The translations under genes and the position numbers were made by a program. This document shows positions 1 through 64,000 of a DNA stretch of 64,000 nt, one piece after another (within the stretch, counting starts at the first letter, position 1; every line of letters begins with the position of its first letter). This DNA comes from Patescibacteria group bacterium. Lineage in GTDB: Bacteria; Patescibacteriota; Dojkabacteria; JAKAPS01; JAJZLI01. The notes beneath the pieces are model-generated. The model was not told the DNA's origin. It worked only from the letters and a program-made list of their open reading frames with translations, and did no database searches. The stretch lies in NCBI GenBank assembly GCA_023380695.1, contig JAMCRT010000030.1, forward strand, positions 3,978 through 67,977, in the 5' to 3' direction.

Positions 1-1016
1 ACATTAGAAAGTGCTTCATATTCTCTTTCTGGATCTATTATTATAATCTGTGTACCAAGCATTAATGATCTTAAAGCTTCCAATTTTACAAGATAACTTT
101 TCCCTGCACCTGATTTTGCAAAAATTACAGAATTTGCATTTTCCAGTTCAAATCTATCAAAAACAACTAAACTTTTATTTGCCTTATTTATACCATATAA
201 AACTCCTTTATCTGATGTAAGCTCAGAAGAAACAAATGGAAAAGTTGTGGCAATAGACGTTGTATCCATATTATGAGTGTAATATAGCTTATCGAAACAT
301 TCAGGAAGAGTACTCTGAAACCCTCCCTCCATCTGCAATGTTGTAGGTTTAATAATAAGAGACATAGCACCCAGAGTTGCTTCAAGATTTTTTGATATAT
401 CATTTAATTCCTCTATAGAATCTGCTTTAATTGTTATATATAGTGCAAAATGAAAATATCTTTCTGCACCTTTTGCCAAATCATCTTGAAGATTTTTTGC
501 ATCATCTAGAGCAACCTTCAAATTTGGATCTAATACTTTTCCAGAATCAATCATATTATTTGTAGTTGCTTCCATTTCAGCTATCTTTTTCCTTAACTGA
601 GAAAGTACTGCTACAGCAGATACAGGATAATAAAACATACTTATATCAATAGAATGTTCAAATGTAATAAGGGGAGATAGCCAATTTGGCACAACATATC
701 TTGGATATGCTAGAGCAAAATAAGTCTTGAAAAATTTCTCTCCTATTTTTATATATGAAAAATCAACTTCTATAGAAGGCGGTGCTATAAGATCTTTTAC
801 AGAATTTAAACCCTGTCTAAATGAAGTTAGCTCATCTTTATCTGTATTTATTGGTTGAGTATTTGCCTGTGCCTCAGATGCATTGGAAGGCCCAGTACTT
901 GCAGTGTTTTGATTCATATTAAGAATAACATTATCTTGAGAATTTACCTGCATATTTCCTTCTACAGCATTTGACGCTGAATTGTTTTTATTTGTATTTA
1001 AAAAAGGTAACTTCAT
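1..1016 (-). CDS. VirB4/TrbE-family type IV secretion ATPase, body of the protein. It is partial and continues beyond the window start.
   Basis: My translation of the minus strand from the ATG at 1016..1014 gives ...LIAPPSIEVDFSYIKIGEKFFKTYFALAYPRYVVPNWLSPL...FPFVSSELTSDKGVLYGINKANKSLVVFDRFELENANSVIFAKSGAGKSYLVKLEALRSL... This carries a Walker A motif (GAGKS) and the VirB4/TraE conserved blocks. The ORF runs off the window edge. The listed 188..403 ORF is an out-of-frame artefact inside it. Confidence 0.75.
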   Translation of the reverse strand, partial: MKLPFLNTNKNNSASNAVEGNMQVNSQDNVILNMNQNTASTGPSNASEAQANTQPINTDKDELTSFRQGLNSVKDLIAPPSIEVDFSYIKIGEKFFKTYFALAYPRYVVPNWLSPLITFEHSIDISMFYYPVSAVAVLSQLRKKIAEMEATTNNMIDSGKVLDPNLKVALDDAKNLQDDLAKGAERYFHFALYITIKADSIEELNDISKNLEATLGAMSLIIKPTTLQMEGGFQSTLPECFDKLYYTHNMDTTSIATTFPFVSSELTSDKGVLYGINKANKSLVVFDRFELENANSVIFAKSGAGKSYLVKLEALRSLMLGTQIIIIDPEREYEALSN

Positions 1017-1696
1017 GATTGAGATGATACTATTGGAGATACAAAATCTTCTAAATCACCACTAAGCTTTGCACTCATAGGATTATATGCACTATAGAAA
1101 AGTTTAACAAGGTCTGATGTCGTAAGTTGTTTTGAATGAATTCCCATACGTGCTATTTGTTTAATTATATGATCTCTTCTTGGATATAATCTTACCTTTG
1201 CCTGAGATATTAAATTGTCAACATTACTTATACCAGGTTCCTTTCCAAAAAATTGCTTTACAAATGATGGTCTTTTAGGATTCCATGCAAGATAAGGAAT
1301 AATTATATAGAAATGCTTATCCAGCACATTATTTTTTACAATTAAATCCTTTATAAATTTTCTATAAATATCTATTTGGTATTTAATTTTTGGAGATGGC
1401 TGCTTAGCCTTGTATTCATCAATATGCTTAAGATACCTTGATATATCAATACTCTCAGTTCTAATTAAAACCTGTACATAAAAATTTAGAGAATTTAGTA
1501 GCCCTGCAAATGCATAAATTTTAGATTCTTGTTCTACATTAGATAACAAATAAAAATTTACAGCAGAAGTCTCCATTACAATACAAACATTGCCATTTTT
1601 TAAAACTATTAAATCATCCTTAATGTCTACAATATCTAAATGTTCTTGAGTTGTAGCAACAATTGGAACTTTTTTTGGGTCAGATAGAAATGCCAT
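1013..1696 (-). CDS. VirB4-family N-terminal domain, encoded as a separate ORF that overlaps the ATPase body in an ATGA
   Basis: 227 aa: ...PIVATTQEHLDIVDIKDDLIVLKNGNVCIVMETSAVNFYLLSNVEQESKIYAFAGLLNSLNFYVQVLIRTESIDISRY... This matches the N-terminal domain pattern of Gram-positive-type VirB4 (TcpF/PrgJ/TraE-like). Its stop (TGA 1015..1013) overlaps the downstream ATG (1016..1014). Confidence 0.6.
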   Translation of the reverse strand: MAFLSDPKKVPIVATTQEHLDIVDIKDDLIVLKNGNVCIVMETSAVNFYLLSNVEQESKIYAFAGLLNSLNFYVQVLIRTESIDISRYLKHIDEYKAKQPSPKIKYQIDIYRKFIKDLIVKNNVLDKHFYIIIPYLAWNPKRPSFVKQFFGKEPGISNVDNLISQAKVRLYPRRDHIIKQIARMGIHSKQLTTSDLVKLFYSAYNPMSAKLSGDLEDFVSPIVSSQS

Positions 1697-1698
1697 AA

Positions 1699-3537
1699 TT
1701 AATTCTCCACAGGCACAAAAATTAATGGATTGATTTTACTCCCATCTAAATTCAATCCAACTGCATTAAAAGCAATTCCAGGATATGTAACCTCCACATT
1801 ATATTGCCCATTTGCAAGTGGAGTACGTAAATAAAATTGACCTAATTGATTTGTTTTTACTGCCCGTATTGGTTTTGATGACGTATCTTTAATTATAACA
1901 ATTGCATTCGTAAGTATTTTACTATCATGTGTCAATACAATACCAGATACAACATTTGGAGTATTAACAAAATCAGGTAAATGATTTATCAACTCTTGCT
2001 GATTTACCACAGGTGCTTCATCTTCCAAAGATTCTTTATTCTTGCCCAAATCCTCACTTTCCAATTCTTCTTTTAATCTTCTATTTTCATCCTCTAGCGC
2101 TTTTATCTTATCTAAAATAGTATTCAATTGATTTTGAGAGCCAGAATTAGATACTGAATCATTTACCGTTGATGTAGAATCTTGTACTACATTATCAGTA
2201 GGTACTGCATTTGGAGTAGACATGTTCACTGTATCACTAGAATTATTCTGCACATTACCTGTATTCGAAATATTTGAAGAAGAATTGCTATTTAGCAAAT
2301 TTTGCATATTATTATCCGTTCCTTCAACATTCGTATTAGTACTGTTATTGCTTACACTAGAATTTATGGGTATTGTATTAGATGTGGGCATATTCCCTGT
2401 ACTACTAGAAGCATCCTGTACATTGTTGGCATCTGAAATATTTTGAGAAGGATTGCTATTTAGTGAACCTTGTACATCATTATCTGTTCCTCCAATATTT
2501 GAACTAGTATTATCATTATTTATACTAGGATCTATTGAGGGCGCCTGATTTGGTATTACATCCCGAGTACTTGGATTTAAAGTATCATTAATGTCTATCT
2601 GTGATGTAGTTGTCATATTACTCCTGATAGAATTTTGTGTATTATTATCATTAGTTTGTGGTGTTGTTCCCAAATTTGATACATTTGAATTACTAGCATT
2701 ACTATATACATCATTGATGTCTATATTAGCACTTTGTACTGGAGTAGCTGATATATTATTCTCATCTATTGGATTTTGAAAAGCAGGATTTGGTCCTCCT
2801 GAATTTAAAAGACTGACATCTTCTGATTTTAAATTACTATTATTCTCATTTAATAACTGACTGTTTATATTAATATTTGCGCTTTCTGCTACATCATTTT
2901 TAGCAATATCTTCATTTGTATCATTTATATCAAATGGATTATATTCGGTATTAGTATTTTGGCTATCCATACCACCAATGTTCCTTGCTACACTTCCTTG
3001 ATTGTTTTGCACAGATACTGTATTTGGAATAGTACTTGGTGATATATTAGCACTCCTTATAGCACTATCAATATTTTGCATCATCAATTTTTCTCTGTCA
3101 TCCAATTGAGAAGAAGATTTAGTATTATCTGAGTTAGAAATTGTAAAATCTGCAGGAGACTGATATAAGAAATTTGATGCCTCCCTATTAACATATGATG
3201 GAGTATTCCTTCTAGATATTTTTAATATATCTGGAATATCTGTACTTTTATTAAATACCCTTTGTGTTGGATTTTTTATTGATACAATAAAGTTTGTAAG
3301 AAAAGTATCTGCAGGTCTCCCGTCAATCGGAACAAACGCAAGAAACATTGCAAGAAGTAAAAATATTACAGTGAGTATTATTGTAAGAGAAGTATTTACA
3401 TGAAAAACATAAAACATAAACCCTATAAACAATGGAACCGCAATATATGCAAATTGTTTTAAAGACATATCTCCTATTAGTTTGAATTCTACACTCATTA
3501 TATTTTGAGGAATTGCGTGTTCTTTAGTCCCTTCCAT
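1699..3537 (-). CDS. PrgI/VirB3-like two-TM N-terminus fused to a long Asn/Ser/Thr-rich low-complexity region, a coiled coil and a C-terminal prealbumin-like (carboxypeptidase-regulatory-like) domain
   Basis: N-terminus MSVEFKLIGDMSLKQFAYIAVPLFIGFMFYVF followed by a second TM helix, typical of PrgI-family T4SS proteins. About 350 aa of N/S/T/Q-rich sequence follows. Then a KALEDENRRLKEELE coiled coil. The C-terminus GQFYLRTPLANGQYNVEVTYPGIAFNAVGLNLDG looks like a CarbopepD_reg fold. It lies immediately upstream of the VirB4 ORFs on the same strand. Confidence 0.45.
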   Translation of the reverse strand: MEGTKEHAIPQNIMSVEFKLIGDMSLKQFAYIAVPLFIGFMFYVFHVNTSLTIILTVIFLLLAMFLAFVPIDGRPADTFLTNFIVSIKNPTQRVFNKSTDIPDILKISRRNTPSYVNREASNFLYQSPADFTISNSDNTKSSSQLDDREKLMMQNIDSAIRSANISPSTIPNTVSVQNNQGSVARNIGGMDSQNTNTEYNPFDINDTNEDIAKNDVAESANININSQLLNENNSNLKSEDVSLLNSGGPNPAFQNPIDENNISATPVQSANIDINDVYSNASNSNVSNLGTTPQTNDNNTQNSIRSNMTTTSQIDINDTLNPSTRDVIPNQAPSIDPSINNDNTSSNIGGTDNDVQGSLNSNPSQNISDANNVQDASSSTGNMPTSNTIPINSSVSNNSTNTNVEGTDNNMQNLLNSNSSSNISNTGNVQNNSSDTVNMSTPNAVPTDNVVQDSTSTVNDSVSNSGSQNQLNTILDKIKALEDENRRLKEELESEDLGKNKESLEDEAPVVNQQELINHLPDFVNTPNVVSGIVLTHDSKILTNAIVIIKDTSSKPIRAVKTNQLGQFYLRTPLANGQYNVEVTYPGIAFNAVGLNLDGSKINPLIFVPVEN

Positions 3538-3695
3538 ATATATAAAGATAGCATAAATTACATTCTATTAAAAGAAAGCAAAATAGATAAAAATATTGCT
3601 AGTTAGTAGATAAAATACGATAATATCAACATATATATAAATTTTATATATATGATTTATTGCAATATTAAATTCTTAAAAATATAATAGAAAAG

Positions 3696-4562
3696 ATGAA
3701 AATGCAAAAAATCACAAAGGCCGTTATTGCTATTGCAGGATATGGTACAAGATTTCTTCCTGCAACAAAAGTACAGCCAAAAGAAATGCTTTCTATAATT
3801 GATAAACCAGTAATCCAATATATTGTAGAAGAATTAATAGACTCAGGAATAAAAGATATAATAATGGTAACAAGGGGCCAATATACTCTAGAGAGTCATT
3901 TTGATAATAATATAGATTTAGAAGTTTTCTTAGAAAAAAATAATAAAACAGAAATATTAAAAGAATTAATACAGCTTCCTAAAAAAGCAAACTATATCTA
4001 TGTAAGACAAAAGAAACATCTTCCCTATGGAAATGGTACTCCACTATTAGTTGCAAAAAATCTTATTAAAGATGAAGAAAATTTTGTATATGTTTTTGGA
4101 GATGACCTTGTAAAATCAAAAACTCCAGGTACAGCACAACTAATAGATTATTCCTATAAAAATCCCTCTAAAATAATAATTGCAACTCAAAATGTTGCAA
4201 AATCAGATGTATCTAAATATGGAATAGTAAAACTTGGTAAAGATAATAAAACTGTAGAAAATATAATTGAAAAACCCAAAATCGAAGATGCTCCAACAAC
4301 TCTTGCAACATTTGGAAGATTTATATTAAATAAAGAGGTAATAACAGAATTATCAAAGAAAAAAATTGGGAAAGATAGAGAATTATGGCTAATGGACGCA
4401 ATATCCACACTTGCAAAACAAAATAAAGTAATATCGTTAAATATTGAAGGATTATGGCTTACAACGGGAGATCCTCTCAATTTTATAATAACAACACTTG
4501 AGTATGCAAAAGATAGAAAAGACTTATGGGAAGGTATAAAAAAATATATAAATGGTATATGA
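3696..4562 (+). CDS. galU: UTP-glucose-1-phosphate uridylyltransferase
   Basis: AVIAIAGYGTRFLPATKVQPKEMLSIIDKPVIQYIVEE is the classic GalU N-terminal nucleotidyltransferase motif. Confidence 0.9.
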   Translation: MKMQKITKAVIAIAGYGTRFLPATKVQPKEMLSIIDKPVIQYIVEELIDSGIKDIIMVTRGQYTLESHFDNNIDLEVFLEKNNKTEILKELIQLPKKANYIYVRQKKHLPYGNGTPLLVAKNLIKDEENFVYVFGDDLVKSKTPGTAQLIDYSYKNPSKIIIATQNVAKSDVSKYGIVKLGKDNKTVENIIEKPKIEDAPTTLATFGRFILNKEVITELSKKKIGKDRELWLMDAISTLAKQNKVISLNIEGLWLTTGDPLNFIITTLEYAKDRKDLWEGIKKYINGI

Positions 4563-5940
4563 TAGTACTATGGAAAATGAAAATATACCATCAGCATTTA
4601 CTGAAAATATAATAAATAACCAAAATATAGAAAAGAAAAGAAAAAGACTATATATCATTTTTATTGTTATATTTGCTCTAATAATAATAATTGGAGTTTT
4701 TGCATTTCTCTACATAGGAGGATACATAAAACAAAAAACAGTAGTCCCAAATAAACATATCACACTTACAATGTGGGGAATAAGACAACCTCAGAGTGTA
4801 TATCAAAGTGTAATTAATGAATATGAGAAAGCAAATCCAAATGTTACAATTCAATATACACAGATCCCAGACAAATATTATTTAAGCACACTTTTCAATA
4901 AAGTGCGCTCTGGAGTTGCAGTTCCAGATATTATTACAATAGGAAACACATATCTTCCTTTATTTCAAAACTATCTTACACCAGCTCCTCAAAACATTAT
5001 AAATTTCGAAACATTTAAAAAAGAATTTTACCCTACCGCAGTAAGTGATCTTACAAATAATAGACAAATTTATGGACTACCACTAGAATATGACGGCCTT
5101 GCATTAATGTATAATAAACAAGAACTTACAGCAGCAGGATTTAGTAGGCCTTCAGAAAATTTTAATACATTTGTATCACAGATACCAAAACTTGTAGTAA
5201 AAAATAAAAATGGACAAGTTACACAAGCTGCAATAGATATAGGAACAAATACATCAAATATCTATAATGCATCAAATATCTTAACATACCTAATGTTTCT
5301 ATCTGGAACACAAATGACAACATCACACAGTGTCACCTTCGCAAATTCAGCATCAGGAACAGATGCATTGAATGTATACAACAATATAGCAAAGATATCA
5401 GGATGGAATAGCATATTTCCTTCTGCTGTATATGCATTTGCCAAAGGAGATGTAGCTATGATATTTGCGCCATCTTGGCAGATACAAAATATTCTAAATA
5501 TAAATCCATCTCTGAGTCTGGGAGTAGAAGAACCTCCTCAAATACCAGGAAAATCTGTAAACCTATCTTTGTACTTTGCAAAAGCAGTTCCAAGGGGAGC
5601 ATTGCATCCAAATAGTGCATGGAAATTTCTTGTATATCTTTCATCTAAAAATTCACTTTTAATGCTTTTTAAAAATGAACTGTCTGCAGGAGAAAAGATG
5701 GGAGAGACATTCCCAAGAATAGATATGGCAAACCTTGCATTAAATTACCCATACATGCAGGCTTTTACAGGAATGGCTCCTACTTCAAAATCTTGGCACA
5801 TAGGAGATTATATAGCAGTATCAAATATTTTTGATCAAGTGATTGAAGGTAAAATTACTCTAGTCCAGGCTCAAAGTGAAGTACTCTCAATATTAGTAAA
5901 AATTGCAAATGGGACATATTCTATCCCTCCAGGAGAATAA
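4552..5940 (+). CDS. Membrane-anchored extracellular solute-binding protein-like (SBP family 1-like)
   Basis: N-terminal TM helix. Then LTMWGIRQP...NPNVTIQYTQIP...PDIITIGNTYLP and IYGLPLEYDGLALMYNKQELTAAGF resemble family-1 sugar SBPs. Confidence 0.5.
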   Translation: MVYDSTMENENIPSAFTENIINNQNIEKKRKRLYIIFIVIFALIIIIGVFAFLYIGGYIKQKTVVPNKHITLTMWGIRQPQSVYQSVINEYEKANPNVTIQYTQIPDKYYLSTLFNKVRSGVAVPDIITIGNTYLPLFQNYLTPAPQNIINFETFKKEFYPTAVSDLTNNRQIYGLPLEYDGLALMYNKQELTAAGFSRPSENFNTFVSQIPKLVVKNKNGQVTQAAIDIGTNTSNIYNASNILTYLMFLSGTQMTTSHSVTFANSASGTDALNVYNNIAKISGWNSIFPSAVYAFAKGDVAMIFAPSWQIQNILNINPSLSLGVEEPPQIPGKSVNLSLYFAKAVPRGALHPNSAWKFLVYLSSKNSLLMLFKNELSAGEKMGETFPRIDMANLALNYPYMQAFTGMAPTSKSWHIGDYIAVSNIFDQVIEGKITLVQAQSEVLSILVKIANGTYSIPPGE

Positions 5941-7612
5941 ATATATGGATATAAAGGAACTGTTAATAGAAAATAATTATCTTACACCACAACAATATGA
6001 AGCTTTAGAACAAAAAGCTAAACAAATTTCAAGCTCAATAGATGAACTTCTAATATCTCAAAATATAATAACAGAAGATCAATTAGGCGCTTTGATTGAA
6101 AAGAAATACTCTATTCCTTTTATCAATCTAAGTAATGTAGCAATAAATCCGGAAATAATAAAAATAATACCTGAAAAAACCTCCCTTACAAAAAAAATAG
6201 TAGCATTTGAAAAAACAGTATCTACTCTAAAAATTGGAATGGTAAACCCAAGAGATATAAATACAATAGAATTTATAAAGAAAGGTACAGGATATAATAT
6301 TGACCCATACTATATAACAGAAAAATCATTCTATGAAGCATTAAAATTTTATAAAACTTCAATAAAGGAAGAATTAAAAGATTTAATAGAAAAAACAACT
6401 AAAGATGTAAAAAATATTGGGGAGAATGACACAGAAGCACTGCCAATAATAAAAATAACAGACAAGATTTTTGAATATGCAAATACAATGGGAGCATCAG
6501 ATATACACATAGAACCTCAAGAAAAAGATGCAATAATTAGATACAGAATAGACGGTATATTACATGATCAAGCTACCCTTTCTACACATATATATCAGGC
6601 AGTAATTGCAAGAATAAAAATACTGGCAAATTTAAAAATTGATGAACATAGACTTCCTCAAGATGGAAGATTTAAAACAAAAATAAATGATCTTGATATA
6701 TCTTTTAGAGTCTCTATTATGCCTGTATATTATGGAGAAGTAGTGGTGGCAAGATTGCTTGAAAGTAGTGCCAAGGAATACTCTTTAGATGTCCTAGGTT
6801 TCACAGATAGAGATCTTAGTGTTGTATCAGACTCTATAAAGAAAACTGTTGGAATGATACTAGTTACAGGACCCACAGGCTCTGGAAAAAGTACAACTTT
6901 GTACACAATGCTATCTTTAGTCAATAATCCTGAAGTTAATATTGATACAATAGAAGATCCAATTGAATATAGCATGACAAGAATAAATCAAACTCAAATA
7001 GCTCCACAAATTGGACTTACATTTGCATCAGGTCTTAGAGCATTTCTAAGACAAGACCCTGATATTTTGATGGTAGGAGAAATACGAGACAATGAGACTG
7101 CAGATATTGCAGTAAATGCTGCAATGACAGGACATCTTGTATTATCAACATTACACACAAACAATGCAATTGGGGCAATACCAAGACTCCTAGATATGGG
7201 AGTAGAACCATTTCTTGTATCATCAACTCTAAACCTTATTATTGCGCAAAGGTTAGTTAGGAAACTTTGTAATTCATGTAAAGAAAAATATACTTTGGAT
7301 AAGAAATTACTGGCAGTACTAAAATCACAAATGACAAAAATGGGTATATCTATAAACTTTGATGTAAAAAACCTATTTAAAGCTAAAGGATGTCAGTACT
7401 GTTCAAATGGATATAAAGGAAGAATAGGAATATATGAGGTTATAGAGGTTGATGATATAATCAAGGGAATGATATCAAGAAATGAGAACATAAATGAAAT
7501 AGAAAAAATTGCAAAGAAAAATGGAATGACATTGATGATGGAAGATGGAATTAAAAAAGCAATGAATGGCATTACCTCAATTGAAGAAGTACTACGAGTT
7601 ACTAAAGAATAA
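5903..7612 (+). CDS. pilB: Type IV pilus assembly ATPase (GspE/PilB family)
   Basis: N-terminal GspII_E-like domain. Walker A motif GPTGSGKSTTLYTML. Conserved Asp/His boxes. C-terminal CxxC...CxxC tetracysteine. Confidence 0.9.
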   Translation: MQMGHILSLQENKYMDIKELLIENNYLTPQQYEALEQKAKQISSSIDELLISQNIITEDQLGALIEKKYSIPFINLSNVAINPEIIKIIPEKTSLTKKIVAFEKTVSTLKIGMVNPRDINTIEFIKKGTGYNIDPYYITEKSFYEALKFYKTSIKEELKDLIEKTTKDVKNIGENDTEALPIIKITDKIFEYANTMGASDIHIEPQEKDAIIRYRIDGILHDQATLSTHIYQAVIARIKILANLKIDEHRLPQDGRFKTKINDLDISFRVSIMPVYYGEVVVARLLESSAKEYSLDVLGFTDRDLSVVSDSIKKTVGMILVTGPTGSGKSTTLYTMLSLVNNPEVNIDTIEDPIEYSMTRINQTQIAPQIGLTFASGLRAFLRQDPDILMVGEIRDNETADIAVNAAMTGHLVLSTLHTNNAIGAIPRLLDMGVEPFLVSSTLNLIIAQRLVRKLCNSCKEKYTLDKKLLAVLKSQMTKMGISINFDVKNLFKAKGCQYCSNGYKGRIGIYEVIEVDDIIKGMISRNENINEIEKIAKKNGMTLMMEDGIKKAMNGITSIEEVLRVTKE

Positions 7613-8326
7613 ATGAAAGAAGAATTCAAACTATCAAATACAGATAGAATATTAATAGTATCGCCACATCCTGATGACGAAACTCTATGTGCAGGTGGAT
7701 TAATTCAAAGAATAGCAAACTCTAAAATACCAATAAAAATAATTTTCATGACAAACGGAGATAGATTCATATCAAGTTTTAAATTTGATACTCCTTTTAA
7801 AAGAATAAATACTGAAAATCTGCTTGATTTTGGAAAAAAAAGACAAAGAGAGGCAATTTCTGCACTAAATATTTTAGGAATAGATAAAAAAGATATCATC
7901 TTCTTATCATTGCCAGATAAAGCTATAAAAGGACTATATCTAAAAAATGAAATCAACTCACTTATAAATATATTAAATTCTTTCAATCCAACAAAAATAG
8001 TATATCCTACAGAAATTGACAGACACAAAGATCATAAATTTACATCTCTGATTGTAAAAAAATATCTTTCCCTAGAAAACCTAAATCCAGAGAAATATAC
8101 TTATCTTACACATCATAAATTATGGCCGATATTTCAAAATAAAAAAAATATATATCCCCCTAAAACTCTTTCAGGCAATACATGGGTAAATCTATATCTT
8201 TCAGAAAGTGAAAAACACATTAAAAGTGAGGCTCTCTCTCAATATAAAACACAAAAAAAATTAACATTTCCATTTTTTAAAGCATTTGAAAAAAACAATG
8301 AACTGTTTATAAAAGAGAAAGATTAA
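7613..8326 (+). CDS. PIG-L/LmbE-family N-acetylglucosaminyl deacetylase
   Basis: ILIVSPHPDDETLCAGG is the hallmark motif. Confidence 0.8.
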   Translation: MKEEFKLSNTDRILIVSPHPDDETLCAGGLIQRIANSKIPIKIIFMTNGDRFISSFKFDTPFKRINTENLLDFGKKRQREAISALNILGIDKKDIIFLSLPDKAIKGLYLKNEINSLINILNSFNPTKIVYPTEIDRHKDHKFTSLIVKKYLSLENLNPEKYTYLTHHKLWPIFQNKKNIYPPKTLSGNTWVNLYLSESEKHIKSEALSQYKTQKKLTFPFFKAFEKNNELFIKEKD

Positions 8327-8422
8327 ATTAATTAATATTATGTTAATATACTACCAACATTTTTCTTTGTTATTATTGTCATTTTAATTGTCTATAAATT
8401 CACACACTGTTTTATAATTTCA

Positions 8423-8638
8423 ATGTTATTTTTTAAATCATTGAATAAATTAAATAATTTAACGAATGACATTTTTTTATTACAAAGTATTGATGATCCA
8501 ATTGTTCCAGTAACAAATGCCCAAAAATATCACAAAGAATTATCTAATTCCAAAGTTATAATGTTCAAAGATAAAGGTCATTTTAATCAAAACACATTTC
8601 CTGAACTTGAAAGACTAATACGTAAACTATATGTGTAA
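8423..8638 (+). pseudogene. C-terminal fragment of an alpha/beta-hydrolase; the N-terminus is absent
   Basis: The 71 aa ORF ends ...IVPVTNAQKYHKELSNSKVIMFKDKGHFNQNTFPELERLIRKLYV, which is only the last beta-strand and helix of an alpha/beta hydrolase. There is no room upstream for the rest. The 3' end is duplicated again at 8866-8925. Confidence 0.5.
8578..8637. repeat. Direct repeat copy 1. It is the 3' end of the hydrolase fragment and is repeated at 8866-8925 with about 75% identity.
   Basis: ggtcattttaatcaaaacacatttcctgaacttgaaagactaata... compared with ggtcattttacgcaaactgcatttcctgaattcgaaaaactaata... Confidence 0.6.
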
Positions 8639-8865
8639 GTGAAATTAATTTCTGCGCTAAATATTTTAGTCACTTATTTTAAGATAAAATCAATTCCAAA
8701 ATTTATTGAACAAGCTAGAAAGCTTACAATATATTTATGTAAACATAATCACCAAGATTAGTTCCCGTAAATAGTGCTAAAAACAGGAATGAAGTCCCGT
8801 AATTAATACTAGAATCAGACGTATGATACCAAAATTAATACAAAGTTCAGTTCTAGAAAACATAA

Positions 8866-8925
8866 GGTCATTTTACGCAAACTGCATTTCCTGAATTCGA
8901 AAAACTAATATATAATAAATGCATG
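8866..8925. repeat. Direct repeat copy 2 (degenerate duplicate of the hydrolase 3' end)
   Basis: See copy 1. In frame it reads KVILRKLHFLNSKN*, a decayed copy. Confidence 0.6.
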
Positions 8926-9960
8926 CATATATACTTTTCTACGTTCATAACAGGGCTATCTGATATTATAGAGAAAGAATTAAAAGAAAAAATAGAAGAT
9001 GTATCAATTAAATTAATACAAGACACATTTATCATATATGAAACGAGTGTCCCAAAAGATAGAATTACATCTCTTCGTTTTTTTAATAATACATTTGTAC
9101 TTGTAAAAACATTCAAAACTATTGATACTAGTACAAAAGCAATTAATAAAATAATAAAAGAAACTATAAATGATCAAGAGTTTTTTCATCATTTAAACAA
9201 AAATATCCCAAAAAAGAAAAATAGTTTTCGTATTGTTATATCAGTAGATAATCAAATGGTTAGTCCTGATAAAAATGTTTTATATAAACTAGAAAATAAA
9301 ATTAGTGAAAAATTAAATATGCAGATTCATAGATCTCTACCTGATGTTGAACTCTGGTATTTTATAAGAAGAGAAGGTAATGCATACTTTGGAGTTAGAC
9401 TAACAACACACACTGAATATACAAAAATCCTTAATAAAGGAGAACTACACCCAGAACTTGCAAACATACTCTGTTATTTATCTGAGCCCTCAAAGACAGA
9501 TATATTTCTAGATCCTTTTGCAGGATCAGGCGCAATACCTATTGAGAGAGCTATAGCTTTTCCATATAACAAAATTATTGCAGGAGATTACAGCATACAT
9601 GTTATAAAAACCTTAAAAATTAAAACAAATAAAGTAAAAAAAATTATTGAAGTTAAAAAAGTAGATGCCTTAACTATGAGTAACTTTAAAGATAAAACTA
9701 TAAACAAAATTGTTACTGATCCACCATGGGGAATTAATATAGGAAAAGAACTTGATCTTGAATATTTTTACAGAACTATGCTTCAAGAATTTTATAGAAT
9801 TCTAAAAATAAATGGAATTATCGTTATATTGATAGGAAAGAAAGATATATTTGAAAATGTATTATTAGAATTTAGTAACCAATTACAACTTAAACAACAA
9901 TATAACATATTGGTTTCTGGGAAAAAGGCAGGCATATATAAATTACGAAAATATATATAA
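8923..9960 (+). CDS. THUMP-like / class I SAM-dependent methyltransferase (RlmL/Trm14-like RNA methyltransferase)
   Basis: FLDPFAGSGAIPIERA is a SAM motif I. TDPPWG is a catalytic motif IV. Confidence 0.7.
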   Translation: MHIYFSTFITGLSDIIEKELKEKIEDVSIKLIQDTFIIYETSVPKDRITSLRFFNNTFVLVKTFKTIDTSTKAINKIIKETINDQEFFHHLNKNIPKKKNSFRIVISVDNQMVSPDKNVLYKLENKISEKLNMQIHRSLPDVELWYFIRREGNAYFGVRLTTHTEYTKILNKGELHPELANILCYLSEPSKTDIFLDPFAGSGAIPIERAIAFPYNKIIAGDYSIHVIKTLKIKTNKVKKIIEVKKVDALTMSNFKDKTINKIVTDPPWGINIGKELDLEYFYRTMLQEFYRILKINGIIVILIGKKDIFENVLLEFSNQLQLKQQYNILVSGKKAGIYKLRKYI

Positions 9961-9995
9961 GTTGCTAATAAAATATTTCTTACTAATTATATCTT

Positions 9996-10367
9996 TTATG
10001 CACTACCTATATCAGATGTAGATGCAGGTATATCTATATAAACCTGTTTCCACCTACCCCAAGGAAAAACTGGAAATCCTCCCATTACTAATACTGGATT
10101 TCCAAACTTATCACGATGGCAAGCCAATGGGCCCCCCAAATTTCTATACATTCTATTCAACACTAATAATATACACAATAAAACTATACCAATAAACCAA
10201 CCCAGTCCCCATCCTACCAACATATCTAAGCCCCAAATAATAGGAAAAATGAGTATCCATAAGACAAATAATATTATAGCAAAGTAGCGCAATGTATGCA
10301 GTGAATATCGCGACGTACCTTTACGGGTTACATAACGAAGATCTATAGGTTTCTCATTCTTATTCAT
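9996..10367 (-). CDS. Small membrane protein, hypothetical
   Basis: Two hydrophobic helices, Trp/Gly-rich. I recognise no family. Confidence 0.35.
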   Translation of the reverse strand: MNKNEKPIDLRYVTRKGTSRYSLHTLRYFAIILFVLWILIFPIIWGLDMLVGWGLGWFIGIVLLCILLVLNRMYRNLGGPLACHRDKFGNPVLVMGGFPVFPWGRWKQVYIDIPASTSDIGSA

Positions 10368-10430
10368 ATAAAAATATTATTAACATAGACATTGAGCTTC
10401 GTCAATACTAATAATTATAAATCTATAATA

Positions 10431-11861
10431 TTAAAACATCAGAAGAAATAAGATATATGGAATAGTTAATATTTCATCTTTATAATCTAGAGCAAATTTT
10501 GTATCAATAATAATTCTCTTATCTATTTTAAGTTTCGAAGATAAACTACCAAAATTTCTTGAAAATCCTATATTACAAGAAGTAAGTCCATTTATTCCAT
10601 TTATAATAAAATCTATTTTTTTCTCTCTATCTCTGTAATATTCAATTGATGATCTATCAAATTTTTGAAGCAATGAAATAAGAACTATATTAGATATATA
10701 TTTTGAAAATAATACTGTGTCTGATAAAATTTCTTCTTCTCTAATTTTAAAAATACTATTTCTTATACCTATATCAATAAGAAAAATTTTAATGTTTGAA
10801 CTTTTATTGATATTCTCTCTGAATTTATTTATAGGAACAATAAGATTTGAATTGGTTAAAAGTTTTATATATCTTTCAAGAGTTTCTCTGTGCAAAGACA
10901 TCTCTTTTTTCAAAGAATTCAGGGAAATTTCATCTCCAAAATTTGAAGAAAGCTGAAAAAATAAATTTGAAAGCTGTGATGTATTTTTAATATCTTCTAA
11001 AATATATATATCTTGAAGTAGTACTTTTTCTATTTGGGTCTGATATAAATATTCATATTGTAATCCTCTCCCATGTATCTCCCAACCCTCTATAAATCCA
11101 CCTATCGTAAGATACTTATAAAATAGAGAAAACAATTCATCTTCAAATAAAGTCATATCTACCATAATATCTCTAAATTTTGAAAATACTTCTAGAAAAT
11201 TCATATTTTCAAAAGAAAAGTAAACTTCATGTATTGAAGATAATATTTTTAATATATTTTCTCTAAATGATGTACCTAAAAGATCATTTGAAAAAACATT
11301 AAACTCTACGAATTCATAAAATGAAAAAGGATATATTTTAAAATCTTTTATCCTCCCTGCTAAAGATTCCCTGCTTTTTGAAAGAATTGATGAAGATACA
11401 GAGCCTGATATTACAAACCTTATATTCATTCCCTTATCATAATATTTTTTCAAAAAAAGCTCCCATCCAGGAAATTTATGAATTTCATCTATAAAAAAGT
11501 ATATTTTTTCAGAACCAATCTTTTTCTTTAATATATACTTACTATATAAAGCAATAATATCATCAAAAACAGTATTTGGATCTCTAGATAATATATATGG
11601 ATCATCCATAGAAATATATAATATATTAGACGGAGAAATATCTGATTGTTTTGAAAGATCAAAAATAAGCTGTTTTAATATGGTAGTTTTACCTACTCTA
11701 CGAGGCCCAGTGATTGAAATTATCTGTTTTATACTATCTAAATTCTCTAAAATCGTAGAATACACATTTCTTCTAAAAACAGGAATGTCTAATAAATAAT
11801 CAATATTTTTAATATGTGGATTATAAAATTCTATTGTTTTAAGTAAGGTATAATCATCCAT
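10431..11861 (-). CDS. COG1373-type AAA+ ATPase (ATPase with DUF4143-like C-terminus)
   Basis: Walker A motif ITGPRRVGKTTILKQL. The length and architecture are typical of the archaeal/bacterial 'predicted ATPase (AAA+ superfamily)' family. Confidence 0.7.
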   Translation of the reverse strand: MDDYTLLKTIEFYNPHIKNIDYLLDIPVFRRNVYSTILENLDSIKQIISITGPRRVGKTTILKQLIFDLSKQSDISPSNILYISMDDPYILSRDPNTVFDDIIALYSKYILKKKIGSEKIYFFIDEIHKFPGWELFLKKYYDKGMNIRFVISGSVSSSILSKSRESLAGRIKDFKIYPFSFYEFVEFNVFSNDLLGTSFRENILKILSSIHEVYFSFENMNFLEVFSKFRDIMVDMTLFEDELFSLFYKYLTIGGFIEGWEIHGRGLQYEYLYQTQIEKVLLQDIYILEDIKNTSQLSNLFFQLSSNFGDEISLNSLKKEMSLHRETLERYIKLLTNSNLIVPINKFRENINKSSNIKIFLIDIGIRNSIFKIREEEILSDTVLFSKYISNIVLISLLQKFDRSSIEYYRDREKKIDFIINGINGLTSCNIGFSRNFGSLSSKLKIDKRIIIDTKFALDYKDEILTIPYILFLLMF

Positions 11862-12079
11862 TGAAATTAATATACACTAAACCATAAAAAATTGCAAACA
11901 ATATTTTCTGTAAGAATATAAAAGATTGTAGAATATATAAACATATAATAAGTTCTAGAAATTAGAGAAATATTGTTAGTAAAATAATAAATAGTGCCTT
12001 CCCCTCATAATTTTGCTCCAGTATATTGTTAAAAACTTAATTGAGTTTAAACTTTTCTTTGGTTTTTTCTCTAGTAAAA

Positions 12080-12230
12080 TGCTATTCAATTTCTCTGTCT
12101 ATTTCCCACTTCTTTTTCTCCAAGAACTTCTATAAGTGTTTCCTTGTTGTGGGCATTGAGATTGTTTTCAACTAGCATAATCTTCTTTTTGTACCTAGGT
12201 ATTCTGATAGTCCATTTTTCCACCTTTGGT
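12080..12230 (-). pseudogene. Possible degraded transposase fragment (IS630/Tc1-like)
   Basis: My minus-strand translation ...PKVEKWTIRIPRYKKKIMLVENNLNAHNKETLIEVLGEKE resembles the catalytic-region stretch (kkivlilDNaxxHxxkel) of IS630-family transposases. It is short and has no complete ORF. Confidence 0.2.
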
Positions 12231-12524
12231 TCAGTGGTATTGACAATGGCACATACATATAGTGCTATGAAACAATATTAATGATTATTGTATCATAGAC
12301 ATACTATTACGAATCAACATTTAAACGATTTAGTAAAAAATTGGTGGAACAACCCCTTACCAACCATATTTCAAAAACCTAAGTTTGACAGTGAGTCACA
12401 GAAGTTTCGTATAATAATTATAGACTACATTATGCGCTAAAAGGTAAAACTCTCTCAGAGACATAGAATGCTTATAGCTACAGTCTAAATAGTGTCAAAA
12501 TCTCTGACACTTACACATCCATCC

Positions 12525-13829
12525 TCATATTTTAGATATATCTCTTGGAGAGAATTCATTTAAAATCCAATTAAAAACAATTTTGATTTTTGAGCCTTTA
12601 CCAAAGATTTCCGATAGATAAAATAGTTTCCATATGACCCAAGCTATCTTTTTTGTAAAGAATTTATTTCCGATTTGAGCAACTGCATTTCTTTTCCCAA
12701 GAGATAAAAGTAATCCTTTTTGATGCAACTTAAATTCTAAAAGAGGATTCCCTTCAATAGAATTTAGTATATTTATAGCACAAATTTTTGATTGATCTGT
12801 GGCAGTTTGAGCAAGCATAGGTAGATTCATATTCTCAATGTCTGCAACATCTCCTATAGTAAAAATATTCTCTTTATCTTTTAGGTTAAGATATTTTGTT
12901 GTAAGATATCTTCCTGTATCAGATAAGGCATAACTTTTATCCATTTTTATAATATTGGGAGATACTCCTGCAGACCAAATAAGAATATCATAATTTAGAG
13001 ATTTTCCATCTTCTAGATAAACTGTATCTTTATCCACCCTTATAACGTGCGCATTAAATACAATATCTATAGGAATATTTTTACCAAAATTATCTAATAC
13101 ATATTTTTTTATCTTTTCAGGAAATCCTTTAAGAAAATCAGAAGATGAATTTAATATTTTAATATCTATGTTATGAAAATCTCTGTTAAGTTTTGTATAA
13201 AAGGGTAATAGCTCATCTATAAGTTGAGATACTTCTACCCCTACCTCTATTCCAGTGGGTCCCCCACCAACAATTAAAATATTAATATCACAAGCATCTT
13301 TAATCAATTCATCCTTTTCAAATAAATCTATTAAACTATTTTTTAAAAGTATTGAATCATCTAAAGTTTTAAAGGGAATAGAATATTTTTTTGCCCCATC
13401 AATATTCCTATAGTTTATACTAGCACCACTAGCAACTACTAAATAATCAAAATTAACAATTTTCTCTCCAACCTTTAATGTATTAGATTTTGAATCTATA
13501 TAATCTACTCTCCCCAATATAAATCCATCCATACAACATGTAATGTTTTCTCTCACTGGAGTTATAATATCTTCTGGAAAAAGAACTCCAGAGGATACTT
13601 CTGGTAAAAGTGGTGTAAAAAGAAAATAGTTTTTATCAGAAATAACAGTAAATGAAACTAATTTATTTTTATGCGTTAGTTTATGAAGATTTAAATATGT
13701 AAATATACCTCCAAACCCACCACCAACAATTATTACCTTTTTACTAACCATAAGTTCATTTAAATAAAGATTTATTAATATATTATGAAATGTTTCTTTT
13801 TTTATTGCAAATAACACACCCCCTTGCAA
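12525..13829 (-). CDS. ndh: Type II NADH:quinone oxidoreductase (NDH-2) family FAD-dependent oxidoreductase
   Basis: Two Rossmann dinucleotide motifs: KKVIIVGGGFGG and ILIVGGGPTGIEVGVEV. Confidence 0.75.
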   Translation of the reverse strand: MQGGVLFAIKKETFHNILINLYLNELMVSKKVIIVGGGFGGIFTYLNLHKLTHKNKLVSFTVISDKNYFLFTPLLPEVSSGVLFPEDIITPVRENITCCMDGFILGRVDYIDSKSNTLKVGEKIVNFDYLVVASGASINYRNIDGAKKYSIPFKTLDDSILLKNSLIDLFEKDELIKDACDINILIVGGGPTGIEVGVEVSQLIDELLPFYTKLNRDFHNIDIKILNSSSDFLKGFPEKIKKYVLDNFGKNIPIDIVFNAHVIRVDKDTVYLEDGKSLNYDILIWSAGVSPNIIKMDKSYALSDTGRYLTTKYLNLKDKENIFTIGDVADIENMNLPMLAQTATDQSKICAINILNSIEGNPLLEFKLHQKGLLLSLGKRNAVAQIGNKFFTKKIAWVIWKLFYLSEIFGKGSKIKIVFNWILNEFSPRDISKI

Positions 13830-13859
13830 TAATCTATAAGATATAGTATACTGTGTATT

Positions 13860-14918
13860 ATGGAACTAGAAACTGAGTCACAATCTAATATTGATAGCAA
13901 ATCTAGAGATAAAGCACTCAATTTATTTTTAGGTGAATTAGATAGAAGACTAATATATAATGCTCTTCATATTAATCATGCAGAAGAAGAGAAATATGCA
14001 GATGGTCAGTGGAGAGAATTCTCTGATGAAAACAGCATTGATACACTTCTTGAAAGTCTTGAAGGAAAGGGTACAAAATGGAGAATATCTGAAGATGATG
14101 AATCTCTATATAAAGGACCAAAAGGTTATGGTACTGGAAATCGCGAATATGGGTATGCATCAATAGGTAGGGAGGCTCTTGAAGAAGATTTTAAAAGAGG
14201 GTTTTCATATCACATATTATATTCAGATAAGCAAGATCCACTATGTTTTGTTAAAGTTAAAGAAAATGAAGCTATCCAAGTTAGAGTAAAAGGTGATGAT
14301 ATTGAGTTAGCAATGGATATTAGTGAAACATTAAAGAGATTCCTTCTTTCTTCTAGGCTTACAATGAATGAAACAGTACAAAGAAATTTAGTACATACCA
14401 TAACTCTTTCTGGAATTGCAAGAAAATTAGAAAATGGAGAATCTTTAACTAGAGATGAATTAGCCTTTATTTATGGAATTGATAAAAAACCAGCAACATT
14501 TGTTGCTATTAAGGAAACTAAGGCATATATAGGTAGAATAAAAAGACAAAGAAAAAGAAAAGGAATGGAAACAGAAGATTTAGCAACTATTTTTTCATGT
14601 GATGAACAGAATGTAGCACTTGGCAGAAATGAATTAGATGAAAATACAAATGTATTAGTTTTAGGTCCATATCATCAAATTGCAAAAAAAATTAGACTTA
14701 ACCCGAAGTTTTACCCAAATTTAAAAGCAGTTATTGGTAAAATAGAACTAGAAGGAGATAATACAAATAATATCTTATATCTCAATGGGGAATTTCATAG
14801 AAGATATGAGACAAAAAATAACATACCTCATATCAAAGGAATGGAGAAGATACAGTTACCTGAAGGTGAAACTTCAGTAATTTATCATCACGACATTCAC
14901 AATACACTCATTAAATAA
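13860..14918 (+). CDS. Hypothetical protein
   Basis: Long intact ORF. I recognise no family. Confidence 0.45.
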   Translation: MELETESQSNIDSKSRDKALNLFLGELDRRLIYNALHINHAEEEKYADGQWREFSDENSIDTLLESLEGKGTKWRISEDDESLYKGPKGYGTGNREYGYASIGREALEEDFKRGFSYHILYSDKQDPLCFVKVKENEAIQVRVKGDDIELAMDISETLKRFLLSSRLTMNETVQRNLVHTITLSGIARKLENGESLTRDELAFIYGIDKKPATFVAIKETKAYIGRIKRQRKRKGMETEDLATIFSCDEQNVALGRNELDENTNVLVLGPYHQIAKKIRLNPKFYPNLKAVIGKIELEGDNTNNILYLNGEFHRRYETKNNIPHIKGMEKIQLPEGETSVIYHHDIHNTLIK

Positions 14919-14986
14919 TATAGTGTATACCTCGTATATATATTTTCTATTGTTATTTTAAAATGTATATGATATAAAAAAATTTA

Positions 14987-15853
14987 ATGAATAATGATGA
15001 CTCAAATACAACACCTACAACAAATGACAGTAGCCCTATTATAGAAGAAAATACCTCTACTAACCAAAATAATACATTCAATGAAGAAATCCCAAGTTAT
15101 AATGATAATGTCCCTACTACACAAGAGGTACCAAATAATAATACGGAAACTGCACAAAATAATATTCCTCCATATGAGACACCAATAAATTCTCAGCCTG
15201 CTATGACAGAAAACAATGATATATATGCAACACAAAACAACATAAACAATATGGAAAATAATCAATATAATGCTACTAATCCATTTGTTACAAACAATAC
15301 AAATGTAGAAACAGAATCTCCTGAGTTAAAATGGAATTGGGGAGCTTTCATGTTTAACTGGATATACTTTATGTCATTTAAGACTTCTTTAGGCTTTGCT
15401 ATTTTTGCAATCATAATATTTGGTACCGTTATAATTGATCTTATATTAATGCTACTTATGCCTACAGGTCTCAAAGCTGTATCAATTATTGGAGAAATAC
15501 TTGTGTTACTTATGTTTTTAATACCTTTTATAATTTCAATATATTTTGGTATGAAAGGCTCGAAAATAGTATGGGACCACACAGAACACACATCAGTTAA
15601 AGAATTTAATGCATCTCAAAAAATACTCAATAGGTTTGGATTTATAACATTTATAGTTATGTTAATTTTAATAGTGTTATACTTTATTATAATAACAATT
15701 GTCATTCTTGCTGCATCACAATTCCTGCATGCATTTGCTAATAATCATGCACCAAGTACTTCTTATGGATCATTTAACACACAACAAACACCATCATATA
15801 TACCTTCACAAACAAGTCCTTCAAATAGTGGAGGGGCATTTACATATCCATAA
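14987..15853 (+). CDS. Membrane protein with an N/T/Q-rich N-terminus and a DUF2628-like WNWGAF motif
   Basis: WNWGAFMFNWIYFMSFK is followed by three TM helices. Confidence 0.45.
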   Translation: MNNDDSNTTPTTNDSSPIIEENTSTNQNNTFNEEIPSYNDNVPTTQEVPNNNTETAQNNIPPYETPINSQPAMTENNDIYATQNNINNMENNQYNATNPFVTNNTNVETESPELKWNWGAFMFNWIYFMSFKTSLGFAIFAIIIFGTVIIDLILMLLMPTGLKAVSIIGEILVLLMFLIPFIISIYFGMKGSKIVWDHTEHTSVKEFNASQKILNRFGFITFIVMLILIVLYFIIITIVILAASQFLHAFANNHAPSTSYGSFNTQQTPSYIPSQTSPSNSGGAFTYP

Positions 15854-15876
15854 TGCTTGATTAAACAATCCCTTCT

Positions 15877-17142
15877 TTGTATAGTTATAATATGGAAGAA
15901 TATTCATATACAGCTGTTTCAAAAGGATCTAGTGATAAAGGAACAATACAGGCAACTGATAAAGAAGAAGCATTAAAAAAATTGCATGACCTTGGATATA
16001 CAGTAACAGAATTAAAATCATCAGCATCAAAAGATAAAAACAATCTCAATAAAGCTAAAGTAAAAATAGTAGAAAAATTGCTCTTTTTTGATCATCTGGA
16101 AAAAATGATAAATGCAGGACTATCTCTTTCGGACACACTTGATGCCTTAGTAGATGATGCACAGACAAAAAATTTCAAAAAGATAATTATGGATTTGAAA
16201 TTTGAAATAGAGTCTGGAGATAAATTAAGTAGAGGTATGTCTAAATATCCCAAAATTTTTTCTTCAATTGAAACCAAAATGATAGATATAGGAGAAGTTA
16301 GTGGGTCTCTTGCAGAAAATGCAAAACTAATAAAAGATCAAGTTCAAAAAACATATGATTTAAGAAAAAAAGTGAAAAGTGCAATGATGTATCCTATTAT
16401 AATAGCATCAGTAATGCTTATTGTAGGTACAGGTCTAATAATATTTGTATATCCTCAACTTGCTACGATGTTTAAAAATTCAGGAGAAAAACTTCCACTT
16501 CCAACAGTTATAATGATCACAATATCAAATATTGTCACACATTATTGGTTTTTTACCATACTTTTTATAGTTGCCCTAGTTATAGTAATACGAATACTTT
16601 TAAGAAATCCCAAATTCAAGTATATGTGGAATAAAATATCTATACATATACCTATATTTGGAGAATTAATAAAAAAAATAAATGTAACAAATTTTTCAAG
16701 AACACTAGGAAACCTTATTAAAAGTGGGATCAAAATAAATGATGCAGTTAATATTACAAAAGATACTATTCCAAATGAAGCATATAAAAAAGTTATAGCT
16801 GAACTAGAAAATAATGTAGAAAGAGGAGACCCAGTTGAAGAAACATTAAAAAAATATCCTAAGTTATTTCCCCCTATATCAGTTCGTATGATAGCAATAG
16901 GAGATAAAACAGGAAATACTGCAGATATGCTTTTATCAGTTGCAGAATTTTATCAAACTCAAATAGATGATACTCTAGATAACCTTTCAACAATAATAGA
17001 ACCAATAATGCTTTTTGTAATGGGAGGCGGAGTTTTGTTAATTGCACTCTCAGTTATTGCCCCAATTTATCAAATGACAGGAAGTATCAATGCAAATACA
17101 GGATCTTCTTCGTCTAGTAGTTCAAGTACAAATGGACAATAA
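15877..17142 (+). CDS. pilC: Type IV pilus inner-membrane platform protein (GspF/PilC family)
   Basis: Two T2SSF repeats (...LSRGMSKYPKIFSSIETKMIDIGEVSGSLAENAKLI...). Three TM segments. Poly-Ser C-terminal tail. Confidence 0.9.
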   Translation: MYSYNMEEYSYTAVSKGSSDKGTIQATDKEEALKKLHDLGYTVTELKSSASKDKNNLNKAKVKIVEKLLFFDHLEKMINAGLSLSDTLDALVDDAQTKNFKKIIMDLKFEIESGDKLSRGMSKYPKIFSSIETKMIDIGEVSGSLAENAKLIKDQVQKTYDLRKKVKSAMMYPIIIASVMLIVGTGLIIFVYPQLATMFKNSGEKLPLPTVIMITISNIVTHYWFFTILFIVALVIVIRILLRNPKFKYMWNKISIHIPIFGELIKKINVTNFSRTLGNLIKSGIKINDAVNITKDTIPNEAYKKVIAELENNVERGDPVEETLKKYPKLFPPISVRMIAIGDKTGNTADMLLSVAEFYQTQIDDTLDNLSTIIEPIMLFVMGGGVLLIALSVIAPIYQMTGSINANTGSSSSSSSSTNGQ

Positions 17143-17581
17143 TAAAGGATTTACATTAATAGAAATATTAATAGTAATAGTAATTCTTGCAATAATATCA
17201 ACTACTGCAGTACTATCCTATATAACATTCCTTACAGACACAAATCTTCAAAGCTCAATTCAAACAATATCATCAATAGTAAAAACTGCACAAGATAATT
17301 CTATAAATTCATTTGATGGTATGCCAAACTGGGGAATATATTTCACAAAAAATAGTATTACTCTATTTGAAGGAGGATCATATAACAGTGATAATCCAAC
17401 CAATAAGATTTACACCCTACCTTCAGATATTGGAATCTCTAATATTACACCAACAACATCAAATCCAGTTGTATTTGATGGCCCAACAGGGAATCTTTCA
17501 ACGGGAGATATATCATTTGCACTTGGGAATATTATATCGCAAGATAATATGAATATAAATACAAATGGAGCAATATATTAA
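17132..17581 (+). CDS. Prepilin-type (type IV pilin / pseudopilin) protein
   Basis: MDNNKGFTLIEILIVIVILAII is a canonical class III signal peptide with G/FTLIE. The start is set at the internal Met rather than the ORF-track start at 17090. Confidence 0.8.
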   Translation: MDNNKGFTLIEILIVIVILAIISTTAVLSYITFLTDTNLQSSIQTISSIVKTAQDNSINSFDGMPNWGIYFTKNSITLFEGGSYNSDNPTNKIYTLPSDIGISNITPTTSNPVVFDGPTGNLSTGDISFALGNIISQDNMNINTNGAIY

Positions 17582-18062
17582 AAACAATAAAGGTCAAATA
17601 TTAATAGAGCTGATCATTGCAGTTGCAATAATTTCTATTATTTTATCTTCTACCCTAATTGCTACACACTCAATTCTGCAAAGTTCTACTGTATCAAAAC
17701 AAAAACTTGAAGCAAAATATTTATTACAACAACAAATAGAATCTATGTATGCAATAGTAAACTCCTCTTGGGCTAATCTTTTACCAGGTGAGTATCATGT
17801 ATACTATAACCCTACAAATAATCCGCCAACAGAAACTCAAGGATGGAAGTTAGGAGTAGATACAATGGCATATAATGAATATACAGAATATATAACAATA
17901 TCCAATGTTTACAGAGTTAACTCCAATCAAGTTACATCAAACAGTACTTACCCATATGATCCAAATACAAAAGAAGTAACAGCGACAGTGACATTTAAAT
18001 CTTTCGGAAATAATTATACATACAACGAGAGTATTTATTTTACTAATTGGCAACAATACTAA
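17565..18062 (+). CDS. Minor pilin-like protein
   Basis: NNKGQILIELIIAVAIISIIL is a prepilin-like N-terminus with Gln at +1 and Glu at +5. Confidence 0.6.
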   Translation: MEQYIKNNKGQILIELIIAVAIISIILSSTLIATHSILQSSTVSKQKLEAKYLLQQQIESMYAIVNSSWANLLPGEYHVYYNPTNNPPTETQGWKLGVDTMAYNEYTEYITISNVYRVNSNQVTSNSTYPYDPNTKEVTATVTFKSFGNNYTYNESIYFTNWQQY

Positions 18063-18559
18063 TGATAAATAATAAAGGGCAAACATTAATAGAGCTTATA
18101 ATCTACATATCTATATTATCTGTAGTTTTATTAATTGTTACTCTAATTTTGTTTAACTTAGTACAAACACAAAATATAATTATAACAACAGCAAATGCAA
18201 ATGACACAACCAGATATGTACTGCATGATATAACAGGATATATAGAAGATGGATATATGACAACAGAGCCTAATCCACAAAACGCAACATCTAGTATATT
18301 AACAGTACAAACAGACTCTTCAGGAGATAAAATAAGTTTTTACACAAAAAATGGAATTATCTATTCACAATATAATGATAGCACCCCTATTCAGTTATCC
18401 TCATCAAACATATATATTTATAATATGACATTTTATGAAGAGGCAACGTCAGGAACGTCACCAACAATTGAAATAAATCTATCTGAAACAAATACTCTAT
18501 CAACAGGAGTTAAAACAACTAAAACTTATGAAACTACTGCAACGCAAAGGAGACAATAA
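18047..18559 (+). CDS. Minor pilin-like protein
   Basis: NNKGQTLIELIIYISILSVVL. Confidence 0.6.
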   Translation: MATILMINNKGQTLIELIIYISILSVVLLIVTLILFNLVQTQNIIITTANANDTTRYVLHDITGYIEDGYMTTEPNPQNATSSILTVQTDSSGDKISFYTKNGIIYSQYNDSTPIQLSSSNIYIYNMTFYEEATSGTSPTIEINLSETNTLSTGVKTTKTYETTATQRRQ

Positions 18560-19931
18560 AGGGCAAACAGCATTAATTAGTGTACTGCTGATTAGTGCAA
18601 TATTAATAGTGGTCGTAGCAACCATAGGGTCTGTCGCTGTTAATGAATATAAGTTGTCTTCAAATGATATTTTAGCATCTCAAGTAAGATATCTTGCAGA
18701 ATCTGGAGTACAAAATGCTCTGCTTCAAATTGGAGAGAGTACTAGTTATACAGGAGGGACATTTTTATCAGATATAAACAATACTTTTAGCTCAAAAGAT
18801 ACAGTAACTGTTACTTATAATAATTCTCTAACCCCACCGCAGGCTACAATAGTATCAAGTGCTGATGCATATTATCCTAACACTTCTAATATTATTATTG
18901 AAAAAAATATACAAGTAGTAATTGCTCTTGCTCAAAATCCAGCAATTTACAACTTTGATACATTTGCAAATAACAATATCAACGCAGAATATTTTACACA
19001 GACAGGAGATATGCAGGCTAATAATCTATTATATCTTCAAAATGGATCTGTAACCGCAACAAATATCAATGCTGTTGGGAATGGAGGGGGAGATCTTAAT
19101 TACTTAGATCACATGACTATACAAAATAGTGGAGGAGTAATGAATTTAAATAGTAATTTCATATCTTGCCTTATCACAAATTCTACAATCAGCGGAACAC
19201 TCGGCTATGGGGAGAGTTTTTTTGGATTTCCTCTCTGTTTCCTCATAAATTCTACAACAGGTTCAGAAGAACAAATAACTCCAGCACCCCTTATAGCACT
19301 ACCAACTTTCAATTGGAGTCAATGGATAACATATGCACAAAATAATGGTACCTATTTCTCCAATGGGCAATCCTTCACCACTTATCTTCAAAATTATTCA
19401 ACAATATCAGGAGGAATTGATACAATATCACCTCCAAAAGGAGCCTACTATATTAATGCCAATGCCAATTCAGTAAAACTCTCATCTACTGATTCTGCAG
19501 GAAATCCGATAATTTATAACTTTACTGGTTCAAGCATAATAGTCAAAGGAGGTTTGAGTACTAGTGCTCCAATAACACAAACTAGTACATATCAAGACCC
19601 TGCTGACGGGAAATATCTTCCTGCAATAGTAACTGGAAAGCAGGGAATAAGTTTGAGGTTTTCAGAATCCTCAAGCCCTGCATCAGCTACAAATATTACT
19701 GGAGTTATTTATTCAGAAGGAAATATTAACCTTGTAGGATATGATGCAAATCAAATATCTATTACACTAACAGGAGCAATATGGTCAGGAAAATCAATAA
19801 ATATTAATAATGAAGATACACTCTATACAAATGTATCAACATCAATAAATTCAAGTGTAATAGATAATACGGAAGGATTTAACTTATCTCTAACTAAAAC
19901 TCAAATTTTATCCTGGAATGAAATTGACTAA
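18528..19931 (+). CDS. Large pilin-like protein (PilX/tip-associated-like) lacking Glu5
   Basis: DNKGQTALISVLLISAILIVVVATIG is a prepilin-like N-terminus, 467 aa, with a Gly/Asn/Thr-rich body. Confidence 0.45.
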   Translation: MKLLQRKGDNKGQTALISVLLISAILIVVVATIGSVAVNEYKLSSNDILASQVRYLAESGVQNALLQIGESTSYTGGTFLSDINNTFSSKDTVTVTYNNSLTPPQATIVSSADAYYPNTSNIIIEKNIQVVIALAQNPAIYNFDTFANNNINAEYFTQTGDMQANNLLYLQNGSVTATNINAVGNGGGDLNYLDHMTIQNSGGVMNLNSNFISCLITNSTISGTLGYGESFFGFPLCFLINSTTGSEEQITPAPLIALPTFNWSQWITYAQNNGTYFSNGQSFTTYLQNYSTISGGIDTISPPKGAYYINANANSVKLSSTDSAGNPIIYNFTGSSIIVKGGLSTSAPITQTSTYQDPADGKYLPAIVTGKQGISLRFSESSSPASATNITGVIYSEGNINLVGYDANQISITLTGAIWSGKSININNEDTLYTNVSTSINSSVIDNTEGFNLSLTKTQILSWNEID

Positions 19932-19974
19932 TATGTATTTTGTATTCTATCAAAAAAGTTTGTAATATAAAGAT

Positions 19975-21576
19975 ATGGAAAAACTCCTTAATAATATTGT
20001 ACGAAAAGAGAAGTTTATAGGTATAGATATTTCTGCAACTTCTGTAAAAATACTGCAATTTGAAAAAAATAAGAAAAATTATAAACTAATATCTTTAGGA
20101 GAGAAAGAAATACCAATTACGGCTTTTGTTGCAGGAGTTATAAGGCAAAAAGAAATAGTATCTCAAGGCATATTAGATCTTTTAAAGGTAGCGAATCCTT
20201 CAAAAATAAAAACTAAATTTGCTGTAGTATCTCTACCTGATGATCAAATATTTACACAACTAGTTAATATACCAAAGGTAGAATATTCTAAAATAAGAGA
20301 AACTTTATCTTATCAATTACCTTCTTTTATTCCAATGAAAGAAGATGAAATCTATTGGAGCTATGATATTTTAAATGAAACTAGCGATGAATATGAAATT
20401 ATTATTACTGCAGTAACAAAAGAATCTTCAGATTCATTCATAGATACATTATCTCTTGCAAACCTAACACCTCTTCTTTTTGAGCCTCGCTCAAAAAGTG
20501 CTCTACGATCAATCCTTGTAAAAAATGATGTGCAAAATGAATATATGCTTATTGATATTGGAAAAAGTATGACAACAGTTTCTATATCTAAAAAAGACTC
20601 AATACAATATTCTTCTTCTTTCTATTTTGGATTAAACCAAATAAAAAAAATTGTAGGAGAATATAAAAAGATAAATGATGCTGAAGTAGAAGATATCTTA
20701 CAAAAAGAAGGAATACCAAAAAAGGATGCAAAGCTAAAAGAATATCTAGATAAAATGTTTGAAACCCTTACAGGAGAAATCAAAAAAACAATTAACTTTT
20801 ATGGAGAGGATAAAATATCAAAAATATTCCTTTATGGTGACACATTGAATATAGAGGGTATAGAAGAATATATAACTCCTATTACAAAAATACATATAGA
20901 AAAAGCAAAACCTTCTCTACCAATATATCCAGTACTGCAATGGGAAAAACATGAAAAAATATCTCCATATATACCTGTAATTGGAATAGAGTTGATAAAT
21001 AAAGTAAAAAATAACACAACTATAAATTTATTACCTGCAAAAACTCAAAGAATTTCAATATTAAAATTCTTTGTAAAAGAATTTTTACAGCTTTTAAATA
21101 TTATACTGGTTAACTTATTTATACTCTCACTTCTTTTTTTATATTTATCTTTTCAAAATGAAATCACTGCCTCCAATCTAAGAAATGAAGTAACCTCATA
21201 TAATAGACAAATTAATAGCTCTAAATATAAAGGAATAGCAGGAACAATAAATAAACTTAACTCTGATTTAAATACAGTAAATACAACATACAAAAATCAT
21301 CTTGTATGGTCACCATATATTACCACTATAGCAAGTGTTACTCCTGCAGGAATGGCAATTACTAGAATGACAATAAAAAATGTTAATTCTACAACAAGTG
21401 CAACTCCTATATGGCAAGTAAAAATGTCAGGAGTAGCAATGTCGAGAGCTCAAATAATAAGTCTTTCAAAAACAATTGAAAGTTATAAGTATTTTTATAA
21501 TGTAACTATGCCTCTTTCAAACTTTCAAACTAATGCAAATGTACCTTTTATTTTAATGTTTGATATTAAGACATGA
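19975..21576 (+). CDS. pilMN: PilM-PilN fusion (actin-like ATPase domain plus a bitopic PilN-like C-terminus)
   Basis: N-terminus FIGIDISATSVKILQF is the PilM/FtsA-like fold. After about 350 aa comes NLLPAKTQRISILK followed by a TM helix, a PilN signature. Confidence 0.7.
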   Translation: MEKLLNNIVRKEKFIGIDISATSVKILQFEKNKKNYKLISLGEKEIPITAFVAGVIRQKEIVSQGILDLLKVANPSKIKTKFAVVSLPDDQIFTQLVNIPKVEYSKIRETLSYQLPSFIPMKEDEIYWSYDILNETSDEYEIIITAVTKESSDSFIDTLSLANLTPLLFEPRSKSALRSILVKNDVQNEYMLIDIGKSMTTVSISKKDSIQYSSSFYFGLNQIKKIVGEYKKINDAEVEDILQKEGIPKKDAKLKEYLDKMFETLTGEIKKTINFYGEDKISKIFLYGDTLNIEGIEEYITPITKIHIEKAKPSLPIYPVLQWEKHEKISPYIPVIGIELINKVKNNTTINLLPAKTQRISILKFFVKEFLQLLNIILVNLFILSLLFLYLSFQNEITASNLRNEVTSYNRQINSSKYKGIAGTINKLNSDLNTVNTTYKNHLVWSPYITTIASVTPAGMAITRMTIKNVNSTTSATPIWQVKMSGVAMSRAQIISLSKTIESYKYFYNVTMPLSNFQTNANVPFILMFDIKT

Positions 21577-22127
21577 ATATATCTAAAATTATAAAATATA
21601 AAGACTACCTAATATATGCAATTCTCCTTATTGCAATGATTTATTTTCTTTCATTTTCATATTCAAAATATTCTGTCTCTCAAAATCAAAAACAAAAATT
21701 AAAAAACTCAATAGTGATACTGCAAAATAAAGCAAACCAAGATGTATCAATGTATAAAGAAAAACAAACTTATCAAAAAAGTATTCTTTATATAAAAGAT
21801 ACACTTCCTACAAACATCTCTCTTATAAGTTGGGTAAGACAAGAAAATATTATGGCAAATCTTTCGGGAGTAAGGAATCAGATCACATTTGCAAATGCCC
21901 TGCTTTCAACAAATAATATAACTATAGTGGGATCAACAACAAAAACAACTCCTCAAATATTAGGAGTTACAATTGATTTACAAGGATCATTTAGCAATAT
22001 ATTGACATTTATAAAAATGGTTGAAAACTCATATTATTTTACAAATATAGAATCTATTGCAATAAGTAATCAAACAGGTGTAAATTATCTTAATGCGTCA
22101 ATATCTCTTAATCTATATGTACAATAA
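21573..22127 (+). CDS. PilO-like bitopic membrane protein
   Basis: N-terminal TM helix. Its position directly after pilMN and its size fit PilO. Confidence 0.4.
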   Translation: MNISKIIKYKDYLIYAILLIAMIYFLSFSYSKYSVSQNQKQKLKNSIVILQNKANQDVSMYKEKQTYQKSILYIKDTLPTNISLISWVRQENIMANLSGVRNQITFANALLSTNNITIVGSTTKTTPQILGVTIDLQGSFSNILTFIKMVENSYYFTNIESIAISNQTGVNYLNASISLNLYVQ

Positions 22128-22387
22128 TGAATAAAAAAAAGGTGAAATTTGACAATTATACAGTTGAAATAATTAGATATACGGTCATTATTATACTAAT
22201 AATCATAAATATATATGTTCTCTCTTCCATATTTAAAGGAACACAAAATACTACATTTATGGTACCTGCATCTCCACAAATTAATACCACAGAACTAAAA
22301 AGTCTGGAAAATATTGTCTCCCCAAAACTCATTTATGGAAATAATTCTGTAGTACCTGTAGTTAATGTCCCAAATATATTCCACTAA
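22127..22387 (+). CDS. Small bitopic membrane protein (possible PilP-like accessory protein)
   Basis: One TM helix. Overlapping-stop coupling to the pilO-like gene. Confidence 0.3.
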   Translation: MNKKKVKFDNYTVEIIRYTVIIILIIINIYVLSSIFKGTQNTTFMVPASPQINTTELKSLENIVSPKLIYGNNSVVPVVNVPNIFH

Positions 22388-23093
22388 AATTCCTCTCAAA
22401 AAATCTTTAGGGCAAAATTTTATTACAAATAAAAAATATATCCCTAATCTATTATCTCTGATAAACAAAGAAGACTTAGTAATAGAGATAGGTCCAGGGA
22501 GTGGAAATATAACAGAAGCACTTTATAAAAAAACAGAAGATCTTATACTTATTGAAAAAGATGAAAGATTTGAGAGATTATTAAAAGAAAAATTTCCAAA
22601 AGCAAAGATCTATATTCAAGATGTTCTAGATTTTGATTTGTCTTTAATCCACCAATATAAAGTTGTTGGTGCGCTTCCTTATTATATTTCAAAAGATATA
22701 ATATCCAAATTTTTAAAAGGAGAAAACAGAGCAGAGACTATTTCTGTAATATTACAAAAAGAAGTTGCAGCAAAATACACTAAATCAGGACAGCTTTTAT
22801 ATAACACTCTACTAATTTATGCAGACACAATCATTGCAGATGCAAAAATTGCAAAAGAAAATTTTTATCCTAGACCTAAAATAGATTCACAAATTATACA
22901 TATAAAGGATATTCACAAATACAATAAAGAAGATAAATCTCTTGAAACATTTATAAAATCTGGATACAAAAATCCTCGAAAAAAATTAAAAGCAAGTATA
23001 GAAGTTCCATATGATTTTAAAGACCTAAGAGCACATGAACTTTCTTTTGAAGATTGGACAAAGCTATTTAAATTAAAAAGTGAAAATAGATAA
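22365..23093 (+). CDS. rsmA: 16S rRNA (adenine1518/1519-N6)-dimethyltransferase
   Basis: LGQNFITNKKYIPNLL...LVIEIGPGSGNITEAL is the KsgA signature. Confidence 0.9.
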   Translation: MSQIYSTKIPLKKSLGQNFITNKKYIPNLLSLINKEDLVIEIGPGSGNITEALYKKTEDLILIEKDERFERLLKEKFPKAKIYIQDVLDFDLSLIHQYKVVGALPYYISKDIISKFLKGENRAETISVILQKEVAAKYTKSGQLLYNTLLIYADTIIADAKIAKENFYPRPKIDSQIIHIKDIHKYNKEDKSLETFIKSGYKNPRKKLKASIEVPYDFKDLRAHELSFEDWTKLFKLKSENR

Positions 23094-23426
23094 AAATCTC
23101 AAAATATTATATATATCTCTGGATAATTCGGAAAGAGATTGAAGACCTTAAAAACTTGGCAATATATTCGATATTTCATAATTCAATCTGGACAAGTACA
23201 TATGTTTGAAGAAAGCACTTTAATTTCAATAGGTCACCCTTCTATTAGAAAATCTTTTTACACCTTTCCCATATTAGAGAACTTACTAAACATCAGAAAT
23301 CAATAGATTCTGCTATATTTTGTAGATTATTGAAAGAGAACTAATTGATCAAGCCAAGAAGATTATCCTCTAAGATCTGGATGAAATAAAACCTTTTCAA
23401 ATTGTGCCAAAGAAAAATAATTTTAA

Positions 23427-23720
23427 TTAAAAAATTATTTTATTTGCAATTTCTTTTGCATGACCTTCTTTAGCTATTTTTATTTGTTTATCAAAATTCT
23501 GGGGTTTATTGTTTGCTTTTTTTATATATCCAAAAGCATCCTCTAATGATAAAGGAGAAGCTTTAATCTTTACATTACTATTTTCTGCAACAAAAATAAC
23601 TTTAGTTTGTGGAGTTACTCCTAACAGCTTTCTAATTTGTACTGGCAGAGTTACTTGTCCTCTTTGCTGTACTGTTGATATGAATTCCTTTTTATATTGT
23701 ATTTTTGATAGATTTTTCAT
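23427..23720 (-). CDS. AbrB/MazE/SpoVT-family DNA-binding protein (antitoxin-like)
   Basis: RGQVTLPVQIRKLLGVTPQTKV is the swapped-hairpin AbrB-type domain. Confidence 0.65.
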   Translation of the reverse strand: MKNLSKIQYKKEFISTVQQRGQVTLPVQIRKLLGVTPQTKVIFVAENSNVKIKASPLSLEDAFGYIKKANNKPQNFDKQIKIAKEGHAKEIANKIIF

Positions 23721-23930
23721 GATACTATATCGTAATTAATTGTCATCATTAGTATATACTTTAACATGTTTTTTGTCAACCATTATATTGTAATTTATTA
23801 TGTAATTGCAACATAAGTTTACATTTTGTAATTATAAAAGTGTTTAAATAAATTAAATGTATGTATGTTGTATAAATTCATACATCAAGGTATAATGAAA
23901 ATATACATCTTATATTAGTATATTGTTGTT

Positions 23931-24356
23931 ATGGAAACTAAGGAAATGAAGTTTGTTGATACAAATATGTTTTTAAGATATTTTATCAATGACGACCAAG
24001 TTAAATCTAAAAAGGTTAGAGAATTATTTATAAGAGTTAAGGAAAATAAAAAAACTCTTTTTACTTCAGAATCAGTTATAGGAGAGATAATCTATGTACT
24101 TTCTTCAAAAAACTTACCTTACAATGTTCCAAGAAAAATAATTACTGAATTAATATTAACAATAATTAGGCTGAAAAACATGAAATTGGACAATAAGGCA
24201 ACCATAATAAGGGCATTAGATATATACGCCAACAATCTTCTAGACTTTGAAGATGCTATAGCAGTTTCTGTGATGGAATCTAAGAAAATTACAAAAATAT
24301 ATTCATATGATAATGATTTTGAAAAATTTAAAAAAATTGAAAGGATTGAGCCCTAA
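23931..24356 (+). CDS. PIN-domain protein (VapC-like toxin)
   Basis: FVDTNMFLRYF...DFEDAIAVSVM...YSYDNDFEKF are the PIN acidic residues. Confidence 0.7.
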   Translation: METKEMKFVDTNMFLRYFINDDQVKSKKVRELFIRVKENKKTLFTSESVIGEIIYVLSSKNLPYNVPRKIITELILTIIRLKNMKLDNKATIIRALDIYANNLLDFEDAIAVSVMESKKITKIYSYDNDFEKFKKIERIEP

Positions 24357-24470
24357 TGTACTAATTAGATAAGCTAGGAAAGAGCTAAGAGCGTTAGGTA
24401 GAACTATTTAAAGTAAAATATAGATAAAACCCCTCAAAATAATATATAGTTAGATATTTTTTATTACACC

Positions 24471-25349
24471 TCAGACTTCTTTTATGGATACCTTTGTTGT
24501 TTTACTTATTATCTTTGCTTGGAAGTACATAAAGAGACTTTGTACTACCCAATAAATAGATAATGCAGCTGGAATTGGACCTATTATCCCCAATGATATG
24601 ATAACAAGGAACACAGGCATAAAATATAACATCTGTTTAGACATAATAGAACCTATTACTTCAGGATCCATACCTGCTGACTCTTTCTTGCCTTTCTTTC
24701 CCTCTTTAATTTCTAATTTTGTACTTTCTTCCGCTATTTTTTCTTTAGTTGAAGGAAGCATTGCTTTTGTCACAAGATATTGAGAATAGCCTACTAACAA
24801 TGACAATACTATATATGGTATAGCTACTAAAGTAAAAATGTGCATTTCACTTGCATCCTTACTAATGTTACCAATAAGGAAAAAATTTAAATTATAGTGA
24901 TATGAAGCGGGATACTTCAAAAATGGAATATACATAATCTTATTTATAAAAGATGCGCTGTGTCCTGAAATCATTAAAATAGCCTCATATATAGCCCAAA
25001 GAAATGGTAATTGCACTATCAGAGACAAACAACTCCCATATGGACTTACCCCCTCTTCTTTGAATAACTTCATTTGTTCTTCTCTTAATTTCATAAGATC
25101 AGATTTATATTTTTTCTGTATTTCTTTCAATTTAGGCTGAACTTTTTGCATTTTGATAGAAGAAAGTATCTGAGATTTCAAAGTAGGCCATAGTAATATT
25201 CTTATAAGAATAGTTAGTATTATTATAGAAACACCAAAATTATTCCCCGCAATTTTATAAAAAAGAATAAATAAATTTAAAATTGGATGAAAAAAAATTG
25301 TATTCCAAAAAAATTGTATGTAATGCCAAATACTTATAAAAAAATTCAT
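24471..25349 (-). CDS. yidC: Membrane protein insertase YidC/Oxa1 (short form)
   Basis: ...GVSIIILTILIRILLWPL...QKVQPKLKEIQKKYK...SPYGSCLSLIVQLPFLWAIY. It lies downstream of rnpA. Confidence 0.9.
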   Translation of the reverse strand: MNFFISIWHYIQFFWNTIFFHPILNLFILFYKIAGNNFGVSIIILTILIRILLWPTLKSQILSSIKMQKVQPKLKEIQKKYKSDLMKLREEQMKLFKEEGVSPYGSCLSLIVQLPFLWAIYEAILMISGHSASFINKIMYIPFLKYPASYHYNLNFFLIGNISKDASEMHIFTLVAIPYIVLSLLVGYSQYLVTKAMLPSTKEKIAEESTKLEIKEGKKGKKESAGMDPEVIGSIMSKQMLYFMPVFLVIISLGIIGPIPAALSIYWVVQSLFMYFQAKIISKTTKVSIKEV

Positions 25350-25687
25350 AATTTATCTACCTTTTTTAAAATATTTATTATATTTTCCTTTATATCCTCA
25401 AAAGTTATTTCCTTCCACTGATCTTTAAGATTATGATTTACGAGGAAAATAAAATCAAATCCTGTTTTTATTTCAGAAAGATTTTCTCTTATAACAAACC
25501 TAAATCTCCTTTTTACCTTATTTCTAAGATGAGCCTTTCCTAATTTTTTTCGTATAACAAACCCAAATCTTGAGTGTTTCAAACTATTCTCTTTGTAGAA
25601 AAGAATAAAATATGGATTTGATATTTTTTGTTTTCCTTTGTAAATATTATCAAATCCATGTCTCAATCTATTTTTAGATGGAAGCAT
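25346..25687 (-). CDS. rnpA: Ribonuclease P protein component
   Basis: LPSKNRLRHGFDNIYKGK...FGFVIRKKLGKAHLRNKVKRRFR. Between rpmH and yidC. Confidence 0.85.
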   Translation of the reverse strand: MLPSKNRLRHGFDNIYKGKQKISNPYFILFYKENSLKHSRFGFVIRKKLGKAHLRNKVKRRFRFVIRENLSEIKTGFDFIFLVNHNLKDQWKEITFEDIKENIINILKKVDKL

Positions 25688-25694
25688 GATAAAT

Positions 25695-25877
25695 TTATCT
25701 TATCTTATTTCTAGGTTTCTTTCCAATCTTTCTATATACATCAGAAACTGTTAAGTTATGCCTTCCCTTTGCTCTTCTTCTTTTTAGAATATTTTGACCA
25801 CCATTACTAGACATTCTAGATAAAAATCCTCTTTTCCTCAATGTCTTTAATTTTTTAGGTTGATAAGTTCTTTTCAT
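25695..25877 (-). CDS. rpmH: 50S ribosomal protein L34, with a basic C-terminal extension of about 15 aa
   Basis: [44 protein letters not shown]. Confidence 0.85.
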
Positions 25878-25944
25878 AACAGTAATAGATTATACATTAT
25901 ATAAAAAATTTGAGCAATACAATGTATGTGACCCATGCAACATA

Positions 25945-26157
25945 TTGACTTATAATCACTATGAATATATTATATATATAATGATGTACTGGGCAGGACA
26001 TTCACAACAGGTAATGTATAACACAACGCTATTTGGATGGTTATATCCTATAATAGTTGTATTTATATTGGTTATTGTCATTGTAGTTTTGATTCTACTT
26101 GCAATATATTTGTACATGAAAATAAACGAGATTTCTAATAATAAAAGCAAAAAATAA
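25945..26157 (+). CDS. Small hydrophobic protein, hypothetical
   Basis: 70 aa with one long TM helix. Weak. Confidence 0.2.
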   Translation: MTYNHYEYIIYIMMYWAGHSQQVMYNTTLFGWLYPIIVVFILVIVIVVLILLAIYLYMKINEISNNKSKK

Positions 26158-26158
26158 C

Positions 26159-26608
26159 ATGATATACATTTCATCAGATCACGCAGGATATAAGTTAAAG
26201 AGCGAAGCTATAGGATATCTCTCAGAAATTTCTGAAACCTTCGAAGACCTGGGGCCTTACAGTTTTGATAAAAAGGATAATTATCCATTATTTGCACAAA
26301 ATCTTTGTAAAAAAGTGCTTTCAAATAAAAATTCTTTAGGAATTCTTATTTGTGATACAGGTGAGGGGATGGTTATCTCTGCAAATAGATTTAAAGGAAT
26401 AAGAGCAACCCTGTGTTTAGATATATTTTTAACTGAAAGGTCAAAATTACATAATAATGCAAATGTTTTAGTACTTTCAGGTATCTATAATAAAGACAAT
26501 TACAAAGAAATTATTAGTACATTTATAAATACACCATTTTCAAACGAAGAAAGGCATAAAAAAAGAATAGATATGATTGATAAATATGATAATCCCAGCA
26601 ATTCTTGA
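26159..26608 (+). CDS. rpiB: Ribose-5-phosphate isomerase B
   Basis: MIYISSDHAGYKLK...LGILICDTGEGMVISANR is the RpiB/LacAB family. Confidence 0.9.
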   Translation: MIYISSDHAGYKLKSEAIGYLSEISETFEDLGPYSFDKKDNYPLFAQNLCKKVLSNKNSLGILICDTGEGMVISANRFKGIRATLCLDIFLTERSKLHNNANVLVLSGIYNKDNYKEIISTFINTPFSNEERHKKRIDMIDKYDNPSNS

Positions 26609-27209
26609 AAAAACAAAAGAAGACCTACTTTTAAGAATATCTCAGATAGAATCACTCACAGATATGGTACATATTGATATAATGGATGGGAGTATCACTG
26701 ATGAGAAAACCTTTCACCCATCACTAATAAAAAACATTAATATTCCATCAGAAATACATTTTATGTGCAATACACCTTCTTTATATATAAATGATATTAA
26801 TGGGGGATTAGTACAAAAAGTAATAATACAAAGAGAAATAGATAATTTTGAGAAAGAAATAAAAATATTTAAAGACCTATTCATAACATATGGATCTTTA
26901 GATATAGGTACACCAACAGATGATATTAAAGATTTTATAGATATCCTAGACGGAATAATGCTCATGAGCGTAAAATTTGGTAAAGCTGGACAAGAATTTA
27001 ACTCTACTGTTTTAGGTAAAATAGATAAAATAAAAAATTTTACAAATAATACAGAACTTGATGGGGGAATAACATTGGATAATGTTAAACTTTGCTATGA
27101 TAAAGGAATAAAGGATTTTGCAATAAGTAGTTCTATTTATAAATCAGAGAACATAAAAAAAACTATAGAAAATTTTAATAATGTATTATATGGGCAACTC
27201 AAGACATAA
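26577..27209 (+). CDS. rpe: Ribulose-phosphate 3-epimerase
   Basis: IIPAILEKTKEDL...VHIDIMDGSI... is the RPE TIM-barrel signature. Confidence 0.8.
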   Translation: MINMIIPAILEKTKEDLLLRISQIESLTDMVHIDIMDGSITDEKTFHPSLIKNINIPSEIHFMCNTPSLYINDINGGLVQKVIIQREIDNFEKEIKIFKDLFITYGSLDIGTPTDDIKDFIDILDGIMLMSVKFGKAGQEFNSTVLGKIDKIKNFTNNTELDGGITLDNVKLCYDKGIKDFAISSSIYKSENIKKTIENFNNVLYGQLKT

Positions 27210-27216
27210 AGATGTG
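27180..27216. repeat. Direct repeat A. It is the 3' end of rpe and is repeated at 28993-29028.
   Basis: aatgtattatatgggcaactcaagacataaagatgtg compared with aatgtattatatgggtaactcaggccctaaagagtg. About 31 of 37 positions match. Confidence 0.65.
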
Positions 27217-28992
27217 TAGTACACACACATATTGGACTTTAGGTGTGAATTTAAAATAAAATTTATAAAACTTTTAAAAAGATTATCATAAGAACTATCA
27301 AACAAGACTTTTTCAGCACTATTATTTAATTGGAAAAGACCCGGGCTACGACTACAGCCTGTACAATACTTAATCGTGTCAAAATCGTTTGTACCTATAC
27401 ATAATCGTTCCATGAAATACTTATGGTCTAGAAAACAATGTGTCAACAAAATTGTTATTCGTAATAACAGTAAACGTATTTTCAGGGTACAATGCATTAA
27501 ACTCATTAGGCAATTTGGCTTGCTTTTCCTTCCACTTAAACTCAAAAGCATTTACCTTCCCACTATACTCTTCAACAAGATCAATTTCTTTTTGGCTATA
27601 ACTACGCCAGAAAAAATAGTTTGGTTTATATTCTCCATATTCATTTGATTTTATTCTTTCAGTCACACAAAAGTTTTCCCACAATGCACCTACATCATTA
27701 CGTAAATCCAATTCATTAAAATTTCTAATAAGACTGTTGCGCAACCCAAGGTCTATGAAATATATTTTGCGTAGTTTTCCTACTTCGTTGCGCGGATTTC
27801 TTTTCAAGGCTGGAAGACGATAAATAACGAAAGTCTGCTCCAACAGAAAGATATATCTCTCAATAGTTTTGATATCTACCTCCAATAGGTTTGACAGTTC
27901 ACTAAGACTAACCTCATTTCCTAATTGTAGGGCCAAAGCTTGAAGCAGTTTGGTTAATAAAGGAGCCTTCTTGAGATTTTCATATTTCAATATGTCTTTA
28001 AATAAATAATTGGAACTTAGATCTGTAAGTGCATCAACGGCTTCACTGTCTGACATATTACATATCATTGGATATGAACCAAATATAAGCATCCTCTTCA
28101 TGACCTGATCTGTGACTAACCTGTCACCTTGAGTAATTTCTACAAATGAGAGTGGCTCTAAATGAAAAGTTCTTGATCTTCCAGTCAATGGCTCACTAAT
28201 TTTATTAGCAAGATCAAAACTAGAGCTCCCTGTCGCAATAATTTGCATTTCAGGATAATTTTCCACAAGAAGTTTTAAGGTGATCCCAATATTTTCTATT
28301 CTTTGAGCCTCATCAATTACCACAAGCTCGTAATCTCCTATAAAATTTTTTAATTCCATAGAACTTCTATTTGTCAGATTAGCGACCACACTTGGTTCAT
28401 CTCCATTCAAATATCGACCTTTTTTCGAAGATACCTCTAAAATTTTTTTGCTGAGAACAGTCTTTCCAACCTGGCGCGCACCATACAAAATGATAACTTT
28501 CCCTTTATAGAGATGCTTTTCAATATTATCTTGTAGCATTCGATGAAATATCATAACTAAATTATAGTAAATTGATAGACACAAGTCAACCAATTATATA
28601 TAAATTGGTAGACTTTATGTAAATAGTGCTTATTATTACTATCATCTCCTAAGTTTCTCTTAATTTAAGATATATGATATAGCAGTATTGGTTTAAGGGA
28701 TAAATTGGATATAATTTCTGGGCTGTCCAACTGGATACAATAAAAGGTGGCAAAATAATGTACTGGAGAATATATTATGTTAAAAGTAAGAACTATTAAA
28801 ACAGAGTTTTAGACAAAGCTCATAAAGAAAGCCATATTTTATATTATACTGGTAGGTGAATTAACAAACAGAAAATTTACTAAACGTCCGAAATTCCCAT
28901 ATTCTTATGTATTTTATAAATTGTTGAAAATTTACTAATTGGGCAAGTTAGGAAATATTAACCTAAATATATCAACCCTCTATAGACGACAC
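27217..28992. mobile_element. Inserted cassette of about 1.8 kb, flanked by 37-bp direct repeats, carrying a COG1373 AAA+ ATPase
   Basis: It sits between convergent rpe and zwf. The flanking repeats equal the rpe 3' end. Repeat copy B carries CAA>TAA, so it reads NVLYG*. Confidence 0.45.
27421..28593 (-). CDS. COG1373-type AAA+ ATPase (DUF4143-like), second paralog
   Basis: ILYGARQVGKTVLSKKIL is the Walker A motif. VVIDEAQRI is the Walker B motif. Confidence 0.7.
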   Translation of the reverse strand: MVDLCLSIYYNLVMIFHRMLQDNIEKHLYKGKVIILYGARQVGKTVLSKKILEVSSKKGRYLNGDEPSVVANLTNRSSMELKNFIGDYELVVIDEAQRIENIGITLKLLVENYPEMQIIATGSSSFDLANKISEPLTGRSRTFHLEPLSFVEITQGDRLVTDQVMKRMLIFGSYPMICNMSDSEAVDALTDLSSNYLFKDILKYENLKKAPLLTKLLQALALQLGNEVSLSELSNLLEVDIKTIERYIFLLEQTFVIYRLPALKRNPRNEVGKLRKIYFIDLGLRNSLIRNFNELDLRNDVGALWENFCVTERIKSNEYGEYKPNYFFWRSYSQKEIDLVEEYSGKVNAFEFKWKEKQAKLPNEFNALYPENTFTVITNNNFVDTLFSRP

Positions 28993-29028
28993 AATGTATT
29001 ATATGGGTAACTCAGGCCCTAAAGAGTG
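28993..29028. repeat. Direct repeat B (see 27180-27216). It overlaps the last codons of zwf on the opposite strand.
   Basis: Seen directly in the sequence. Confidence 0.65.
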
Positions 29029-30360
29029 TTTTTTATAAATTAAAGGTTTAATATTCTTAATTCTTTTTTCAAATCTATCTGTTATTTGCCATGCTGTTTC
29101 TATTTCATCTGTACTGGCAAAATTCATTTGTTTACCTTGAATACAATCAATTAGCAATTTTTCGTATTCACTTTTAAGCTCACCAAAATAATTAGTATAT
29201 AAATATTCCATTTTTATATTTGTAACTTTGTTTTCCTCCCCGGGAACTTTTCCCCCAAAATTAAGGTATATGCCTAACTCTGGCTGAATCATAAAATCTA
29301 AAATGTTTTGTGAAAAATCTCCACTGAATGATTCTTGTGGTATTTTTTTAAAATAAACCTTAATGTTAGTATCTTTATTTTTAAGATCCTTGCCAGATTT
29401 TATATATATTGGAACATTCCTCCATCTCTTACTTTTTAAAAACACTTTAGTAAATAAAAATGTTTCTCTAAGAGATGTTTTAGATACATTCTCTTCATCT
29501 GTATATCCTTCATATTGTCCTTTTATGAATTCTCCCAACCTAACTTTTTGCAAAATCTTGTTTTTCTCTCTTCTTATATGCTCATCATTCATAATTTTTG
29601 GCTTATTCATTGTAATAATGGAGAGCATTTGTAGTATATGGTTTTGAAAAACATCTATTAATACACCTGTTTCTTCATAAAATATCCCTCTTTTTTCAAT
29701 CCCAATATCTTCAAGTAAATTTATTTCTATCTTAGATATAAATTTATTATTCCAAATATTTTCAAAAACATTATTTACAAATCTAAATGCCAAAATATTT
29801 TGTATTGGCTCTTTTCCTAAATAATGATCAATCCTAAATATTTGAGTCTCTTTAAATAAAGAAAGGAGCAGCCTGTTAATTCTTTTTGTACTAGAAAGAT
29901 CATATCCAAAAGGTTTTTCAAGTATTATACGTGTAAATGTTTTGTGCTCTATACACTCTTTTTGCAGTCCTACCTTTCCAATACTAGATATAATCTCCTC
30001 ATATGATAGAGGAGGAACTGCAAGGTAAAATATCCTAGATCTACACCTAGATAAAAGATATTGAGAAAGAGAATTCATATCGTCAGTACTTGTAAAATCA
30101 CATTTTTTATAAATAATTTTTCCAAAAAATTCTTCTATTTTATCTTTGTTTTCTATAAAAGGAGTAAATGTTGAGAGAAATTCATCTCTTTCTATCTCTT
30201 TTCTTCCCAAGGCTATAATATTTATCTTATCTTTGTATTTAACATCCTTATATAAATTATAGAGAGCGGGAAAAAGCTTTCTGTGAGATAAATCTCCCGT
30301 TGAACCAAATATTATAAAGTCTAGCCCCTCATCAACTATTTTAGAACAAGGATTATTCAT
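28999..30360 (-). CDS. zwf: Glucose-6-phosphate 1-dehydrogenase
   Basis: IIFGSTGDLSHRKLFPALYNLY is the NADP-binding motif. RIDHYLGKE is the active-site motif. Confidence 0.9.
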   Translation of the reverse strand: MNNPCSKIVDEGLDFIIFGSTGDLSHRKLFPALYNLYKDVKYKDKINIIALGRKEIERDEFLSTFTPFIENKDKIEEFFGKIIYKKCDFTSTDDMNSLSQYLLSRCRSRIFYLAVPPLSYEEIISSIGKVGLQKECIEHKTFTRIILEKPFGYDLSSTKRINRLLLSLFKETQIFRIDHYLGKEPIQNILAFRFVNNVFENIWNNKFISKIEINLLEDIGIEKRGIFYEETGVLIDVFQNHILQMLSIITMNKPKIMNDEHIRREKNKILQKVRLGEFIKGQYEGYTDEENVSKTSLRETFLFTKVFLKSKRWRNVPIYIKSGKDLKNKDTNIKVYFKKIPQESFSGDFSQNILDFMIQPELGIYLNFGGKVPGEENKVTNIKMEYLYTNYFGELKSEYEKLLIDCIQGKQMNFASTDEIETAWQITDRFEKRIKNIKPLIYKKHSLGPELPI

Positions 30361-31636
30361 CTATTTTTTCTAATTTATATTTTAAATCTTTAAATTCCTC
30401 TTTTCCAAGTAATGCATACATATACTGCTTCCCTTTCTCAACTCCTGGCTGATTAAATGTGTCTACACCTAATAGAAATCCAAGGTATGATACAGACAAT
30501 TCAAAAAAATAAAATAATCCTCCAATATTTTCTTCATTTATTTTGTCTAGATATATGGTTCCGTTTGCTCTACTATTTTCCATTAAAGATATAGATGTAG
30601 ATTTTCTTTCAATATGAATAATATCATTAAAACTTTTCTTATATAGATAATCTGCCTCTTTAGTTAAAGTATCAATCTCTACTAATTCATCAAACTGAGA
30701 AACTTCAATAAAAGTGATGATTTTATCGTTTGGTCCATCATTATAAAGCTGAATTTGAGAGTGCTGATCAGTTGACCCAAGAGACGCTATTGGAGTAATT
30801 CCTATATTATTACCCTCTTTATCTTTTTTCCCTAGTGATTCTGCCCAAAGCTGTCTATACCAAAATCCAAAATTATGTAATTTAGCCGAATATGGCATAA
30901 CAACAGACATATTCTTCCCAAACTTTTTATAATTTATAAAATTAAGCTCTGCAAACATTAAAGGATCATTCTCTTTAGGCTCTCCATTTTCTGTTTTTTT
31001 ATCTATATCTTTTGCACCTTCTAAAAATTTATCTATATCAAGACCTAATACGTCAGCTGTCAAAAGCCCAATAACTGATAGGGCAGAGAATCTATCTCCT
31101 ACATCTTTTTTGCCTTCTATTATTTTTAAACTAAATTTTCTGCCTAAATTCAAAAGAGTACTGCCCTCTTCAGCTGTTGTTATTATAATATGATCTTTTA
31201 CTTTATCTTCTCCTAATTTATCTTTTATCTGAGAGACAATATATAAAAAATTTGAAATCACCTCTACAGTCTCTCCAGATTTTGATATAACATTAAAAAT
31301 ACAATCCTTTATATCTATGTTCTCAAAAAAATCTGAGATTTCCATAGGATCAGTATTGGCTCCAATAAATAAAACCTCAGTGTTACTTTTTGATTTAAAT
31401 GCTTCTGCAATCACTCTTGATCCAAGATCTGAGCCCCCAATACCAACAATCACATAATACTTAAATTTACTCCTAATAAACTCTCCCACTTTCTTTATCT
31501 TAGATGTATCATCAAAAATAAGATCTCTAAAGGTAAGACTCTCTTTTGAAAAATTTATCTGAAAAAAATCGTACTGTGAAGGAGAATTTTCTTTAATACT
31601 GGGATAAATCATGTATTTATAGTCGTATGTAATCAT
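30353..31636 (-). CDS. pgi: Glucose-6-phosphate isomerase (short bacterial/archaeal type)
   Basis: YYVIVGIGGSDLGSRVI is the PGI motif. It is translationally coupled to zwf. Confidence 0.8.
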   Translation of the reverse strand: MITYDYKYMIYPSIKENSPSQYDFFQINFSKESLTFRDLIFDDTSKIKKVGEFIRSKFKYYVIVGIGGSDLGSRVIAEAFKSKSNTEVLFIGANTDPMEISDFFENIDIKDCIFNVISKSGETVEVISNFLYIVSQIKDKLGEDKVKDHIIITTAEEGSTLLNLGRKFSLKIIEGKKDVGDRFSALSVIGLLTADVLGLDIDKFLEGAKDIDKKTENGEPKENDPLMFAELNFINYKKFGKNMSVVMPYSAKLHNFGFWYRQLWAESLGKKDKEGNNIGITPIASLGSTDQHSQIQLYNDGPNDKIITFIEVSQFDELVEIDTLTKEADYLYKKSFNDIIHIERKSTSISLMENSRANGTIYLDKINEENIGGLFYFFELSVSYLGFLLGVDTFNQPGVEKGKQYMYALLGKEEFKDLKYKLEKIDE

Positions 31637-31694
31637 TCTTTATATATATCCCAAATTTTTTAAATTTGCAAATTTTATAGATAGATTTAACTTA

Positions 31695-31722
31695 ATAATG
31701 TGATTGGCGAAATTCAGATAAG
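31695..31722. repeat. 28-nt motif, copy 1 (taatgtgattggcgaaattcagataagg)
   Basis: About 23 of 28 positions match the copy at 32975-33002. Confidence 0.55.
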
Positions 31723-31856
31723 GTTAACAAGACAATAAAAAAATGTTAATCATAATAATGAGAATGAATACGGGAAGTAGTCTTAGATATTTTCAAGTTC
31801 TGTGTACAACTGGCTGTAAATAAAATAACACAAATGGATTTAACCATTCATAATTA

Positions 31857-32282
31857 TTACATAAATGGATTTATAACATTAATTTCACTAAATTTTTTAA
31901 ATACTTTTTCATCAGCAGTATACACCGTGTTAACATTGTTTGTAATCATTGTAGCCACAAGATATGTATCAAAAATCTCTGCATTGTTTACCTTTTTCTG
32001 TTTTAGTAACAACAACAATAACCCTATTGTTTGAGAATTGGGGCTTATAACTGTGAAATTATCAGTGACACTGTATACTTTCAGAACCTTTAATGCATCT
32101 TCATGTATAACTGGATATTCTATACGCCTCTTGTCTGTAATTACGGAATATAATTCAAGAAGGTTTTGCTGTGCTATACAAATGTTGTCTTCCATTTCAT
32201 AAAGTGCTCGAGCTTTTTCATAAAAAGTAGAGTGCGTGTTATAGGCATAAACTAAGATATTTGTATCAAAAAGCACCCTCAT
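31857..32282 (-). CDS. vapC: PIN-domain toxin
   Basis: MRVLFDTNILVYAY... Confidence 0.75.
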   Translation of the reverse strand: MRVLFDTNILVYAYNTHSTFYEKARALYEMEDNICIAQQNLLELYSVITDKRRIEYPVIHEDALKVLKVYSVTDNFTVISPNSQTIGLLLLLLKQKKVNNAEIFDTYLVATMITNNVNTVYTADEKVFKKFSEINVINPFM

Positions 32283-32517
32283 AAATATCCTTTCGTTTTA
32301 ATGAACTTATTTTGCCAAGATTCTTACTTGGTAATATTATAGTTTTTTTTCTCTTTACCATTAAACTTTTTTGTTCTGCGCTATCCTTACTTAAAAAATA
32401 TTCCATCGCAATTCGTATAGAATTATTAAAAGACATCTTGGTTTCTCTTGCCAAACTCTTGTACTCGACTACAAGAACTTTAGGTATTCTAATTGTTGTT
32501 TTTATATTTTGATCCAT
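32266..32517 (-). CDS. vapB: Ribbon-helix-helix (CopG/VapB-like) antitoxin. Start taken at the internal Met MDQNIK.
   Basis: TIRIPKVLVVEYKSLARETKMSFNNSIRIAMEYFL is an RHH fold. It overlaps vapC by 17 nt. Confidence 0.6.
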   Translation of the reverse strand: MDQNIKTTIRIPKVLVVEYKSLARETKMSFNNSIRIAMEYFLSKDSAEQKSLMVKRKKTIILPSKNLGKISSLKRKDIYEGAF

Positions 32518-32688
32518 ATTAAATATACTAACACAAAGACACGGTGCCGTCAAGTTGATAACTGATGACGGAAATGAATTTTTATTACAAATACAATATA
32601 CATTGACACAATTAGACATGTATACCATATGGTCATGGATAGTATAACCCAAGATAACATAGTATATACACCAGAATAAGTATCTCAA

Positions 32689-32910
32689 ATGCTACAAGTG
32701 AGCACTAATACCATATATTCACTAATAAAGAAAGGTGATATTGTCGCTAAAAAATTTGGAAGTGTGTATAGAATTCTAAAAGGTTTCATTTTCTTTATTT
32801 TTAGTGGAATGGATTACGATATTTATTTAAAAGAAAGAGAGGATTATAAAAATATAGATAAAGTAGAGAGAGAACTATCTATGATTAGAAACTCTAGTAA
32901 AATTTCGTGA
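32689..32910 (+). CDS. Excisionase-family (HTH_17 / MerR-like) DNA-binding protein
   Basis: VSTNTIYSLIKKGDIVAKKFGSVYRI. Confidence 0.55.
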   Translation: MLQVSTNTIYSLIKKGDIVAKKFGSVYRILKGFIFFIFSGMDYDIYLKEREDYKNIDKVERELSMIRNSSKIS

Positions 32911-32974
32911 AAATTTAGATTCTGATGTTATCATTTCATCCTTTATTTCATCCACTGGTGCTTCATATTATCTA

Positions 32975-33013
32975 GTAATGTGACTGGCGAATTAGAAAAA
33001 GGCAGTCACATTA
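32975..33013. repeat. 28-nt motif, copy 2. It is embedded in a palindrome AATGTGACTG-N16-CAGTCACATT.
   Basis: taatgtgactggcgaattagaaaaaggcagtcacatta. Confidence 0.55.
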
Positions 33014-33144
33014 TTAACATTCTTTTCTATTAATATCTAATTCTCTTTAAATATAAACAAAATTATAGATTCTCTGCGTCTGAATTTTGACAAAATGTAT
33101 ATTTATTATATATAATCTGCTTTATTTTAAAATATATATAAAAT

Positions 33145-33852
33145 ATGCAAAATTTTGAAAATGGAACTTCTTTATATGTTATAGAGGATACAAAGATACC
33201 TTTACCATTCATAGATATTGAGTTAAATAATATTATCTCTAATAAAAATTATTCCCTAGAAATAAAAGAGTCTAGAATTGGGGACTTATTGGGCAAAGTT
33301 CTAGAACAAATAGGTAATGAAATTAATAATGACTTAACTGAAATAGATATAGATCCATTACTTCCTATAATACAAACAATGGACAAATTTCAAAAAGAAA
33401 CAGTAGGATTACAAAATGACAATATATATCTCTTTAATCTCTTAAAATCTCAGATAATAAAGGATTACTATGAAAAGAGTCTCCCGATATCTGGCAATTG
33501 GGAAGATCAATTTCAGGGCAAAGACGATCTAAGTATCAACTTAAATGAAGTCACAAATATGGTTGAGTCTTTTTTTGTATTCATAAAAGAGTTTACTGAT
33601 AAGTTAGATGTACACAAAGATAGAGAAGGGTATAAGTTTATTACAGCAGAAACTATTACTGTATTCTTAAAATTTTATCAAGTTACAAATCTTTGGGAAA
33701 TTTTTAAATCTCATAATTATTACGATAGAAATAACCTAAAATTACAAATTGTATGCCTTACTAAAGATATAGACTCTATTTTTAGAAAAAATTTTGGAAA
33801 ACCCACTGTATCTATTTTTAGAGCATTCCTAAAACAAAGAATTATGCAATAA
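33145..33852 (+). CDS. Hypothetical protein
   Basis: Intact 235 aa ORF with no recognisable family. Confidence 0.4.
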   Translation: MQNFENGTSLYVIEDTKIPLPFIDIELNNIISNKNYSLEIKESRIGDLLGKVLEQIGNEINNDLTEIDIDPLLPIIQTMDKFQKETVGLQNDNIYLFNLLKSQIIKDYYEKSLPISGNWEDQFQGKDDLSINLNEVTNMVESFFVFIKEFTDKLDVHKDREGYKFITAETITVFLKFYQVTNLWEIFKSHNYYDRNNLKLQIVCLTKDIDSIFRKNFGKPTVSIFRAFLKQRIMQ

Positions 33853-33855
33853 AAC

Positions 33856-34518
33856 CTATACTATAAATTCTTCTCCTGAATCTTTCCAATCTTCAAGAAA
33901 TTTTTCTAACCCAGCATCAGTTAATGGGTGATTATACATTTCTATTATAAATTGATACGGAGATGTAATTATATCTACACCCAACAATGCAGCTCTCATA
34001 ATGTGTTCTAGTGATCTTACAGATGCAAATAAGACTTGAGTTTAGGAATGCTCTAAAAATAGAATTTTAACTATATCCTCAACTACTGTCACCCCTTCCA
34101 TGCTAATATCATCTAACCTTCCAACAAATGGAGATACAAAATATGCTCCTGCATTTGCCGAAAGTACTGCCTGCATAGCAGAAAAAACTAATGTTACATT
34201 CACTCTAATACCTTGCTCTGTTAATATTTTACATGCTTTTATCCCATCTCTTGTACATGGAACCTTTACTACAACCCTTTCATCTAAAAGGGAGAGGGCT
34301 TTTCCTTGAGTAACCATTGTTTCTGCATCGGTTGCAATAACTTCAAGATTAATAATTTTATCTTTGGATAAAATTTCTCTTATCTCCTCTACTAACTGCT
34401 TAAAAGTCTTTCCTGTTTTGGATGCAAGAGTAGGGTTAGTGGTAATACCAGAAATTATACCAAGCTCTTCTAATTCTTGTATTTCTTTTGTGTCTGCACT
34501 ATCTAAAAATATCTTCAT
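33856..34518 (-). pseudogene. tal: Transaldolase (Fsa/TalC-type, about 220 aa) interrupted by a single in-frame TAA at 34042-34044
   Basis: N-terminus MKIFLDSADTKEIQELEELGIISGITTNP... Then ...VVEDIVKILFLEHS*TQVLFASVRSLEHIMRAALLGVDIITSPYQFIIEMYNHPLTDAGLEKFLEDWKDSGEEFIV*. The sequence after the stop remains in frame and is strongly transaldolase-like. Confidence 0.8.
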
Positions 34519-35459
34519 TTTTTATCCTCCTCTAAATTAATATTCATTTCATGTCCTCCAAAACCATTTCTCATTAAAGAAAGAAATCTTGAGGCATCAT
34601 CACTATTTCCAAGAGATGTAAGCCTTTCAAAATAAGCCATTGATATAGCACTAAAAGGAACCTTTTTCTCTACAGCTTCACTAACAGCCCAACTACCTTC
34701 ACCACTTTCATTTACAAAAGGCTCAATCTTTGATAAATCAGAATATTGAGAGATTTGCGTTTTCAATGTATCTATGAGAAAAGATTCTATAATACTTCCA
34801 TGTCCCCAAACATTTAATAAGCCCTCTAAATCTATACCGTTATATCGTCCATTTTTAACCAAATTTAAGCCTTCAGCTATGGATTGCATCATTCCATACT
34901 CAATTGCATTATGAATCATTTTTACGTAATGCCCTGAGCCACTTTCTCCTACATAAAAATATCCATCTTTCGTTGCCATATTTTCAAATATCCACTCTAT
35001 TTCTTTAAATTCGTCTCTGTCTCCACCAATCATTAAGCATGCACCATTTCTTGCACCCCTCATCCCTCCTGAAGTTCCACAATCAAAAAAATTTATACCC
35101 TTATCTTTTAAATCATTATATCTTTTTATAGAATCTTTATAGTAAGAATTTCCTCCATCTATAACTGTATCTCCTCTTCTTAAAAACTGTACTATCCCCT
35201 CATCTTTCCCATATAAAACTTCATCTACTGGAGATCCCTGAGGAACCATAATCCAAACTATCTTTTTTCTATCTTCAAATAATTCAAGAGTTTCTTTAAT
35301 ATTGTCCTTTACTTTTACCCCCTCTCTACTTGCATTCTCTCTATCATCTTTTCCCAGAGAAAAACCAAAAACATCTACTCCTTTATCTTTAAGATTTAAA
35401 GCTATATTAAATCCCATTTTTCCCAATCCAATTATTAGTATTTCTTTTTTATCATTCAT
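34515..35459 (-). CDS. gnd: 6-phosphogluconate dehydrogenase (decarboxylating), short NAD(P)-binding form
   Basis: ILIIGLGKMGFNIALNLKDKG...HYVKMIHNAIEYGMMQ. Confidence 0.8.
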   Translation of the reverse strand: MNDKKEILIIGLGKMGFNIALNLKDKGVDVFGFSLGKDDRENASREGVKVKDNIKETLELFEDRKKIVWIMVPQGSPVDEVLYGKDEGIVQFLRRGDTVIDGGNSYYKDSIKRYNDLKDKGINFFDCGTSGGMRGARNGACLMIGGDRDEFKEIEWIFENMATKDGYFYVGESGSGHYVKMIHNAIEYGMMQSIAEGLNLVKNGRYNGIDLEGLLNVWGHGSIIESFLIDTLKTQISQYSDLSKIEPFVNESGEGSWAVSEAVEKKVPFSAISMAYFERLTSLGNSDDASRFLSLMRNGFGGHEMNINLEEDKK

Positions 35460-35462
35460 CTG

Positions 35463-36083
35463 TTATTTGTTATCAATTAATACAGCTCTTAGGGGAGAGC
35501 CATCGGCATCTTTTAATTTTAAAGGAAGAGCTATAAAAAAATATCTTCCCTCTTTCACATCTTTTAAGTCTGCACCCTCAATTATATTTATTCCTCTATC
35601 AAATAAATATTTATGTTGAAAATCTTTTTCTCCCCTTTTTTTTACTGAAGGAGCATCAACACATATTAAAGATACCCCTATTTCATATATATATTTTATA
35701 GCACTTCTTGCAAGATAGATAAAGTTAGGATCAAATTTATCATACGCAATATCTGAATTTCTTGTTTTTAAAACCAATATTTTAGTATCTATACTATAAT
35801 TTTCTAAATCCTTTTTTTCTATGGCTCCTGCAACACTACTTAAATCTAACAAAATACATTCTCCCATTAAATCAATGATAGGAATTGAGGCAACATCTTT
35901 ACCCCCTTTTATAAAATGCATAGGGGAGTCTAGGTGTGTTCCGAAATGTGTTCCCATTGTAACCTCAGAAAGATTATACCCATCACTATCTATTTTTTTT
36001 ACTTTTTGCATTTTAAATTCAGGATTACCTGGGTATATTGCAGTTTTGGAATCTAACAATTTGGATATATCATATATCTTCAT
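35463..36083 (-). CDS. Cyclase-family protein (kynurenine formamidase-like)
   Basis: GTHFGTHLDSPMHF is the metal-binding motif. Confidence 0.75.
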   Translation of the reverse strand: MKIYDISKLLDSKTAIYPGNPEFKMQKVKKIDSDGYNLSEVTMGTHFGTHLDSPMHFIKGGKDVASIPIIDLMGECILLDLSSVAGAIEKKDLENYSIDTKILVLKTRNSDIAYDKFDPNFIYLARSAIKYIYEIGVSLICVDAPSVKKRGEKDFQHKYLFDRGINIIEGADLKDVKEGRYFFIALPLKLKDADGSPLRAVLIDNK

Positions 36084-36126
36084 ATATATATATTAATATA
36101 TATTACAATTTAAACAAAGTGCTTAT

Positions 36127-36553
36127 TTATGACTTACCAAAAAACATGTTTATCATACTATGAATTTCACTCTCAGTAGGTATATAAGGCCTTATATACC
36201 CATAATTTAAATACCAATCTTTAGAAAACCTATCTACAATTGCAGAGTCAGGCGAAGGCAGAGACTCTATCTTAAATGTTTTTTTTGACCATACTTTTTT
36301 TAAGAATATATACCTTTGCGCTATGTGGATAAGGATATTCAGAAGACTTAGCTAAACTATTATATAAATCTACCCTAAAAATAATTTTTCTTTTCTCTCT
36401 TGATTGTATAACAATAACTGAATTGGAATTCACGTCCGAAATAGACTTTTCCCCCTCATCTGCCATCGTAGATAGATTTTCAAATAAATCTTTTAATACT
36501 TCATTTGAAGGATAATTGTTTTCTTCTTGTCCTACATCTGTTTCAAGGTTCAT
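36127..36553 (-). pseudogene. Frameshifted paralog of the downstream hypothetical gene
   Basis: The 93 aa ORF (36272..36553) matches the N-terminus of the 145 aa neighbour. The C-terminal homology (...IESLPSPDSAIVDRFSKDWYLNYGYIRPYIPTESEIHSMINMFFGKS*) continues in another frame down to 36127. Confidence 0.5.
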
Positions 36554-36582
36554 TATACCATTTATTATAACATCTTTTAGAT

Positions 36583-37020
36583 TTATTTACTATCATCAAA
36601 AAATCTTTTTATCTTTTGAACCTCACTCTCGGTTGGTATATATGCTCTATATGATTCATTTAAATACCTGTCTTTATCAAAATCTTGTATTTCTTCTAGG
36701 GGTATGCCACTAAAGGAAATTCCTTCAACAGCTTCTATATTAAACTTTTTTCCTCCTACCCTTTTCTTAAGGAAATACATTCTTTCATTATGGGGCCTAC
36801 AATATTCACTGTCCTCAACTAAATTGCCATATTGCTGTATACTAAAAATGACATTTCTCTTTTTAACTGACTGAATAACAAAAGCTACATTTGTGTTCTC
36901 GGGCGACAGAAAACTCTTTTTTCTGTCTGGCATATTTGATAGTTTTTCAAATAAATTTTTTAATACCTCATTTGATGGATACTGGATTTCCTCTTGAGCT
37001 ATATTTATTTCTACTTTCAT
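36583..37020 (-). CDS. Hypothetical protein, intact tandem paralog
   Basis: QEEIQYPSNEVLKNLFEKLS... is shared with the upstream pseudogene. Confidence 0.5.
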   Translation of the reverse strand: MKVEINIAQEEIQYPSNEVLKNLFEKLSNMPDRKKSFLSPENTNVAFVIQSVKKRNVIFSIQQYGNLVEDSEYCRPHNERMYFLKKRVGGKKFNIEAVEGISFSGIPLEEIQDFDKDRYLNESYRAYIPTESEVQKIKRFFDDSK

Positions 37021-37349
37021 TATACACTTTATTATACACCTTTCAGAATAAATCTTCTATAGAATACCTTGCTCAACAGATTTAATCTCCTTTTAATAAA
37101 TTAAGTCTATGGTAATTTAAGTATTTACATTTAAATACATTTAATATAGTTTAATATATAATAATATTATGAAGAAAATAGACGAACAAGAAATATTGAA
37201 AAGTTTAGCTCTAGAAGGTGTACTTGTAGAACATAGTATTGGATTTCTAAGAGAGCTATCAGTTATTACAGAAGGTAAAGATGACGTATCTTTAAAGATA
37301 TTACCCTTAGAAAATCCATCTTACTGTGTAGATATAACTCCCCATTCTT

Positions 37350-39278
37350 TTAATCTTGAATAACCTCTCCTTCTTTTACGCTGTCATCTCCTTTATCATC
37401 TTTATCTGAACTATTATCTCCACTCCCTGTATCTTCTTCAGGAGGATTTTCATCGGTAGGCTGAGTTGAAGTATTTGCACTCATAGCTTCTCCCACTTCT
37501 TGCATTAAAGCCTCTAGTTCTCGCAGTGCTGCCTCTATTTTTTCTTTTTCCACATTTTCATCACCCAAAAGAGTTCTAAGCTCAGATATCTTGTCGTTTA
37601 GTGCTATTTTTTTATCTTCAGGAATTTTGTCCTTATTTTCATCCATGAAATTTTCAGCCCCAAAAATTACTGAATCTACTGTATTTTTCAATTCTATCAT
37701 TTCCTTCTTTTTAGAATCTTCAGCACTATGAGCTTCTGCGTCTTTTATGAGAGCATCCACTTCTTCGTCTGACAAAGATGTATTTGCAGTAATTGTTATA
37801 TGCTGACTCTTTCCTGTAGCCTTATCTTGTGCAGATACTTTTAATATCCCATTTGCATCAATATCAAATGTTACCTCTATTTGTGGAACACCTCTTCTTT
37901 GAGGAGCAATACCATCAAGTATAAACCTTCCTAATGTTTTGCTATCAGATGCCATTTCTCTTTCTCCTTGCAATATGTGAATTTCTACAGATGTTTGATT
38001 ATCTGCAGCTGTAGTAAATATTTGTTTTTTCTGTATAGGAATTGTTGAGTTTCTCTCTATTAGTTTTGTATTTATTCCACCTAATGTCTCAAGGCCTAAA
38101 GATAGTGGAGTAACATCAAGCAAAGTTACATCTCTTACATCTCCTGAAAGAACTCCTGCTTGAATTGCAGCACCTATTGCAACTACTTCATCTGGATTTA
38201 CACTTTTATTAGGCTCTTTTCCAAAAAATTCTTTTACCTTTTCCACAATAAGTGGTACTCTTGTCATTCCACCTACAAGAATTATTTCGTCTATATCTGA
38301 TGGCTTTTTCTTTGCATCTTCTAATGCTTTCTTAACAGGATCCATTGTTTTTACAACAAAATCACTAATAATGTTTTCAAATTGAGATCTTGTAATTGTG
38401 ACATTTAAATGTTTAGGCCCACTAGAATCTGCTGTTATGAAAGGAATGTTTATTTGAGATTGCAATGTTGATGAAAGCTCTATTTTTGCTTTCTCAGCAG
38501 CTTCTTTAAGCCTTTGCAAAGCTGCAGGGTCTTCTCTTAAATCAATATTGTTTGTTTTCTTAAATTCATCTGCAAGATAATTTATGAGTTTTTGGTCAAA
38601 GTCATCTCCGCCAAGATGAGTATCTCCGTTGGTAGAGATAACTTCAAAAATTCCATCTCCTAACTCTAGAATTGAAATATCAAAAGTTCCTCCCCCAAGA
38701 TCATATACAGCAATAGTTTTATCTCCCTTTTTATCAAATCCATATGCAAGTGCCGCAGCGGTTGGTTCATTTACTATTCTTTTTACATCTAGTCCTGCAA
38801 TTTTACCTGCATTTTTAGTTGCCTGTCTTTGAGAGTCATCAAAATATGCGGGAACTGTAATGACAGCTTCTGTTATTTTTTCACCTAAAAAACTTTCAGC
38901 ATCAGCTTTCAGTTTTGATAAAACCATAGCAGATATTGCCTCAGGTGCTAACCATTCTCCTCCAAAATCTATTTCTACTCCATTTGATTTGGATTCTCTG
39001 AGTTTAAATGGTAATAAAGTTATATCTCTTTGAACTTCAGGATCATTAAAACTTCTACCTATAAGTCTTTTTATAGAATAAAAGGTGTTTTGAGGGTTTA
39101 GTACCATTTGATTTTTCGCACTTACCCCTACTGCTCTAGCTTTATCTGGTAAAATAGCAACAACTGAAGGTGTTGTTCTTGCCCCTTCACTATTAGGAAT
39201 AATGGTAGGGGAGCCTCCCTCCATAAAAGCCATTGCTGAATTTGTTGTTCCTAAATCTATTCCTAAAATTTTTCCCAT
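37350..39278 (-). CDS. dnaK: Molecular chaperone DnaK (Hsp70)
   Basis: [18 protein letters not shown]...DLGGGTFD... Confidence 0.95.
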
Positions 39279-39296
39279 AATTATTAATAAACTAAA

Positions 39297-39821
39297 TTAA
39301 TTTTGATTCATTTTCCCTACAATAACTCTTGCAGGCCTTATAACTTTACCATTTTGTAAAAATCCCACTCTTACTATATCGATGATTTTACCATTTTTAT
39401 CCTCATCTGCAACAACTGTACCTACAACTTCATGTGAGTAAACAGAATAATCATCCCCAACCTTAACCTCTTGCTCTTCTATCCCTTGGTTTTTTATCAC
39501 ACCAATCCCTTTATCATATATAATGTTTATTCCATTTATTGCATCTTCCATCTTCATTCCTTCATTTGATATATGCTTAATATATAAATATATATCATCA
39601 ATTATATCTAAAAATTCCCTTAAAATAATACTCTCTTTAAAATCTGTAATGTTTTCTTTCTCTGTCTCCATTCTCCTCTTCAAATTCTGATAATCTGAAA
39701 GAGAAGATTTTAATTGATTTTCCAGTAAAAGATTCTTTTCTTGCAATTCTATTACTTCTTTATTTTTTACTTTTTTTGTAACTTTTTTTGTTTTATTTTT
39801 TTTATCTTCCATATTTACCAC
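39297..39821 (-). CDS. grpE: Nucleotide exchange factor GrpE
   Basis: Coiled-coil N-terminus and a C-terminal GFLQNGKVIRPARVIV beta-domain. Between hrcA and dnaK. Confidence 0.85.
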   Translation of the reverse strand: MVNMEDKKNKTKKVTKKVKNKEVIELQEKNLLLENQLKSSLSDYQNLKRRMETEKENITDFKESIILREFLDIIDDIYLYIKHISNEGMKMEDAINGINIIYDKGIGVIKNQGIEEQEVKVGDDYSVYSHEVVGTVVADEDKNGKIIDIVRVGFLQNGKVIRPARVIVGKMNQN

Positions 39822-40537
39822 CCTGATATAACTTCATTTAAAATTGTAGATACATATTTTAATGTAGGTATAACCTTTCCATATTTCATTCTTATTGGCC
39901 CAAATACACCAATATACCCTTGTTCTCCTTTATGTAGCCTAAACCCAGTAAAAACTAGCGCTCCATTTTCAAAACTGTTAAACCCACTTTCTTCTCCAAT
40001 AAGGATTTTTATATCTCCATCAACTTCCACTCCTTTAGAAAAAATGCTTTCCAGTAAAGAGTAATCTTCTATAACAGAAATTATATTTTTCAAAACTGAT
40101 ATTTCCTCAAACTCAGGAAAATCTAATAATTCTGAAATTCCTGCATAAAAAATTGAATCTCCAGAAATTGCAACAGACGTATAATTAAGAGAATTAGATA
40201 AAACCTCAACTGCTTCTTTTAAAAGTTTATCTCTATTAAATCTGTGAGCATATAAATTCCCTTTAATACCCATCTCTTCTTTATATGAGAATTCCTCTTC
40301 TGTTAAAAGGTTATCTATATAATATCTAACACCAACTGTTGTTGGCATTCTTCCTGAAGAAAAATGCTCTTTTTTTAAAAATCCTTGTTTTAAAAGATCT
40401 GCCATTTCATTCCTTATGGTTGCAGGAGACACATTTAATTCATTCTTATCTGCAATAGAAATAGACCCTACAGCATGAGCAGTTTTCATAAACTCTAAAA
40501 TTACTAATTCTAAAATTTTCTCCTGCCTTGGAGTCAT
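39815..40537 (-). CDS. hrcA: Heat-inducible transcription repressor HrcA
   Basis: MTPRQEKILELVILEFMKTAHAVGSISIA... is a winged-helix N-terminus. It is first in the hrcA-grpE-dnaK operon. Confidence 0.85.
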   Translation of the reverse strand: MTPRQEKILELVILEFMKTAHAVGSISIADKNELNVSPATIRNEMADLLKQGFLKKEHFSSGRMPTTVGVRYYIDNLLTEEEFSYKEEMGIKGNLYAHRFNRDKLLKEAVEVLSNSLNYTSVAISGDSIFYAGISELLDFPEFEEISVLKNIISVIEDYSLLESIFSKGVEVDGDIKILIGEESGFNSFENGALVFTGFRLHKGEQGYIGVFGPIRMKYGKVIPTLKYVSTILNEVISGW

Positions 40538-40540
40538 ATT

Positions 40541-40568
40541 GCTAGCAGAATATAAATTAATCTGCTAA
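40541..40568 (-). promoter_or_regulatory. Degenerate CIRCE-like inverted repeat (TTAGCAGAT-N9-TTCTGCTAG) immediately upstream of hrcA
   Basis: It shares TTAGCA...TGCTA(A/G) with the CIRCE consensus TTAGCACTC-N9-GAGTGCTAA. It sits a few nt upstream of the hrcA ATG. Confidence 0.45.
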
Positions 40569-40623
40569 AATAGTATCAGATTTTAGTATGGCTTGTCAAG
40601 AGAATTTGTCATATAATTAGAGA

Positions 40624-41223
40624 ATGAAAAAGTTACTGCCTGAAATTATAATTTTAATTGCAATAATAGTTATTATTACTGCAACAGAACCTTTACTAGT
40701 AAAACATTTCTTTAATTTTAAAGCAAATAAAGGATCTTCCTCTCTTACAGTTATAACAAAAAGTGTAGGAAAGGTTTATTTATCTCAAAAATATTATGGT
40801 CAAACTCCTATAACTATAAAAAATATATCCTCAGGTGTCCATAATCTTAAAATCACTTTCCCAAATTCAAACAATTTTTATTCTACATTTGAACAAAGCA
40901 TTCCCTTTGAGAGAGGAAACACTACTGTTGTAAAATGGTCTGAAGGACCATCATATACTTTCTCTAGTGGAGCAATATATTATTTTAAGAGAAATTTTCA
41001 AAATAACGCTGGATTAGATATTAATATCAACGCAAAATCAGAAATATTTATAAATGGAAAATTTGTAAAGACTTCTAAGTCTCTTAGTGAAGTGCTTCCT
41101 AGTGGTTCATATAACATAACTATGCTATCTCCAGGATTTACAAAAAAAACAATTGAAGTAAATTTGAAAAATGGATATAACATATATACAAATGTAAAAC
41201 TTTTTGAAATACCTATAAAATGA
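40624..41223 (+). CDS. Membrane-anchored PEGA-domain protein
   Basis: N-terminal TM helix. Two PEGA-like beta repeats (...GKVYLSQKYYGQTPITIKNISSGVHNLKITFPNS..., ...INGKFVKTSKSLSEVLPSGSYNITMLSPGF...). Confidence 0.5.
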   Translation: MKKLLPEIIILIAIIVIITATEPLLVKHFFNFKANKGSSSLTVITKSVGKVYLSQKYYGQTPITIKNISSGVHNLKITFPNSNNFYSTFEQSIPFERGNTTVVKWSEGPSYTFSSGAIYYFKRNFQNNAGLDININAKSEIFINGKFVKTSKSLSEVLPSGSYNITMLSPGFTKKTIEVNLKNGYNIYTNVKLFEIPIK

Positions 41224-43292
41224 ATAATACTATACAGTACAGTAAAAATAACCCGTTAACCTTAATTTTTTATGGTGGAAATTTCCTTGGTGTTGGAATT
41301 GCAGAAACCATTTTAAGGGAAGACGGGAATGTTTTGATAATTGATGATTTTTCTAGAAAGAACTCCTATTTTTTTAAAAAAATAAAAGAATTTAAAAATA
41401 AAAATTTCAAAGGAGAAATAAAATCTATAGATTTAAAATTTGCAAAAGACATAGAGCAAAATATTCCTAATGTAGACTTTTGCCTATTTATTGGAAATTT
41501 TAATGTAAAAACTTCTGATGAATATACAATTCTAAGATCATTAGAAAATTTCTTCAATATCACAAAAAAATATAATGCAAAATTCTTGGTTATAGCTAAT
41601 ATAAATGAAGGGGTAGACACAAGATTTTCAGAAATAAAAAAACATATAAAAAGTTCTTCTCTAAAAGAAATAACTGACAACAAGGGAGCTCTTATAGAAA
41701 TTGCAGATGTATATGGTGAAGATATGGACGATTTTATAGTAAACCCAATAAATGAAATTCTTCAAAGTGTTAAAGAGAAAAAAATCATTGATATAGAAAA
41801 TCTTTCTGAATTTCATTACTACCTTTACATTGATGACGCAATAAATGGGATAATTAAGGTGCTATTCTCTCAAAAAGAAGGTGAGTATACTCTTTCAAAT
41901 AAAGAGGATATATCCAATATATCTCTTGCTTTTAGAATATCTGACATATTAAAAATTAATGTAAAAAATTCTCAAATTAAACCAATGCAAAAGGAAGATA
42001 GAATAAAAACTATTTCATCTAATGTTGAAGATTGGGAAACCCAGACATCTTTTGAGGAGGGGCTTAAAAGCACAGTACTTCATAAAATGGCAGGGGAAAT
42101 ATCTAATGTATATAATATCAATAAAGGATTTTCTTTTGAAAATAAAAAGGAAATACCAGAAAAACACATATTTAAAAAAAATAATACGCTAGATATTAAA
42201 AATTTTGACAATATTAAAAATAAGTACTTGAAAAATGAATATATCAATAAAACTATACTTACCCCTGAAAGAAAAAAAGAAATATTGAAAAGGAAAATAA
42301 AGAAAAAAACCTTAAAGTATTCCCTTATCATTATATTATATATTGCAATAATAGCTCCATTTATACTCTCTTTTATAGAATATATACAGTTGAATAGTAA
42401 CTTAAAAAATGAAGTAGTGCAAATAAAAAATATTAATAGCCTGCAAAGCATTAATCCTTTAAATAAAAGAATATCTACAGAAATCAGTACACTCAATGAA
42501 TACATAAATCTTGGATATTTCATATTATCTCCATTATCAAAATATAGCCCAACAAAAAACATTCTTTTGTCATCAGAAAGCTTTAATAATGCTATGTATT
42601 TTACAAATTATAATAAAAACTTACTCAAATCTTTTTATTTTTCTAGCTTTTCAAATTCAAAAAAAACTGTTTTACAAAAAATAAATATGGGGTACCTTAC
42701 ATCTAGCGGAAAAATACAGATAAGTTCTGCAAATTTAGATCTTAATAATAAATCAATCCTTCCCTCTATTAAAAACACAATTGCAAATAATATAAGCTCA
42801 ATAGAAAATATGAACTTGAGAATATTAAATTCCTTAAATATAACATATCAAATGTTTTCAGGAAAAAAATATTATACATTAATATATCTTAATACAAATA
42901 ACACATCTTCAGTTTCAGGAAATATAGAAAAGTATACCCTTGTTGCGCTGTATAATGGAACCATAGACAATATTATCTCCTCTCCAAATGCAGGAGATTT
43001 GAATCAAATACAGAGTAATACAAATATTCCTCAAACCTCTGAAAATATTTCATCTAGAGTAGATAGTGCATTCAAAATTACAAATACAGGAATAATATAT
43101 ATAACTAAAAATGCTCAAACATCTTTTGAAAAAATACTAGGAAAATCACCTACAATAAAAAATTATAGTGCAGCAAATATAAGTGCAAAATCTAAAATAT
43201 TTGATCTTTTATATAATAAGTATTTTGGAAAAGATGTTATAATATATATTACTGACCCAAAATTTCAAAATATAAATACACTAATCTACTAA
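41220..43292 (+). CDS. Hypothetical fusion: N-terminal Rossmann-like NAD(P)-binding (epimerase-like) domain plus a membrane-anchored Asn-rich C-terminal region
   Basis: LIFYGGNFLGVGIAETIL is a GxxGxxG motif. A TM helix lies around residue 360. Confidence 0.35.
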   Translation: MNNTIQYSKNNPLTLIFYGGNFLGVGIAETILREDGNVLIIDDFSRKNSYFFKKIKEFKNKNFKGEIKSIDLKFAKDIEQNIPNVDFCLFIGNFNVKTSDEYTILRSLENFFNITKKYNAKFLVIANINEGVDTRFSEIKKHIKSSSLKEITDNKGALIEIADVYGEDMDDFIVNPINEILQSVKEKKIIDIENLSEFHYYLYIDDAINGIIKVLFSQKEGEYTLSNKEDISNISLAFRISDILKINVKNSQIKPMQKEDRIKTISSNVEDWETQTSFEEGLKSTVLHKMAGEISNVYNINKGFSFENKKEIPEKHIFKKNNTLDIKNFDNIKNKYLKNEYINKTILTPERKKEILKRKIKKKTLKYSLIIILYIAIIAPFILSFIEYIQLNSNLKNEVVQIKNINSLQSINPLNKRISTEISTLNEYINLGYFILSPLSKYSPTKNILLSSESFNNAMYFTNYNKNLLKSFYFSSFSNSKKTVLQKINMGYLTSSGKIQISSANLDLNNKSILPSIKNTIANNISSIENMNLRILNSLNITYQMFSGKKYYTLIYLNTNNTSSVSGNIEKYTLVALYNGTIDNIISSPNAGDLNQIQSNTNIPQTSENISSRVDSAFKITNTGIIYITKNAQTSFEKILGKSPTIKNYSAANISAKSKIFDLLYNKYFGKDVIIYITDPKFQNINTLIY

Positions 43293-43293
43293 T

Positions 43294-43752
43294 ATGAGCT
43301 CTACTAATAAAAATTATATAGATGAAATTTCTTTATTTTCAAAAAATGAATTTAGAGGAAAAGATGTTTTTTCAAAATTTAAAAACTATACAGATGAAAA
43401 CAACAAAGTATTACAATTGAGATCTTTTTACAAGTCTCCTACTATAATATTTTTAGCATTTACAACATTTATTGTATTAATTATAGATTTAATTTTATTT
43501 TTTAAGTATTGTATAAATTTATCATCTAAATTAAATATTCCTATATATAATCACTCTAACGTAGTTTTTACAAATTTTTCTATATTAGAGATATTAATTA
43601 TTTTAATAATCTTGTCTGCCGTCTCTTTTTATCTATCATTTAAAACTTATGTTAATATACTATATGTTTCCTTATTCATATTAACTTTTAATGTCTTTAT
43701 TAATATGATATTTTTAATTACTTTTTATAAATTTTTACAAATAACAATATGA
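43294..43752 (+). CDS. Hypothetical polytopic membrane protein
   Basis: Three or four hydrophobic helices. Confidence 0.3.
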   Translation: MSSTNKNYIDEISLFSKNEFRGKDVFSKFKNYTDENNKVLQLRSFYKSPTIIFLAFTTFIVLIIDLILFFKYCINLSSKLNIPIYNHSNVVFTNFSILEILIILIILSAVSFYLSFKTYVNILYVSLFILTFNVFINMIFLITFYKFLQITI

Positions 43753-44846
43753 TTATATTCTCTCATCTTGGAAAATATCTTGAGCTATTTCCTTTATTTA
43801 TAATATCGTTTATTACTACACTAATTATTACACCTCTCATTGGTATAATATCTAAAAGATTTAAGATTTATGACAACCCTCCTACTCTGAGAAATGATCC
43901 TACCGCAAAAAGAAGAATCCATAATGTAAAAAAATTAAGACTAGGGGGAATAGCTATAATTATTCCTTTTGTTATTTTAACTCTTTTAAATCTTCCTCTT
44001 ACAAAAAACCTTATTATTTTTATAATATGTATATTAATACTTTTAACTGTAGGTATTATTGATGATATATTTGATATACCTGCAAAATACCAATTATTGT
44101 TTCAAATAATAGTAGGCCTTATTACTGTACTTTCTGGTATTGATATAAACTATATATCAAAACCTCTTGGGGGAATATTCTTTTTCAATCAATTTCCAGT
44201 AAATATATTTGGAAATACAGTATATCTCTTATCTGCATTTATTACTTTTATTTGGATACTCTTTATAATTAATGCCATAAAATGGATGGCAGGAACAGAT
44301 GGTCTTGCTGAGGGTAACGTATCTATTGCTGCAATTATCATTGCACTTCTTTCTATAAGATTCTTTACACATGATACAGCTGTAATGGGGTTCATATTTT
44401 CAGGATTAATGCTTGGCTTTCTCTTTTATAATTTTTATCCATCTAAAATATTCTCTGGTTCATCAGGAAAAAGTGTTTACGGATATATAATTGCAATTCT
44501 TGCTATATATTCAGGAGCAAAACTTGCATCAACTATAATTGTTTTATCTATCCCCATAATAGATGCAATATATGTTATCTATAAAAGAATAAGGGAAGAA
44601 AAGCCAAAAAGTATTTCTGCCCTTATCAAAATTAATGACAAAAGACATCTTCATTATAAATTATTAGGGCTTGGATATAATCAAAGGCAGGTAGCATTAA
44701 TTGAATATATTTTTACTATAATAATAGGGATAGTAGCTCTAATTGTGACAGGATTTCATAAAGCTATAATACTCGCAGTCATTCTTCTTATAATAATGCT
44801 ATTTATTTTTACAGTAAATAAAAAAAGTAAAGTTAAAAACATATAA
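43749..44846 (+). CDS. MraY/WecA-family glycosyltransferase 4 (polyprenyl-phosphate N-acetylhexosamine-1-phosphate transferase)
   Basis: About 10 TM helices. VGIIDDIFDIPAKYQLLFQI is the DDxxD motif of the family. Confidence 0.75.
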   Translation: MIIFSHLGKYLELFPLFIISFITTLIITPLIGIISKRFKIYDNPPTLRNDPTAKRRIHNVKKLRLGGIAIIIPFVILTLLNLPLTKNLIIFIICILILLTVGIIDDIFDIPAKYQLLFQIIVGLITVLSGIDINYISKPLGGIFFFNQFPVNIFGNTVYLLSAFITFIWILFIINAIKWMAGTDGLAEGNVSIAAIIIALLSIRFFTHDTAVMGFIFSGLMLGFLFYNFYPSKIFSGSSGKSVYGYIIAILAIYSGAKLASTIIVLSIPIIDAIYVIYKRIREEKPKSISALIKINDKRHLHYKLLGLGYNQRQVALIEYIFTIIIGIVALIVTGFHKAIILAVILLIIMLFIFTVNKKSKVKNI

Positions 44847-44885
44847 CTTTAATGAAAATTTAATATAGTATGATATAATTTAGTA

Positions 44886-45245
44886 ATGATAAAAAACAAA
44901 GAAGAGATAACAGAATATTTATCTTCAATTCCACCTTATTGTGAAAAATGTGGAACAATGTATAACAAAGATAAGGTTGAAGTTATTGATAAAAATCAAA
45001 ATATGACAATTATTTACATAATGTGTGAAAATTGTAAAACAAAAAATGTCTTCTATGTAGTAAAACCTATGAACTTTGTTAGTAGGGCAAATTTAATAGT
45101 AGACCTTGATATGGAAGAAATAAAAAAATTTGCAGGATCAAGAAAAATAGACTCTAATGATATATTAAATGTCTTTGATCTTTTATCCACTAAGAAAGCT
45201 AAAAACTCAAAGGATTTTTTAAAAATTATTAATAGTAATGTTTAA
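44886..45245 (+). CDS. Zinc-ribbon hypothetical protein
   Basis: CEKCG...CENCK pair. Confidence 0.35.
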   Translation: MIKNKEEITEYLSSIPPYCEKCGTMYNKDKVEVIDKNQNMTIIYIMCENCKTKNVFYVVKPMNFVSRANLIVDLDMEEIKKFAGSRKIDSNDILNVFDLLSTKKAKNSKDFLKIINSNV

Positions 45246-45504
45246 AAAAATATCTGTAAATAAAATATCCTTAATACAAAATGAAATAGAAATAAAAAAA
45301 ATATTAAACAGATATTTTTTAAAACACCTTAAAGAAGATTTTGATGAATTTATTATATTTAAAAATTTTAGTAATAACACCTTAAGCCTTATAATTAAAG
45401 AACCAACACTTGCTCAATATATAAATCTTGATAAAAAAAATATATTAAATATTCTTAATAAAAAATTTGAAATTTCTGATATAAAAATTAAAGTTGGAAA
45501 TTAA
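45238..45504 (+). CDS. DUF721 (DciA-like) small protein. Tentative.
   Basis: Its size and C-terminal pattern (...LSLIIKEPTLAQYINLDKKNILNILNKKF...IKIKVG) fit DUF721. It sits next to dnaN. Confidence 0.25.
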   Translation: MFKKISVNKISLIQNEIEIKKILNRYFLKHLKEDFDEFIIFKNFSNNTLSLIIKEPTLAQYINLDKKNILNILNKKFEISDIKIKVGN

Positions 45505-46638
45505 TTATCTCTCATATAATGGCATTATTAAATATGTATAATTACCAAGGTTTTTATCTATAATTTTAGATACTTTTCTAGATTCTGAACTGTTTAATTC
45601 AATTGAAATTTTTTCACCATCGCTGTGGTTTAAAAAATCCATTATATAATTTGCATTAAAATTAACACTTATATCTTTACCTTCAATTTTTGTTTTTATA
45701 GATGAATTTAGATCTCCAACTTCTTTTAATCCAGAATTAAATTCTACTTTATTTTCAATTGAATTAAACAGTTCAGAATCTATAGATATTTCTTTAAATT
45801 TAAAAGGTGTTGAAAGTTTTAAAATATTTTTTAAGTCCTCCCTTTTAATTTCAAATGATGTTGAATAGAATTCTGGAAATATTTTTTTGTAATCTGGATA
45901 TTTTCCTTGTATAATTCTTGATATAAATTTTATATTTTCTATTTCAAAAAGTATTTGATTTCCAGAAATCATATATATATACATAGATACATTATCTTCA
46001 AAATTTTTAGTTTTTATAATATCTGAAATATTATCAAGAGCTTCTTTTGAAATAACTAGATTGTCTATAGAAGATTTTATATCTTCGCTTTCTATTGATA
46101 TACTGGCTAATCTAAAACCATTAATTCCAATAAAGTTTATATTTTTTTCGTCAAATTCCATTAAAACACCTGTTAAAATAGGTCTTGCTTTATCTTTGGA
46201 TGTTGCAAAAGATACTTTATCTATAGCAAAAGATAAAGCATTTGGATTTATTTTTATAAAATAATCTGTATCCTTGTCTCTATCAGGAATATCTGGATAT
46301 TCATCTGTTGGAATTGTATTTAAACTAATTTCATTTTTTTTGTCTTTTATATAAAGAGTGTTGTCTTGTAATAATATATTTATAATACTAGATTTTAAAT
46401 TTGCTATTATTTCGTAGAAATTTTTTAAATTTATTGTGCATTCACCTTTTTCTATAACCTCTATACCTACAATAGTAATTGCACTCTGTTCTAAATTTGT
46501 ACTTTTAATTACTAGTTTTTTCCCATCCACTAAAAGTAGTGCATTATTTAAAATAGGAATAGATGTTCTAACAGGAACTGTTTTTATATTTAAACTTAAA
46601 GCCTCAAGTAAGTTTTCTCTTTTTATTCTAATATTCAT
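45505..46638 (-). CDS. dnaN: DNA polymerase III beta sliding clamp
   Basis: MNIRIKRENLLEALSLNIKTVPVRTSIPILNNALLLV. Three-domain length. Downstream of dnaA. Confidence 0.9.
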   Translation of the reverse strand: MNIRIKRENLLEALSLNIKTVPVRTSIPILNNALLLVDGKKLVIKSTNLEQSAITIVGIEVIEKGECTINLKNFYEIIANLKSSIINILLQDNTLYIKDKKNEISLNTIPTDEYPDIPDRDKDTDYFIKINPNALSFAIDKVSFATSKDKARPILTGVLMEFDEKNINFIGINGFRLASISIESEDIKSSIDNLVISKEALDNISDIIKTKNFEDNVSMYIYMISGNQILFEIENIKFISRIIQGKYPDYKKIFPEFYSTSFEIKREDLKNILKLSTPFKFKEISIDSELFNSIENKVEFNSGLKEVGDLNSSIKTKIEGKDISVNFNANYIMDFLNHSDGEKISIELNSSESRKVSKIIDKNLGNYTYLIMPLYER

Positions 46639-46917
46639 AATATATTATATATGTAAGTATTATTATGTATTGTTTATAACTCAAAAATTTCTATATATTT
46701 ATTATAGTTACACTTCTAATCTATGTGCAATACATGTTCATAATATAAATTTATCAAAAATACTACAAACAATTAATAATTTAAAATTAATACATTAATT
46801 TAACTTTAAATACAATGTGTATAAAATTAAATTTTTGTGTATTTAATTTTATAACAATAATTGTATTAATTAAAATTATACTACTTCAAAGATATTTATA
46901 AACAATTTATAAACACC
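46639..46917. promoter_or_regulatory. AT-rich dnaA-dnaN intergenic region. Candidate DNA-unwinding element and second oriC half.
   Basis: About 88% A+T. Degenerate box TGTGTATAA at 46816-46824. Tandem ATTTATAAACA x2 at 46893-46915. Confidence 0.4.
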
Positions 46918-48252
46918 CTATTGTAAAGAACTTCGTATTTCATAAATTTGATTTTTTAGAGCATAATCATCATTTATCATTTTTTCTATTTTATCTACTG
47001 CATACATTACTGTTGTATGATCTTTTCTTTTTAAAAGACTTGCTACATCTGTATAGGGAAGATTTAAATCTACTCTTAAAAGATACATAGCTACCTGTCT
47101 TGGCATAACCACTTTATTTGTTCTTCTTTCTCCCCTTATTTCTTTTATTGATATACCAAATTTTTCACATATTGTATTTATAACATCTTGGGGTTTTATT
47201 CTTTTTATAGTTTTTTTTATCTGTATTCCTAAAATATCTTGTATTTCACTAAATCCCAGTTTTTTTTGTAAAGAATTTTGTATTGCTTCTATTTTTGTTA
47301 AAATTCCTTCAAGTTCTCTTACATTGGATCCAAAATTCTCAGATATAAAATTTATTATATCTTTATCAAATGTTATGTTTTTTTCTTCACATTTTTTATT
47401 TAAAATTGCAGTTTTTAGTTCTATATCTGGAACTCCAATGTCAGCAACCATTCCACCTTCAAATCTAGATACTAATCTTTCTTCTAAATTTTCTATATCT
47501 CTTGGGTGTCTGTCTGAGGCTAATATTATTTGCTTATTTGCTTGATGAAGAGAATTAAATGTGTGGAAAAACTCTTCTTGAGTTCCTTTTTTACCAGATA
47601 TAAATTGTATATCATCAATTATTAAAACATCTTTATCTCTGTATTTTTTCCTAAATTTATCTGAAGAACCATTCTTAATAGACTCTATTAGTTCTCCTAG
47701 AAATGTCTCTGAAGATAAATAAACTACAGAATAACCCTTATTCTTATCTTCTATGGCATTTCCTATGGCTTGTAGTAAGTGGGTTTTTCCAAGACCAACA
47801 CCTCCAAATATAAAGAGAGGGTTGTATATCATTCCAGGTTTCTCAACTACTGCAATAGAAGCTGCATGTGCAAGTCTGTTTGAGGAACCGACAACAAAAT
47901 TAGAGAATAGGTATTTTTTATTTAGATTTGAGGTTTGTTTTTTATCTGTATTGTCTGTTTCTTTTGTATATTCAAATATTGGAGATATGTCATCATCTTC
48001 TAGTTTTTGTATAATTGAAAAATTGATATCAATGGGTTCTCCTGAGGCATCTTGAAGTGCATTTCTTACAGTATTTAAATAGTTGTTTTGAATATAGTCT
48101 ACTATAAATGAATTCTGACATTCTATATTTGCAACCCCATCTTTAATTTCTTTTAAATTTAATTTTGAAAACCAAACTTTAAAACTCTTTTCAGGAACCT
48201 TCAGTTGTATTTTGTCAGTTGCTATTTTCCAAACAGAGTTGATGTTGTCCAT
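46918..48252 (-). CDS. dnaA: Chromosomal replication initiator DnaA
   Basis: LFIFGGVGLGKTHLLQAIGN is the Walker A motif. The C-terminal HTH block ...DHTTVMYAVDKIE is present. Confidence 0.95.
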   Translation of the reverse strand: MDNINSVWKIATDKIQLKVPEKSFKVWFSKLNLKEIKDGVANIECQNSFIVDYIQNNYLNTVRNALQDASGEPIDINFSIIQKLEDDDISPIFEYTKETDNTDKKQTSNLNKKYLFSNFVVGSSNRLAHAASIAVVEKPGMIYNPLFIFGGVGLGKTHLLQAIGNAIEDKNKGYSVVYLSSETFLGELIESIKNGSSDKFRKKYRDKDVLIIDDIQFISGKKGTQEEFFHTFNSLHQANKQIILASDRHPRDIENLEERLVSRFEGGMVADIGVPDIELKTAILNKKCEEKNITFDKDIINFISENFGSNVRELEGILTKIEAIQNSLQKKLGFSEIQDILGIQIKKTIKRIKPQDVINTICEKFGISIKEIRGERRTNKVVMPRQVAMYLLRVDLNLPYTDVASLLKRKDHTTVMYAVDKIEKMINDDYALKNQIYEIRSSLQ

Positions 48253-48324
48253 AAATGAAGTAAATCAAAATTATTAATATTAAAAATTTTTTGGGACAAT
48301 TTAGTGATTTTTATAATAACAAAT

Positions 48325-48333
48325 TGTGGATAA
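48325..48333. promoter_or_regulatory. Perfect DnaA box (TGTGGATAA = reverse complement of TTATCCACA) in the dnaA upstream region
   Basis: Exact 9-mer in ...aacaaattgtggataactttt..., about 70 bp upstream of the dnaA start. Confidence 0.6.
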
Positions 48334-48456
48334 CTTTTCAATTATTTGATTAAATGTCGTATAATAACAATATATTTTGTATGGCATCTTTATTAAGTGA
48401 ATAAGCACAACCTAGAGTGCAATTATTCAATTAACTGGAGAGATGTCCCCGATTTA

Positions 48457-49101
48457 TTATAAAATGGCATTAACACTATCTGAAGAGTCTTCAAGCTTAG
48501 CTTCATCTATAACTTTATTTAAGTGAGTTTTTGTCATAGTTTTTAATTTTTTTGAAGGTATTTTCTCTACCCAGTTGAACAACCCGTTATAATCAAAATT
48601 TGATGGCAATGTTAACTCAACCAATGAAACATGGCGAGACCCAAGAACCGAGAGCAGATAAATTGTGTCGAATAGTGCTTTTTCCTTTGTTGCTAAACGT
48701 ACTCCATTTGTTTCAATAAATCCTCCATAGAGTTCTTTTGTAATATGATAAATGTGGAAAGTACCTAATGCAGTAGGTATTTTTTGAGCACGATCTAAAG
48801 ATATAACATGGATTTCTTTGGGAATTTGTTCAATCATATCATGCCTTGATAAGGCTGTCCAAAAAGATCCATAGGCACTATATGGAGCGGTAAGATATGG
48901 GGCAACAATAAGTGGATCCCTTATTGTGCTAATTGCCCACAATCCCCTTTTTATTTTTGTAACAACTCCAGAGTCTACTAGGGTTAACATAGTCTGGGAT
49001 GCAGCTGGTAGGGTTTTTTTTAAAACTAAAGCTACCTCAGTAGTTGTGACTATCGGTTTTTTAACTTGCGCTAGACGACCCAACGACATTATAGAATTCA
49101 T
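48457..49101 (-). CDS. AbiEi-like antitoxin/transcriptional regulator (COG5340-type winged-HTH N-terminus)
   Basis: KKPIVTTTEVALVLKKTLPAASQTMLTLVDSGVVTKIKRGLWAI is the AbiEi_4-type N-terminal domain. TAATG overlap with the upstream gene. Confidence 0.65.
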   Translation of the reverse strand: MNSIMSLGRLAQVKKPIVTTTEVALVLKKTLPAASQTMLTLVDSGVVTKIKRGLWAISTIRDPLIVAPYLTAPYSAYGSFWTALSRHDMIEQIPKEIHVISLDRAQKIPTALGTFHIYHITKELYGGFIETNGVRLATKEKALFDTIYLLSVLGSRHVSLVELTLPSNFDYNGLFNWVEKIPSKKLKTMTKTHLNKVIDEAKLEDSSDSVNAIL

Positions 49102-49919
49102 TATTTATCCTCCTTTTGGATTTTGATCTTTTTAATTTTATTAAATTTGTTTGAATTCTTATTTTTATGTATATTATTCATACGATTTATGACAAATTCA
49201 TGCATCCTTTCCCATGACTTTATAGAGTCATATGTTATTCTAAAATCATCTTTTAAAAAAGGGATTACCTGTTCTTTGAAATCTTCATAAGTTAGATTCT
49301 CTACTCTTGATAAGGCCTCTAATATATCTTTCTGTTTTAATATAGTGAGGTGACTTTCTGTTTTTCTGAATAATATCTCTAAATCAAAAATGTCTCTAGC
49401 CTTTGTTTCATTTCTTCTTGCTAGTGCCATAATTTTTTGGTCAATCATTGCATCTAAATTATATCTTTGCAGTAAGTATGGAGTAATGCCATATTGCCCA
49501 ACAATGCTTTCGGGAATATCTATTGTATCAAAACCATAGTCACTATGACGACCAGAAAATTCTATTTTAGTTCTAATTTCAACATCAGAGTTAGTTAAAA
49601 CTAATCCTAATTTCCAGCGATGAGTAGTTGTAGTCTGTTTTGGTTTACTAATATTTACAATGGAAATATTAGCACTATTAAGAGTACTAATAAGTACATT
49701 ACTAACTAAAACCTGACCAACAATTTTTTCTAGCTTTAATCCTTCATCTTTGATTAAATCTAGCTCAATGTCATTAGAATACCTAGGACTATTAAAATAA
49801 TACCTAAGATTAGCACCACCTTTAAGTACGTAATTTTTTGGATTATACTTATAAACCAAAACCGATAAAAATGTTAAATGGAACCGTTCTATAATTTGTG
49901 GTTTTGACGTTTCATTCAT
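49101..49919 (-). CDS. AbiEii/AbiGii-family nucleotidyltransferase toxin (DUF1814)
   Basis: YVLKGGANLRYYFNSPRYSNDIELDL is the PF08843 signature (KGGTaL...RfSeDlD). Confidence 0.7.
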   Translation of the reverse strand: MNETSKPQIIERFHLTFLSVLVYKYNPKNYVLKGGANLRYYFNSPRYSNDIELDLIKDEGLKLEKIVGQVLVSNVLISTLNSANISIVNISKPKQTTTTHRWKLGLVLTNSDVEIRTKIEFSGRHSDYGFDTIDIPESIVGQYGITPYLLQRYNLDAMIDQKIMALARRNETKARDIFDLEILFRKTESHLTILKQKDILEALSRVENLTYEDFKEQVIPFLKDDFRITYDSIKSWERMHEFVINRMNNIHKNKNSNKFNKIKKIKIQKEDK

Positions 49920-50001
49920 AATATATAACTGTACTATAAATTAAATTATAATGCAACTATATGTATCGTCAATACGGACTGAAATATGTTACAATTGATT
50001 A

Positions 50002-50559
50002 ATGAAAAACGAAGGAAGATCTTCTATAAAAATACTTTTAATTGCTGTTATAGTAATAGTTATTCTTGCGTTAATTGTGTTTTTAAATATTCAAACAGGA
50101 AGAAAGGCTTATAACGTAATAAATCCTGGTGGTAGGATTAATGATGCAAATAACCGGTCAAGGGTATCTAATATTAAGGCAATATTTGATGCTCTACAGA
50201 TGTATTATTCCAATAATGGTACATACCCTGCAGGTTTAAATAAACTTCCATCTCCCCTTATAACAAATGCCCCATATGGTTATTCTGTTACTGGATCTAC
50301 AATTGGCGTACCTAATTGTGTTTCAGGTTCAGGAACAATACCTAATGCTACAGTTACAGTTTCTTCGTCTTGCACAAAGCTTACAGCAGGCTCTGTGATA
50401 TATAAAGAACTCTCCAAATATATAAGTGTTATTCCAACGGGGAATTACTATTTAGTTGAAAATAGTACAGGAAACAAAGTTGTAGTATTTGCAACTGGAA
50501 TGAGGCAAGGAATAACATCCGATACTGAAGGTTATCCAGTAGCCTGGTATTATAACTAA
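50002..50559 (+). CDS. Pilin paralog with a corrupted prepilin motif (MKNEGRSSIKILL instead of G/FTLIE). Mosaic of the two downstream pilins.
   Basis: The N-terminal 100 nt are most like the 50643 gene. The C-terminal ~280 nt are ~88% identical to the 51242 gene. Confidence 0.55.
   Translation: MKNEGRSSIKILLIAVIVIVILALIVFLNIQTGRKAYNVINPGGRINDANNRSRVSNIKAIFDALQMYYSNNGTYPAGLNKLPSPLITNAPYGYSVTGSTIGVPNCVSGSGTIPNATVTVSSSCTKLTAGSVIYKELSKYISVIPTGNYYLVENSTGNKVVVFATGMRQGITSDTEGYPVAWYYN
50278..50559. repeat. Repeat of about 282 bp shared with 51497-51778 (pilin C-terminal coding segment)
   Basis: Near-identical runs such as ggttattctgttac(t/c)ggatctacaattgg(c/a)gtacctaattgtgtttcaggttcaggaacaatacctaatgctacagttacagtttcttc. 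Confidence 0.8.
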
Positions 50560-50642
50560 ATATATCTAACACAAAATGTTTCTGTAACAATGTTTTTATA
50601 GAACACTTTTACTTCTTTTATTTATTTGCTATAAATTAATTA

Positions 50643-51167
50643 ATGAAAAATGAAGGTTTCACTCTTATAGAAATACTTTTAGTTATAGTTATAATAGCAA
50701 TACTTGCATTAGTTGTGTTTTTAAATATTCAACCACAAGGAAGGATATATGATGCTACAGATAGTACAAATATAAAAGAGATTAAATCTGTTTTATCTGC
50801 AGTTGAGATGTACACGGTTGATAATAAAGGTAATCCTCCTTCATCTATTCCGTTTATTCCCTCTCCTTTCATTACAAACAATAAAAATTCTTCAGGTTTA
50901 GGTTCTGGGTTTAATATTACAAATAATTCTACAGGAATTCCTAACTGTACTCAGGCAGGGGCTAACACAAACACATGCTTACCAATAACTAATGCTTTAT
51001 TTGACTCTCAGATAAAGAAATATTTATCTGCTATGCCTTCTGGGCAATTTTATATTGCAAGAAGTTCTGGTGGTTCACAAATTGTTGTGTTTTCATCAAG
51101 TATGAAAAAAGGAATAACAATTGATAGTAAAGGGTTTGGAGTAGGATTTGATATTTACAGATTTTAA
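50643..51167 (+). CDS. Type IV pilin (class III signal peptide MKNEGFTLIEILLVIVIIAILA)
   Basis: Canonical G/FTLIE motif. Confidence 0.8.
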   Translation: MKNEGFTLIEILLVIVIIAILALVVFLNIQPQGRIYDATDSTNIKEIKSVLSAVEMYTVDNKGNPPSSIPFIPSPFITNNKNSSGLGSGFNITNNSTGIPNCTQAGANTNTCLPITNALFDSQIKKYLSAMPSGQFYIARSSGGSQIVVFSSSMKKGITIDSKGFGVGFDIYRF

Positions 51168-51241
51168 ATATAAAAGAGTTGTTTGACAAAACTGTAAGGT
51201 TATTCTAAATTTAATATAATAAAAAGGAGGTGAGCTAGAAA

Positions 51242-51778
51242 ATGAAAAAAATAAATAACAAGGGTTTCACCTTAATAGAAATTCTTATAGTAATTGTTAT
51301 AATAGCTATACTTGCATTAGTTGTATTTGTTGCAATAAATCCTGTAGGTAGGATTCATGATGCAAACAACTCATCAAGAGTATCTAACATTAAATCAATA
51401 TTTAATGCTGTGCAGATGTATACTTCTGATAATCAAGGATCATATCCAGGTGGGTTGTCTCAACTTTCATCTCCACTTATAACAAGTGCTGCATATGGTT
51501 ATTCTGTTACCGGATCTACAATTGGAGTACCTAATTGTGTTTCAGGTTCAGGAACAATACCTAATGCTACAGTTACAGTTTCTTCATCTTGTGTACAACT
51601 TACATCAGGATCTACAATATATACAGAACTATCTAAATACGTAAGCTCTCTTCCAACAGGGAATTACTATTTAGCTGAAAATAGTGCAGGAAACAAAGTT
51701 GTAGTATTTGCAACTGGAATGCAACAAGGAGTAACATCCGATACTGCAGGTTATCCAGTAGCTTGGGATTATAACTAA
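51242..51778 (+). CDS. Type IV pilin, likely the major pilin
   Basis: MKKINNKGFTLIEILIVIVIIAILA. Strong Shine-Dalgarno (aaaaggaggtga) 8 nt upstream. Followed by a GC-stem terminator. Confidence 0.85.
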   Translation: MKKINNKGFTLIEILIVIVIIAILALVVFVAINPVGRIHDANNSSRVSNIKSIFNAVQMYTSDNQGSYPGGLSQLSSPLITSAAYGYSVTGSTIGVPNCVSGSGTIPNATVTVSSSCVQLTSGSTIYTELSKYVSSLPTGNYYLAENSAGNKVVVFATGMQQGVTSDTAGYPVAWDYN

Positions 51779-51791
51779 GCATATTTAAAGT

Positions 51792-51820
51792 AGAGGGGGT
51801 TGACCCCTCTCTTTATTTGT
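51792..51820 (+). terminator. Rho-independent terminator after the major pilin gene
   Basis: AGAGGGG-gttga-CCCCTCT perfect 7-bp GC-rich stem followed by CTTTATTTGT. Confidence 0.7.
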
Positions 51821-51834
51821 ATATAATATAAAAT

Positions 51835-52155
51835 ATGTCTAAATTAAAAATAGATTCACAAAATTTCGAAAACGAAGTAATAAATTCAGAAATTCCAGTT
51901 ATGGTTGATTTTTGGGCAGATTGGTGTATGCCATGTCATATGTTAGATCCTGTAATAGAGGAAATAGCAAATGAATTTGAAGGTAAAATAAAAGTAGGGG
52001 GACTAAATGTTGATGAAAATGGAGATTTATCTTCAAAATATTCAATCATGAGTATTCCTGCCGTTTTATTTTTCAAAGACGGAAAAGAAGTTTCTCGCCT
52101 TATTGGTGTTAGAGGAAAGGAAGATTTTACAGCAGAAATAGATAAAATTACTTAA
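51835..52155 (+). CDS. trx: Thioredoxin (non-canonical WCMPC active site)
   Basis: VDFWADWCMPCHMLDPVIEEIANEF. Confidence 0.8.
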   Translation: MSKLKIDSQNFENEVINSEIPVMVDFWADWCMPCHMLDPVIEEIANEFEGKIKVGGLNVDENGDLSSKYSIMSIPAVLFFKDGKEVSRLIGVRGKEDFTAEIDKIT

Positions 52156-52158
52156 ATT

Positions 52159-52812
52159 GTGAATTTAAATATATTTACTTTATATCCAGACTATTTTATA
52201 TCTCCTTTTAACTTTGGAATTCTTAAAAAAGCTTTATCAGAAAAGTTGGTAAATATAAACGTAATAAACTTGAGAGAGTTTGCCTATGATAAAAGGGGGT
52301 CTGTTGATGATACTCCTTATGGAGGGGGAGCAGGAATGGTTTTAAGGGTAGATGTTTTACATAGAGCTCTTGAAAGTGTTAAATCGAAAAATGGGTTTTC
52401 TATTATGCTGTCTCCCGCAGGGAAAAGATATAATCAAAAAATTGCAAGGAAACTTTCAGTGAAAAAAGAAATAAATATTTTTTCAGGGAGGTTTGAGGGT
52501 TTTGATGAAAGATTTCTAAATTTTGTTGATATGGAATTATCTTTAGGAGACTTTGTTCTATCAGGAGGAGAGAGTGCTTCCCTTGTTGTTATAGATTCAG
52601 TTGTTCGTCTTATTCCTGGAGTTTTGGGAAATGAGAAATCTTTAGATACAGAATCTTTTTCTTTGGGAGGTTTATTAGAATATCCGCAATATACAAAACC
52701 AAAAGATTTTATGGGATTTGGTGTTCCAGAGGTACTTTTAAGTGGAGATCATAAGAAAATAGATATATGGAGAAAAGAGAAGAGCCTACAAAAAACCAAA
52801 AAGAGAGTTTAA
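52159..52812 (+). CDS. trmD: tRNA (guanine37-N1)-methyltransferase
   Basis: MNLNIFTLYPDYF...DDTPYGGGAGMVLRVDVL. Confidence 0.9.
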   Translation: MNLNIFTLYPDYFISPFNFGILKKALSEKLVNINVINLREFAYDKRGSVDDTPYGGGAGMVLRVDVLHRALESVKSKNGFSIMLSPAGKRYNQKIARKLSVKKEINIFSGRFEGFDERFLNFVDMELSLGDFVLSGGESASLVVIDSVVRLIPGVLGNEKSLDTESFSLGGLLEYPQYTKPKDFMGFGVPEVLLSGDHKKIDIWRKEKSLQKTKKRV

Positions 52813-53028
52813 AGATATATGGCTATTGATAGTTTGTATTGATTGATATATATTTAAAATATGATAAAAAGATTTATATATTTTGTTTATTTAAAACTTC
52901 AGTTAAAGTTTCTAAAATTTAAAGTTTTGAAAAAAAGACTTGGGGCATATAAAGAGGATGCAGTATCTTTAATCGAGAGTAATTCCCACTCAGATTTAAG
53001 AGCTAAAAGCTCTATAAGTATAAAAAAT

Positions 53029-54438
53029 ATGTTCTATATTCTTATTGTATTTTTTGCTCTAACTACAGGGGTTGTTTTTGCAAGCTCAGGGAGTTCAAAT
53101 TTAAATCAATGTGCTCCAGTTAACGGGTCAGGATTGTCTGTTTGGAATTCTTGTGGTTTTACCCCGTCAATTTTTCAATCAATGTCAATTTCAATACTTG
53201 GAAACTATACTCAATATCAAAATTTACTAGGTTGTGGAAGTAATCAAAAGTGTGTTAATTCATTTCATTACACAGGAGGATATGGGGCACTAGGAGATAC
53301 AACAGCACTTATGGGGTATATGTATACAGAGCATCCTGCATCAGGTGTTGGGTATTTTGCATACCTAGGACAAAAAGCAGGCTTTATAAACAATACCTAT
53401 GCTGCGGGTACTTCTCAGGTTACTTCAGAGCCTGTATATGGATTTTCTTTTCTTTCCCCAATAGAACATCTTTGGGCATTTTCTAGAGATATAGCATACT
53501 TACTTCTAGTTATAGTTATTATTGCAACAGGTCTTCTTATTATTATTGGGGGGAAAGTAGGGCAGTCTCAAATTCCAATAACGTTTATGAGTGCACTTCC
53601 AAATATTGTTGCAGCAGTAATATTGATAGAATTTAGTTATGCACTAGGGGGTTTTATGATAGATATAATGAATATTTTACTAGTACTTATTTTTAATATA
53701 TTTAGCTCGGGACTTCAGCATCTTGGGAACACAGGTTTTCCTTCTGCATTTAGTAGTAATTCATATATTTTTCATGTATTTGGAAGCTTACCTGGCGCCA
53801 TTAGTGGTGGATTACAGTCAGCAAGATTAAATAAACTTGTTACGAGTGGAGGCTTGTTAGGGGGACTGTTAAACTCATTAGGTAATCTTGCTTCGAACAA
53901 GACATTTTCTGGGATTATAGCTTTTTTAATAGCTATAATCCTATTATTTACAGCCTTAAAAATATTTATTTTACTTATGAAATCTTACTTGCAACTGTTA
54001 TTCTTGCCGATAGCTGCACCTTTTATGTTTCTTTTTGGGGCATTTCCAGGACAGGGAAAAATGATAGGTAAGTTTTTTATGGGTATGGCTAAAGCAGTTT
54101 TAACATTTGTTATTGTATATGTTGTGTTTCTTTTAATTTACTATTTACAACATGGAAACAATGGAAGTCCTTTGTCATTTGGAAATGGAGCAAATGTACC
54201 TTTGTTAGGATTTTCATATTTTACAAGTAATGGAGGAACAGAGGTGGTTTCTGTATTTATCTCTATTGCTTTGTTTGTCTGGATTCCAAAGATTGTAGCT
54301 GATATGACAAAGGCATTTGGATATGATCTTGGTGCATATGGTACAGAACTTAAAAAGGGATTTTCAGACCCATACTCAAGGCTTACTAATTGGTATAAAA
54401 GAGGGAGAGGTTCTCTGTCTTCCAGAGGTAATGCCTGA
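53029..54438 (+). CDS. VirB6/TrbL-like polytopic membrane protein (signal peptide, Cys-containing extracytoplasmic domain, 5 or more TM helices). Tentative.
   Basis: Start chosen at MFYILIVFFALTTGVVFASS (the track ORF begins at 52861). About 140 aa extracytoplasmic domain with 5 Cys. Then multiple Gly-rich TM helices. The architecture and context resemble VirB6/ConG. Confidence 0.35.
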   Translation: MFYILIVFFALTTGVVFASSGSSNLNQCAPVNGSGLSVWNSCGFTPSIFQSMSISILGNYTQYQNLLGCGSNQKCVNSFHYTGGYGALGDTTALMGYMYTEHPASGVGYFAYLGQKAGFINNTYAAGTSQVTSEPVYGFSFLSPIEHLWAFSRDIAYLLLVIVIIATGLLIIIGGKVGQSQIPITFMSALPNIVAAVILIEFSYALGGFMIDIMNILLVLIFNIFSSGLQHLGNTGFPSAFSSNSYIFHVFGSLPGAISGGLQSARLNKLVTSGGLLGGLLNSLGNLASNKTFSGIIAFLIAIILLFTALKIFILLMKSYLQLLFLPIAAPFMFLFGAFPGQGKMIGKFFMGMAKAVLTFVIVYVVFLLIYYLQHGNNGSPLSFGNGANVPLLGFSYFTSNGGTEVVSVFISIALFVWIPKIVADMTKAFGYDLGAYGTELKKGFSDPYSRLTNWYKRGRGSLSSRGNA

Positions 54439-54452
54439 TTGTATATTTTATT

Positions 54453-55109
54453 ATGAATCTTAGAGCATATTATTATCAAAAATATGGAAATGAATTTGAT
54501 GTATTTGCCCATTTTATAAATACAAATGGACTAGAAAGTGACTTTTTGGAGCTGTTTGAAGTATCAAGAGATTATTTGAAAGATAGCCTAGATTTTGTTT
54601 TGTATGATTATTTTTTTTCAGCAATAGATTTTTTTTATTCAAATAGTTCTGATATAAAATATGATTTTCTTTTCTTTAAAAAAATAATAGATGAGAAGTT
54701 TATTGAGTTTTGTATGTCAGATGAAGGGAAAGAGATAATTGATGAGACACATCTATATTTTGGAGGGAAGAGTATAGATATATTCGATGTTATTTATAAT
54801 AGTAGAGAACATTTTGAAAATTCCGATTATCCTTCTGTTGTTACAAATCTAGAATATTTCAAATTTCTAGATAAATATTCAGATATAAAATATATAAAGG
54901 AGGTAAAAATTCTATCAATGCTTAGAACATTTATTGACAATGGGGGTTTTGGTGGAGAATTTTTCTCTCCATTTAGCAAAGATATGCAAAAATATACAGA
55001 CATTATTATAAATGGAGATTTTAGAGAAATGGATCAAAGAGTTTTCAGAAGTAATATTGAAGAATTTAGAGGAATTTTAGAAATAGAAGATATAGGGGTA
55101 TATGAATAA
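54453..55109 (+). CDS. Hypothetical acidic cytoplasmic protein
   Basis: No TM helices. Rich in D/E/F/Y. Confidence 0.35.
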   Translation: MNLRAYYYQKYGNEFDVFAHFINTNGLESDFLELFEVSRDYLKDSLDFVLYDYFFSAIDFFYSNSSDIKYDFLFFKKIIDEKFIEFCMSDEGKEIIDETHLYFGGKSIDIFDVIYNSREHFENSDYPSVVTNLEYFKFLDKYSDIKYIKEVKILSMLRTFIDNGGFGGEFFSPFSKDMQKYTDIIINGDFREMDQRVFRSNIEEFRGILEIEDIGVYE

Positions 55110-57835
55110 TGGATATAAATACTGCGGTTAGCACATATTGTGACCAATACTATACAAAAGAAGCTCTTTTTAGACTTTTGCGTACTAATAAAATAGATCC
55201 TGGTAATATAACAATTTCTGATGACGAGTTAAATATACTAGTCTCTACAGATCAATATGCAAGATTTGTTACACTGCAAATTGCAGAAAATCTTAAAGCA
55301 AGATTTACTGCAAATAAAAGTACTGTATATAGACAGAGATATCTTAACAATGAGGCAGATTTGCTTTCTAAGGCTATAGCCCCATTTATTGCATCAAGCT
55401 ATATTCCAGATGAAAGAAGGGAAGGTAGAGTAACTGGCATTAACGGCGTACATACAAATCTTAGGGCAAGAGGAAAGATGCTGGAGACTGCAATTGACTA
55501 TTGCCTTACAGTGTATCATGAACATGGGTATATGCCTCAATTAGATCAAACTTTGAAGCCTGTAGGAGCTATTCTTCCATCTGGATTTTCTAGAACCGGG
55601 AGTATTGATATAAGAGGGGGGAACGTTGACTCTGTTTCTTTACAAGATTTGCATTCTGTAATAAAGGAAGTCGCATGGAATGCTGGAATAAGGGCTGGAG
55701 TAAAAAGTCTTACAAAAAAACAAAAAATAGCAAGATTACAGTCTAAGTATGGAATATCTTCTGATGAGGCAGAAAGAATTTATGAAAAATTTTTGGAAGA
55801 GTTTAGTTATATAAATATACTTCAAAAAGATAATGGGAAAAGTTATGAGAGACCTTTACTTGAAAGACACGGAATCTACCCAAGACTATATCTTTGGCAA
55901 TATATATTAAATGATACTAGGGCAAAAAGAAAGGGGTCTCTGTTAGATATTCCACATACATGGAGAATGGCAGCAAAAATAGGGTTTACTTCTGCTATAT
56001 CCTCTGGTCGTTGGGGAAATGTGAGAGACGCAAGTGCATATAGAGACACAATTTTTGGAAAGATTTTCGAACACAAAAAAATTGAATATATGGGAGCTGT
56101 GATGAGTTTTGTTGCCAAAGAAGAGGAAAGAACTCTTCCACTAGTTGTAAGTAGAGAGCGTAAAAGAGCTCTTAAAGGAAGAAGGTTGTGGGGTGCTGAT
56201 AAAACTAACCCATATTTATATTCCGACTATATTGACTCTCAAGTTTTCATTAAAGCAAATAGTAAAAAGATTTCTGATAGATTAGAAGAAACGGTGTCTG
56301 AGAGAAATTCTGTATTAAAATGGTTTCAGAAAACAAAAAATGCAAAAGCAATAAAGGCATATAAAAAGCCTCCTAGTAAGAAAAGTAAAAAAAGAAGAGG
56401 ATTAAATTTTTTAGATTTAATTTTGGCTGTTCCTGCATTAGTTATAGATGCAATAACTTTTCTTGCTACAGATGCTGCTTTAGCTGGAGTAAGTGTTTTA
56501 GGCAAATTAGGAATTGTTAGTGAAGATAGTTTTTTAAGAACTATTTTTTCAGGAAATATGGAAGGAGGATTGTGGGATAAAATTCTTCTTTCATGGGATG
56601 GAATGAAATTTACATTTTCTGGGCTTAAATTTGTATTAAAAGATTCAATTGTGGGGGCAATACCTGGGGCTATAGTGGCAGTTCTTTCAGGGAGTCCATT
56701 GCTTGGTGGAATTGTATCTTTTACAATGTTTGCTCCAAAATTCTTTGGAGACTTTACACAAATGTTTGCAATGTCAGGGCCTGCAGGTGATATAGTTACA
56801 AAAATTGTAGAGGATTTTGGAGAAAAAAGTCTTTCAGGTGGAGAGATTTTGGTAAAATCACTTGGTTCTGGGGTATATATTGGGGCCCCTTTATTTATAC
56901 TGTCTGCACTTTTTGGCCTTCCTATAGGAACTGCAGCTCTTATTACTGTGGGGGTTGTTGGGGTAAGGGCAGCAGATCTTGCTATCTTTGAGAAAGTTTT
57001 AAGTCCAAGATTTATCGACGCAGGTGCCATAGATGCATCTACCGCTCAGGAGGTTTTATTTAAATCAAAATATCTTCTTAATTTTGGTACTCCTAGTCTT
57101 GGACTAGTAATTGCAGGTGCCGTGACAGGGAATATACCTTTATTAATTTTAGGTGGTGCAGGGTTTACAACATCTGCAGTTTCAGATTTCTTTAGAAATT
57201 CTTTGTTTGACAGTATGTCTATTAAAAGTGGGACAGATTTAGTTTCTTCTATACATGGAGTTACAACATTTACGTTGGGTCCAGCAATAATAGGTGGAGC
57301 CATAGGCGGTCCAGTGGGAGCAGTAATAGGAGGAGCTATAGGAGGGGTTACTGGTATTAGCTTTACTCTATTAAAGCATACGGTTTCAGATATAGCTATA
57401 GATCCAAGAATGCGGGTATTTGCAGAAGATGAGAGCAAAATGATAGAGGCTCAAAGAAAACTTATTTCATTTAATAGAAATTCTTTTACTACTGATGCCG
57501 AGAGAGGTATTTTAAGAAACTTTGATCCACGAACAGGAGTAGACGGGAATATTGACAGTTTATTGAGAAGTAAAGGATATGATTTTAAAATACAGGATTT
57601 GAGAGATTGGGGATTAAATGATGCTGATATTGAAAGGTTGTTTAGAGGTAGGGCTACTTTCTCAGGGACAGTTATAGGGGTGAAAAATTTTAACTTTGAA
57701 CTGAAATCATTAAAGGAGAATGTAGAAGCAGTAAGGGGAGAATTTTTAAGGGATTTTGTTAATGAAGATAAACTTGCAACGGATTTGGGAAAGGGAACTT
57801 CAGCTACAGCTCCCATATATTCAATTTTTTTGTAA
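55109..57835 (+). CDS. Large (908 aa) protein: soluble N-terminal domain of about 420 aa followed by a glycine-zipper-rich multi-TM region
   Basis: Residues 420-720 are full of GxxxG/AxxxG arrays (e.g. GGAIGGPVGAVIGGAIGGVTG). I recognise no catalytic motif. Confidence 0.45.
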   Translation: MDINTAVSTYCDQYYTKEALFRLLRTNKIDPGNITISDDELNILVSTDQYARFVTLQIAENLKARFTANKSTVYRQRYLNNEADLLSKAIAPFIASSYIPDERREGRVTGINGVHTNLRARGKMLETAIDYCLTVYHEHGYMPQLDQTLKPVGAILPSGFSRTGSIDIRGGNVDSVSLQDLHSVIKEVAWNAGIRAGVKSLTKKQKIARLQSKYGISSDEAERIYEKFLEEFSYINILQKDNGKSYERPLLERHGIYPRLYLWQYILNDTRAKRKGSLLDIPHTWRMAAKIGFTSAISSGRWGNVRDASAYRDTIFGKIFEHKKIEYMGAVMSFVAKEEERTLPLVVSRERKRALKGRRLWGADKTNPYLYSDYIDSQVFIKANSKKISDRLEETVSERNSVLKWFQKTKNAKAIKAYKKPPSKKSKKRRGLNFLDLILAVPALVIDAITFLATDAALAGVSVLGKLGIVSEDSFLRTIFSGNMEGGLWDKILLSWDGMKFTFSGLKFVLKDSIVGAIPGAIVAVLSGSPLLGGIVSFTMFAPKFFGDFTQMFAMSGPAGDIVTKIVEDFGEKSLSGGEILVKSLGSGVYIGAPLFILSALFGLPIGTAALITVGVVGVRAADLAIFEKVLSPRFIDAGAIDASTAQEVLFKSKYLLNFGTPSLGLVIAGAVTGNIPLLILGGAGFTTSAVSDFFRNSLFDSMSIKSGTDLVSSIHGVTTFTLGPAIIGGAIGGPVGAVIGGAIGGVTGISFTLLKHTVSDIAIDPRMRVFAEDESKMIEAQRKLISFNRNSFTTDAERGILRNFDPRTGVDGNIDSLLRSKGYDFKIQDLRDWGLNDADIERLFRGRATFSGTVIGVKNFNFELKSLKENVEAVRGEFLRDFVNEDKLATDLGKGTSATAPIYSIFL

Positions 57836-57865
57836 AGAGAAATTCCAGGATACAGAGACTTAAAG

Positions 57866-59548
57866 TTGGGTGATGCAGGAAATGTAAACGAACTAAGGAA
57901 TATAGATTTATCAAAATATTTTGAAGGGTCTAAGTTTGAATTGAATTTAAAATTTTTAGAGCATCTAACTTTAAGTGATATTGCCAGTGAAGAGGGATTA
58001 GTCGCAAAATTAGCGGATTTGAGGAATGTGGATCCAGGGAGATTAGTTGATATACAAAACTTTTTTACAGAGAGAGGGCTAGAGGGCGGAATAGATTTCA
58101 CTAACAATGCTAGGATTGCAAGAGCTCTTGGCAATGTAAATATAGCAGAGCTTTCAAAGGAAGGGATTTTGAATGATTTAGTAATAAAGTCTGGAGATTT
58201 AACGGGTAGCATAGAGGAGCTAACAGGGTTTGATATAAGGGCTGCAGGTCTTAGTGCAAAAGTTTTGCAAGGAGCTCCTTGGTCAATATCAAAAATTCCT
58301 GCATTAATGAGATCTGATATAAAGCTTCCTATACCTGGAATGACACACGCAACATTTGCAGATATATCTCCAGCTATGAACTCAGGATTTATTGCTGGAA
58401 TTGGGTTAAGTCTTGTTGGTGTATCTCCCGTGATTGCGGTGGCTACAGGTGTGGGAGTTATGGGTGCAAGACTGGTTCTTTCTAGTATTTATAGGAGTCC
58501 AGAGACTAGTTTGCCGATAGGTGCTATTGGAGAAGGAGGCAAAGCATTACTAGAGGCTTTTTCTCACAGTATTAACGTAGGAATGGTTACTTTTGTAGTT
58601 GCAGATCTTTTACTTCATAGTATTCCTGTTGCTGGAATGGTAGCCGCTGGTGTAACTGCAGGATATACAGCATTAAGATTTATATTGAAAGGTAAAGGTT
58701 GGTTTAAAGATGGGGGCGGAATTATTAAGGGTATAGGGGCTGCAAAGGCGGACTTTCTTGGAAAATTAGGTGTTCCAGATTGGGCAATTAAAATTTTTTC
58801 ATTAAAAGGTGCATTTGATGTTGGTATGGTAATACAGCTTGATGACTCTTTGATGAATCCTGCCAAATTTATATCTACACTTGGAACATTCACACTTCCT
58901 GCCATTATAAGTTCATGGGGTACGTTAATTTTTGGGTTTGCAGGAGCATACGGTTTAGCGGCGCTTATACTTGGAGCAGGATTCGGGCTTGCAACGGCCG
59001 GTTTGGGGTTAGGGATACTGGTGGTAGGATATGGAATAGATTGGTTAGTAAAAGGTATTACAGGATTTGATATTGGTCATTGGATTTTAGGTTGGATAAA
59101 AACAGGAATATCTGATGTGTTTTCATGGTTTGGAAATCATGCTATGGCTCCAATCTCTTGGGGTTTTGATATCCTAATTACTATGATGCTTTTAATCTTT
59201 AGGACAGATTTTGATATAGATGAGTTTGTGCGTACAATTGTAACTACCGTTGTTATTGTTGCTATATTTATGAATATTTTTGGAGGGGGTGCTGCTTCAG
59301 GAGGTACAAATAGCAATACTTCAAATATTGCAACAAACAATCATACAAAGTCTGGAACTGTTGGGTTTCTAGTGTCCCCATATTCTGGAAAAATTGTAAA
59401 TATAGAACAAAATAGCAAGATTTTGGCAGATACTGTATATATAAAGAATTCAGAAGGAGAAGTAAGTGTTCATAATATATATAACCCATATTTGTATATT
59501 GGTGAACATATAACTAAAGGTTCATTTATTGGGAATACTGTAAAATGA
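57866..59548 (+). CDS. Glycine-zipper membrane protein (560 aa) with a C-terminal half-M23/lipoyl-like beta domain
   Basis: FGFAGAYGLAALILGAGFGLATAGLGLGILVVGYG. C-terminus YSGKIVNIEQNSKILADTVYIKNSEGEVSVHNIYNPYLYIGEHITKGSFIGNTVK. Confidence 0.45.
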   Translation: MGDAGNVNELRNIDLSKYFEGSKFELNLKFLEHLTLSDIASEEGLVAKLADLRNVDPGRLVDIQNFFTERGLEGGIDFTNNARIARALGNVNIAELSKEGILNDLVIKSGDLTGSIEELTGFDIRAAGLSAKVLQGAPWSISKIPALMRSDIKLPIPGMTHATFADISPAMNSGFIAGIGLSLVGVSPVIAVATGVGVMGARLVLSSIYRSPETSLPIGAIGEGGKALLEAFSHSINVGMVTFVVADLLLHSIPVAGMVAAGVTAGYTALRFILKGKGWFKDGGGIIKGIGAAKADFLGKLGVPDWAIKIFSLKGAFDVGMVIQLDDSLMNPAKFISTLGTFTLPAIISSWGTLIFGFAGAYGLAALILGAGFGLATAGLGLGILVVGYGIDWLVKGITGFDIGHWILGWIKTGISDVFSWFGNHAMAPISWGFDILITMMLLIFRTDFDIDEFVRTIVTTVVIVAIFMNIFGGGAASGGTNSNTSNIATNNHTKSGTVGFLVSPYSGKIVNIEQNSKILADTVYIKNSEGEVSVHNIYNPYLYIGEHITKGSFIGNTVK

Positions 59549-60417
59549 AAGTAATAAAAATTGTTATACCAATAATTGTATTTATAGCATTAATATATTT
59601 ATATGTTTTGAGTATGAATTCTCATAGTAATCTACATATAAAGATAAAAAGTAAAAAGTCTCATATCAATAGTTCCAGAAATATTCCTAAAGTCTCTTTT
59701 CAGTCAAATAAATTCAGATTTTTAAAAAATAATTTCAAGTTTGGGTTTAATCCTCAAAATAACAGTTATTATGTAAATAAAGTAAATTTAAATCCATATT
59801 CTGTTGCTATAAATTTAGGTTTTTCAAAAGCTCCAACAACTATAAATGGTAGTAATAGTTTGGTGTGGACAAATAGTAAGGGACATTTAGTTTATTCAAA
59901 TAATACATACTTTGAAATTTTAAATAAAGGATCTTCTTCTAATATTCAAAATTATAAATCTCAACTGATAAAAAAAGTGTTTAATATGGGAAATATCTCT
60001 TCTGTGGATTCTGAGAATATTGTAGGTAATACATATGTATATAAAATATATCCTACTATAGATAGTCAATATATATATACCAACAATTTTCACAGATTTT
60101 ATGAAAGTATAATTCTTTATTCAAATAAATCATTAAAAAGTTTTTCTATATTACCCATAGATTTGAAAACACAAAAAGGATATTTGAATAAAATTACTTT
60201 AAGCTATATTAATATGAATAACTATCCTTTATATATAGGGAATTTAAATAGTGGAACTATTTCAGGAATAAATATAGGTAAGGTTAGAAATATCTTTTAT
60301 TATGATCTTTCATCAAATAATATAATTCCTGCATATATGATTTATGGAAATGTTGTTATAATAAATAATGGAGATATGAGATATGAGAGTTTTATACCAA
60401 AAATTAAGTACAATTAG
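59545..60417 (+). CDS. Secreted/bitopic hypothetical protein (possible VirB8-like scaffold). Speculative.
   Basis: N-terminal TM/signal sequence MKVIKIVIPIIVFIALIYLYVL. Tyr/Asn-rich beta-type sequence. Confidence 0.35.
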   Translation: MKVIKIVIPIIVFIALIYLYVLSMNSHSNLHIKIKSKKSHINSSRNIPKVSFQSNKFRFLKNNFKFGFNPQNNSYYVNKVNLNPYSVAINLGFSKAPTTINGSNSLVWTNSKGHLVYSNNTYFEILNKGSSSNIQNYKSQLIKKVFNMGNISSVDSENIVGNTYVYKIYPTIDSQYIYTNNFHRFYESIILYSNKSLKSFSILPIDLKTQKGYLNKITLSYINMNNYPLYIGNLNSGTISGINIGKVRNIFYYDLSSNNIIPAYMIYGNVVIINNGDMRYESFIPKIKYN

Positions 60418-62830
60418 TCTCATTTTAGGCACAATATTTTGCATTATGCTTTTTGTTAATGTATCAAATGTACATGCTGCATCATGTGCTAGTTATACGG
60501 GGAATGCTCCACAACATATGGCAGTATCTTGTAACGGTAATCTGTTAACAGGGAAAATAGTTCTTAATAATATTGCAAAGAATAAATTGTCTGCCTCAGG
60601 AATTGGAACTGTAAATGTTAGTATTCCAAATATTCCTTTATTTAAATATTTTGACTCTGTTTCTTCTTTAGGTGTTAAAAGTAATCCTACCAATTTTGGT
60701 ATTCCATATCAAACATATGGATATTTAATGGAGAAATTAAACTATAATCCAAATATTAACTATAATGTCTCTTCTAATCTAAATGGTGTAGGGGCATTAA
60801 ATATTCCATATTCTTGTGGTGCCAGTAATGGGGTTACATGTTCTGTTATGTCTATAAATGGAAATGGTAATTATGGATATTTTAGTGTTCCGTATATTGG
60901 AAAAGCCGCAGACTTGTTTACGCTGGGAAATATATTTTCATTAAGTTCTCCCTATAAAATAAATACAATCTCACTGCCCAATAACTCTATTATAACGAGC
61001 ACTCCAAATTCTTTAATAGGAAAATGTTCAGGGAGTTCTAATGGTTGTGTGAGTGGAAAGAAACCTTTAGACTATAAATTAACAACAGGATATGGGAATC
61101 CTTATACTCTTCAAGGAGCAACAATTAATAAACAAATATCAATTTTAGGTACGATTGGCACATTTTTTAGCAATTTATGGGGTAGCGTAACTTCTGTTTT
61201 GACTGGATTAGCTTCTGCTATTGGCCTTGGGTCTAACCCCCCTCCGCCTCCTTTAACAAAGAATTTTCCATTAAGCTCAAGCAGTGGGTTTTGTCCTCAG
61301 TATATATCTCAACTAAATAATACTGCGCCTATTTCTAATACTGGCCAAAATGCATGTACACAAGGATCTCCTGCATTTCAAGTACAGGCATCATTTTCCT
61401 GTGTACCACAATATAATACATATATAAAAGATCAAAAAATTATGAATACTGACCAACAAAGTGTAAATCAAGAGACAGTAGTTGTGAATGGTTTAGTAAA
61501 TCGAGTAAATACATTAACTCAATATATGAATTCTCCCAATACTAGTTTTCAGTCTGCGCTTGGTACTGGACTGGAATTAAATTCTTTGCAAACTCAATTA
61601 TCTGCAGCCGAGAATACATTGAATACGGATAATAGTGCTTTGTCTGTTGCAATTGCAAATTTAAATATTGCTAATACAAATTTGCATAATTGTCTTTCAA
61701 CCCTACAGACATATGAGACTAGTGGTGCACCATTTTCTTTCCAATCAGATCTTTATTTACAAGGAATAAATAGAATTTTAGCAGACTTTTGGTATATGGA
61801 GGCTATAATGAATGGAGGCCCTCCTATTGGACATACTAACACTCATTCTTGGAAAAATGATGTAAATTCAAAAACATTTTTTCTCAAGAAAAATATTAAT
61901 AGAACAAATCTATATAAAGGAATAGGAATCTCAGTTCCAGTTAATATAACAATTAAAACTTACAGCGCTGAAAATGCTGCTAGTATTACCACTGGGGCTA
62001 CTAGTGCTACATACTATTTCCCATGGCTAGGAGATGCTATACAAATTGCTCAAAATCTTGCAACACATCATTTTCAGCCATATTACGCAAATAATACAAC
62101 ATCTTCCTCTCCAACTTACCCTACCTTAGCTCCTGGTGAATATTATATTAAAGATCCATCAAAGCATCCAGACCCTTTATTGTTATACCTTATTTGCACA
62201 GGATCTTTATCTCCAAATGATCCGGTGGTAAGGAATGCTTTAGGTTCATATAGTGTTTCAAAATTCTTTTCATCTGGGGCATGTAATGGTTCTCCTTCTG
62301 TAAGTACTACATCAGTACCTGCAGGAGGAACACCTACTAGCAATGGATCATACAATAATCCTTTAAGAAAAATATCTAAACTGAACCCTGAAAGAATTGA
62401 TCAAGGAGTTGATTATTCTGGGACAGGGCCAATATATGCCTTAGGTCCAGGAACAATAGTATATGTACATGCACCAAGTAACAGTGGTTGGGGACCAAAC
62501 AATATCTTTATAAACGAAAAATTGTCTGCAGGATCTGCAAAGGGACAATATGTATATGTGGCTGAATGTATAAATCCTACAGTATCTGTTGGGCAATCGG
62601 TAACATCTTCTACAGTTATAGGATATATGACAAATTGTGGTTCAGGCATTGAAACTGGTTGGGCAACAGGTCCCAATGATCTAGCTGCAGCACATAGTGT
62701 TTTTAACGGAAGTAATTCTACAGCTTTTGGTCTAAATTATAGTGAATTATTAGCTTCACTTGGGGCACCTCCGGGAAACCTTAATCTCCCTTTATTAGGG
62801 ACTCTTCCGTCTAATTGGCCCAATTGGTAA
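60383..62830 (+). CDS. Secreted 815 aa protein with a C-terminal degenerate M23 (LytM-like) domain
   Basis: Signal peptide ...FVNVSNVHAASC. C-terminus RIDQGVDYSGTGPIYALGPGTIVYVHAPSNSGWGPNNIFINEKL...QYVYVAECINPTVSVGQSVTSSTVIGYMTNCGSGIETGW follows the M23 topology, but HxxxD is DQGVD and the HxH motif is absent. Confidence 0.5.
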   Translation: MRVLYQKLSTISLILGTIFCIMLFVNVSNVHAASCASYTGNAPQHMAVSCNGNLLTGKIVLNNIAKNKLSASGIGTVNVSIPNIPLFKYFDSVSSLGVKSNPTNFGIPYQTYGYLMEKLNYNPNINYNVSSNLNGVGALNIPYSCGASNGVTCSVMSINGNGNYGYFSVPYIGKAADLFTLGNIFSLSSPYKINTISLPNNSIITSTPNSLIGKCSGSSNGCVSGKKPLDYKLTTGYGNPYTLQGATINKQISILGTIGTFFSNLWGSVTSVLTGLASAIGLGSNPPPPPLTKNFPLSSSSGFCPQYISQLNNTAPISNTGQNACTQGSPAFQVQASFSCVPQYNTYIKDQKIMNTDQQSVNQETVVVNGLVNRVNTLTQYMNSPNTSFQSALGTGLELNSLQTQLSAAENTLNTDNSALSVAIANLNIANTNLHNCLSTLQTYETSGAPFSFQSDLYLQGINRILADFWYMEAIMNGGPPIGHTNTHSWKNDVNSKTFFLKKNINRTNLYKGIGISVPVNITIKTYSAENAASITTGATSATYYFPWLGDAIQIAQNLATHHFQPYYANNTTSSSPTYPTLAPGEYYIKDPSKHPDPLLLYLICTGSLSPNDPVVRNALGSYSVSKFFSSGACNGSPSVSTTSVPAGGTPTSNGSYNNPLRKISKLNPERIDQGVDYSGTGPIYALGPGTIVYVHAPSNSGWGPNNIFINEKLSAGSAKGQYVYVAECINPTVSVGQSVTSSTVIGYMTNCGSGIETGWATGPNDLAAAHSVFNGSNSTAFGLNYSELLASLGAPPGNLNLPLLGTLPSNWPNW

Positions 62831-62875
62831 CAATATGTTCTTGCAAAAGAATTTTAATATATATAGTATATTTAT

Positions 62876-63274
62876 ATGAACTTAACAGAACTTCATACTA
62901 TAATAAAAAAGTATTATCCTTGGGGATTATTAATAATTCTTTTTATACTGATTATTATATTTATAATGTCCCCATCTACTCCTGAGATCAATAAAAATAT
63001 TCCAAAAAGCCTAGAAGTAGTAAATCAAAGTAAATTTAGTGCGAAAGCAATAAATTATAATGGGCCAAATTTCGACATACATTATGTTCCAACTTATCCT
63101 AGTAACGGAAAGTTGAGTGCAGGGAAACTATATGTGGATATAAAGGTAGATGCTTTTTTAAATTCTCCTAATTTAAAAAAAGAGGAATCAATTCTTTTGA
63201 ATAAAGCAAAGAGATATTTATCAAAAAATGGAATAAATCCAAATGAGAAAAGTATAGTGTATACATTTAATTAA
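62876..63274 (+). CDS. Small membrane-anchored/secreted hypothetical protein
   Basis: N-terminal TM helix. Confidence 0.3.
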   Translation: MNLTELHTIIKKYYPWGLLIILFILIIIFIMSPSTPEINKNIPKSLEVVNQSKFSAKAINYNGPNFDIHYVPTYPSNGKLSAGKLYVDIKVDAFLNSPNLKKEESILLNKAKRYLSKNGINPNEKSIVYTFN

Positions 63275-63399
63275 TGGGAATATATGATTAAGTGGAAATG
63301 ATAGGATAGATATAGAGTGGCTAGATATTTATTAATAAGGAAAAGAAATGTCAGAAGCTATAAAATATAGAAATATACCTTATAAATAAAAATACAAAA

Positions 63400-64000
63400 A
63401 TGGAAAATAAATGGAATAAGAATATATTAAAAAAGAAAAATTTACTAGTTTTAATAGCTATAGGCATATCTACCACATTTATTATCTTTTCGGTAAAAGT
63501 ATCGTTTGCGAAAGAAGTGCCTCCATGGTTAAGAGGCTATCCGTTAAATTTATATGTGCAAAGCATAGTTAATGGTAGTGGAAGCGGAGGGGTTGGCGTA
63601 ATTACAGGAAATGGGGGAACGGGGGCTCCTCCAAGTTCATGCAATAAGGCATTATTTACAAATGGAGGTAATTGTCATTTGTCTAAGGGGTTACTAACTT
63701 TATATGGAAAAGTTGGAAGTTTAATGAAGATACCTCCAGCTTTTCTTGCGGCTGAAAAACATCAGGAATCTGGGGCCAATTGTCTTTTTAATGAAACAAA
63801 TAGTGGAAACACTACAGCAAATGCAATTTCTCTTATGTCTATTATTGATCATAGCCTTAATTATCACTCTACTGGGCCATATCAATTTGAGCCTGCTACG
63901 TGGAGTGGATATGCTACTCAGACATGGAGTATTATAAAACAAAATTTTCCATATGCTATATCTGCTGGAGAGAGTCAGAATATTTTATTAGATTCTATGA
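63400..64000 (+). CDS. Lytic transglycosylase (SLT-domain, VirB1-like), partial. Runs off the window end.
   Basis: My translation from the ATG at 63400: MENKWNKNILKKKNLLVLIAIGISTTFIIFSVKVSFA... is a signal peptide. Then ...MKIPPAFLAAEKHQESGAN...GPYQFEPATWSGYA carries the catalytic E-S motif and the GLMQ-equivalent block of SLT domains. Confidence 0.55.
   Translation, partial: MENKWNKNILKKKNLLVLIAIGISTTFIIFSVKVSFAKEVPPWLRGYPLNLYVQSIVNGSGSGGVGVITGNGGTGAPPSSCNKALFTNGGNCHLSKGLLTLYGKVGSLMKIPPAFLAAEKHQESGANCLFNETNSGNTTANAISLMSIIDHSLNYHSTGPYQFEPATWSGYATQTWSIIKQNFPYAISAGESQNILLDSM

Follow-up and report, generated by a model that had tools for sequence, protein, structure and literature searches.

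The window, a 64,000-nucleotide stretch of DNA from a Patescibacteria genome (W), holds three tandem pilin-type open reading frames on the same strand, positioned where the original prediction had placed them. The first, g1 (50002-50559, +), is given in the open reading frame list and encodes a 185-residue, putatively anchored pilin-like paralog made up of a short basic N-tail, a predicted transmembrane segment of the uncleaved type, a linker, and a pilin head homologous to that of g3. It is followed by genes for two canonical prepilins, g2 (50643-51167, +; 174 residues, MKNEG/FTLIE) and g3 (51242-51778, +; 178 residues, MKKINNKG/FTLIE), the latter lying about 700 bp from g1. In a Pfam search g2 and g3 both matched the N_methyl family (PF07963), and g1 matched neither this nor any other Pfam family.

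All five genomes examined retain the dnaA-g2-g3-trx-trmD block and carry the g2 ortholog upstream of g3; for the genes after trmD the Pfam search returned nothing informative. A dnaA-linked T4SS has been described (PMC12102498). Synteny and boundary alignment place g1 within a lineage-specific segment of about 2.26 kb (48343-50602) that relatives lack in the syntenic spacer between dnaA and g2 and that also holds an AbiEi-like gene (48457-49101, -) and AbiEii (49101-49919, -; Pfam match), with a DnaA box (48325-48333) just left of its boundary. Neither murA nor ftsI, between which the anchored copy of the sister genome (S) is found, is present in the window, and a scan of the whole window against Rfam at gathering thresholds gave no matches. 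Two independent assemblies rule out an assembly chimera or artefact as the origin of the g1 mosaic: one (L001) is identical to the window across 45783-56559, and the other (L002) shows a single difference, a synonymous SNP at 50484.

The Shine-Dalgarno sequence of g3 is strong, as had been predicted: AAGGAGGTGA at 51224-51233 is the strongest among the 59 open reading frames surveyed in the window, 39 of which have none, and the region is also kept in the sister genome. A promoter-like site precedes g3 (51183-51211, +; TTGACA and TAAATT, 17 nt apart), and the GC-stem terminator expected after it is present as an intrinsic-terminator-like stem-loop (51792-51812, +); no such stem-loop was found downstream of g1 or g2. 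With the best Shine-Dalgarno sequence, a promoter-like site and a terminator of its own, and a dN/dS of 0.06-0.07, g3 is a plausible main expressed pilin and likely the major pilin. The promoter-like site before g1 (49966-49995, +; TCGTCA and TACAAT with a TG extension, 18 nt apart) has a -10 element whose end lies 6 nt upstream of the ATG, and g1 has no Shine-Dalgarno sequence, so its predicted transcript may be leaderless. Promoter-like sites are no more numerous than expected from shuffling, which makes the g1 promoter call a weak one.

Mosaic structure of g1 and exchange among the pilin genes

Class III signal peptides consist of a short basic leader ending in Gly at -1, followed by Phe or Met at +1 and Glu at +5. 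In g1 the Gly is present and is followed by Arg at +1 and Lys at +5, GRSSIK standing in place of the GFTLIE of g2 and g3, as originally noted, so that a class III signal is lacking; the hydrophobic N-terminal helix typical of type IV pilins, about 20 residues long, is present. Residues 1-28 (50002-50085, +) form the g2-like part, with the N-tail MKNEGRSSIK (net charge +2) and a hydrophobic segment, ILLIAVIVIVILALIVFL, of 18 uncharged residues (11-28; mean Kyte-Doolittle hydropathy 3.47). Next comes a junction or linker insert of about 30 nt (50086-50118, +; residues 29-39, NIQTGRKAYNV), absent from g2 and g3, and then the g3-like alpha1-C helix and head domain (50119-50556, +). It is owing to these roughly 30 extra nucleotides that g1 holds the g2-type motif NIQ.GR.Y and the g3-type motif INP.GRI.DANN in series.

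Alignment and a breakpoint test both upheld the proposal that g1 is a segmental mosaic, part g2-like and part g3-like. Its first ~100 nt resemble g2 and the remainder resembles g3, with a breakpoint at the junction insert, between 50083 and 50133 (maximum chi-square 38, reached in 0 of 10000 permutations, p<1e-4); informative sites favor g2 by 11:4 before the breakpoint and g3 by 152:20 after it. The g2-like character of the 5' end is also seen in the MKNEG start common to both genes and in a 20-nt identical run (50075-50094 = 50713-50732). W-specific states are common to g1 and g2, S-specific states are common to the anchored copy and the g2 of the sister genome, and Gly5 of g1 was probably copied from g2. 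For the 3' part, the proposed similarity between 50278-50559 and 51497-51778 stands at 88.7% identity, but its extent had been understated, since the g3-like part runs from about 50119 to 50559 at 85% DNA identity. At the protein level g1 and g3 are 76% identical overall and 80% identical in the head.

Divergence between g1 and g3 is distributed unevenly. Two conversion tracts, the first of them recent, have dS values of 0.15 (50273-50376, +) and 0.10 (50440-50556, +), against 0.6-0.8 between the tracts; the first contains a 59-nt identical run (50308-50366 = 51527-51585; run-length permutation P=0.0014) and the second a 35-nt run (50468-50502 = 51687-51721). Overall dS is 0.35 for g1-g3 versus 0.80 for g3 between species and 0.82 for the orthologs, and DNA identity is 83% for g1-g3 versus 72% for g1 and the anchored copy of the sister genome. 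Quartet sites over 50263-50410 are concerted in 10 cases and follow orthology in none, whereas at the 5' end of the anchored genes of W and S seven follow orthology versus three concerted. Paralogs within the genome are thus closer than orthologs between genomes, in a tract-like distribution, as in concerted evolution. Gene conversion between pilin paralogs, as first proposed, best explains the patchy dS, the 10:0 quartet sites and the 59-nt run, and these comparisons show that conversion between g1 and g3 is real. Pilin paralogs in this reduced genome of 29% G+C are a clear-cut case in nature of gene conversion that depends on distance.

Third codon positions divide 9 versus 10 with respect to the direction of conversion. 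A first polarisation, 27:5 in favor of g3-lineage states, was discarded as biased by the use of two g3 comparators and by a faster-evolving anchored lineage.

Anchored paralogs in related genomes and selection

Full-length paralogs of the g1 design are found in three related Patescibacteria genomes (proteins P0002, P0008 and P0011), one of which is the sister S and the others further relatives, E and F. All share a common layout with no class III signal, a hydrophobic anchor of 18-23 residues, a linker, and a pilin head. P0002, the ortholog of g1 in the sister genome, starts MSTVNKKRNTFIIIF and carries FFNIQQGIKVYNAINPNGRINDANNR, and its junction insert (NIQQGIKVYNA) matches the 10-residue insert of g1. 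An N_methyl match is found in none of the four anchored proteins, versus every g3-type protein. All four contain an uncharged run of 18-23 residues, and the N-tail is basic in g1, P0002 and P0008; that of P0011 is long and net acidic. No Gly in register at -1 is present in P0002, P0008 or P0011, and inspection by eye revealed no A-x-A-like site in the anchored proteins. The linker is 10 residues long in W and S and longer in E and F, and the three sets W/S, E and F are strongly dissimilar in N-tail, anchor and linker; anchor hydrophobicity is nevertheless kept despite this divergence. A linker motif, Y-x-x-INP-[NG]-GRI-[NI]-DANN, is common to W, S and F, where g3 proteins have INP-[VIA]-GRI-[HA]-DANN. 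The description of the g1 N-terminus as a corrupted signal does not survive this comparison: P0002 keeps both the junction insert and an N-terminus of non-prepilin type, and P0008 and P0011 are built in the same way.

Each genome has one anchored copy, at four different loci in all, and those of S, E and F are distant from the g3 block. In the head tree the anchored heads group with the g3 of their own genome (bootstrap 100% for E and 95% for F), and the anchored copies are not monophyletic. The same tree fits repeated independent births of anchored copies equally well. The family is small, with four anchored protein clusters among 5.8 billion proteins, and the sole match in a reference-genome scan with patterns from g1 and P0002 was an unrelated one in Smithella. 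Its profile matches solved type IV pilins and pseudopilins over the N-terminal helix only. In a pilin head the alpha1-C helix packs on a beta-sheet. An AlphaFold2 model of g1 built from a 12-sequence alignment is of low confidence (pLDDT 57), with a helix at 4-39 and another at 52-72 followed by beta-strands, and the fold of g1 is therefore assigned by homology to g3.

Between g1 and P0002 dN/dS is 0.30 at a dS of 0.87, and it falls to 0.11 over codons 40-87, outside the young conversion tracts; the corresponding value for g2 and its sister ortholog is 0.15. The reading frame is intact in 4/4 anchored copies, and at 0.1 substitutions per site (K) an open g1 frame would survive neutrally with a probability of 0.065, falling to 0.007 at K=0.2. 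On the strength of the dN/dS of 0.30, the intact frames, and the rarity with which a neutral frame would stay open at such divergence, these sequence comparisons show g1 to be under purifying selection. The anchored heads have dN/dS values of 0.27-0.56, 4-8 times looser than g3, such that any matching of these heads to g3 is only approximate. Among six strain-level variants g3 is 94-100% identical, a near-invariance that offers no hint of antigenic variation; neither of the two independent assemblies contains a mosaic g3 variant, and no G4 motif (G3+N1-7 x4) was found on either strand of the whole window.

A proposed tethered pilin head and competing explanations

We propose that g1 is probably a working gene whose product is a pilin-head protein that remains tethered in the cytoplasmic membrane and does not enter the core of the pilus. 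In it a short basic tail, an anchor and a flexible linker take the place of the class III signal and assembly motif (Gly-1, Phe+1, Glu+5), and beyond the linker the alpha1-C helix and head match the major pilin g3. On this proposal the anchored design would be a conserved paralog lineage of a small Patescibacteria clade and not a one-off product of decay, and the g1 mosaic would stem from repeated conversion, with g2 at the 5' end and with g3 in the head-coding part, the exchange being strongest in this genome, where g1 lies so near g3. The hydrophobic run of 18-23 residues, which follows a basic N-tail in three anchored members out of four, fits a signal anchor, and we infer an N-in/C-out topology for g1 without processing by prepilin peptidase; this member alone may be cleaved by that enzyme after Gly5.

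Three other explanations have to be weighed. The view of g1 as a silent or donor cassette like pilS, put forward in the original prediction, holds that it is mainly a DNA reservoir giving head segments to g3 and so varying the pilus surface. Neisseria pilE/pilS involves many pilS copies, which are partial genes without promoter, ribosome-binding site or 5' constant coding region, and depends on a G4 motif plus a cis sRNA, both lying upstream of the expressed gene (PMC6796969). As in that system, pilin sequences of one genome swap segments and one copy is without an assembly-competent N-terminus; the real conversion tracts, the ~700 bp between g1 and g3, and a third-position count that leaves room for some g1-to-g3 transfer all agree with a donor role. 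We nonetheless find it barely credible. Unlike pilS, g1 is a single, complete and selected frame with its own 5' end, including an ATG start codon, an anchor-encoding region and a promoter-like site, with dN/dS at 0.30 and intact frames in four genomes, while g3 is nearly invariant (94-100% among six variants, dN/dS 0.06) and not hypervariable, and is without mosaic variants in the independent assemblies. There is one "cassette" only, the anchored copies of S, E and F sit at loci far from g3, and the window has no G4 motif. The marks of pilS, namely an incomplete gene, no protein-level selection, one-way donation that leaves the expressed pilin hypervariable, and a G4, do not apply to g1.

It is very unlikely, too, that g1 is a decaying duplicate, that is, a recent chimera that lost its signal motif and stays open by chance with occasional repair from g3. 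Its dN/dS several times above that of g3, the missing Pfam match and Shine-Dalgarno sequence, and its position in a lineage-specific insertion beside a toxin-antitoxin module would suit such an origin, but the same N-terminus and junction insert recur in the sister genome with the frame intact at dS 0.87, two further genomes have intact copies of the same design, and the anchor has stayed hydrophobic while its sequence diverged. Neutral survival of the frame is below 1% at K of at least 0.2, and codons 40-87 outside the young tracts have a dN/dS of 0.11. An unlikely but somewhat more attractive account is recurrent independent birth, in which each genome duplicated the g3 it carries and exchanged the N-terminus of the copy for an anchor, the common design being convergent. 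It draws on the grouping of heads with their own g3 (E 100%, F 95%) and the lack of monophyly of the anchored copies, on N-tails, anchors and linkers that are very unlike between W/S, E and F, and on the four different loci. Against it stand the common insert and orthologous 5' end of W and S (7 orthology versus 3 concerted sites), the linker motif common to W, S and F and missing from g3 proteins, and the conversion directly visible in W. Were it true, the tethered-head design would have been selected repeatedly, which would change the history and not the function.

Returning to the tethered pilin head, our preferred reading is that g1 would act as a non-polymerising mimic of the pilin, its specific function being conjectural. 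It might attach to the g3 filament at its base, serving there as anchor or stopper, or show the binding surface of the major pilin on the cell body, and either role would account for a head that stays matched to g3. Ultrasmall episymbiotic bacteria encode few surface machines, type IV pili being one of them, and pilus anchoring, termination and use in host contact are an open question in these bacteria (PMC11623550). More tentatively, the clade may keep an undescribed type IV pilus component, a tethered major-pilin head matched by conversion even when kilobases apart. If so, it could anchor or stop the pilus at its base, or act as an adhesin on the cell body with the binding specificity of the pilus, and would in logic be a bacterial counterpart of archaeal FlaF/FlaG; a pilin head on an ordinary anchor, co-evolving with the major pilin, would add an accessory role that a division into major and minor pilins does not cover. 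Annotators should not automatically take a pilin paralog that lacks G-FTLIE for a pseudogene or silent cassette.

FlaF and FlaG (ArlF/ArlG) are monotopic, with a membrane-resident N-terminal helix and a globular domain outside, and FlaF has been proposed to anchor the archaellum filament in the cell envelope (PMC4425475). They provide the nearest functional analogy to g1, as tethered proteins accompanying a type IV filament, although the likeness is architectural only: unlike g1, FlaF is an immunoglobulin-like beta-sandwich binding the S-layer protein and not a near-copy of the filament subunit. We know of no concerted evolution of FlaF with that subunit. The PilX1 and PilX2 proteins of Saccharibacteria are pilin-like, have no predicted PilD signal and are encoded beside canonical major pilins; they are large, with an extra C-terminal jelly-roll or beta-propeller, and have been proposed as tip adhesins or primers (PMC11623550). 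Like g1 they are pilin-like proteins from Patescibacteria whose signal peptide is non-canonical, but g1 is of major-pilin size, 76% identical to g3, and without an extra domain. Minor pilins and pseudopilins without Glu+5, such as those of the GspK type, have the pilin fold and take special positions in the filament, and they keep Gly-1 and are cleaved by prepilin peptidase. Like the anchored family they deviate from the canonical G-F-T-L-I-E sequence, and they differ from it in that the family has no conserved Gly-1. Caulobacter CpaL, also considered as an analog of g1, was dropped, being a minor pilin that has a vWA domain at its tip.

Locus and mosaic structure of the three pilin genes

The three tandem pilin-type ORFs are encoded on the same strand, flanked by an AbiE toxin-antitoxin pair and by trx/trmD, with dnaA and dnaN nearby. 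Both g2 (50643-51167, 174 aa, start MKNEG-FTLIE) and the likely major pilin g3 (51242-51778, 178 aa, start MKKINNKG-FTLIE) match the Pfam N-methylation motif PF07963, whereas g1 (50002-50559, 185 aa) starts MKNEGRSSIK and gives no match, in keeping with the original prediction that its prepilin motif is gone. Over the N-terminal helix, the family profile matches type IV pilins and pseudopilins of solved structure (geopilin, Thermus PilA, GspG, PilE1), and g1 and g3 are 76% identical in protein and 83% in DNA.

The mosaic nature of g1 is real. Three-way informative sites place it with g2 (11:4) before a breakpoint between 50083 and 50133 and with g3 (152:20) after it, giving a maximum chi-square of 38 that was reached in 0 of 10000 permutations; this bears out the predicted g2-like 5' end and g3-like 3' part. 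g1 and g2 have in common the MKNEG start, the nucleotides directly preceding the ATG and an identical run of 20 nt (50075-50094 and 50713-50732). The predicted identity to g3 of ~88% over the 3' ~280 nt stands at 88.7% (50278-50559 versus 51497-51778), but the g3-like portion is longer, beginning already at about 50119. An insert of about 30 nt at the junction (residues 29-39, NIQTGRKAYNV) gives the protein two motifs in series, a g2-type 'NIQ.GR.Y' followed by a g3-type 'INP.GRI.DANN'. An assembly chimera as the source was ruled out by independent assemblies across the locus, one identical to the window and another with one synonymous SNP.

Compared with its relatives, the window genome (W) has a 2.26-kb insertion (about 48343-50602) containing AbiEi/AbiEii and g1, bordered by a conserved DnaA box (48325-48333) and, on the other side, by the g2 promoter region. 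The syntenic locus of the sister genome S reads dnaN-dnaA-g2-g3-trx-trmD, with both AbiE and g1 absent, and this two-gene pilin arrangement recurs in a more distant relative. The perfect DnaA box (TGTGGATAA) belongs to a block (ATAACAAATTGTGGATAAC) that three genomes conserve directly upstream of dnaA; this spacer is probably oriC, which would therefore place the pilin genes at the replication origin.

Within this lineage-specific insertion, the AbiEi-like/AbiEii pair (48457-49919, minus strand) adjoins g1 beside the origin region. In two further related Patescibacteria genomes, E and F, AbiEii genes also lie within a few kb of the anchored pilin copy or the pilin locus (L021 497-1751; L027 589-1898). 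Modules of this type are described as common in such genomes, so the proximity may be chance, or it may point to a site prone to recombination. In L001, an assembly of the same population that is otherwise identical to the window, there is sharp divergence upstream of 45783, covering the dnaN 3' end and genes beyond (44002-45782 versus L001 1-1781), which points to a boundary of recombination or replacement at strain level.

Anchored relatives and selection on g1

The original prediction took g1 for a corrupted-signal copy, but g1 is not a one-off. A protein search returned P0002 (185 aa) from S, whose housekeeping genes are 75-81% identical in DNA to those of W. It shares the junction of g1 (FFNIQQGIKVYNAINPNGRINDANNR), and its start (MSTVNKKRNTFIIIF) likewise lacks Gly-1, Phe+1 and Glu+5; its gene, identical in six assemblies, stands by itself, with murA on one side and ftsI on the other. 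When 1.84 billion representatives were searched exhaustively with a profile, only 43 matched, two of them of the anchored design: P0008 of F (208 aa, the next gene after dnaN, with its own g3 about 3.5 kb away) and P0011 of E (230 aa, about 18 kb from its own g3 on the same 165-kb contig). The design occurs in a small clade only.

Each of the four anchored proteins contains an uncharged stretch of 18-23 residues, preceded in three by a basic N-tail (the long tail of P0011 is net acidic) and followed by a variable-length linker, the pilin alpha1-C helix and the head. The linker motif Y-x-x-INP-[NG]-GRI-[NI]-DANN is common to W, S and F; g3 proteins have INP-[VIA]-GRI-[HA]-DANN. The g2 orthologs of E (L024 4408-4938) and F (L027 3785-4315, minus strand) also depart from the canonical class III motif, their starts (MKIKKLNISDILIL and MEGKKFGISEILLF) having the acidic residue at +3 rather than +5 and no N_methyl match, and degenerate pilin signals seem to recur across the clade.

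g1 is under selection. Against P0002 its dN/dS is 0.30 (dS 0.87), falling to 0.11 over codons 40-87, which the young conversion tracts do not reach; the values for g3 and g2 against their orthologs are 0.06 (dS 0.76) and 0.15 (dS 1.08). In simulations at the 29% G+C composition of W, a neutral g1 remained stop-free with P=0.065 at 0.1 substitutions/site, 0.007 at 0.2 and 0.001 at 0.3. Given this low neutral survival and four intact anchored ORFs out of four, a pseudogene or purely silent cassette is hard to reconcile with the data.

Gene conversion and the comparison with pilS

Gene conversion among the pilin paralogs, as originally proposed, is real. Over codons 40-185, g1-g3 dS is 0.35, less than half that of g3 between species (0.80) or of g1-P0002 (0.82), and it is patchy: 0.63 at 50119-50277, 0.15 at 50278-50376, 0.78 at 50377-50439 and 0.10 at 50440-50556. 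Between 50263 and 50410, ten quartet sites unite g1 with g3 and P0002 with the S ortholog of g3, and none favours orthology; at the 5' end, orthology has 7 and the concerted pattern 3. The longest g1-g3 identical run is 59 nt (50308-50366; P=0.0014 by permutation within codon positions), and the same test gave no significant run in other gene pairs. Derived residues are genome-specific: both W genes have CVSGSG, both S genes ATVS(I/V)SS. At the 5' end, W-specific states are common to g1 and g2, and S-specific states to P0002 and the S ortholog of g2. Anchored heads pair with their own genome's g3 in the head tree (bootstrap 100% in E, 95% in F) and also share genome-specific indels with it. 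At synonymous sites the anchored copy differs from its own g3 least in W (dS 0.35, 700 bp apart) and E (0.39, 18 kb), more in S (0.63, different contigs) and most in F (1.15). A first count of transfer direction, 27:5 for g3-lineage states, was set aside as biased, and a fair third-position test gave 9:10. As g3 is tightly constrained, we infer that g3-to-g1 overwriting, or purging of g1-to-g3 events, is the simpler reading.

The proposed analogy of g1 to a silent or donor cassette such as Neisseria pilS fails. Copies of pilS lack a promoter, RBS and 5' constant region (PMC6796969), whereas g1 is present as one complete gene under selection, preceded by a promoter-like -10 element (TGTTACAAT). 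In Neisseria, donors are numerous and both a G4 motif and an sRNA are required (PMC6796969), whereas the 64-kb window contains no G4 motif. Across six strain-level variants g3, the supposed acceptor, keeps 94-100% identity and changes only conservatively. The observation itself is confirmed, and the earlier interpretation was partly right: mosaic and conversion hold, the corrupted silent cassette does not.

Expression signals and a possible role

The Shine-Dalgarno site of g3 (AAGGAGGTGA, 51224-51233) is the strongest among 59 window ORFs surveyed, 39 of which have none; g3 also has a promoter-like site and, as predicted, a G+C stem terminator (51792-51812). No Shine-Dalgarno site was found upstream of g1 (49987-50001) or g2 (50628-50642). 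Extended -10-like elements end 6 nt before the g1 ATG (TGTTACAAT) and about 6 nt before that of g2 (TGCTATAAAT), a spacing that, with the missing Shine-Dalgarno sites, suggests leaderless mRNAs.

While the data establish the design of the anchored pilin, its conservation, selection on it and its conversion, its function is conjectural. The g1 protein would insert N-in/C-out as a signal anchor and, lacking Phe+1 and Glu+5, would not pack into the filament core, leaving a major-pilin-like head displayed on a flexible tether. Linker lengths between 10 and about 30 residues are easier to square with a tether than with a helix in precise packing. The AF2 model of g1 (pLDDT 57; helix 4-39, break 40-51, helix 52-72, then beta-strands) is consistent with a tethered head but is not evidence by itself. 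In W, cleavage after Gly5, probably copied from g2, is formally possible; the corresponding Gly is absent in the other three anchored members. The tethered head might dock beneath the final g3 subunit, serving as an anchor or stopper at the pilus base, or might present the binding surface of the pilus on the cell body; under either role, selection would favour a head that follows g3.

[quoted passage not shown] Saccharibacteria PilX1 and PilX2 likewise lack PilD signals but are large, adhesin-type proteins (PMC11623550). In a search of a limited literature library, we found no description in Patescibacteria of an anchored near-copy of a major pilin or of conversion between pilin paralogs.

Scanned against Rfam at gathering thresholds, the whole 64 kb gave no RNA family (no tRNA, rRNA or riboswitch). 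A large-protein block (52861-62830) is conserved beside dnaA in all five genomes (downstream of trmD in L009, L015, L024 and L027); it has no Pfam matches, and no VirB4 or VirB6 match was obtained. It may be related to the origin-proximal T4SS clusters of Patescibacteria (PMC12102498). Its members are about 520 aa (multi-TM), about 220 aa and about 1460-1640 aa long; the longest, a single protein in all relatives, corresponds in W to two adjacent ORFs (55109-57835, 908 aa; 57866-59548, 560 aa), which suggests a frameshift, stop codon or sequencing error at about 57835-57866. In the window, the block is followed by an ORF of 815 aa that weakly matches M23 peptidase.

Follow-up and report, generated by a model that had tools for sequence, protein, structure and literature searches.

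Which machinery is encoded by the genes that follow trmD near the replication origin of this patescibacterial genome? In the 64,000-nt stretch of DNA that was analyzed (the window), trmD (52159–52812) lies directly 5′ of eight close-set ORFs on the + strand, all oriented in one direction and overlapping by 1, 4, and 35 nt. Their products are annotated as “hypothetical” throughout, and none has a match at or above the curated cut-off in Pfam or NCBIfam. The initial annotation had proposed an uncharacterized Gram-positive-style type IV secretion system (T4SS) or conjugation channel; the T4SS of Patescibacteria, however, has already been described (Wang et al. 2023, PMC10633639; Quinonero-Coronel et al. 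2025, PMC12102498), so that only the individual proteins of the block deserve the adjective. We consider it likely that the block encodes the envelope half (membrane and cell wall) of a Patescibacteria-type, Gram-positive-like T4SS in a split, lineage-specific form. A new class of machine does not emerge from the analysis.

The block is part of the core chromosome. Its synteny with trmD and dnaA is kept in all relatives examined, where orthologs with identities of ~76% down to ~29% occupy the same chromosomal position, and its GC content resembles that of the remainder of the window. The last gene, p276 (63400–64000, + strand), is represented by its N-terminal 200 aa in the window and in full (276 aa) at L001:10525–11355. 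It is followed by a 130-aa gene (p130), which forms the end of the block two genes beyond the window, then by an AAA_14/DUF4143 ATPase and housekeeping genes on the opposite strand. The 10-kb downstream extension of the block carries neither VirB4 nor VirD4 nor a relaxase; the suggestion of a conjugation element whose coupling ATPase or relaxase is located just beyond the window is therefore wrong. The block lacks the hallmarks of such elements, i.e., a linked relaxase, coupling protein, or integrase and a variable presence; it is a non-mobile, vertically inherited, origin-near operon of a small clade of low-GC Patescibacteria.

The same evidence makes it extremely improbable that the locus is a remnant of a prophage tail or lysis module, with a tape-measure-like giant and tail lysins, or that a conjugative element has integrated here. 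The combination of a giant protein rich in glycine-zipper transmembrane (TM) segments with M23, NlpC/P60, and lysozyme-like domains resembles tape-measure and tail-lysin sets, and one block protein (p815) weakly matches an endolysin in PHROG, but the giant and six other proteins are unmatched in that database. Moreover, no capsid, terminase, integrase, or relaxase is encoded within 10 kb of the block, and both the conserved position among diverged relatives and the inconspicuous GC content argue against a foreign origin. A prophage or conjugative origin was therefore rejected.

Although the run of packed, co-directional ORFs is real, two of them, encoding 908 aa (55109–57835) and 560 aa (57866–59548), had been mistaken for separate giant proteins. 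They constitute a single gene of 1,479 aa (55109–59548, + strand; hereafter the giant), whose halves share the same frame and are separated by a single TAA (57833–57835). Three independent assemblies (L001–L003) are 100% identical to the window across 11,125 bp apart from 13 mismatches, which are confined to a patch of 23 nt (57811–57833), and read one uninterrupted ORF of 1,479 aa; the orthologs of the giant are likewise single ORFs of 1,458–1,571 aa. The 13 stop-creating substitutions lie within a 28-bp segment (57806–57833, unstranded) that is an exact inverted copy of positions 56073–56100, located 1.7 kb upstream, and is missing from L001–L003. We rejected an alternative genetic code as the basis of the 1,479-aa call, because the cause is a difference in sequence and not recoding.

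The giant begins with a soluble domain of ~430 aa, followed by a first glycine-zipper TM block (~431–755), a soluble middle part of ~330 aa, a second TM block (~1092–1400), and a short, beta-rich C-terminal tail. Scans for hydropathy and motifs yielded 14 hydrophobic peaks and 23 [GAS]xxxGxxx[GAS] motifs, and a comparison of the two TM blocks with each other for signs of an internal duplication gave a weak result (hhalign, 63%). Homologs outside the clade were not found; a word-indexed search, which badly under-sampled the family, recovered three matches. Searches of the PDB with the single sequence and with a profile gave no match, and a fold search with an AF2 model of the first 908 aa (pLDDT 38) was uninformative. 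The C-terminus of the 560-aa part, initially thought to be M23/LytM-like, is unmatched by every tool.

Several small proteins accompany the giant. The acidic p218 (54453–55109, + strand; 218 aa) lacks a TM segment and has homologs exclusively in the same clade, always between p525 and the giant; it is presumably a cytoplasmic partner. The bitopic p290 (59545–60417, + strand; 290 aa), which consists of an N-terminal TM anchor and an extracytoplasmic domain, is also clade-specific. Neither protein matches a family in Pfam or NCBIfam, nor does p290 in PHROG. Another small bitopic protein, p132 (62876–63274, + strand; 132 aa), has a second related gene (~130–136 aa) in the relative L018.

An indication of function comes from the first gene of the block, p525 (52861–54438, + strand), which encodes a polytopic membrane protein of 525 aa. 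It comprises a conserved N-terminal tail of 56 aa, a signal-like first TM segment followed by an ectodomain of ~130 aa, a variable central loop rich in Gly and Ser, and a charged C-terminal tail. With at least seven hydrophobic segments (nine hydropathy peaks), it has the architecture of VirB6/TrbL proteins, which possess at least five TM segments and an extracytoplasmic domain or loop. The ectodomain is hardly “Cys-rich,” as previously described: it contains four Cys, two of which are almost fully conserved across 15 aligned family members, most of them closely related. The best and only specific structural matches of the AF2 model, which is of low confidence (pLDDT 47), are proteins of the VirB6 class, namely TrwI of R388 (7O3V, 8RT9, 8RTD) and DotA of the Legionella Dot/Icm system (9NGY), which are polytopic and helical like p525; on this model, p525 shares the fold of the solved representatives.

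None of the sequence methods (Pfam, PDB profile, hhalign) ties p525 to VirB6. It is unmatched by Pfam TrbL (PF04610) and thus does not reach the threshold of the VirB6/TrbL HMM; among 105 family members, there were two marginal matches (1/30 and 1/75; E=0.0027 and 0.0062). A PDB profile search gave no match, and there is no significant sequence similarity to TrwI or DotA. In hhalign, the p525 family scored 9% against an alignment of eight VirB6 sequences, 0.5% against PrgH, 0.6% against Orf15 of Tn916, and 0.2% against TrwI as a single sequence. The top matches in the first three comparisons, but not in that with TrwI, fall on the same segment of p525 (P331...W349), where hhalign aligns a conserved Pro...Trp pair that is spaced by 18 residues in the VirB6 class as well. 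Compared with TrwI and DotA, p525 has a cytoplasmic N-terminal tail and the ectodomain with its conserved Cys pair as features of its own; its host, unlike theirs, is a monoderm, and a VirB5 partner was not identified.

The genomic context of p525 relatives complements the structural evidence. An exhaustive HMMER search, which alone disclosed the true size of the family (a word-indexed search returned 15–17 matches), recovered 3,473 representatives at 50% identity, distributed across the phylum and without a Pfam entry. Among the loci with both flanks complete, 35 of 36 contain at least one T4SS marker, defined as arrays of VirB2-like pilins and/or genes for PrgI, a TrsD-like protein, and VirB4. 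Where the upstream flank spans at least 8 kb, 42 of 44 loci carry arrays of T4SS_pilin genes (median of six); Pfam T4SS_pilin matched nine of ten randomly chosen members of the pilin cluster. Of the 45 loci whose downstream flank reaches this length, 23 encode PrgI, 17 a TrsD-like protein, and 14 VirB4. The gene order p525-X-PrgI-p227-VirB4 corresponds to the published order VirB6-X-VirB3-TrsD-VirB4 (PMC12102498, Table S3), and a protein of 1,084 aa directly 5′ of PrgI, a TraC-like protein, and VirB4, at a locus laid out like the T4SS cluster of Southlakia epibionticum (PMC10633639, Table S2), matches the p525 HMM (E=4e-17). The VirB6-like nature of p525 claimed in the initial annotation is therefore supported, because of both the T4SS context of its family and the matches to VirB6-class folds.

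As a family, p525 is encoded together with VirB4, VirB3, and VirB2; in the window, 49 kb separate it from these partners. There, on the – strand and across dnaA (46918–48252), an ATPase module (1–3537) comprises a PrgI/VirB3-family protein of 612 aa (1699–3537; Pfam PrgI, E=2.9e-7), a TrsD/TraC-like protein of 227 aa (p227; 1013–1696), and the N-terminus of a VirB4-like protein (1–1016), which runs off the window. In the extension L013, the latter is a protein of 670 aa with DUF87, P-loop_TraG, and AAA_10 matches and is followed by a TrbC pilin, a TraC-like protein, and a second VirB4-like ATPase. The origin-close Patescibacteria-type set of VirB4, PrgI/VirB3, and TrsD-like protein is thus present, but the ~95 kb visible contain a single TrbC/T4SS_pilin gene (L013:17348–17590) and no array of VirB2-like pilins. 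The initial annotation had held that its interpretation would fall if the block were syntenic core genome and the genome had no T4SS partners; the synteny exists, but so do the partners, within the window itself. The idea of a Gram-positive-style T4SS channel is borne out by the context of the p525 family, the VirB6-class fold, and the presence of PrgI, the TrsD-like protein, and VirB4.

Two further products of the block resemble wall hydrolases. The secreted p815 (60383–62830, + strand; 815 aa) combines a conserved N-terminal part of ~620 aa with a swappable C-terminal domain of the peptidoglycan-peptidase type. In the window, this domain is M23-like and lacks the catalytic His residues (DQGVD and GIETG occupy the positions of the metal-ligand motifs HxxxD and HxH); the underlying match to Pfam Peptidase_M23 is weak and below threshold (E=5.8e-4; 20.4 bits, cut-off 28.7). 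The PHROG endolysin match (residues 674–754, E=3.2e-4) covers the same stretch, and a PDB sequence search gave no match. The orthologs in L016 (27.8 bits) and L017 (31.5 bits) instead carry an NlpC/P60 domain above the cut-off of 23, which is absent from p815 of the window; both retain the catalytic Cys and His (DCSG and QHV) and, judging by these residues, appear to be active. The signal-anchored p276 is a candidate lysozyme-like/SLT protein: its motif AAEKHQESG aligns with CDPRFIAAIWGQES in orthologs, with QES conserved, and one ortholog weakly matches SLT_2 (E=0.011). The VirB1-like transglycosylase of the initial annotation is thus a motif-level assignment; the protein in the window itself is unmatched in Pfam, NCBIfam, and PDB.

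Degenerate LytM-type factors also activate hydrolases, as in the case of EnvC and NlpD, and the block might accordingly be a housekeeping module for wall remodeling or division, with the membrane proteins as scaffolds. The syntenic position next to trmD and dnaA in the core genome and the degenerate M23-like domain would fit such a role, as would the wall genes SpoIID and VanW, which neighbor p525 relatives at other loci. We nevertheless regard a division module as quite improbable: the p525 family occurs with T4SS genes and has matches to VirB6-class folds, divisome genes are absent from the block and its neighborhood, and p815 orthologs bear apparently active NlpC/P60 domains and not a regulator-type domain.

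An accessory module of type IV pili is even harder to defend, and we consider it very unlikely. N-methyl pilin genes are located upstream of the block, the order pilin-pilin-thioredoxin-trmD-p525 is kept in L009, L010, and L016–L018, a pilin gene also lies 5′ of the p525 relative at locus L072, and PilB and PilM/N are encoded in the window. However, the relatives of p525 in all other lineages adjoin VirB2-type pilins, the thioredoxin and trmD genes intervene between the N-methyl pilins and the block, and a terminator-like hairpin (51792–51812) is situated 3′ of the pilin genes.

The weightier alternative, although still unlikely, is a separate, lineage-specific envelope apparatus that was built on an exapted VirB6-like protein and works without VirB4; the giant would then form its own channel or a pore in the host membrane, and the hydrolase-like proteins would serve attachment. 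In the clade and at L072, which is the only one of the 36 fully flanked loci without a T4SS marker, the p525 gene left the pilin/VirB3-VirB4 locus and joined a giant multi-TM glycine-zipper protein; the likeness between the giant and the 2,414-aa protein of L072 is limited to one glycine-zipper stretch. The block partners of p525 occur nowhere else, and the giant, p218, p290, and p815 showed no relationship to the families that recur next to p525 relatives at 77 other loci (iterated HMM, hhalign). There is some chance, albeit a small one, that the detached VirB6-class protein, the fast-evolving giant, and the wall-binding or wall-cutting proteins represent a new T4SS-derived, VirB4-independent channel for envelope or host contact. 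Against this stand the retention of VirB4, PrgI, and the TrsD-like protein in the same genome and the dispersal of T4SS genes in other genomes, which is documented in the literature; for pore formation by the giant, there is no positive evidence, and its gene has a stop codon in the window. The stop codon in this genome also counts against the interpretation as a T4SS.

The closest known counterpart of the proposed split T4SS is the essential cluster SEML1_0006–0019 of S. epibionticum (PMC10633639). Both are chromosomal, lie next to dnaA/dnaN, and comprise PrgI, a TrsD/TraC-like protein, VirB4, a large polytopic VirB6-type protein, a large secreted protein with a wall-peptidase-type end, and a lysozyme-type protein (a candidate in the window), and both lack a linked relaxase or coupling protein; a chromosomal, origin-proximal T4SS without relaxase is the published norm in the phylum. 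By contrast, the cluster in the window is split, with the membrane and hydrolase genes located after trmD, 49 kb from PrgI–VirB4; it lacks a nearby array of VirB2-like pilins, p525 is much shorter than the VirB6-like protein of S. epibionticum (525 vs. ~1,000 aa), and p218, the giant, p290, p132, and p130 have no detectable counterparts. The same logic of a VirB6-like protein, VirB3, VirB4, and a bifunctional wall hydrolase underlies the conjugation modules of pCF10 (PrgH/PrgI/PrgJ/PrgK) and Tn916 (Orf15/Orf14). ConG and CwlT of ICEBs1 likewise combine a VirB6-like protein with a bifunctional wall hydrolase. The Gram-positive modules, however, are mobile and contiguous and include relaxase and coupling-protein genes; their hydrolases unite lysozyme with NlpC/P60 or M23 in one protein, whereas the window spreads these functions over separate proteins and its M23-like domain is degenerate.

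In the proposed T4SS, p525 would be the VirB6-type membrane platform or protochannel, energized by VirB4. Because p525 is encoded apart from VirB4 and a pilin array, their physical cooperation is something we infer. The cytoplasmic p218, the polytopic giant, and the bitopic p290, p132, and p130 may stand in for the large accessory proteins of other lineages, whereas p815 and the candidate p276 could open or bind the peptidoglycan of the cell itself and/or its host, which would allow the machine to span the wall; they might be the counterparts of the peptidase and the lysozyme that essential genes adjacent to virB4 encode in S. epibionticum. Since linked genes for a relaxase or a coupling protein are missing, the probable role of the system is interaction with the host, through protein or other cargo or through contact, and not conjugation. 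In the single species tested, epibiotic growth requires the T4SS of Patescibacteria (PMC10633639).

The assignment gives a name to a very large “hypothetical” membrane family (~3,470 clusters at 50% identity). VirB6 has been considered scarce or absent in Microgenomatia, which was ascribed to extreme divergence (PMC12102498); the p525 family fills the VirB6 position in T4SS loci, including those of many Microgenomates. The clade that split its T4SS and swapped the accessory proteins provides a natural experiment that separates the core of the machine from its host- or lineage-specific parts.

The block between 52861 and the end of the window probably represents the envelope half of a type IV secretion system (T4SS) of the kind found in Patescibacteria. 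It is located in a chromosome segment with a GC content of ~30% that surrounds dnaA (46918–48252, minus strand) and dnaN and also encodes components of a type IV pilus (PilB, PilM/N, and N-methyl pilins). The plus strand downstream of thioredoxin and trmD carries eight tightly packed, co-directional ORFs, in agreement with the initial annotation; none of them reached a curated threshold in scans against Pfam and NCBIfam. Between dnaA and the pilin genes, the minus strand encodes an AbiEii-type toxin together with a partner of 214 aa (48457–49919); this pair looks like a lineage-specific insertion, because a related genome (L010) carries nothing at the same spot.

Exact matches to the proteins led to this locus in three independent public assemblies (L001–L003), which extended the sequence by 9 kb to the right. 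The last ORF of the window encodes 276 aa in full (p276) and is followed by a gene encoding 130 aa, an AAA_14/DUF4143 ATPase, and housekeeping genes on the opposite strand (L25, a tRNA synthetase, and a nucleotidyltransferase). The coupling ATPase or relaxase that had been anticipated beyond the window did not materialize, as VirB4, VirD4, and relaxase are all absent from this 9-kb extension. The ATPase that directly adjoins the end of the block (L001:11974–13098) is one of three dispersed paralogs; the others are located in the window at 10431–11861 and 27421–28593 (both minus strand). In every relative found, the order pilin–pilin–thioredoxin–trmD–p525–p218–giant–p290–large secreted protein adjoins dnaA and dnaN, with orthologs sharing from ~76% to ~29% identity with the window proteins, depending on gene and relative. 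The block is therefore part of the core genome and not a mobile element; such core synteny beside trmD was one half of an outcome that the initial annotation would have counted against its own T4SS reading, the other half being a lack of T4SS partners anywhere in the genome.

The original observation was largely real but in part misread. The 908-aa and 560-aa proteins, previously considered two giants, are the product of one gene: their ORFs lie in the same reading frame with only one TAA between them, L001–L003 encode them as one protein of 1,479 aa, and in related genomes the orthologous gene is likewise a single ORF (1,458–1,571 aa). Over 11,125 bp, the window differs from the three assemblies at 13 positions, all within 57811–57833, and is otherwise identical to them. 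This patch is contained in a perfect 28-bp inverted copy (57806–57833) of positions 56073–56100 of the same gene, which holds all 13 differences, creates the premature TAA, and is absent from the three otherwise identical assemblies. The exact inversion of upstream sequence implies that the stop codon arose either by template switching, as a genuine mutation, or as an error of assembly. The intact giant begins with a soluble domain of ~430 aa whose end is rich in Lys and Arg. Next come hydrophobic, GxxxG-rich segments in two blocks (about seven per block) with a soluble region of ~330 aa between them, and a short, beta-rich tail completes the protein; in the most distant ortholog, conservation is limited to the first module.

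Part of the evidence for the T4SS comes from p525, the first protein of the block. A word-indexed search yielded only 15 relatives; HMMER, run exhaustively against 1.84 billion cluster representatives, yielded 3,473 family members (1,744 at E<1e-30). All members looked up are annotated as "hypothetical protein", and Pfam did not recognize the family among 105 members tested, with a marginal match to TrbL in two of them. At least 553 loci were detected when each species was represented by a single genome, and the best 80 of these loci were subjected to context analysis (10-kb flanks, ORF calling, and clustering). The hosts of these best 80 comprise Microgenomates (Curtiss-, Woese-, Shapiro-, Collier-, Roizman-, Gottesman-, and Beckwithbacteria), groups of Parcubacteria, and Saccharimonadales. 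Among the same 80 loci, 42 of the 44 with at least 8 kb upstream possess an array of genes (median, six) for small proteins, which are VirB2-like T4SS pilins (nine of ten random members match Pfam T4SS_pilin, eight above the gathering score). Where the downstream flank spans at least 8 kb (45 loci), PrgI is encoded in 23, a 227-aa family in 17, and VirB4 in 14, and at least one of these four markers is present in 35 of the 36 loci with both flanks. The usual order, p525–X–PrgI–227-aa protein–VirB4, equals that listed in a survey of Patescibacteria T4SSs (VirB6–X–VirB3–TrsD–VirB4; PMC12102498).

The p525 HMM also matches (E=4e-17) a polytopic protein of 1,084 aa directly upstream of PrgI/TraC-like/VirB4 in another locus (L100), whose layout (pilins, then VirB4, a VanY-type peptidase, lysozyme, recF, and dnaN) is shared with the essential T4SS cluster of Southlakia epibionticum (PMC10633639). 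Many loci, including L019, L021, and L023, come from MAGs titled "uncultured Pseudomonadales" or "uncultured Gammaproteobacteria" but have the gene content typical of a T4SS from Patescibacteria (pilin arrays, PrgI, TrsD-like, VirB4); these taxonomic titles look wrong. A p525 relative with PrgI and a TrsD-like protein nearby is present also in the complete genome CP011212.1 (36576–57556), which bears the label candidate division TM6; either the family is not restricted to Patescibacteria or this label is wrong.

Sequence comparison did not demonstrate membership of p525 in VirB6. A profile search against PDB sequences gave no match, and the hhalign probabilities were 0.5% (PrgH), 0.6% (Tn916 Orf15), 0.2% (TrwI), and 9% (an alignment of eight VirB6 sequences). 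The top match fell on the same p525 segment in three of the four comparisons, the exception being the single-sequence TrwI, and in the VirB6 alignment, family-invariant Pro and Trp residues align with the invariant Pro181 and Trp199 at identical spacing. Based on context and predicted fold, we conclude that p525 is a putative VirB6-class protein of the Patescibacteria T4SS, which upholds its initial description as VirB6-like but not in the sense of the Pfam-defined VirB6/TrbL family, whose test it failed. The 56 codons (52861–53028) preceding its signal-like segment are conserved at the protein level in orthologs that share 60–80% identity. It is therefore likely that translation does begin at the upstream start giving 525 aa, and that the first hydrophobic segment is retained as a membrane anchor instead of being cleaved off as a signal peptide.

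Further components are encoded on the minus strand at the left end of the window: PrgI (612 aa; 1699–3537), a TrsD/TraC-like protein (227 aa; 1013–1696), and a VirB4-like protein (670 aa) that starts within 1–3537. A second set is located ~5 kb beyond the first, to its left (within L013:8160–20684); it combines a pilin of the TrbC type with a TraC-like protein and a further VirB4-like ATPase. HMMs of recurrent T4SS-locus families detected a single copy of p525 and a single pilin (TrbC-type) over ~95 kb; therefore, the T4SS of this clade is divided into sub-loci around the origin. The sole other fully flanked locus lacking a T4SS marker among the best 80 of at least 553 (L072), from a more distant lineage, has the same trmD–p525–giant arrangement. 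Its giant (L072:11513–18757; 2,414 aa) has nine TM segments, 23 glycine-zipper motifs, and a C-terminal tail (ALLAAELEYNG...GPMGIF) that looks like a candidate lysozyme-like domain.

Homologs of the giant, p218, p290, p815, p132, and p276 are confined to the clade, and profile–profile comparison of the accessory proteins with large p525 neighbors elsewhere revealed no relation. In p815, the N-terminal ~620 aa are conserved and the C-terminal domain is swapped between orthologs. It is NlpC/P60 in the orthologs of L016 (17604–19967) and L017 (17149–19467), both above the Pfam gathering score, and weakly so in L010; all three retain the catalytic Cys and His and are apparently active. In the window (62282–62830) and the L018 ortholog (17466–19745), the His ligands of M23 are indeed absent, as initially proposed, but the M23-like match itself is weak. 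Likewise, the assignment of p276 as a VirB1-like SLT transglycosylase is backed by a QES motif common to the orthologs, but searches yielded nothing further except a weak SLT_2 match in one of them. Both p815 and p276 have a parallel in S. epibionticum, where genes for a peptidase and a lysozyme adjoin virB4 and are essential (PMC10633639).

VirB4, with PrgI as anchor, would energize a membrane platform built of p525, which may be completed or gated by the lineage-specific membrane proteins, and secreted wall-active proteins would enable passage through the peptidoglycan. The initial T4SS interpretation was correct in kind, but because such systems are already known in the phylum, the block is a variant and not the novel category of apparatus once considered. 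New are the split T4SS, the lack of a pilin array in the visible region, and the unique giant partner. That neither a relaxase nor a coupling protein is linked points to a function in host interaction instead of conjugation, a role already proposed for the T4SS of Patescibacteria.

Follow-up and report, generated by a model that had tools for sequence, protein, structure and literature searches.

Two adjacent reading frames beside oriC in a Patescibacteria genome are one interrupted gene for a giant membrane protein of a lineage-restricted family

Two consecutive open reading frames (ORFs) in a Patescibacteria genome, described in a first-pass annotation as two separate giant membrane proteins, are one gene for an integral membrane protein of ~1,480 amino acids, and this protein represents a lineage-restricted, uncharacterised family of Patescibacteria. 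Both ORFs were found where they had been placed in the window (the whole 64,000-nucleotide stretch of DNA that was analysed), at 55109-57835 and 57866-59548, and they share the same frame with a lone TAA between them, at 57833-57835. The NCBI annotation lists two hypothetical proteins, M1145_02720 (908 aa) and M1145_02725 (560 aa), with the protein records MCL4393029.1 and MCL4393030.1. The description as two proteins does not hold: L009 (ENA) and L010 (Logan), which were assembled independently from the same organism as the window, contain an uninterrupted ORF of 4,440 nt (1,479 aa) that differs from the window by 13 mismatches only, all inside 57811-57833, and outside these positions L010 and the window agree fully across 12,309 nt. 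The reading frame is likewise continuous in the close relatives L008 and P0002, full-length homologues are all single ORFs of 1,458-1,577 aa, and both halves and the intact protein fall into one 90% cluster. The gene and the two segments involved in its interruption are as follows:

55109-59548, forward strand: single gene encoding the 1,479-aa membrane protein, split in this assembly by an in-frame TAA
56073-56100, forward strand: source copy of an inverted patch, with the codons for the conserved motif KKIEYMGAV of the N-terminal domain
57806-57833, forward strand: stop-creating patch of 28 nt, a perfect reverse complement of 56073-56100

The TAA at 57833-57835 is present because 23-28 nt at this site repeat, in inverted orientation, a segment that lies further upstream in the gene. 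The KKIEYMGAV motif encoded by the source copy is kept in P0002 and P0003, and the patch site reads AESSRTFLE in the other assemblies of the same organism, an ancestral reading similar to that of P0002 (ESSRVYLE). An alternative genetic code was considered and rejected, as the in-frame stop is TAA and table 11 leaves the housekeeping ORFs uninterrupted. It is also improbable that the split is genuine in this strain and that the two halves act as separate polypeptides. Both halves do keep intact reading frames, both are annotated by NCBI and a TTG lies 30 nt downstream of the stop; however, no convincing ribosome-binding site precedes this TTG, no split relative was found among the homologues, and the 23-nt patch is the sole difference from an independent assembly in 12.3 kb and is therefore an assembly artefact or a very recent event. 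The split public annotation, which goes back to this 23-base anomaly, would give a false picture in any protein-family census.

The intact protein has six parts in the order basic helical N-terminal domain, hydrophobic block, acidic helical middle domain, second hydrophobic block, Ser/Asn linker and small beta domain. Their positions, together with that of the single clear glycine zipper, are given below:

55109-56398, forward strand: N-terminal soluble domain (aa 1-430) as judged by hydropathy; basic, predicted helical, without signal peptide
56399-57373, forward strand: first hydrophobic block (block 1, aa 431-755), with five cores conserved in the family, near aa 437, 520, 597, 665 and 727
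57272-57364, forward strand: single clear glycine zipper (aa 722-752, LGPAIIGGAIGGPVGAVIGGAIGGVTGI), identified from sub-threshold family matches and the GxxxG count
57374-58378, forward strand: central soluble domain (aa 756-1090), acidic (pI 5.2) and helical, which holds the stop-creating lesion
58379-59305, forward strand: second hydrophobic block (block 2, aa 1091-1399), with six cores conserved in the family
59306-59545, forward strand: Ser/Asn-rich linker and a beta-rich domain of ~65 aa, delimited by conservation and borderline profile matches

The cytoplasmic-looking N-terminal domain of ~420 aa that had been described was recovered at ~430 aa, with neither a hydrophobic segment nor a signal peptide. 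This domain is presumed to be cytoplasmic; it contains 75 K+R against 48 D+E (pI 9.8, and 9.8-10.2 in all orthologues), includes the conserved motifs IPHTW and GYMP, and ends in a polybasic run, KKPPSKKSKKRRG, directly before the first hydrophobic core. The central domain varies in length among relatives (313-450 aa) and, in a count over seven proteins, is enriched in the motif G-h-[STDNP]-x-x-[DE]-h (7 observed against ~0.9 expected), for which we found no tie to any known fold.

Both hydrophobic blocks are rich in Gly, Ala and Ser (15-16% Gly, 33% G+A+S). In place of the helices of more than 150 residues proposed earlier, each block is made of five or six separate conserved hydrophobic cores, and block 2 as an internal duplicate of block 1 was rejected at an hhalign probability of 4%. 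Many of the cores are kinked centrally by Gly/Ser-x-Pro and could be hairpins, which makes the membrane topology ambiguous, including the side on which the middle and C-terminal domains lie. The view that these helices are packed through GxxxG and AxxxG motifs survives for one segment, residues 722-752, and the 50-aa bin that holds it contains seven GxxxG; elsewhere the GxxxG excess is not significant. Block 1 exceeds its compositional expectation weakly, with 12 GxxxG against 6.9 expected (p~0.03) and mostly through residues 722-752; in block 2 the count of 7 stays below the expected 8.2. The segment carries an IGGxxGGPVGAVIGGxxGG-type motif like that of the glycine-zipper hairpins of the C19orf12-like and Gly-zipper OmpA-like/PdsO families, which are the sole recurrent family matches of the giant protein and are all sub-threshold: the C19orf12-like profile scored E 1.8e-4 and 21.8 bits against a curated cutoff of 30, the PdsO profile also stayed below threshold, and glycine-zipper profiles matched in 3 of 11 family members. 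Unlike in those families, the motif makes up only ~2% of the giant protein.

At the other end of the protein, the beta domain has the pattern SPxSGKIxNI...ADTVYIK...NPYLYxGExIxKGxFIGN and is likely a non-catalytic hybrid-motif hairpin domain. In its more general form (SPxSGKIxNI...V.IK...NPxLYxGExIxKGxxxG) the pattern fits a hairpin of the hybrid-motif or barrel-sandwich kind, as in EIIA-Glc, NqrA and the lipoyl domain of GcvH, and the profile matches of the tail are to PTS EIIA-Glc (borderline, E 0.005-0.015) and, more weakly, to NqrA and GcvH, which we take to be hybrid-motif folds related to M23. The fold of Peptidase M23/LytM is a duplicated hybrid motif related to these domains, and the tail, unlike M23, has ~65 aa, roughly half of an M23 domain. 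The description of the tail as half an M23 domain nevertheless found no significant support. Pfam M23 (PF01551) matched 1 of 11 family members, at a non-significant E of 1.1; PDB sequence searches returned no M23 match; and a BLASTP comparison of the tail with the M23-like domain of the neighbouring hydrolase gave E 0.07 across 24 aa only. In an alignment of seven tails there is no invariant His or Asp, and the M23 zinc ligands HxxxD and HxH are absent. The AlphaFold2 model of the tail (pLDDT 31-38) is unreliable as a test of the duplicated hybrid-motif fold.

The earlier statement that the protein has no evident family was borne out. A homologue search among 5.8 billion sequences gave four matches, and a search of 1.84 billion representatives gave ten true matches (~10 clusters). 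No member was detected when the family alignment was scanned against the GTDB species genomes (species representatives) or the JGI metagenomes, and the second ORF, used by itself in a word-index search, failed to retrieve even P0002, probably because the search was swamped by low-complexity candidates. No profile of Pfam, PHROGs, NCBIfam or PADLOC reached threshold in the giant protein, its relatives or any operon partner, none of the six operon proteins matched a PADLOC anti-phage defence model, and phage and plasmid collections yielded no match in tblastn searches. Sequence and profile searches of the PDB with the whole protein, its N-terminal, middle and tail portions and the 525-aa neighbour described below returned sub-significant matches only, to S100-A12, EIIA-Glc, FtsX and the HR1 region of the coronavirus spike; the N-terminal domain is without a PDB or Pfam relative, its S100-like match being weak (E 0.006). 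AlphaFold2 models of the two halves, built from 11- and 7-sequence alignments, reached pLDDT 48.5 and 41.4, with values of 30-84 in the N-terminal domain and, in the second ORF, 62-82 at residues 30-100 only. Foldseek, which the first-pass annotation had proposed for a comparison with known secretion components and toxins, was run with both poor models against the PDB and produced noise, with no match below E 0.3. Between relatives the giant protein is 27-35% identical, against 56-61% for DnaA and TrmD, a fast evolution that would fit a surface or host-interface role.

The gene lies in an operon that adjoins oriC and of which it encodes the largest product. The genes are translationally coupled through overlapping stop and start codons, and run in the order 525-aa polytopic protein, acidic 218-aa protein, giant protein, 290-aa bitopic protein and peptidoglycan hydrolase:

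52861-54438, forward strand: 525-aa polytopic membrane protein with an N-terminal anchor, an ectodomain of ~120 aa (4 Cys) and ~7 further TM segments
54453-55109, forward strand: acidic 218-aa protein, pI 4.5, without TM segment, cytoplasmic; its stop overlaps the start of the giant gene
59545-60417, forward strand: 290-aa bitopic protein, basic, with an N-terminal TM segment; its start overlaps the stop of the giant gene (ATGA)
60383-62830, forward strand: 815-aa protein, secreted or anchored, whose C-terminal domain is a cell-wall hydrolase
62876-63274, forward strand: small bitopic protein of 132 aa, downstream of the hydrolase

Gene order is identical in twelve loci (L001-L010, L014 and L015), and the operon is present, in single copy and in fixed chromosomal synteny, in every genome of the lineage that we have seen. 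It is flanked by trx and trmD upstream and by the genes for L25 and a class-I aminoacyl-tRNA synthetase downstream, and 1-3 type IV pilin genes lie upstream of the trx-trmD-operon arrangement in every locus. The 525-aa protein is confined to the same lineage as the giant protein (window-to-relative identity 51-56%), the acidic partner was found in every locus (pI 4.2-4.5), and the 290-aa protein has no Pfam match. The secreted peptidoglycan hydrolase (753-815 aa) is conserved over its N-terminal two thirds, and its catalytic domain is weakly M23-like in the window, CHAP in L004 and NlpC/P60 in L005, L014 and L015. Proteins of 126-133 aa stand at the matching end of the operon in relatives, a correspondence of position only. 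One distant homologue of the 525-aa protein (L013) adjoins an unrelated large soluble protein and is uninformative.

The explanation that we consider best for these observations as a whole, and which we put forward tentatively and with less than even confidence, combines the split single gene and the orphan family, both shown above, with a proposed envelope-spanning apparatus in which the giant protein would be a platform or channel scaffold. According to this explanation the operon would build an assembly that spans the cell envelope, with the hydrophobic blocks of the giant protein placed in the membrane as its platform or channel scaffold. The basic N-terminal domain would be on the cytoplasmic side, where the acidic 218-aa partner may bind it, and the C-terminal hybrid-motif domain would be outside, beside the bitopic protein and the wall-opening hydrolase. 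Functionally, the operon may be closest to the VirB6/VirB8/VirB1 part of monoderm type IV secretion systems (T4SS), and it may provide the parts missing beside the orphan VirB3-TrsD-VirB4 genes of this genome. This VirB3/TrsD/VirB4 triad (PrgI, TrsD-like and VirB4 genes) is at window positions 1-3537, and no VirB6, VirB8 or VirB1 genes lie beside it. The suggestion that the giant protein forms the conduit of a secretion apparatus is upheld in part: its context fits a membrane-embedded part of an envelope apparatus, but a conduit is not demonstrated, and there is no T4SS or T7SS homology, no ATPase among the operon genes and no usable structure model.

With low confidence, and by analogy, the giant protein may be the membrane platform of a wall-spanning apparatus comparable to extended VirB6. 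Extended VirB6 proteins include TraG of the F plasmid, the rickettsial RvhB6 paralogues, Orf15 of Tn916 and ConG of ICEBs1. Proteins of this kind combine at least five hydrophobic helices with large hydrophilic domains (PMC12857230). The giant protein is similarly very large and polytopic, with eleven conserved hydrophobic cores and three large soluble domains, a likeness that is generic and not diagnostic, and in monoderm systems the genes for extended VirB6, a VirB8-like bitopic protein and a cell-wall hydrolase of several domains occur together, a grouping that recalls the bitopic protein and the hydrolase of this operon. It differs from extended VirB6 in its two hydrophobic blocks, its basic N-terminal domain of 430 aa, its C-terminal beta domain and the limitation of its family to ~10 sequence clusters. 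It also differs in lacking detectable sequence similarity and in the position of its gene, the virB4 locus being ~52 kb from the operon, which counts against a T4SS reading. Neither the giant protein nor its partners showed sequence similarity to VirB6/TrbL, PrgH, VirB8 or another T4SS component, and VirB6/TrbL-type profiles gave no match at E<=5 for the giant protein or 11 family members and none for the family of the 525-aa neighbour. Judged by sequence, the giant protein is not a demonstrable member of the VirB6, VirB8 or VirB1 families, and the genome carries another T4SS-like cluster, at a different site, in which the real VirB6 might be encoded.

Patescibacteria live attached to other bacteria, a way of life that requires their type IV secretion and pilus systems (PMC12102498, PMC12857230). 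T4SS genes have been reported near dnaA in this group, with VirB6, VirB8 and VirB1 often undetectable or apart from virB4 (PMC12102498). A bolder proposal, which we regard as doubtful, is that the eight-gene operon is an unrecognised envelope-spanning machine with the giant protein as its channel-forming core, either a non-homologous replacement of VirB6/VirB8/VirB1 or an independent device for host contact or translocation. In many Patescibacteria lineages the membrane channel, the VirB8-like and the wall-opening parts are not findable by homology, and a conserved, fast-evolving, oriC-adjacent operon in which giant polytopic proteins accompany a wall hydrolase with an exchangeable catalytic domain offers a concrete candidate for these missing T4SS parts or, alternatively, for a separate host-interface machine. 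The operon is in either case a defined target for structure prediction from deeper alignments, for cryo-ET and for genetics.

A role in the cell wall or in division would be equally compatible with the fixed chromosomal position of the operon between housekeeping genes. By analogy with FtsEX and its partners PcsB, CwlO, RipC or EnvC, the operon could be a module for cell-wall remodelling or division in which membrane proteins hold and regulate an extracellular peptidoglycan hydrolase, docked or activated by the hybrid-motif (LytM-like) domain of the giant protein. We consider this unlikely. As with FtsX-type regulators, a membrane protein is encoded with an extracellular hydrolase that is CHAP, NlpC/P60 or M23 by lineage; hydrolases controlled by FtsEX vary in domain in the same manner (M23-like, CHAP, NlpC/P60), and the swap of the catalytic domain behind a conserved N-terminal part, the borderline hybrid-motif matches of the tail and the single-copy chromosomal setting amid housekeeping genes in every lineage genome seen all agree with such a module. 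However, the giant protein is about five times larger than FtsX and without FtsX homology (the PDB match, at E 0.2, is insignificant), an FtsE-like ATPase is absent from the operon, and both the very narrow lineage and an evolution about twice as fast as that of housekeeping proteins would be unusual for core division machinery.

The pilin genes found upstream in every locus could suggest that the giant protein is an accessory membrane platform of a type IV pilus, but two housekeeping genes separate the pilins from the operon, PilB, PilC, PilM/N and minor pilins are already encoded elsewhere in the window, and the giant protein has no similarity to any pilus component, so that we rate this reading as very improbable. 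Slightly less credible still is the earlier suggestion of an effector or toxin-like protein, here taken as a secreted pore-forming effector or translocator with the acidic 218-aa protein as its dedicated chaperone. At least eleven conserved hydrophobic cores across 650 residues typify a resident polytopic membrane protein, there is neither a signal peptide nor a known secretion signal or motif, no immunity-like gene was recognised, the gene is in single copy and fixed synteny, and an RTX match is insignificant (E 0.12). These points outweigh the glycine-zipper hairpin at aa 722-752, the fast evolution of the sequence and the translational coupling of the acidic partner (pI 4.2-4.5) to a basic N-terminal domain (pI ~9.9), which speak for an effector. 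A prophage remnant with a tape-measure-like protein and a lytic-type tail domain was effectively refuted by gene context and has a negligible chance of being correct, given that its superficial likeness (a long helical protein with Gly-rich hydrophobic segments and a small M23-like tail) and weak PHROG matches of unknown function (E 0.01-0.04) stand against a tblastn search of 50,697 phage records that found nothing, chromosomal neighbours with no phage genes nearby, and a chromosomal synteny that is fixed across divergent genomes.

Two open reading frames (ORFs) are called in the window where the giant membrane protein is encoded:

55109-57835 (+), ORF of 908 aa
57866-59548 (+), ORF of 560 aa with a TTG start

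The first-pass annotation had placed both ORFs correctly within 55109-59548 and had read them as two giant proteins. They are a single gene: the ORFs lie in a common frame and their sole separator is a TAA at 57833-57835, which stands opposite a Glu codon (GAA) in P0002, a homologous giant protein of 1,496 aa that aligns to both ORFs as a single polypeptide (identity 56% to the first and 49% to the second). When 1.84 billion representatives were scanned in full with HMMER, only ten true relatives emerged, and the full-length ones are all single ORFs of 1,458-1,577 aa with a conserved C-terminus in common. The question was settled by two independent assemblies of the same organism, L009 (ENA) and L010 (Logan), since both carry one uninterrupted ORF of 4,440 nt (1,479 aa), which differs from window 55109-59548 by 13 mismatches, all inside 57811-57833, and is identical in the remainder; outside these mismatches, L010 matches the window over 12,309 nt at 100% identity. 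The protein database cluster holds the 1,479-aa form on three contigs, plus the 908-aa and 560-aa halves from NCBI.

The stop arises from an inverted-copy patch of 23-28 nt, since window 57806-57833 is the perfect reverse complement of 56073-56100 in the same gene, which codes for the conserved KKIEYMGAV, and the other assemblies keep a P0002-like reading: across the patch region they have AESSRTFLEREIPG, resembling ESSRVYLEKNFDG in P0002, where the window has APIYSIFL*REIPG. Either a template-switch mutation or an artefact of assembly produced the patch, and the gene's annotation as two proteins in public databases, whether erroneous or due to a very recent lesion, deserves correction. Antisense ORFs of 80, 234, 130, 253 and 96 aa run across the giant gene at 55876-58905 (-), and no support for them as genes was found; one of them holds APIYSIFL, the peptide with which the patch makes the 908-aa ORF end, and it was by this that the patch was recognised. 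Contig L003 matches the C-terminal half of the giant gene on its opposite strand, at 9444-10331 (-), and its trmD is broken into two ORFs (3225-3906). This contig is probably misassembled, and the 1,132-aa homologue P0004 would therefore not be a natural short form.

The joined protein comprises the following parts (joined numbering):

aa 1-430, N-terminal domain, basic (pI 9.8; 9.9-10.2 in orthologues), predicted helical, polybasic run at its end
aa 431-755, hydrophobic block 1, five cores conserved across the family
aa 756-1090, middle domain, acidic and helical, 313-450 aa long in relatives
aa 1091-1399, hydrophobic block 2, six conserved cores
aa 1400-1479, C-terminal part, Ser/Asn-rich linker and conserved beta-rich domain of ~65 aa

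The N-terminal domain, previously described as ~420 aa and cytoplasmic-looking, extends to ~430 aa and contains no hydrophobic segment in aa 1-430; its cytoplasmic placement we infer. Gly, Ala and Ser make up 33% of the hydrophobic blocks, and the GxxxG packing proposed at first pass is weakly borne out in block 1 only (12 motifs vs 6.9 in the shuffled expectation, p~0.03, mainly from residues 722-752); block 2 has no excess over the shuffled expectation. That the blocks are internal duplicates was rejected by comparing them. Many cores are 30-45 residues long with Gly/Ser-x-Pro at the centre, and the membrane topology is ambiguous because these long, kinked cores could be helical hairpins. 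The motif G-[hydrophobic]-[STDNP]-x-x-[DE]-[hydrophobic], exemplified by WGLNDADIERLF and LGIPAEEIDRM, was observed 7 times against ~0.9 expected (middle domain, seven proteins; window ~57374-58378), an excess suggestive of a small helix-turn unit, of no assigned type, that recurs.

The giant has no evident family, as first annotated: no curated family matched above any curated threshold, and searches of PHROGs, PADLOC, phages and plasmids (tblastn) and PDB sequences returned nothing or insignificant matches. The sole recurrent profile match, sub-cutoff, was between the glycine-zipper segment and the models for C19orf12-like proteins and PdsO, and Foldseek with AlphaFold2 models of mean pLDDT 48.5 and 41.4 gave noise only. 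The tail had been called a half-M23 domain, a match that falls below significance (Pfam M23 E=1.1 in one member) and comes without the conserved His or Asp. Its profile gave borderline matches to EIIA-Glc (E 0.005-0.015), and also to NqrA and GcvH, all of which belong to the hybrid-motif folds, relatives of M23. Because of these matches, and with no conserved His or Asp, our tentative reading is that the tail probably forms a hybrid-motif hairpin domain without catalytic function. The giants form a real, uncharacterised family of extremely narrow extent, which fits under no known family.

The window (GC ~30%; NCBI source name "Patescibacteria group bacterium", locus tags M1145_) is a chromosome segment surrounding the replication origin, with the cumulative GC-skew minimum at ~48-50 kb, and also carries a type IV pilus set (PilB, PilC, minor pilins, PilM/N):

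45505-46638 (-), dnaN
46918-48252 (-), dnaA

Gene order is identical in all loci recovered, running from dnaN-dnaA through type IV pilin(s), trx, trmD and a polytopic protein of ~520 aa to an acidic protein of ~220 aa, the giant, a bitopic protein of ~288 aa, a hydrolase of ~760-815 aa and small bitopic proteins, and holds down to identities of 59-61% for DnaA and 27-35% for the giant. Stop and start codons overlap all along the run from the 218-aa gene through the giant and the 290-aa gene to the gene of the hydrolase. In the hydrolase, the N-terminal two thirds are retained and the catalytic domain is swapped between loci (a weakly M23-like domain in the window, CHAP in L004, NlpC/P60 in L005 and L014). 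The 525-aa partner has 16 lineage-restricted homologues and matched no family, VirB6/TrbL included; the giant's operon contains no ATPase gene. Overall, the results show a single integral membrane protein whose gene belongs to a conserved and coupled operon, alongside genes for membrane partners and a wall hydrolase. After the 132-aa gene, an N-terminally anchored protein (window ~63400-64000 (+)) runs off the window end; it is 276 aa in L009 and L010, has no Pfam match on record and contains a GPYQFEPATW-type stretch that by eye may recall lytic transglycosylases. L004 and L005 hold different genes at this position (~230, ~260 and 126 aa).

A monoderm-type T4SS triad (PrgI-family, TrsD-like, VirB4) lies at the left edge, at window 1-3537 (-), continued in contig L016 (10001-14534), and no VirB6, VirB8 or VirB1 genes follow beside it. 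At 612 aa, the PrgI-family (VirB3-like) protein is of unusual length and has a CarboxypepD_reg-like domain at its C-terminus; the TrsD-like protein has 227 aa, and VirB4 (670 aa) extends beyond the window. By analogy, the closest functional counterpart of the giant's operon may be the VirB6/VirB8/VirB1 portion of monoderm T4SSs, a possible but tentative reading. It is attractive because the triad here lacks these three neighbours, and because a Patescibacteria survey places T4SS genes near dnaA and finds VirB6, VirB8 and VirB1 frequently undetectable or away from virB4 (PMC12102498); the giant itself is likened to "extended VirB6" proteins, which combine large hydrophilic domains with at least five hydrophobic helices (PMC12857230). 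We keep it tentative because the operon has no homology to T4SSs, the triad lies 52 kb away and the genome holds a second T4SS-like cluster. The latter, ~5 kb beyond the triad in L016, encodes a TrbC/VirB2-like pilin, a TraC-like protein and another VirB4-like ATPase.

That the operon is a wall or division module regulating its coupled hydrolase is rather unlikely. A pilus accessory, in a window with a type IV pilus set, is improbable, and a secreted pore-former with the acidic protein as chaperone is slightly more so. A phage remnant, with nothing significant among PHROGs or phage sequences, is scarcely credible. In architecture and context the family comes closest to a known kind of machine, the wall-spanning module for secretion or translocation, of which it would be a non-homologous variant. 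In such a module, the giant and its partners would form an assembly spanning the envelope: the basic N-terminal domain would lie in the cytoplasm, perhaps with the acidic 218-aa protein bound, the hydrophobic blocks within the membrane, and the C-terminal domain outside, close to the bitopic protein and the hydrolase. Genomes of this kind often encode giant orphan membrane proteins; the one here is a specific candidate for the membrane components that are missing from an essential system of Patescibacteria.

At window 48457-49919 (-), dnaA is separated from the pilin genes, in L009 too, by an AbiEii-type nucleotidyltransferase toxin gene together with a partner of 214 aa; the pair beside oriC looks like a recent insertion because it is missing from the corresponding position in L004, L005, L008 and L014. 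Three type IV pilin paralogues follow in tandem at 50002-51778 (+). The first (185 aa), without the canonical GFTLIE N-methylation motif or a Pfam match, shares ~84% DNA identity with the third over ~455 nt and is a recently duplicated copy whose leader has degenerated. AAA_14 + DUF4143 ATPase genes occur as two paralogues, at 10431-11861 (-) and 27421-28593 (-), and a gene resembling them adjoins dnaN in L005-L007.
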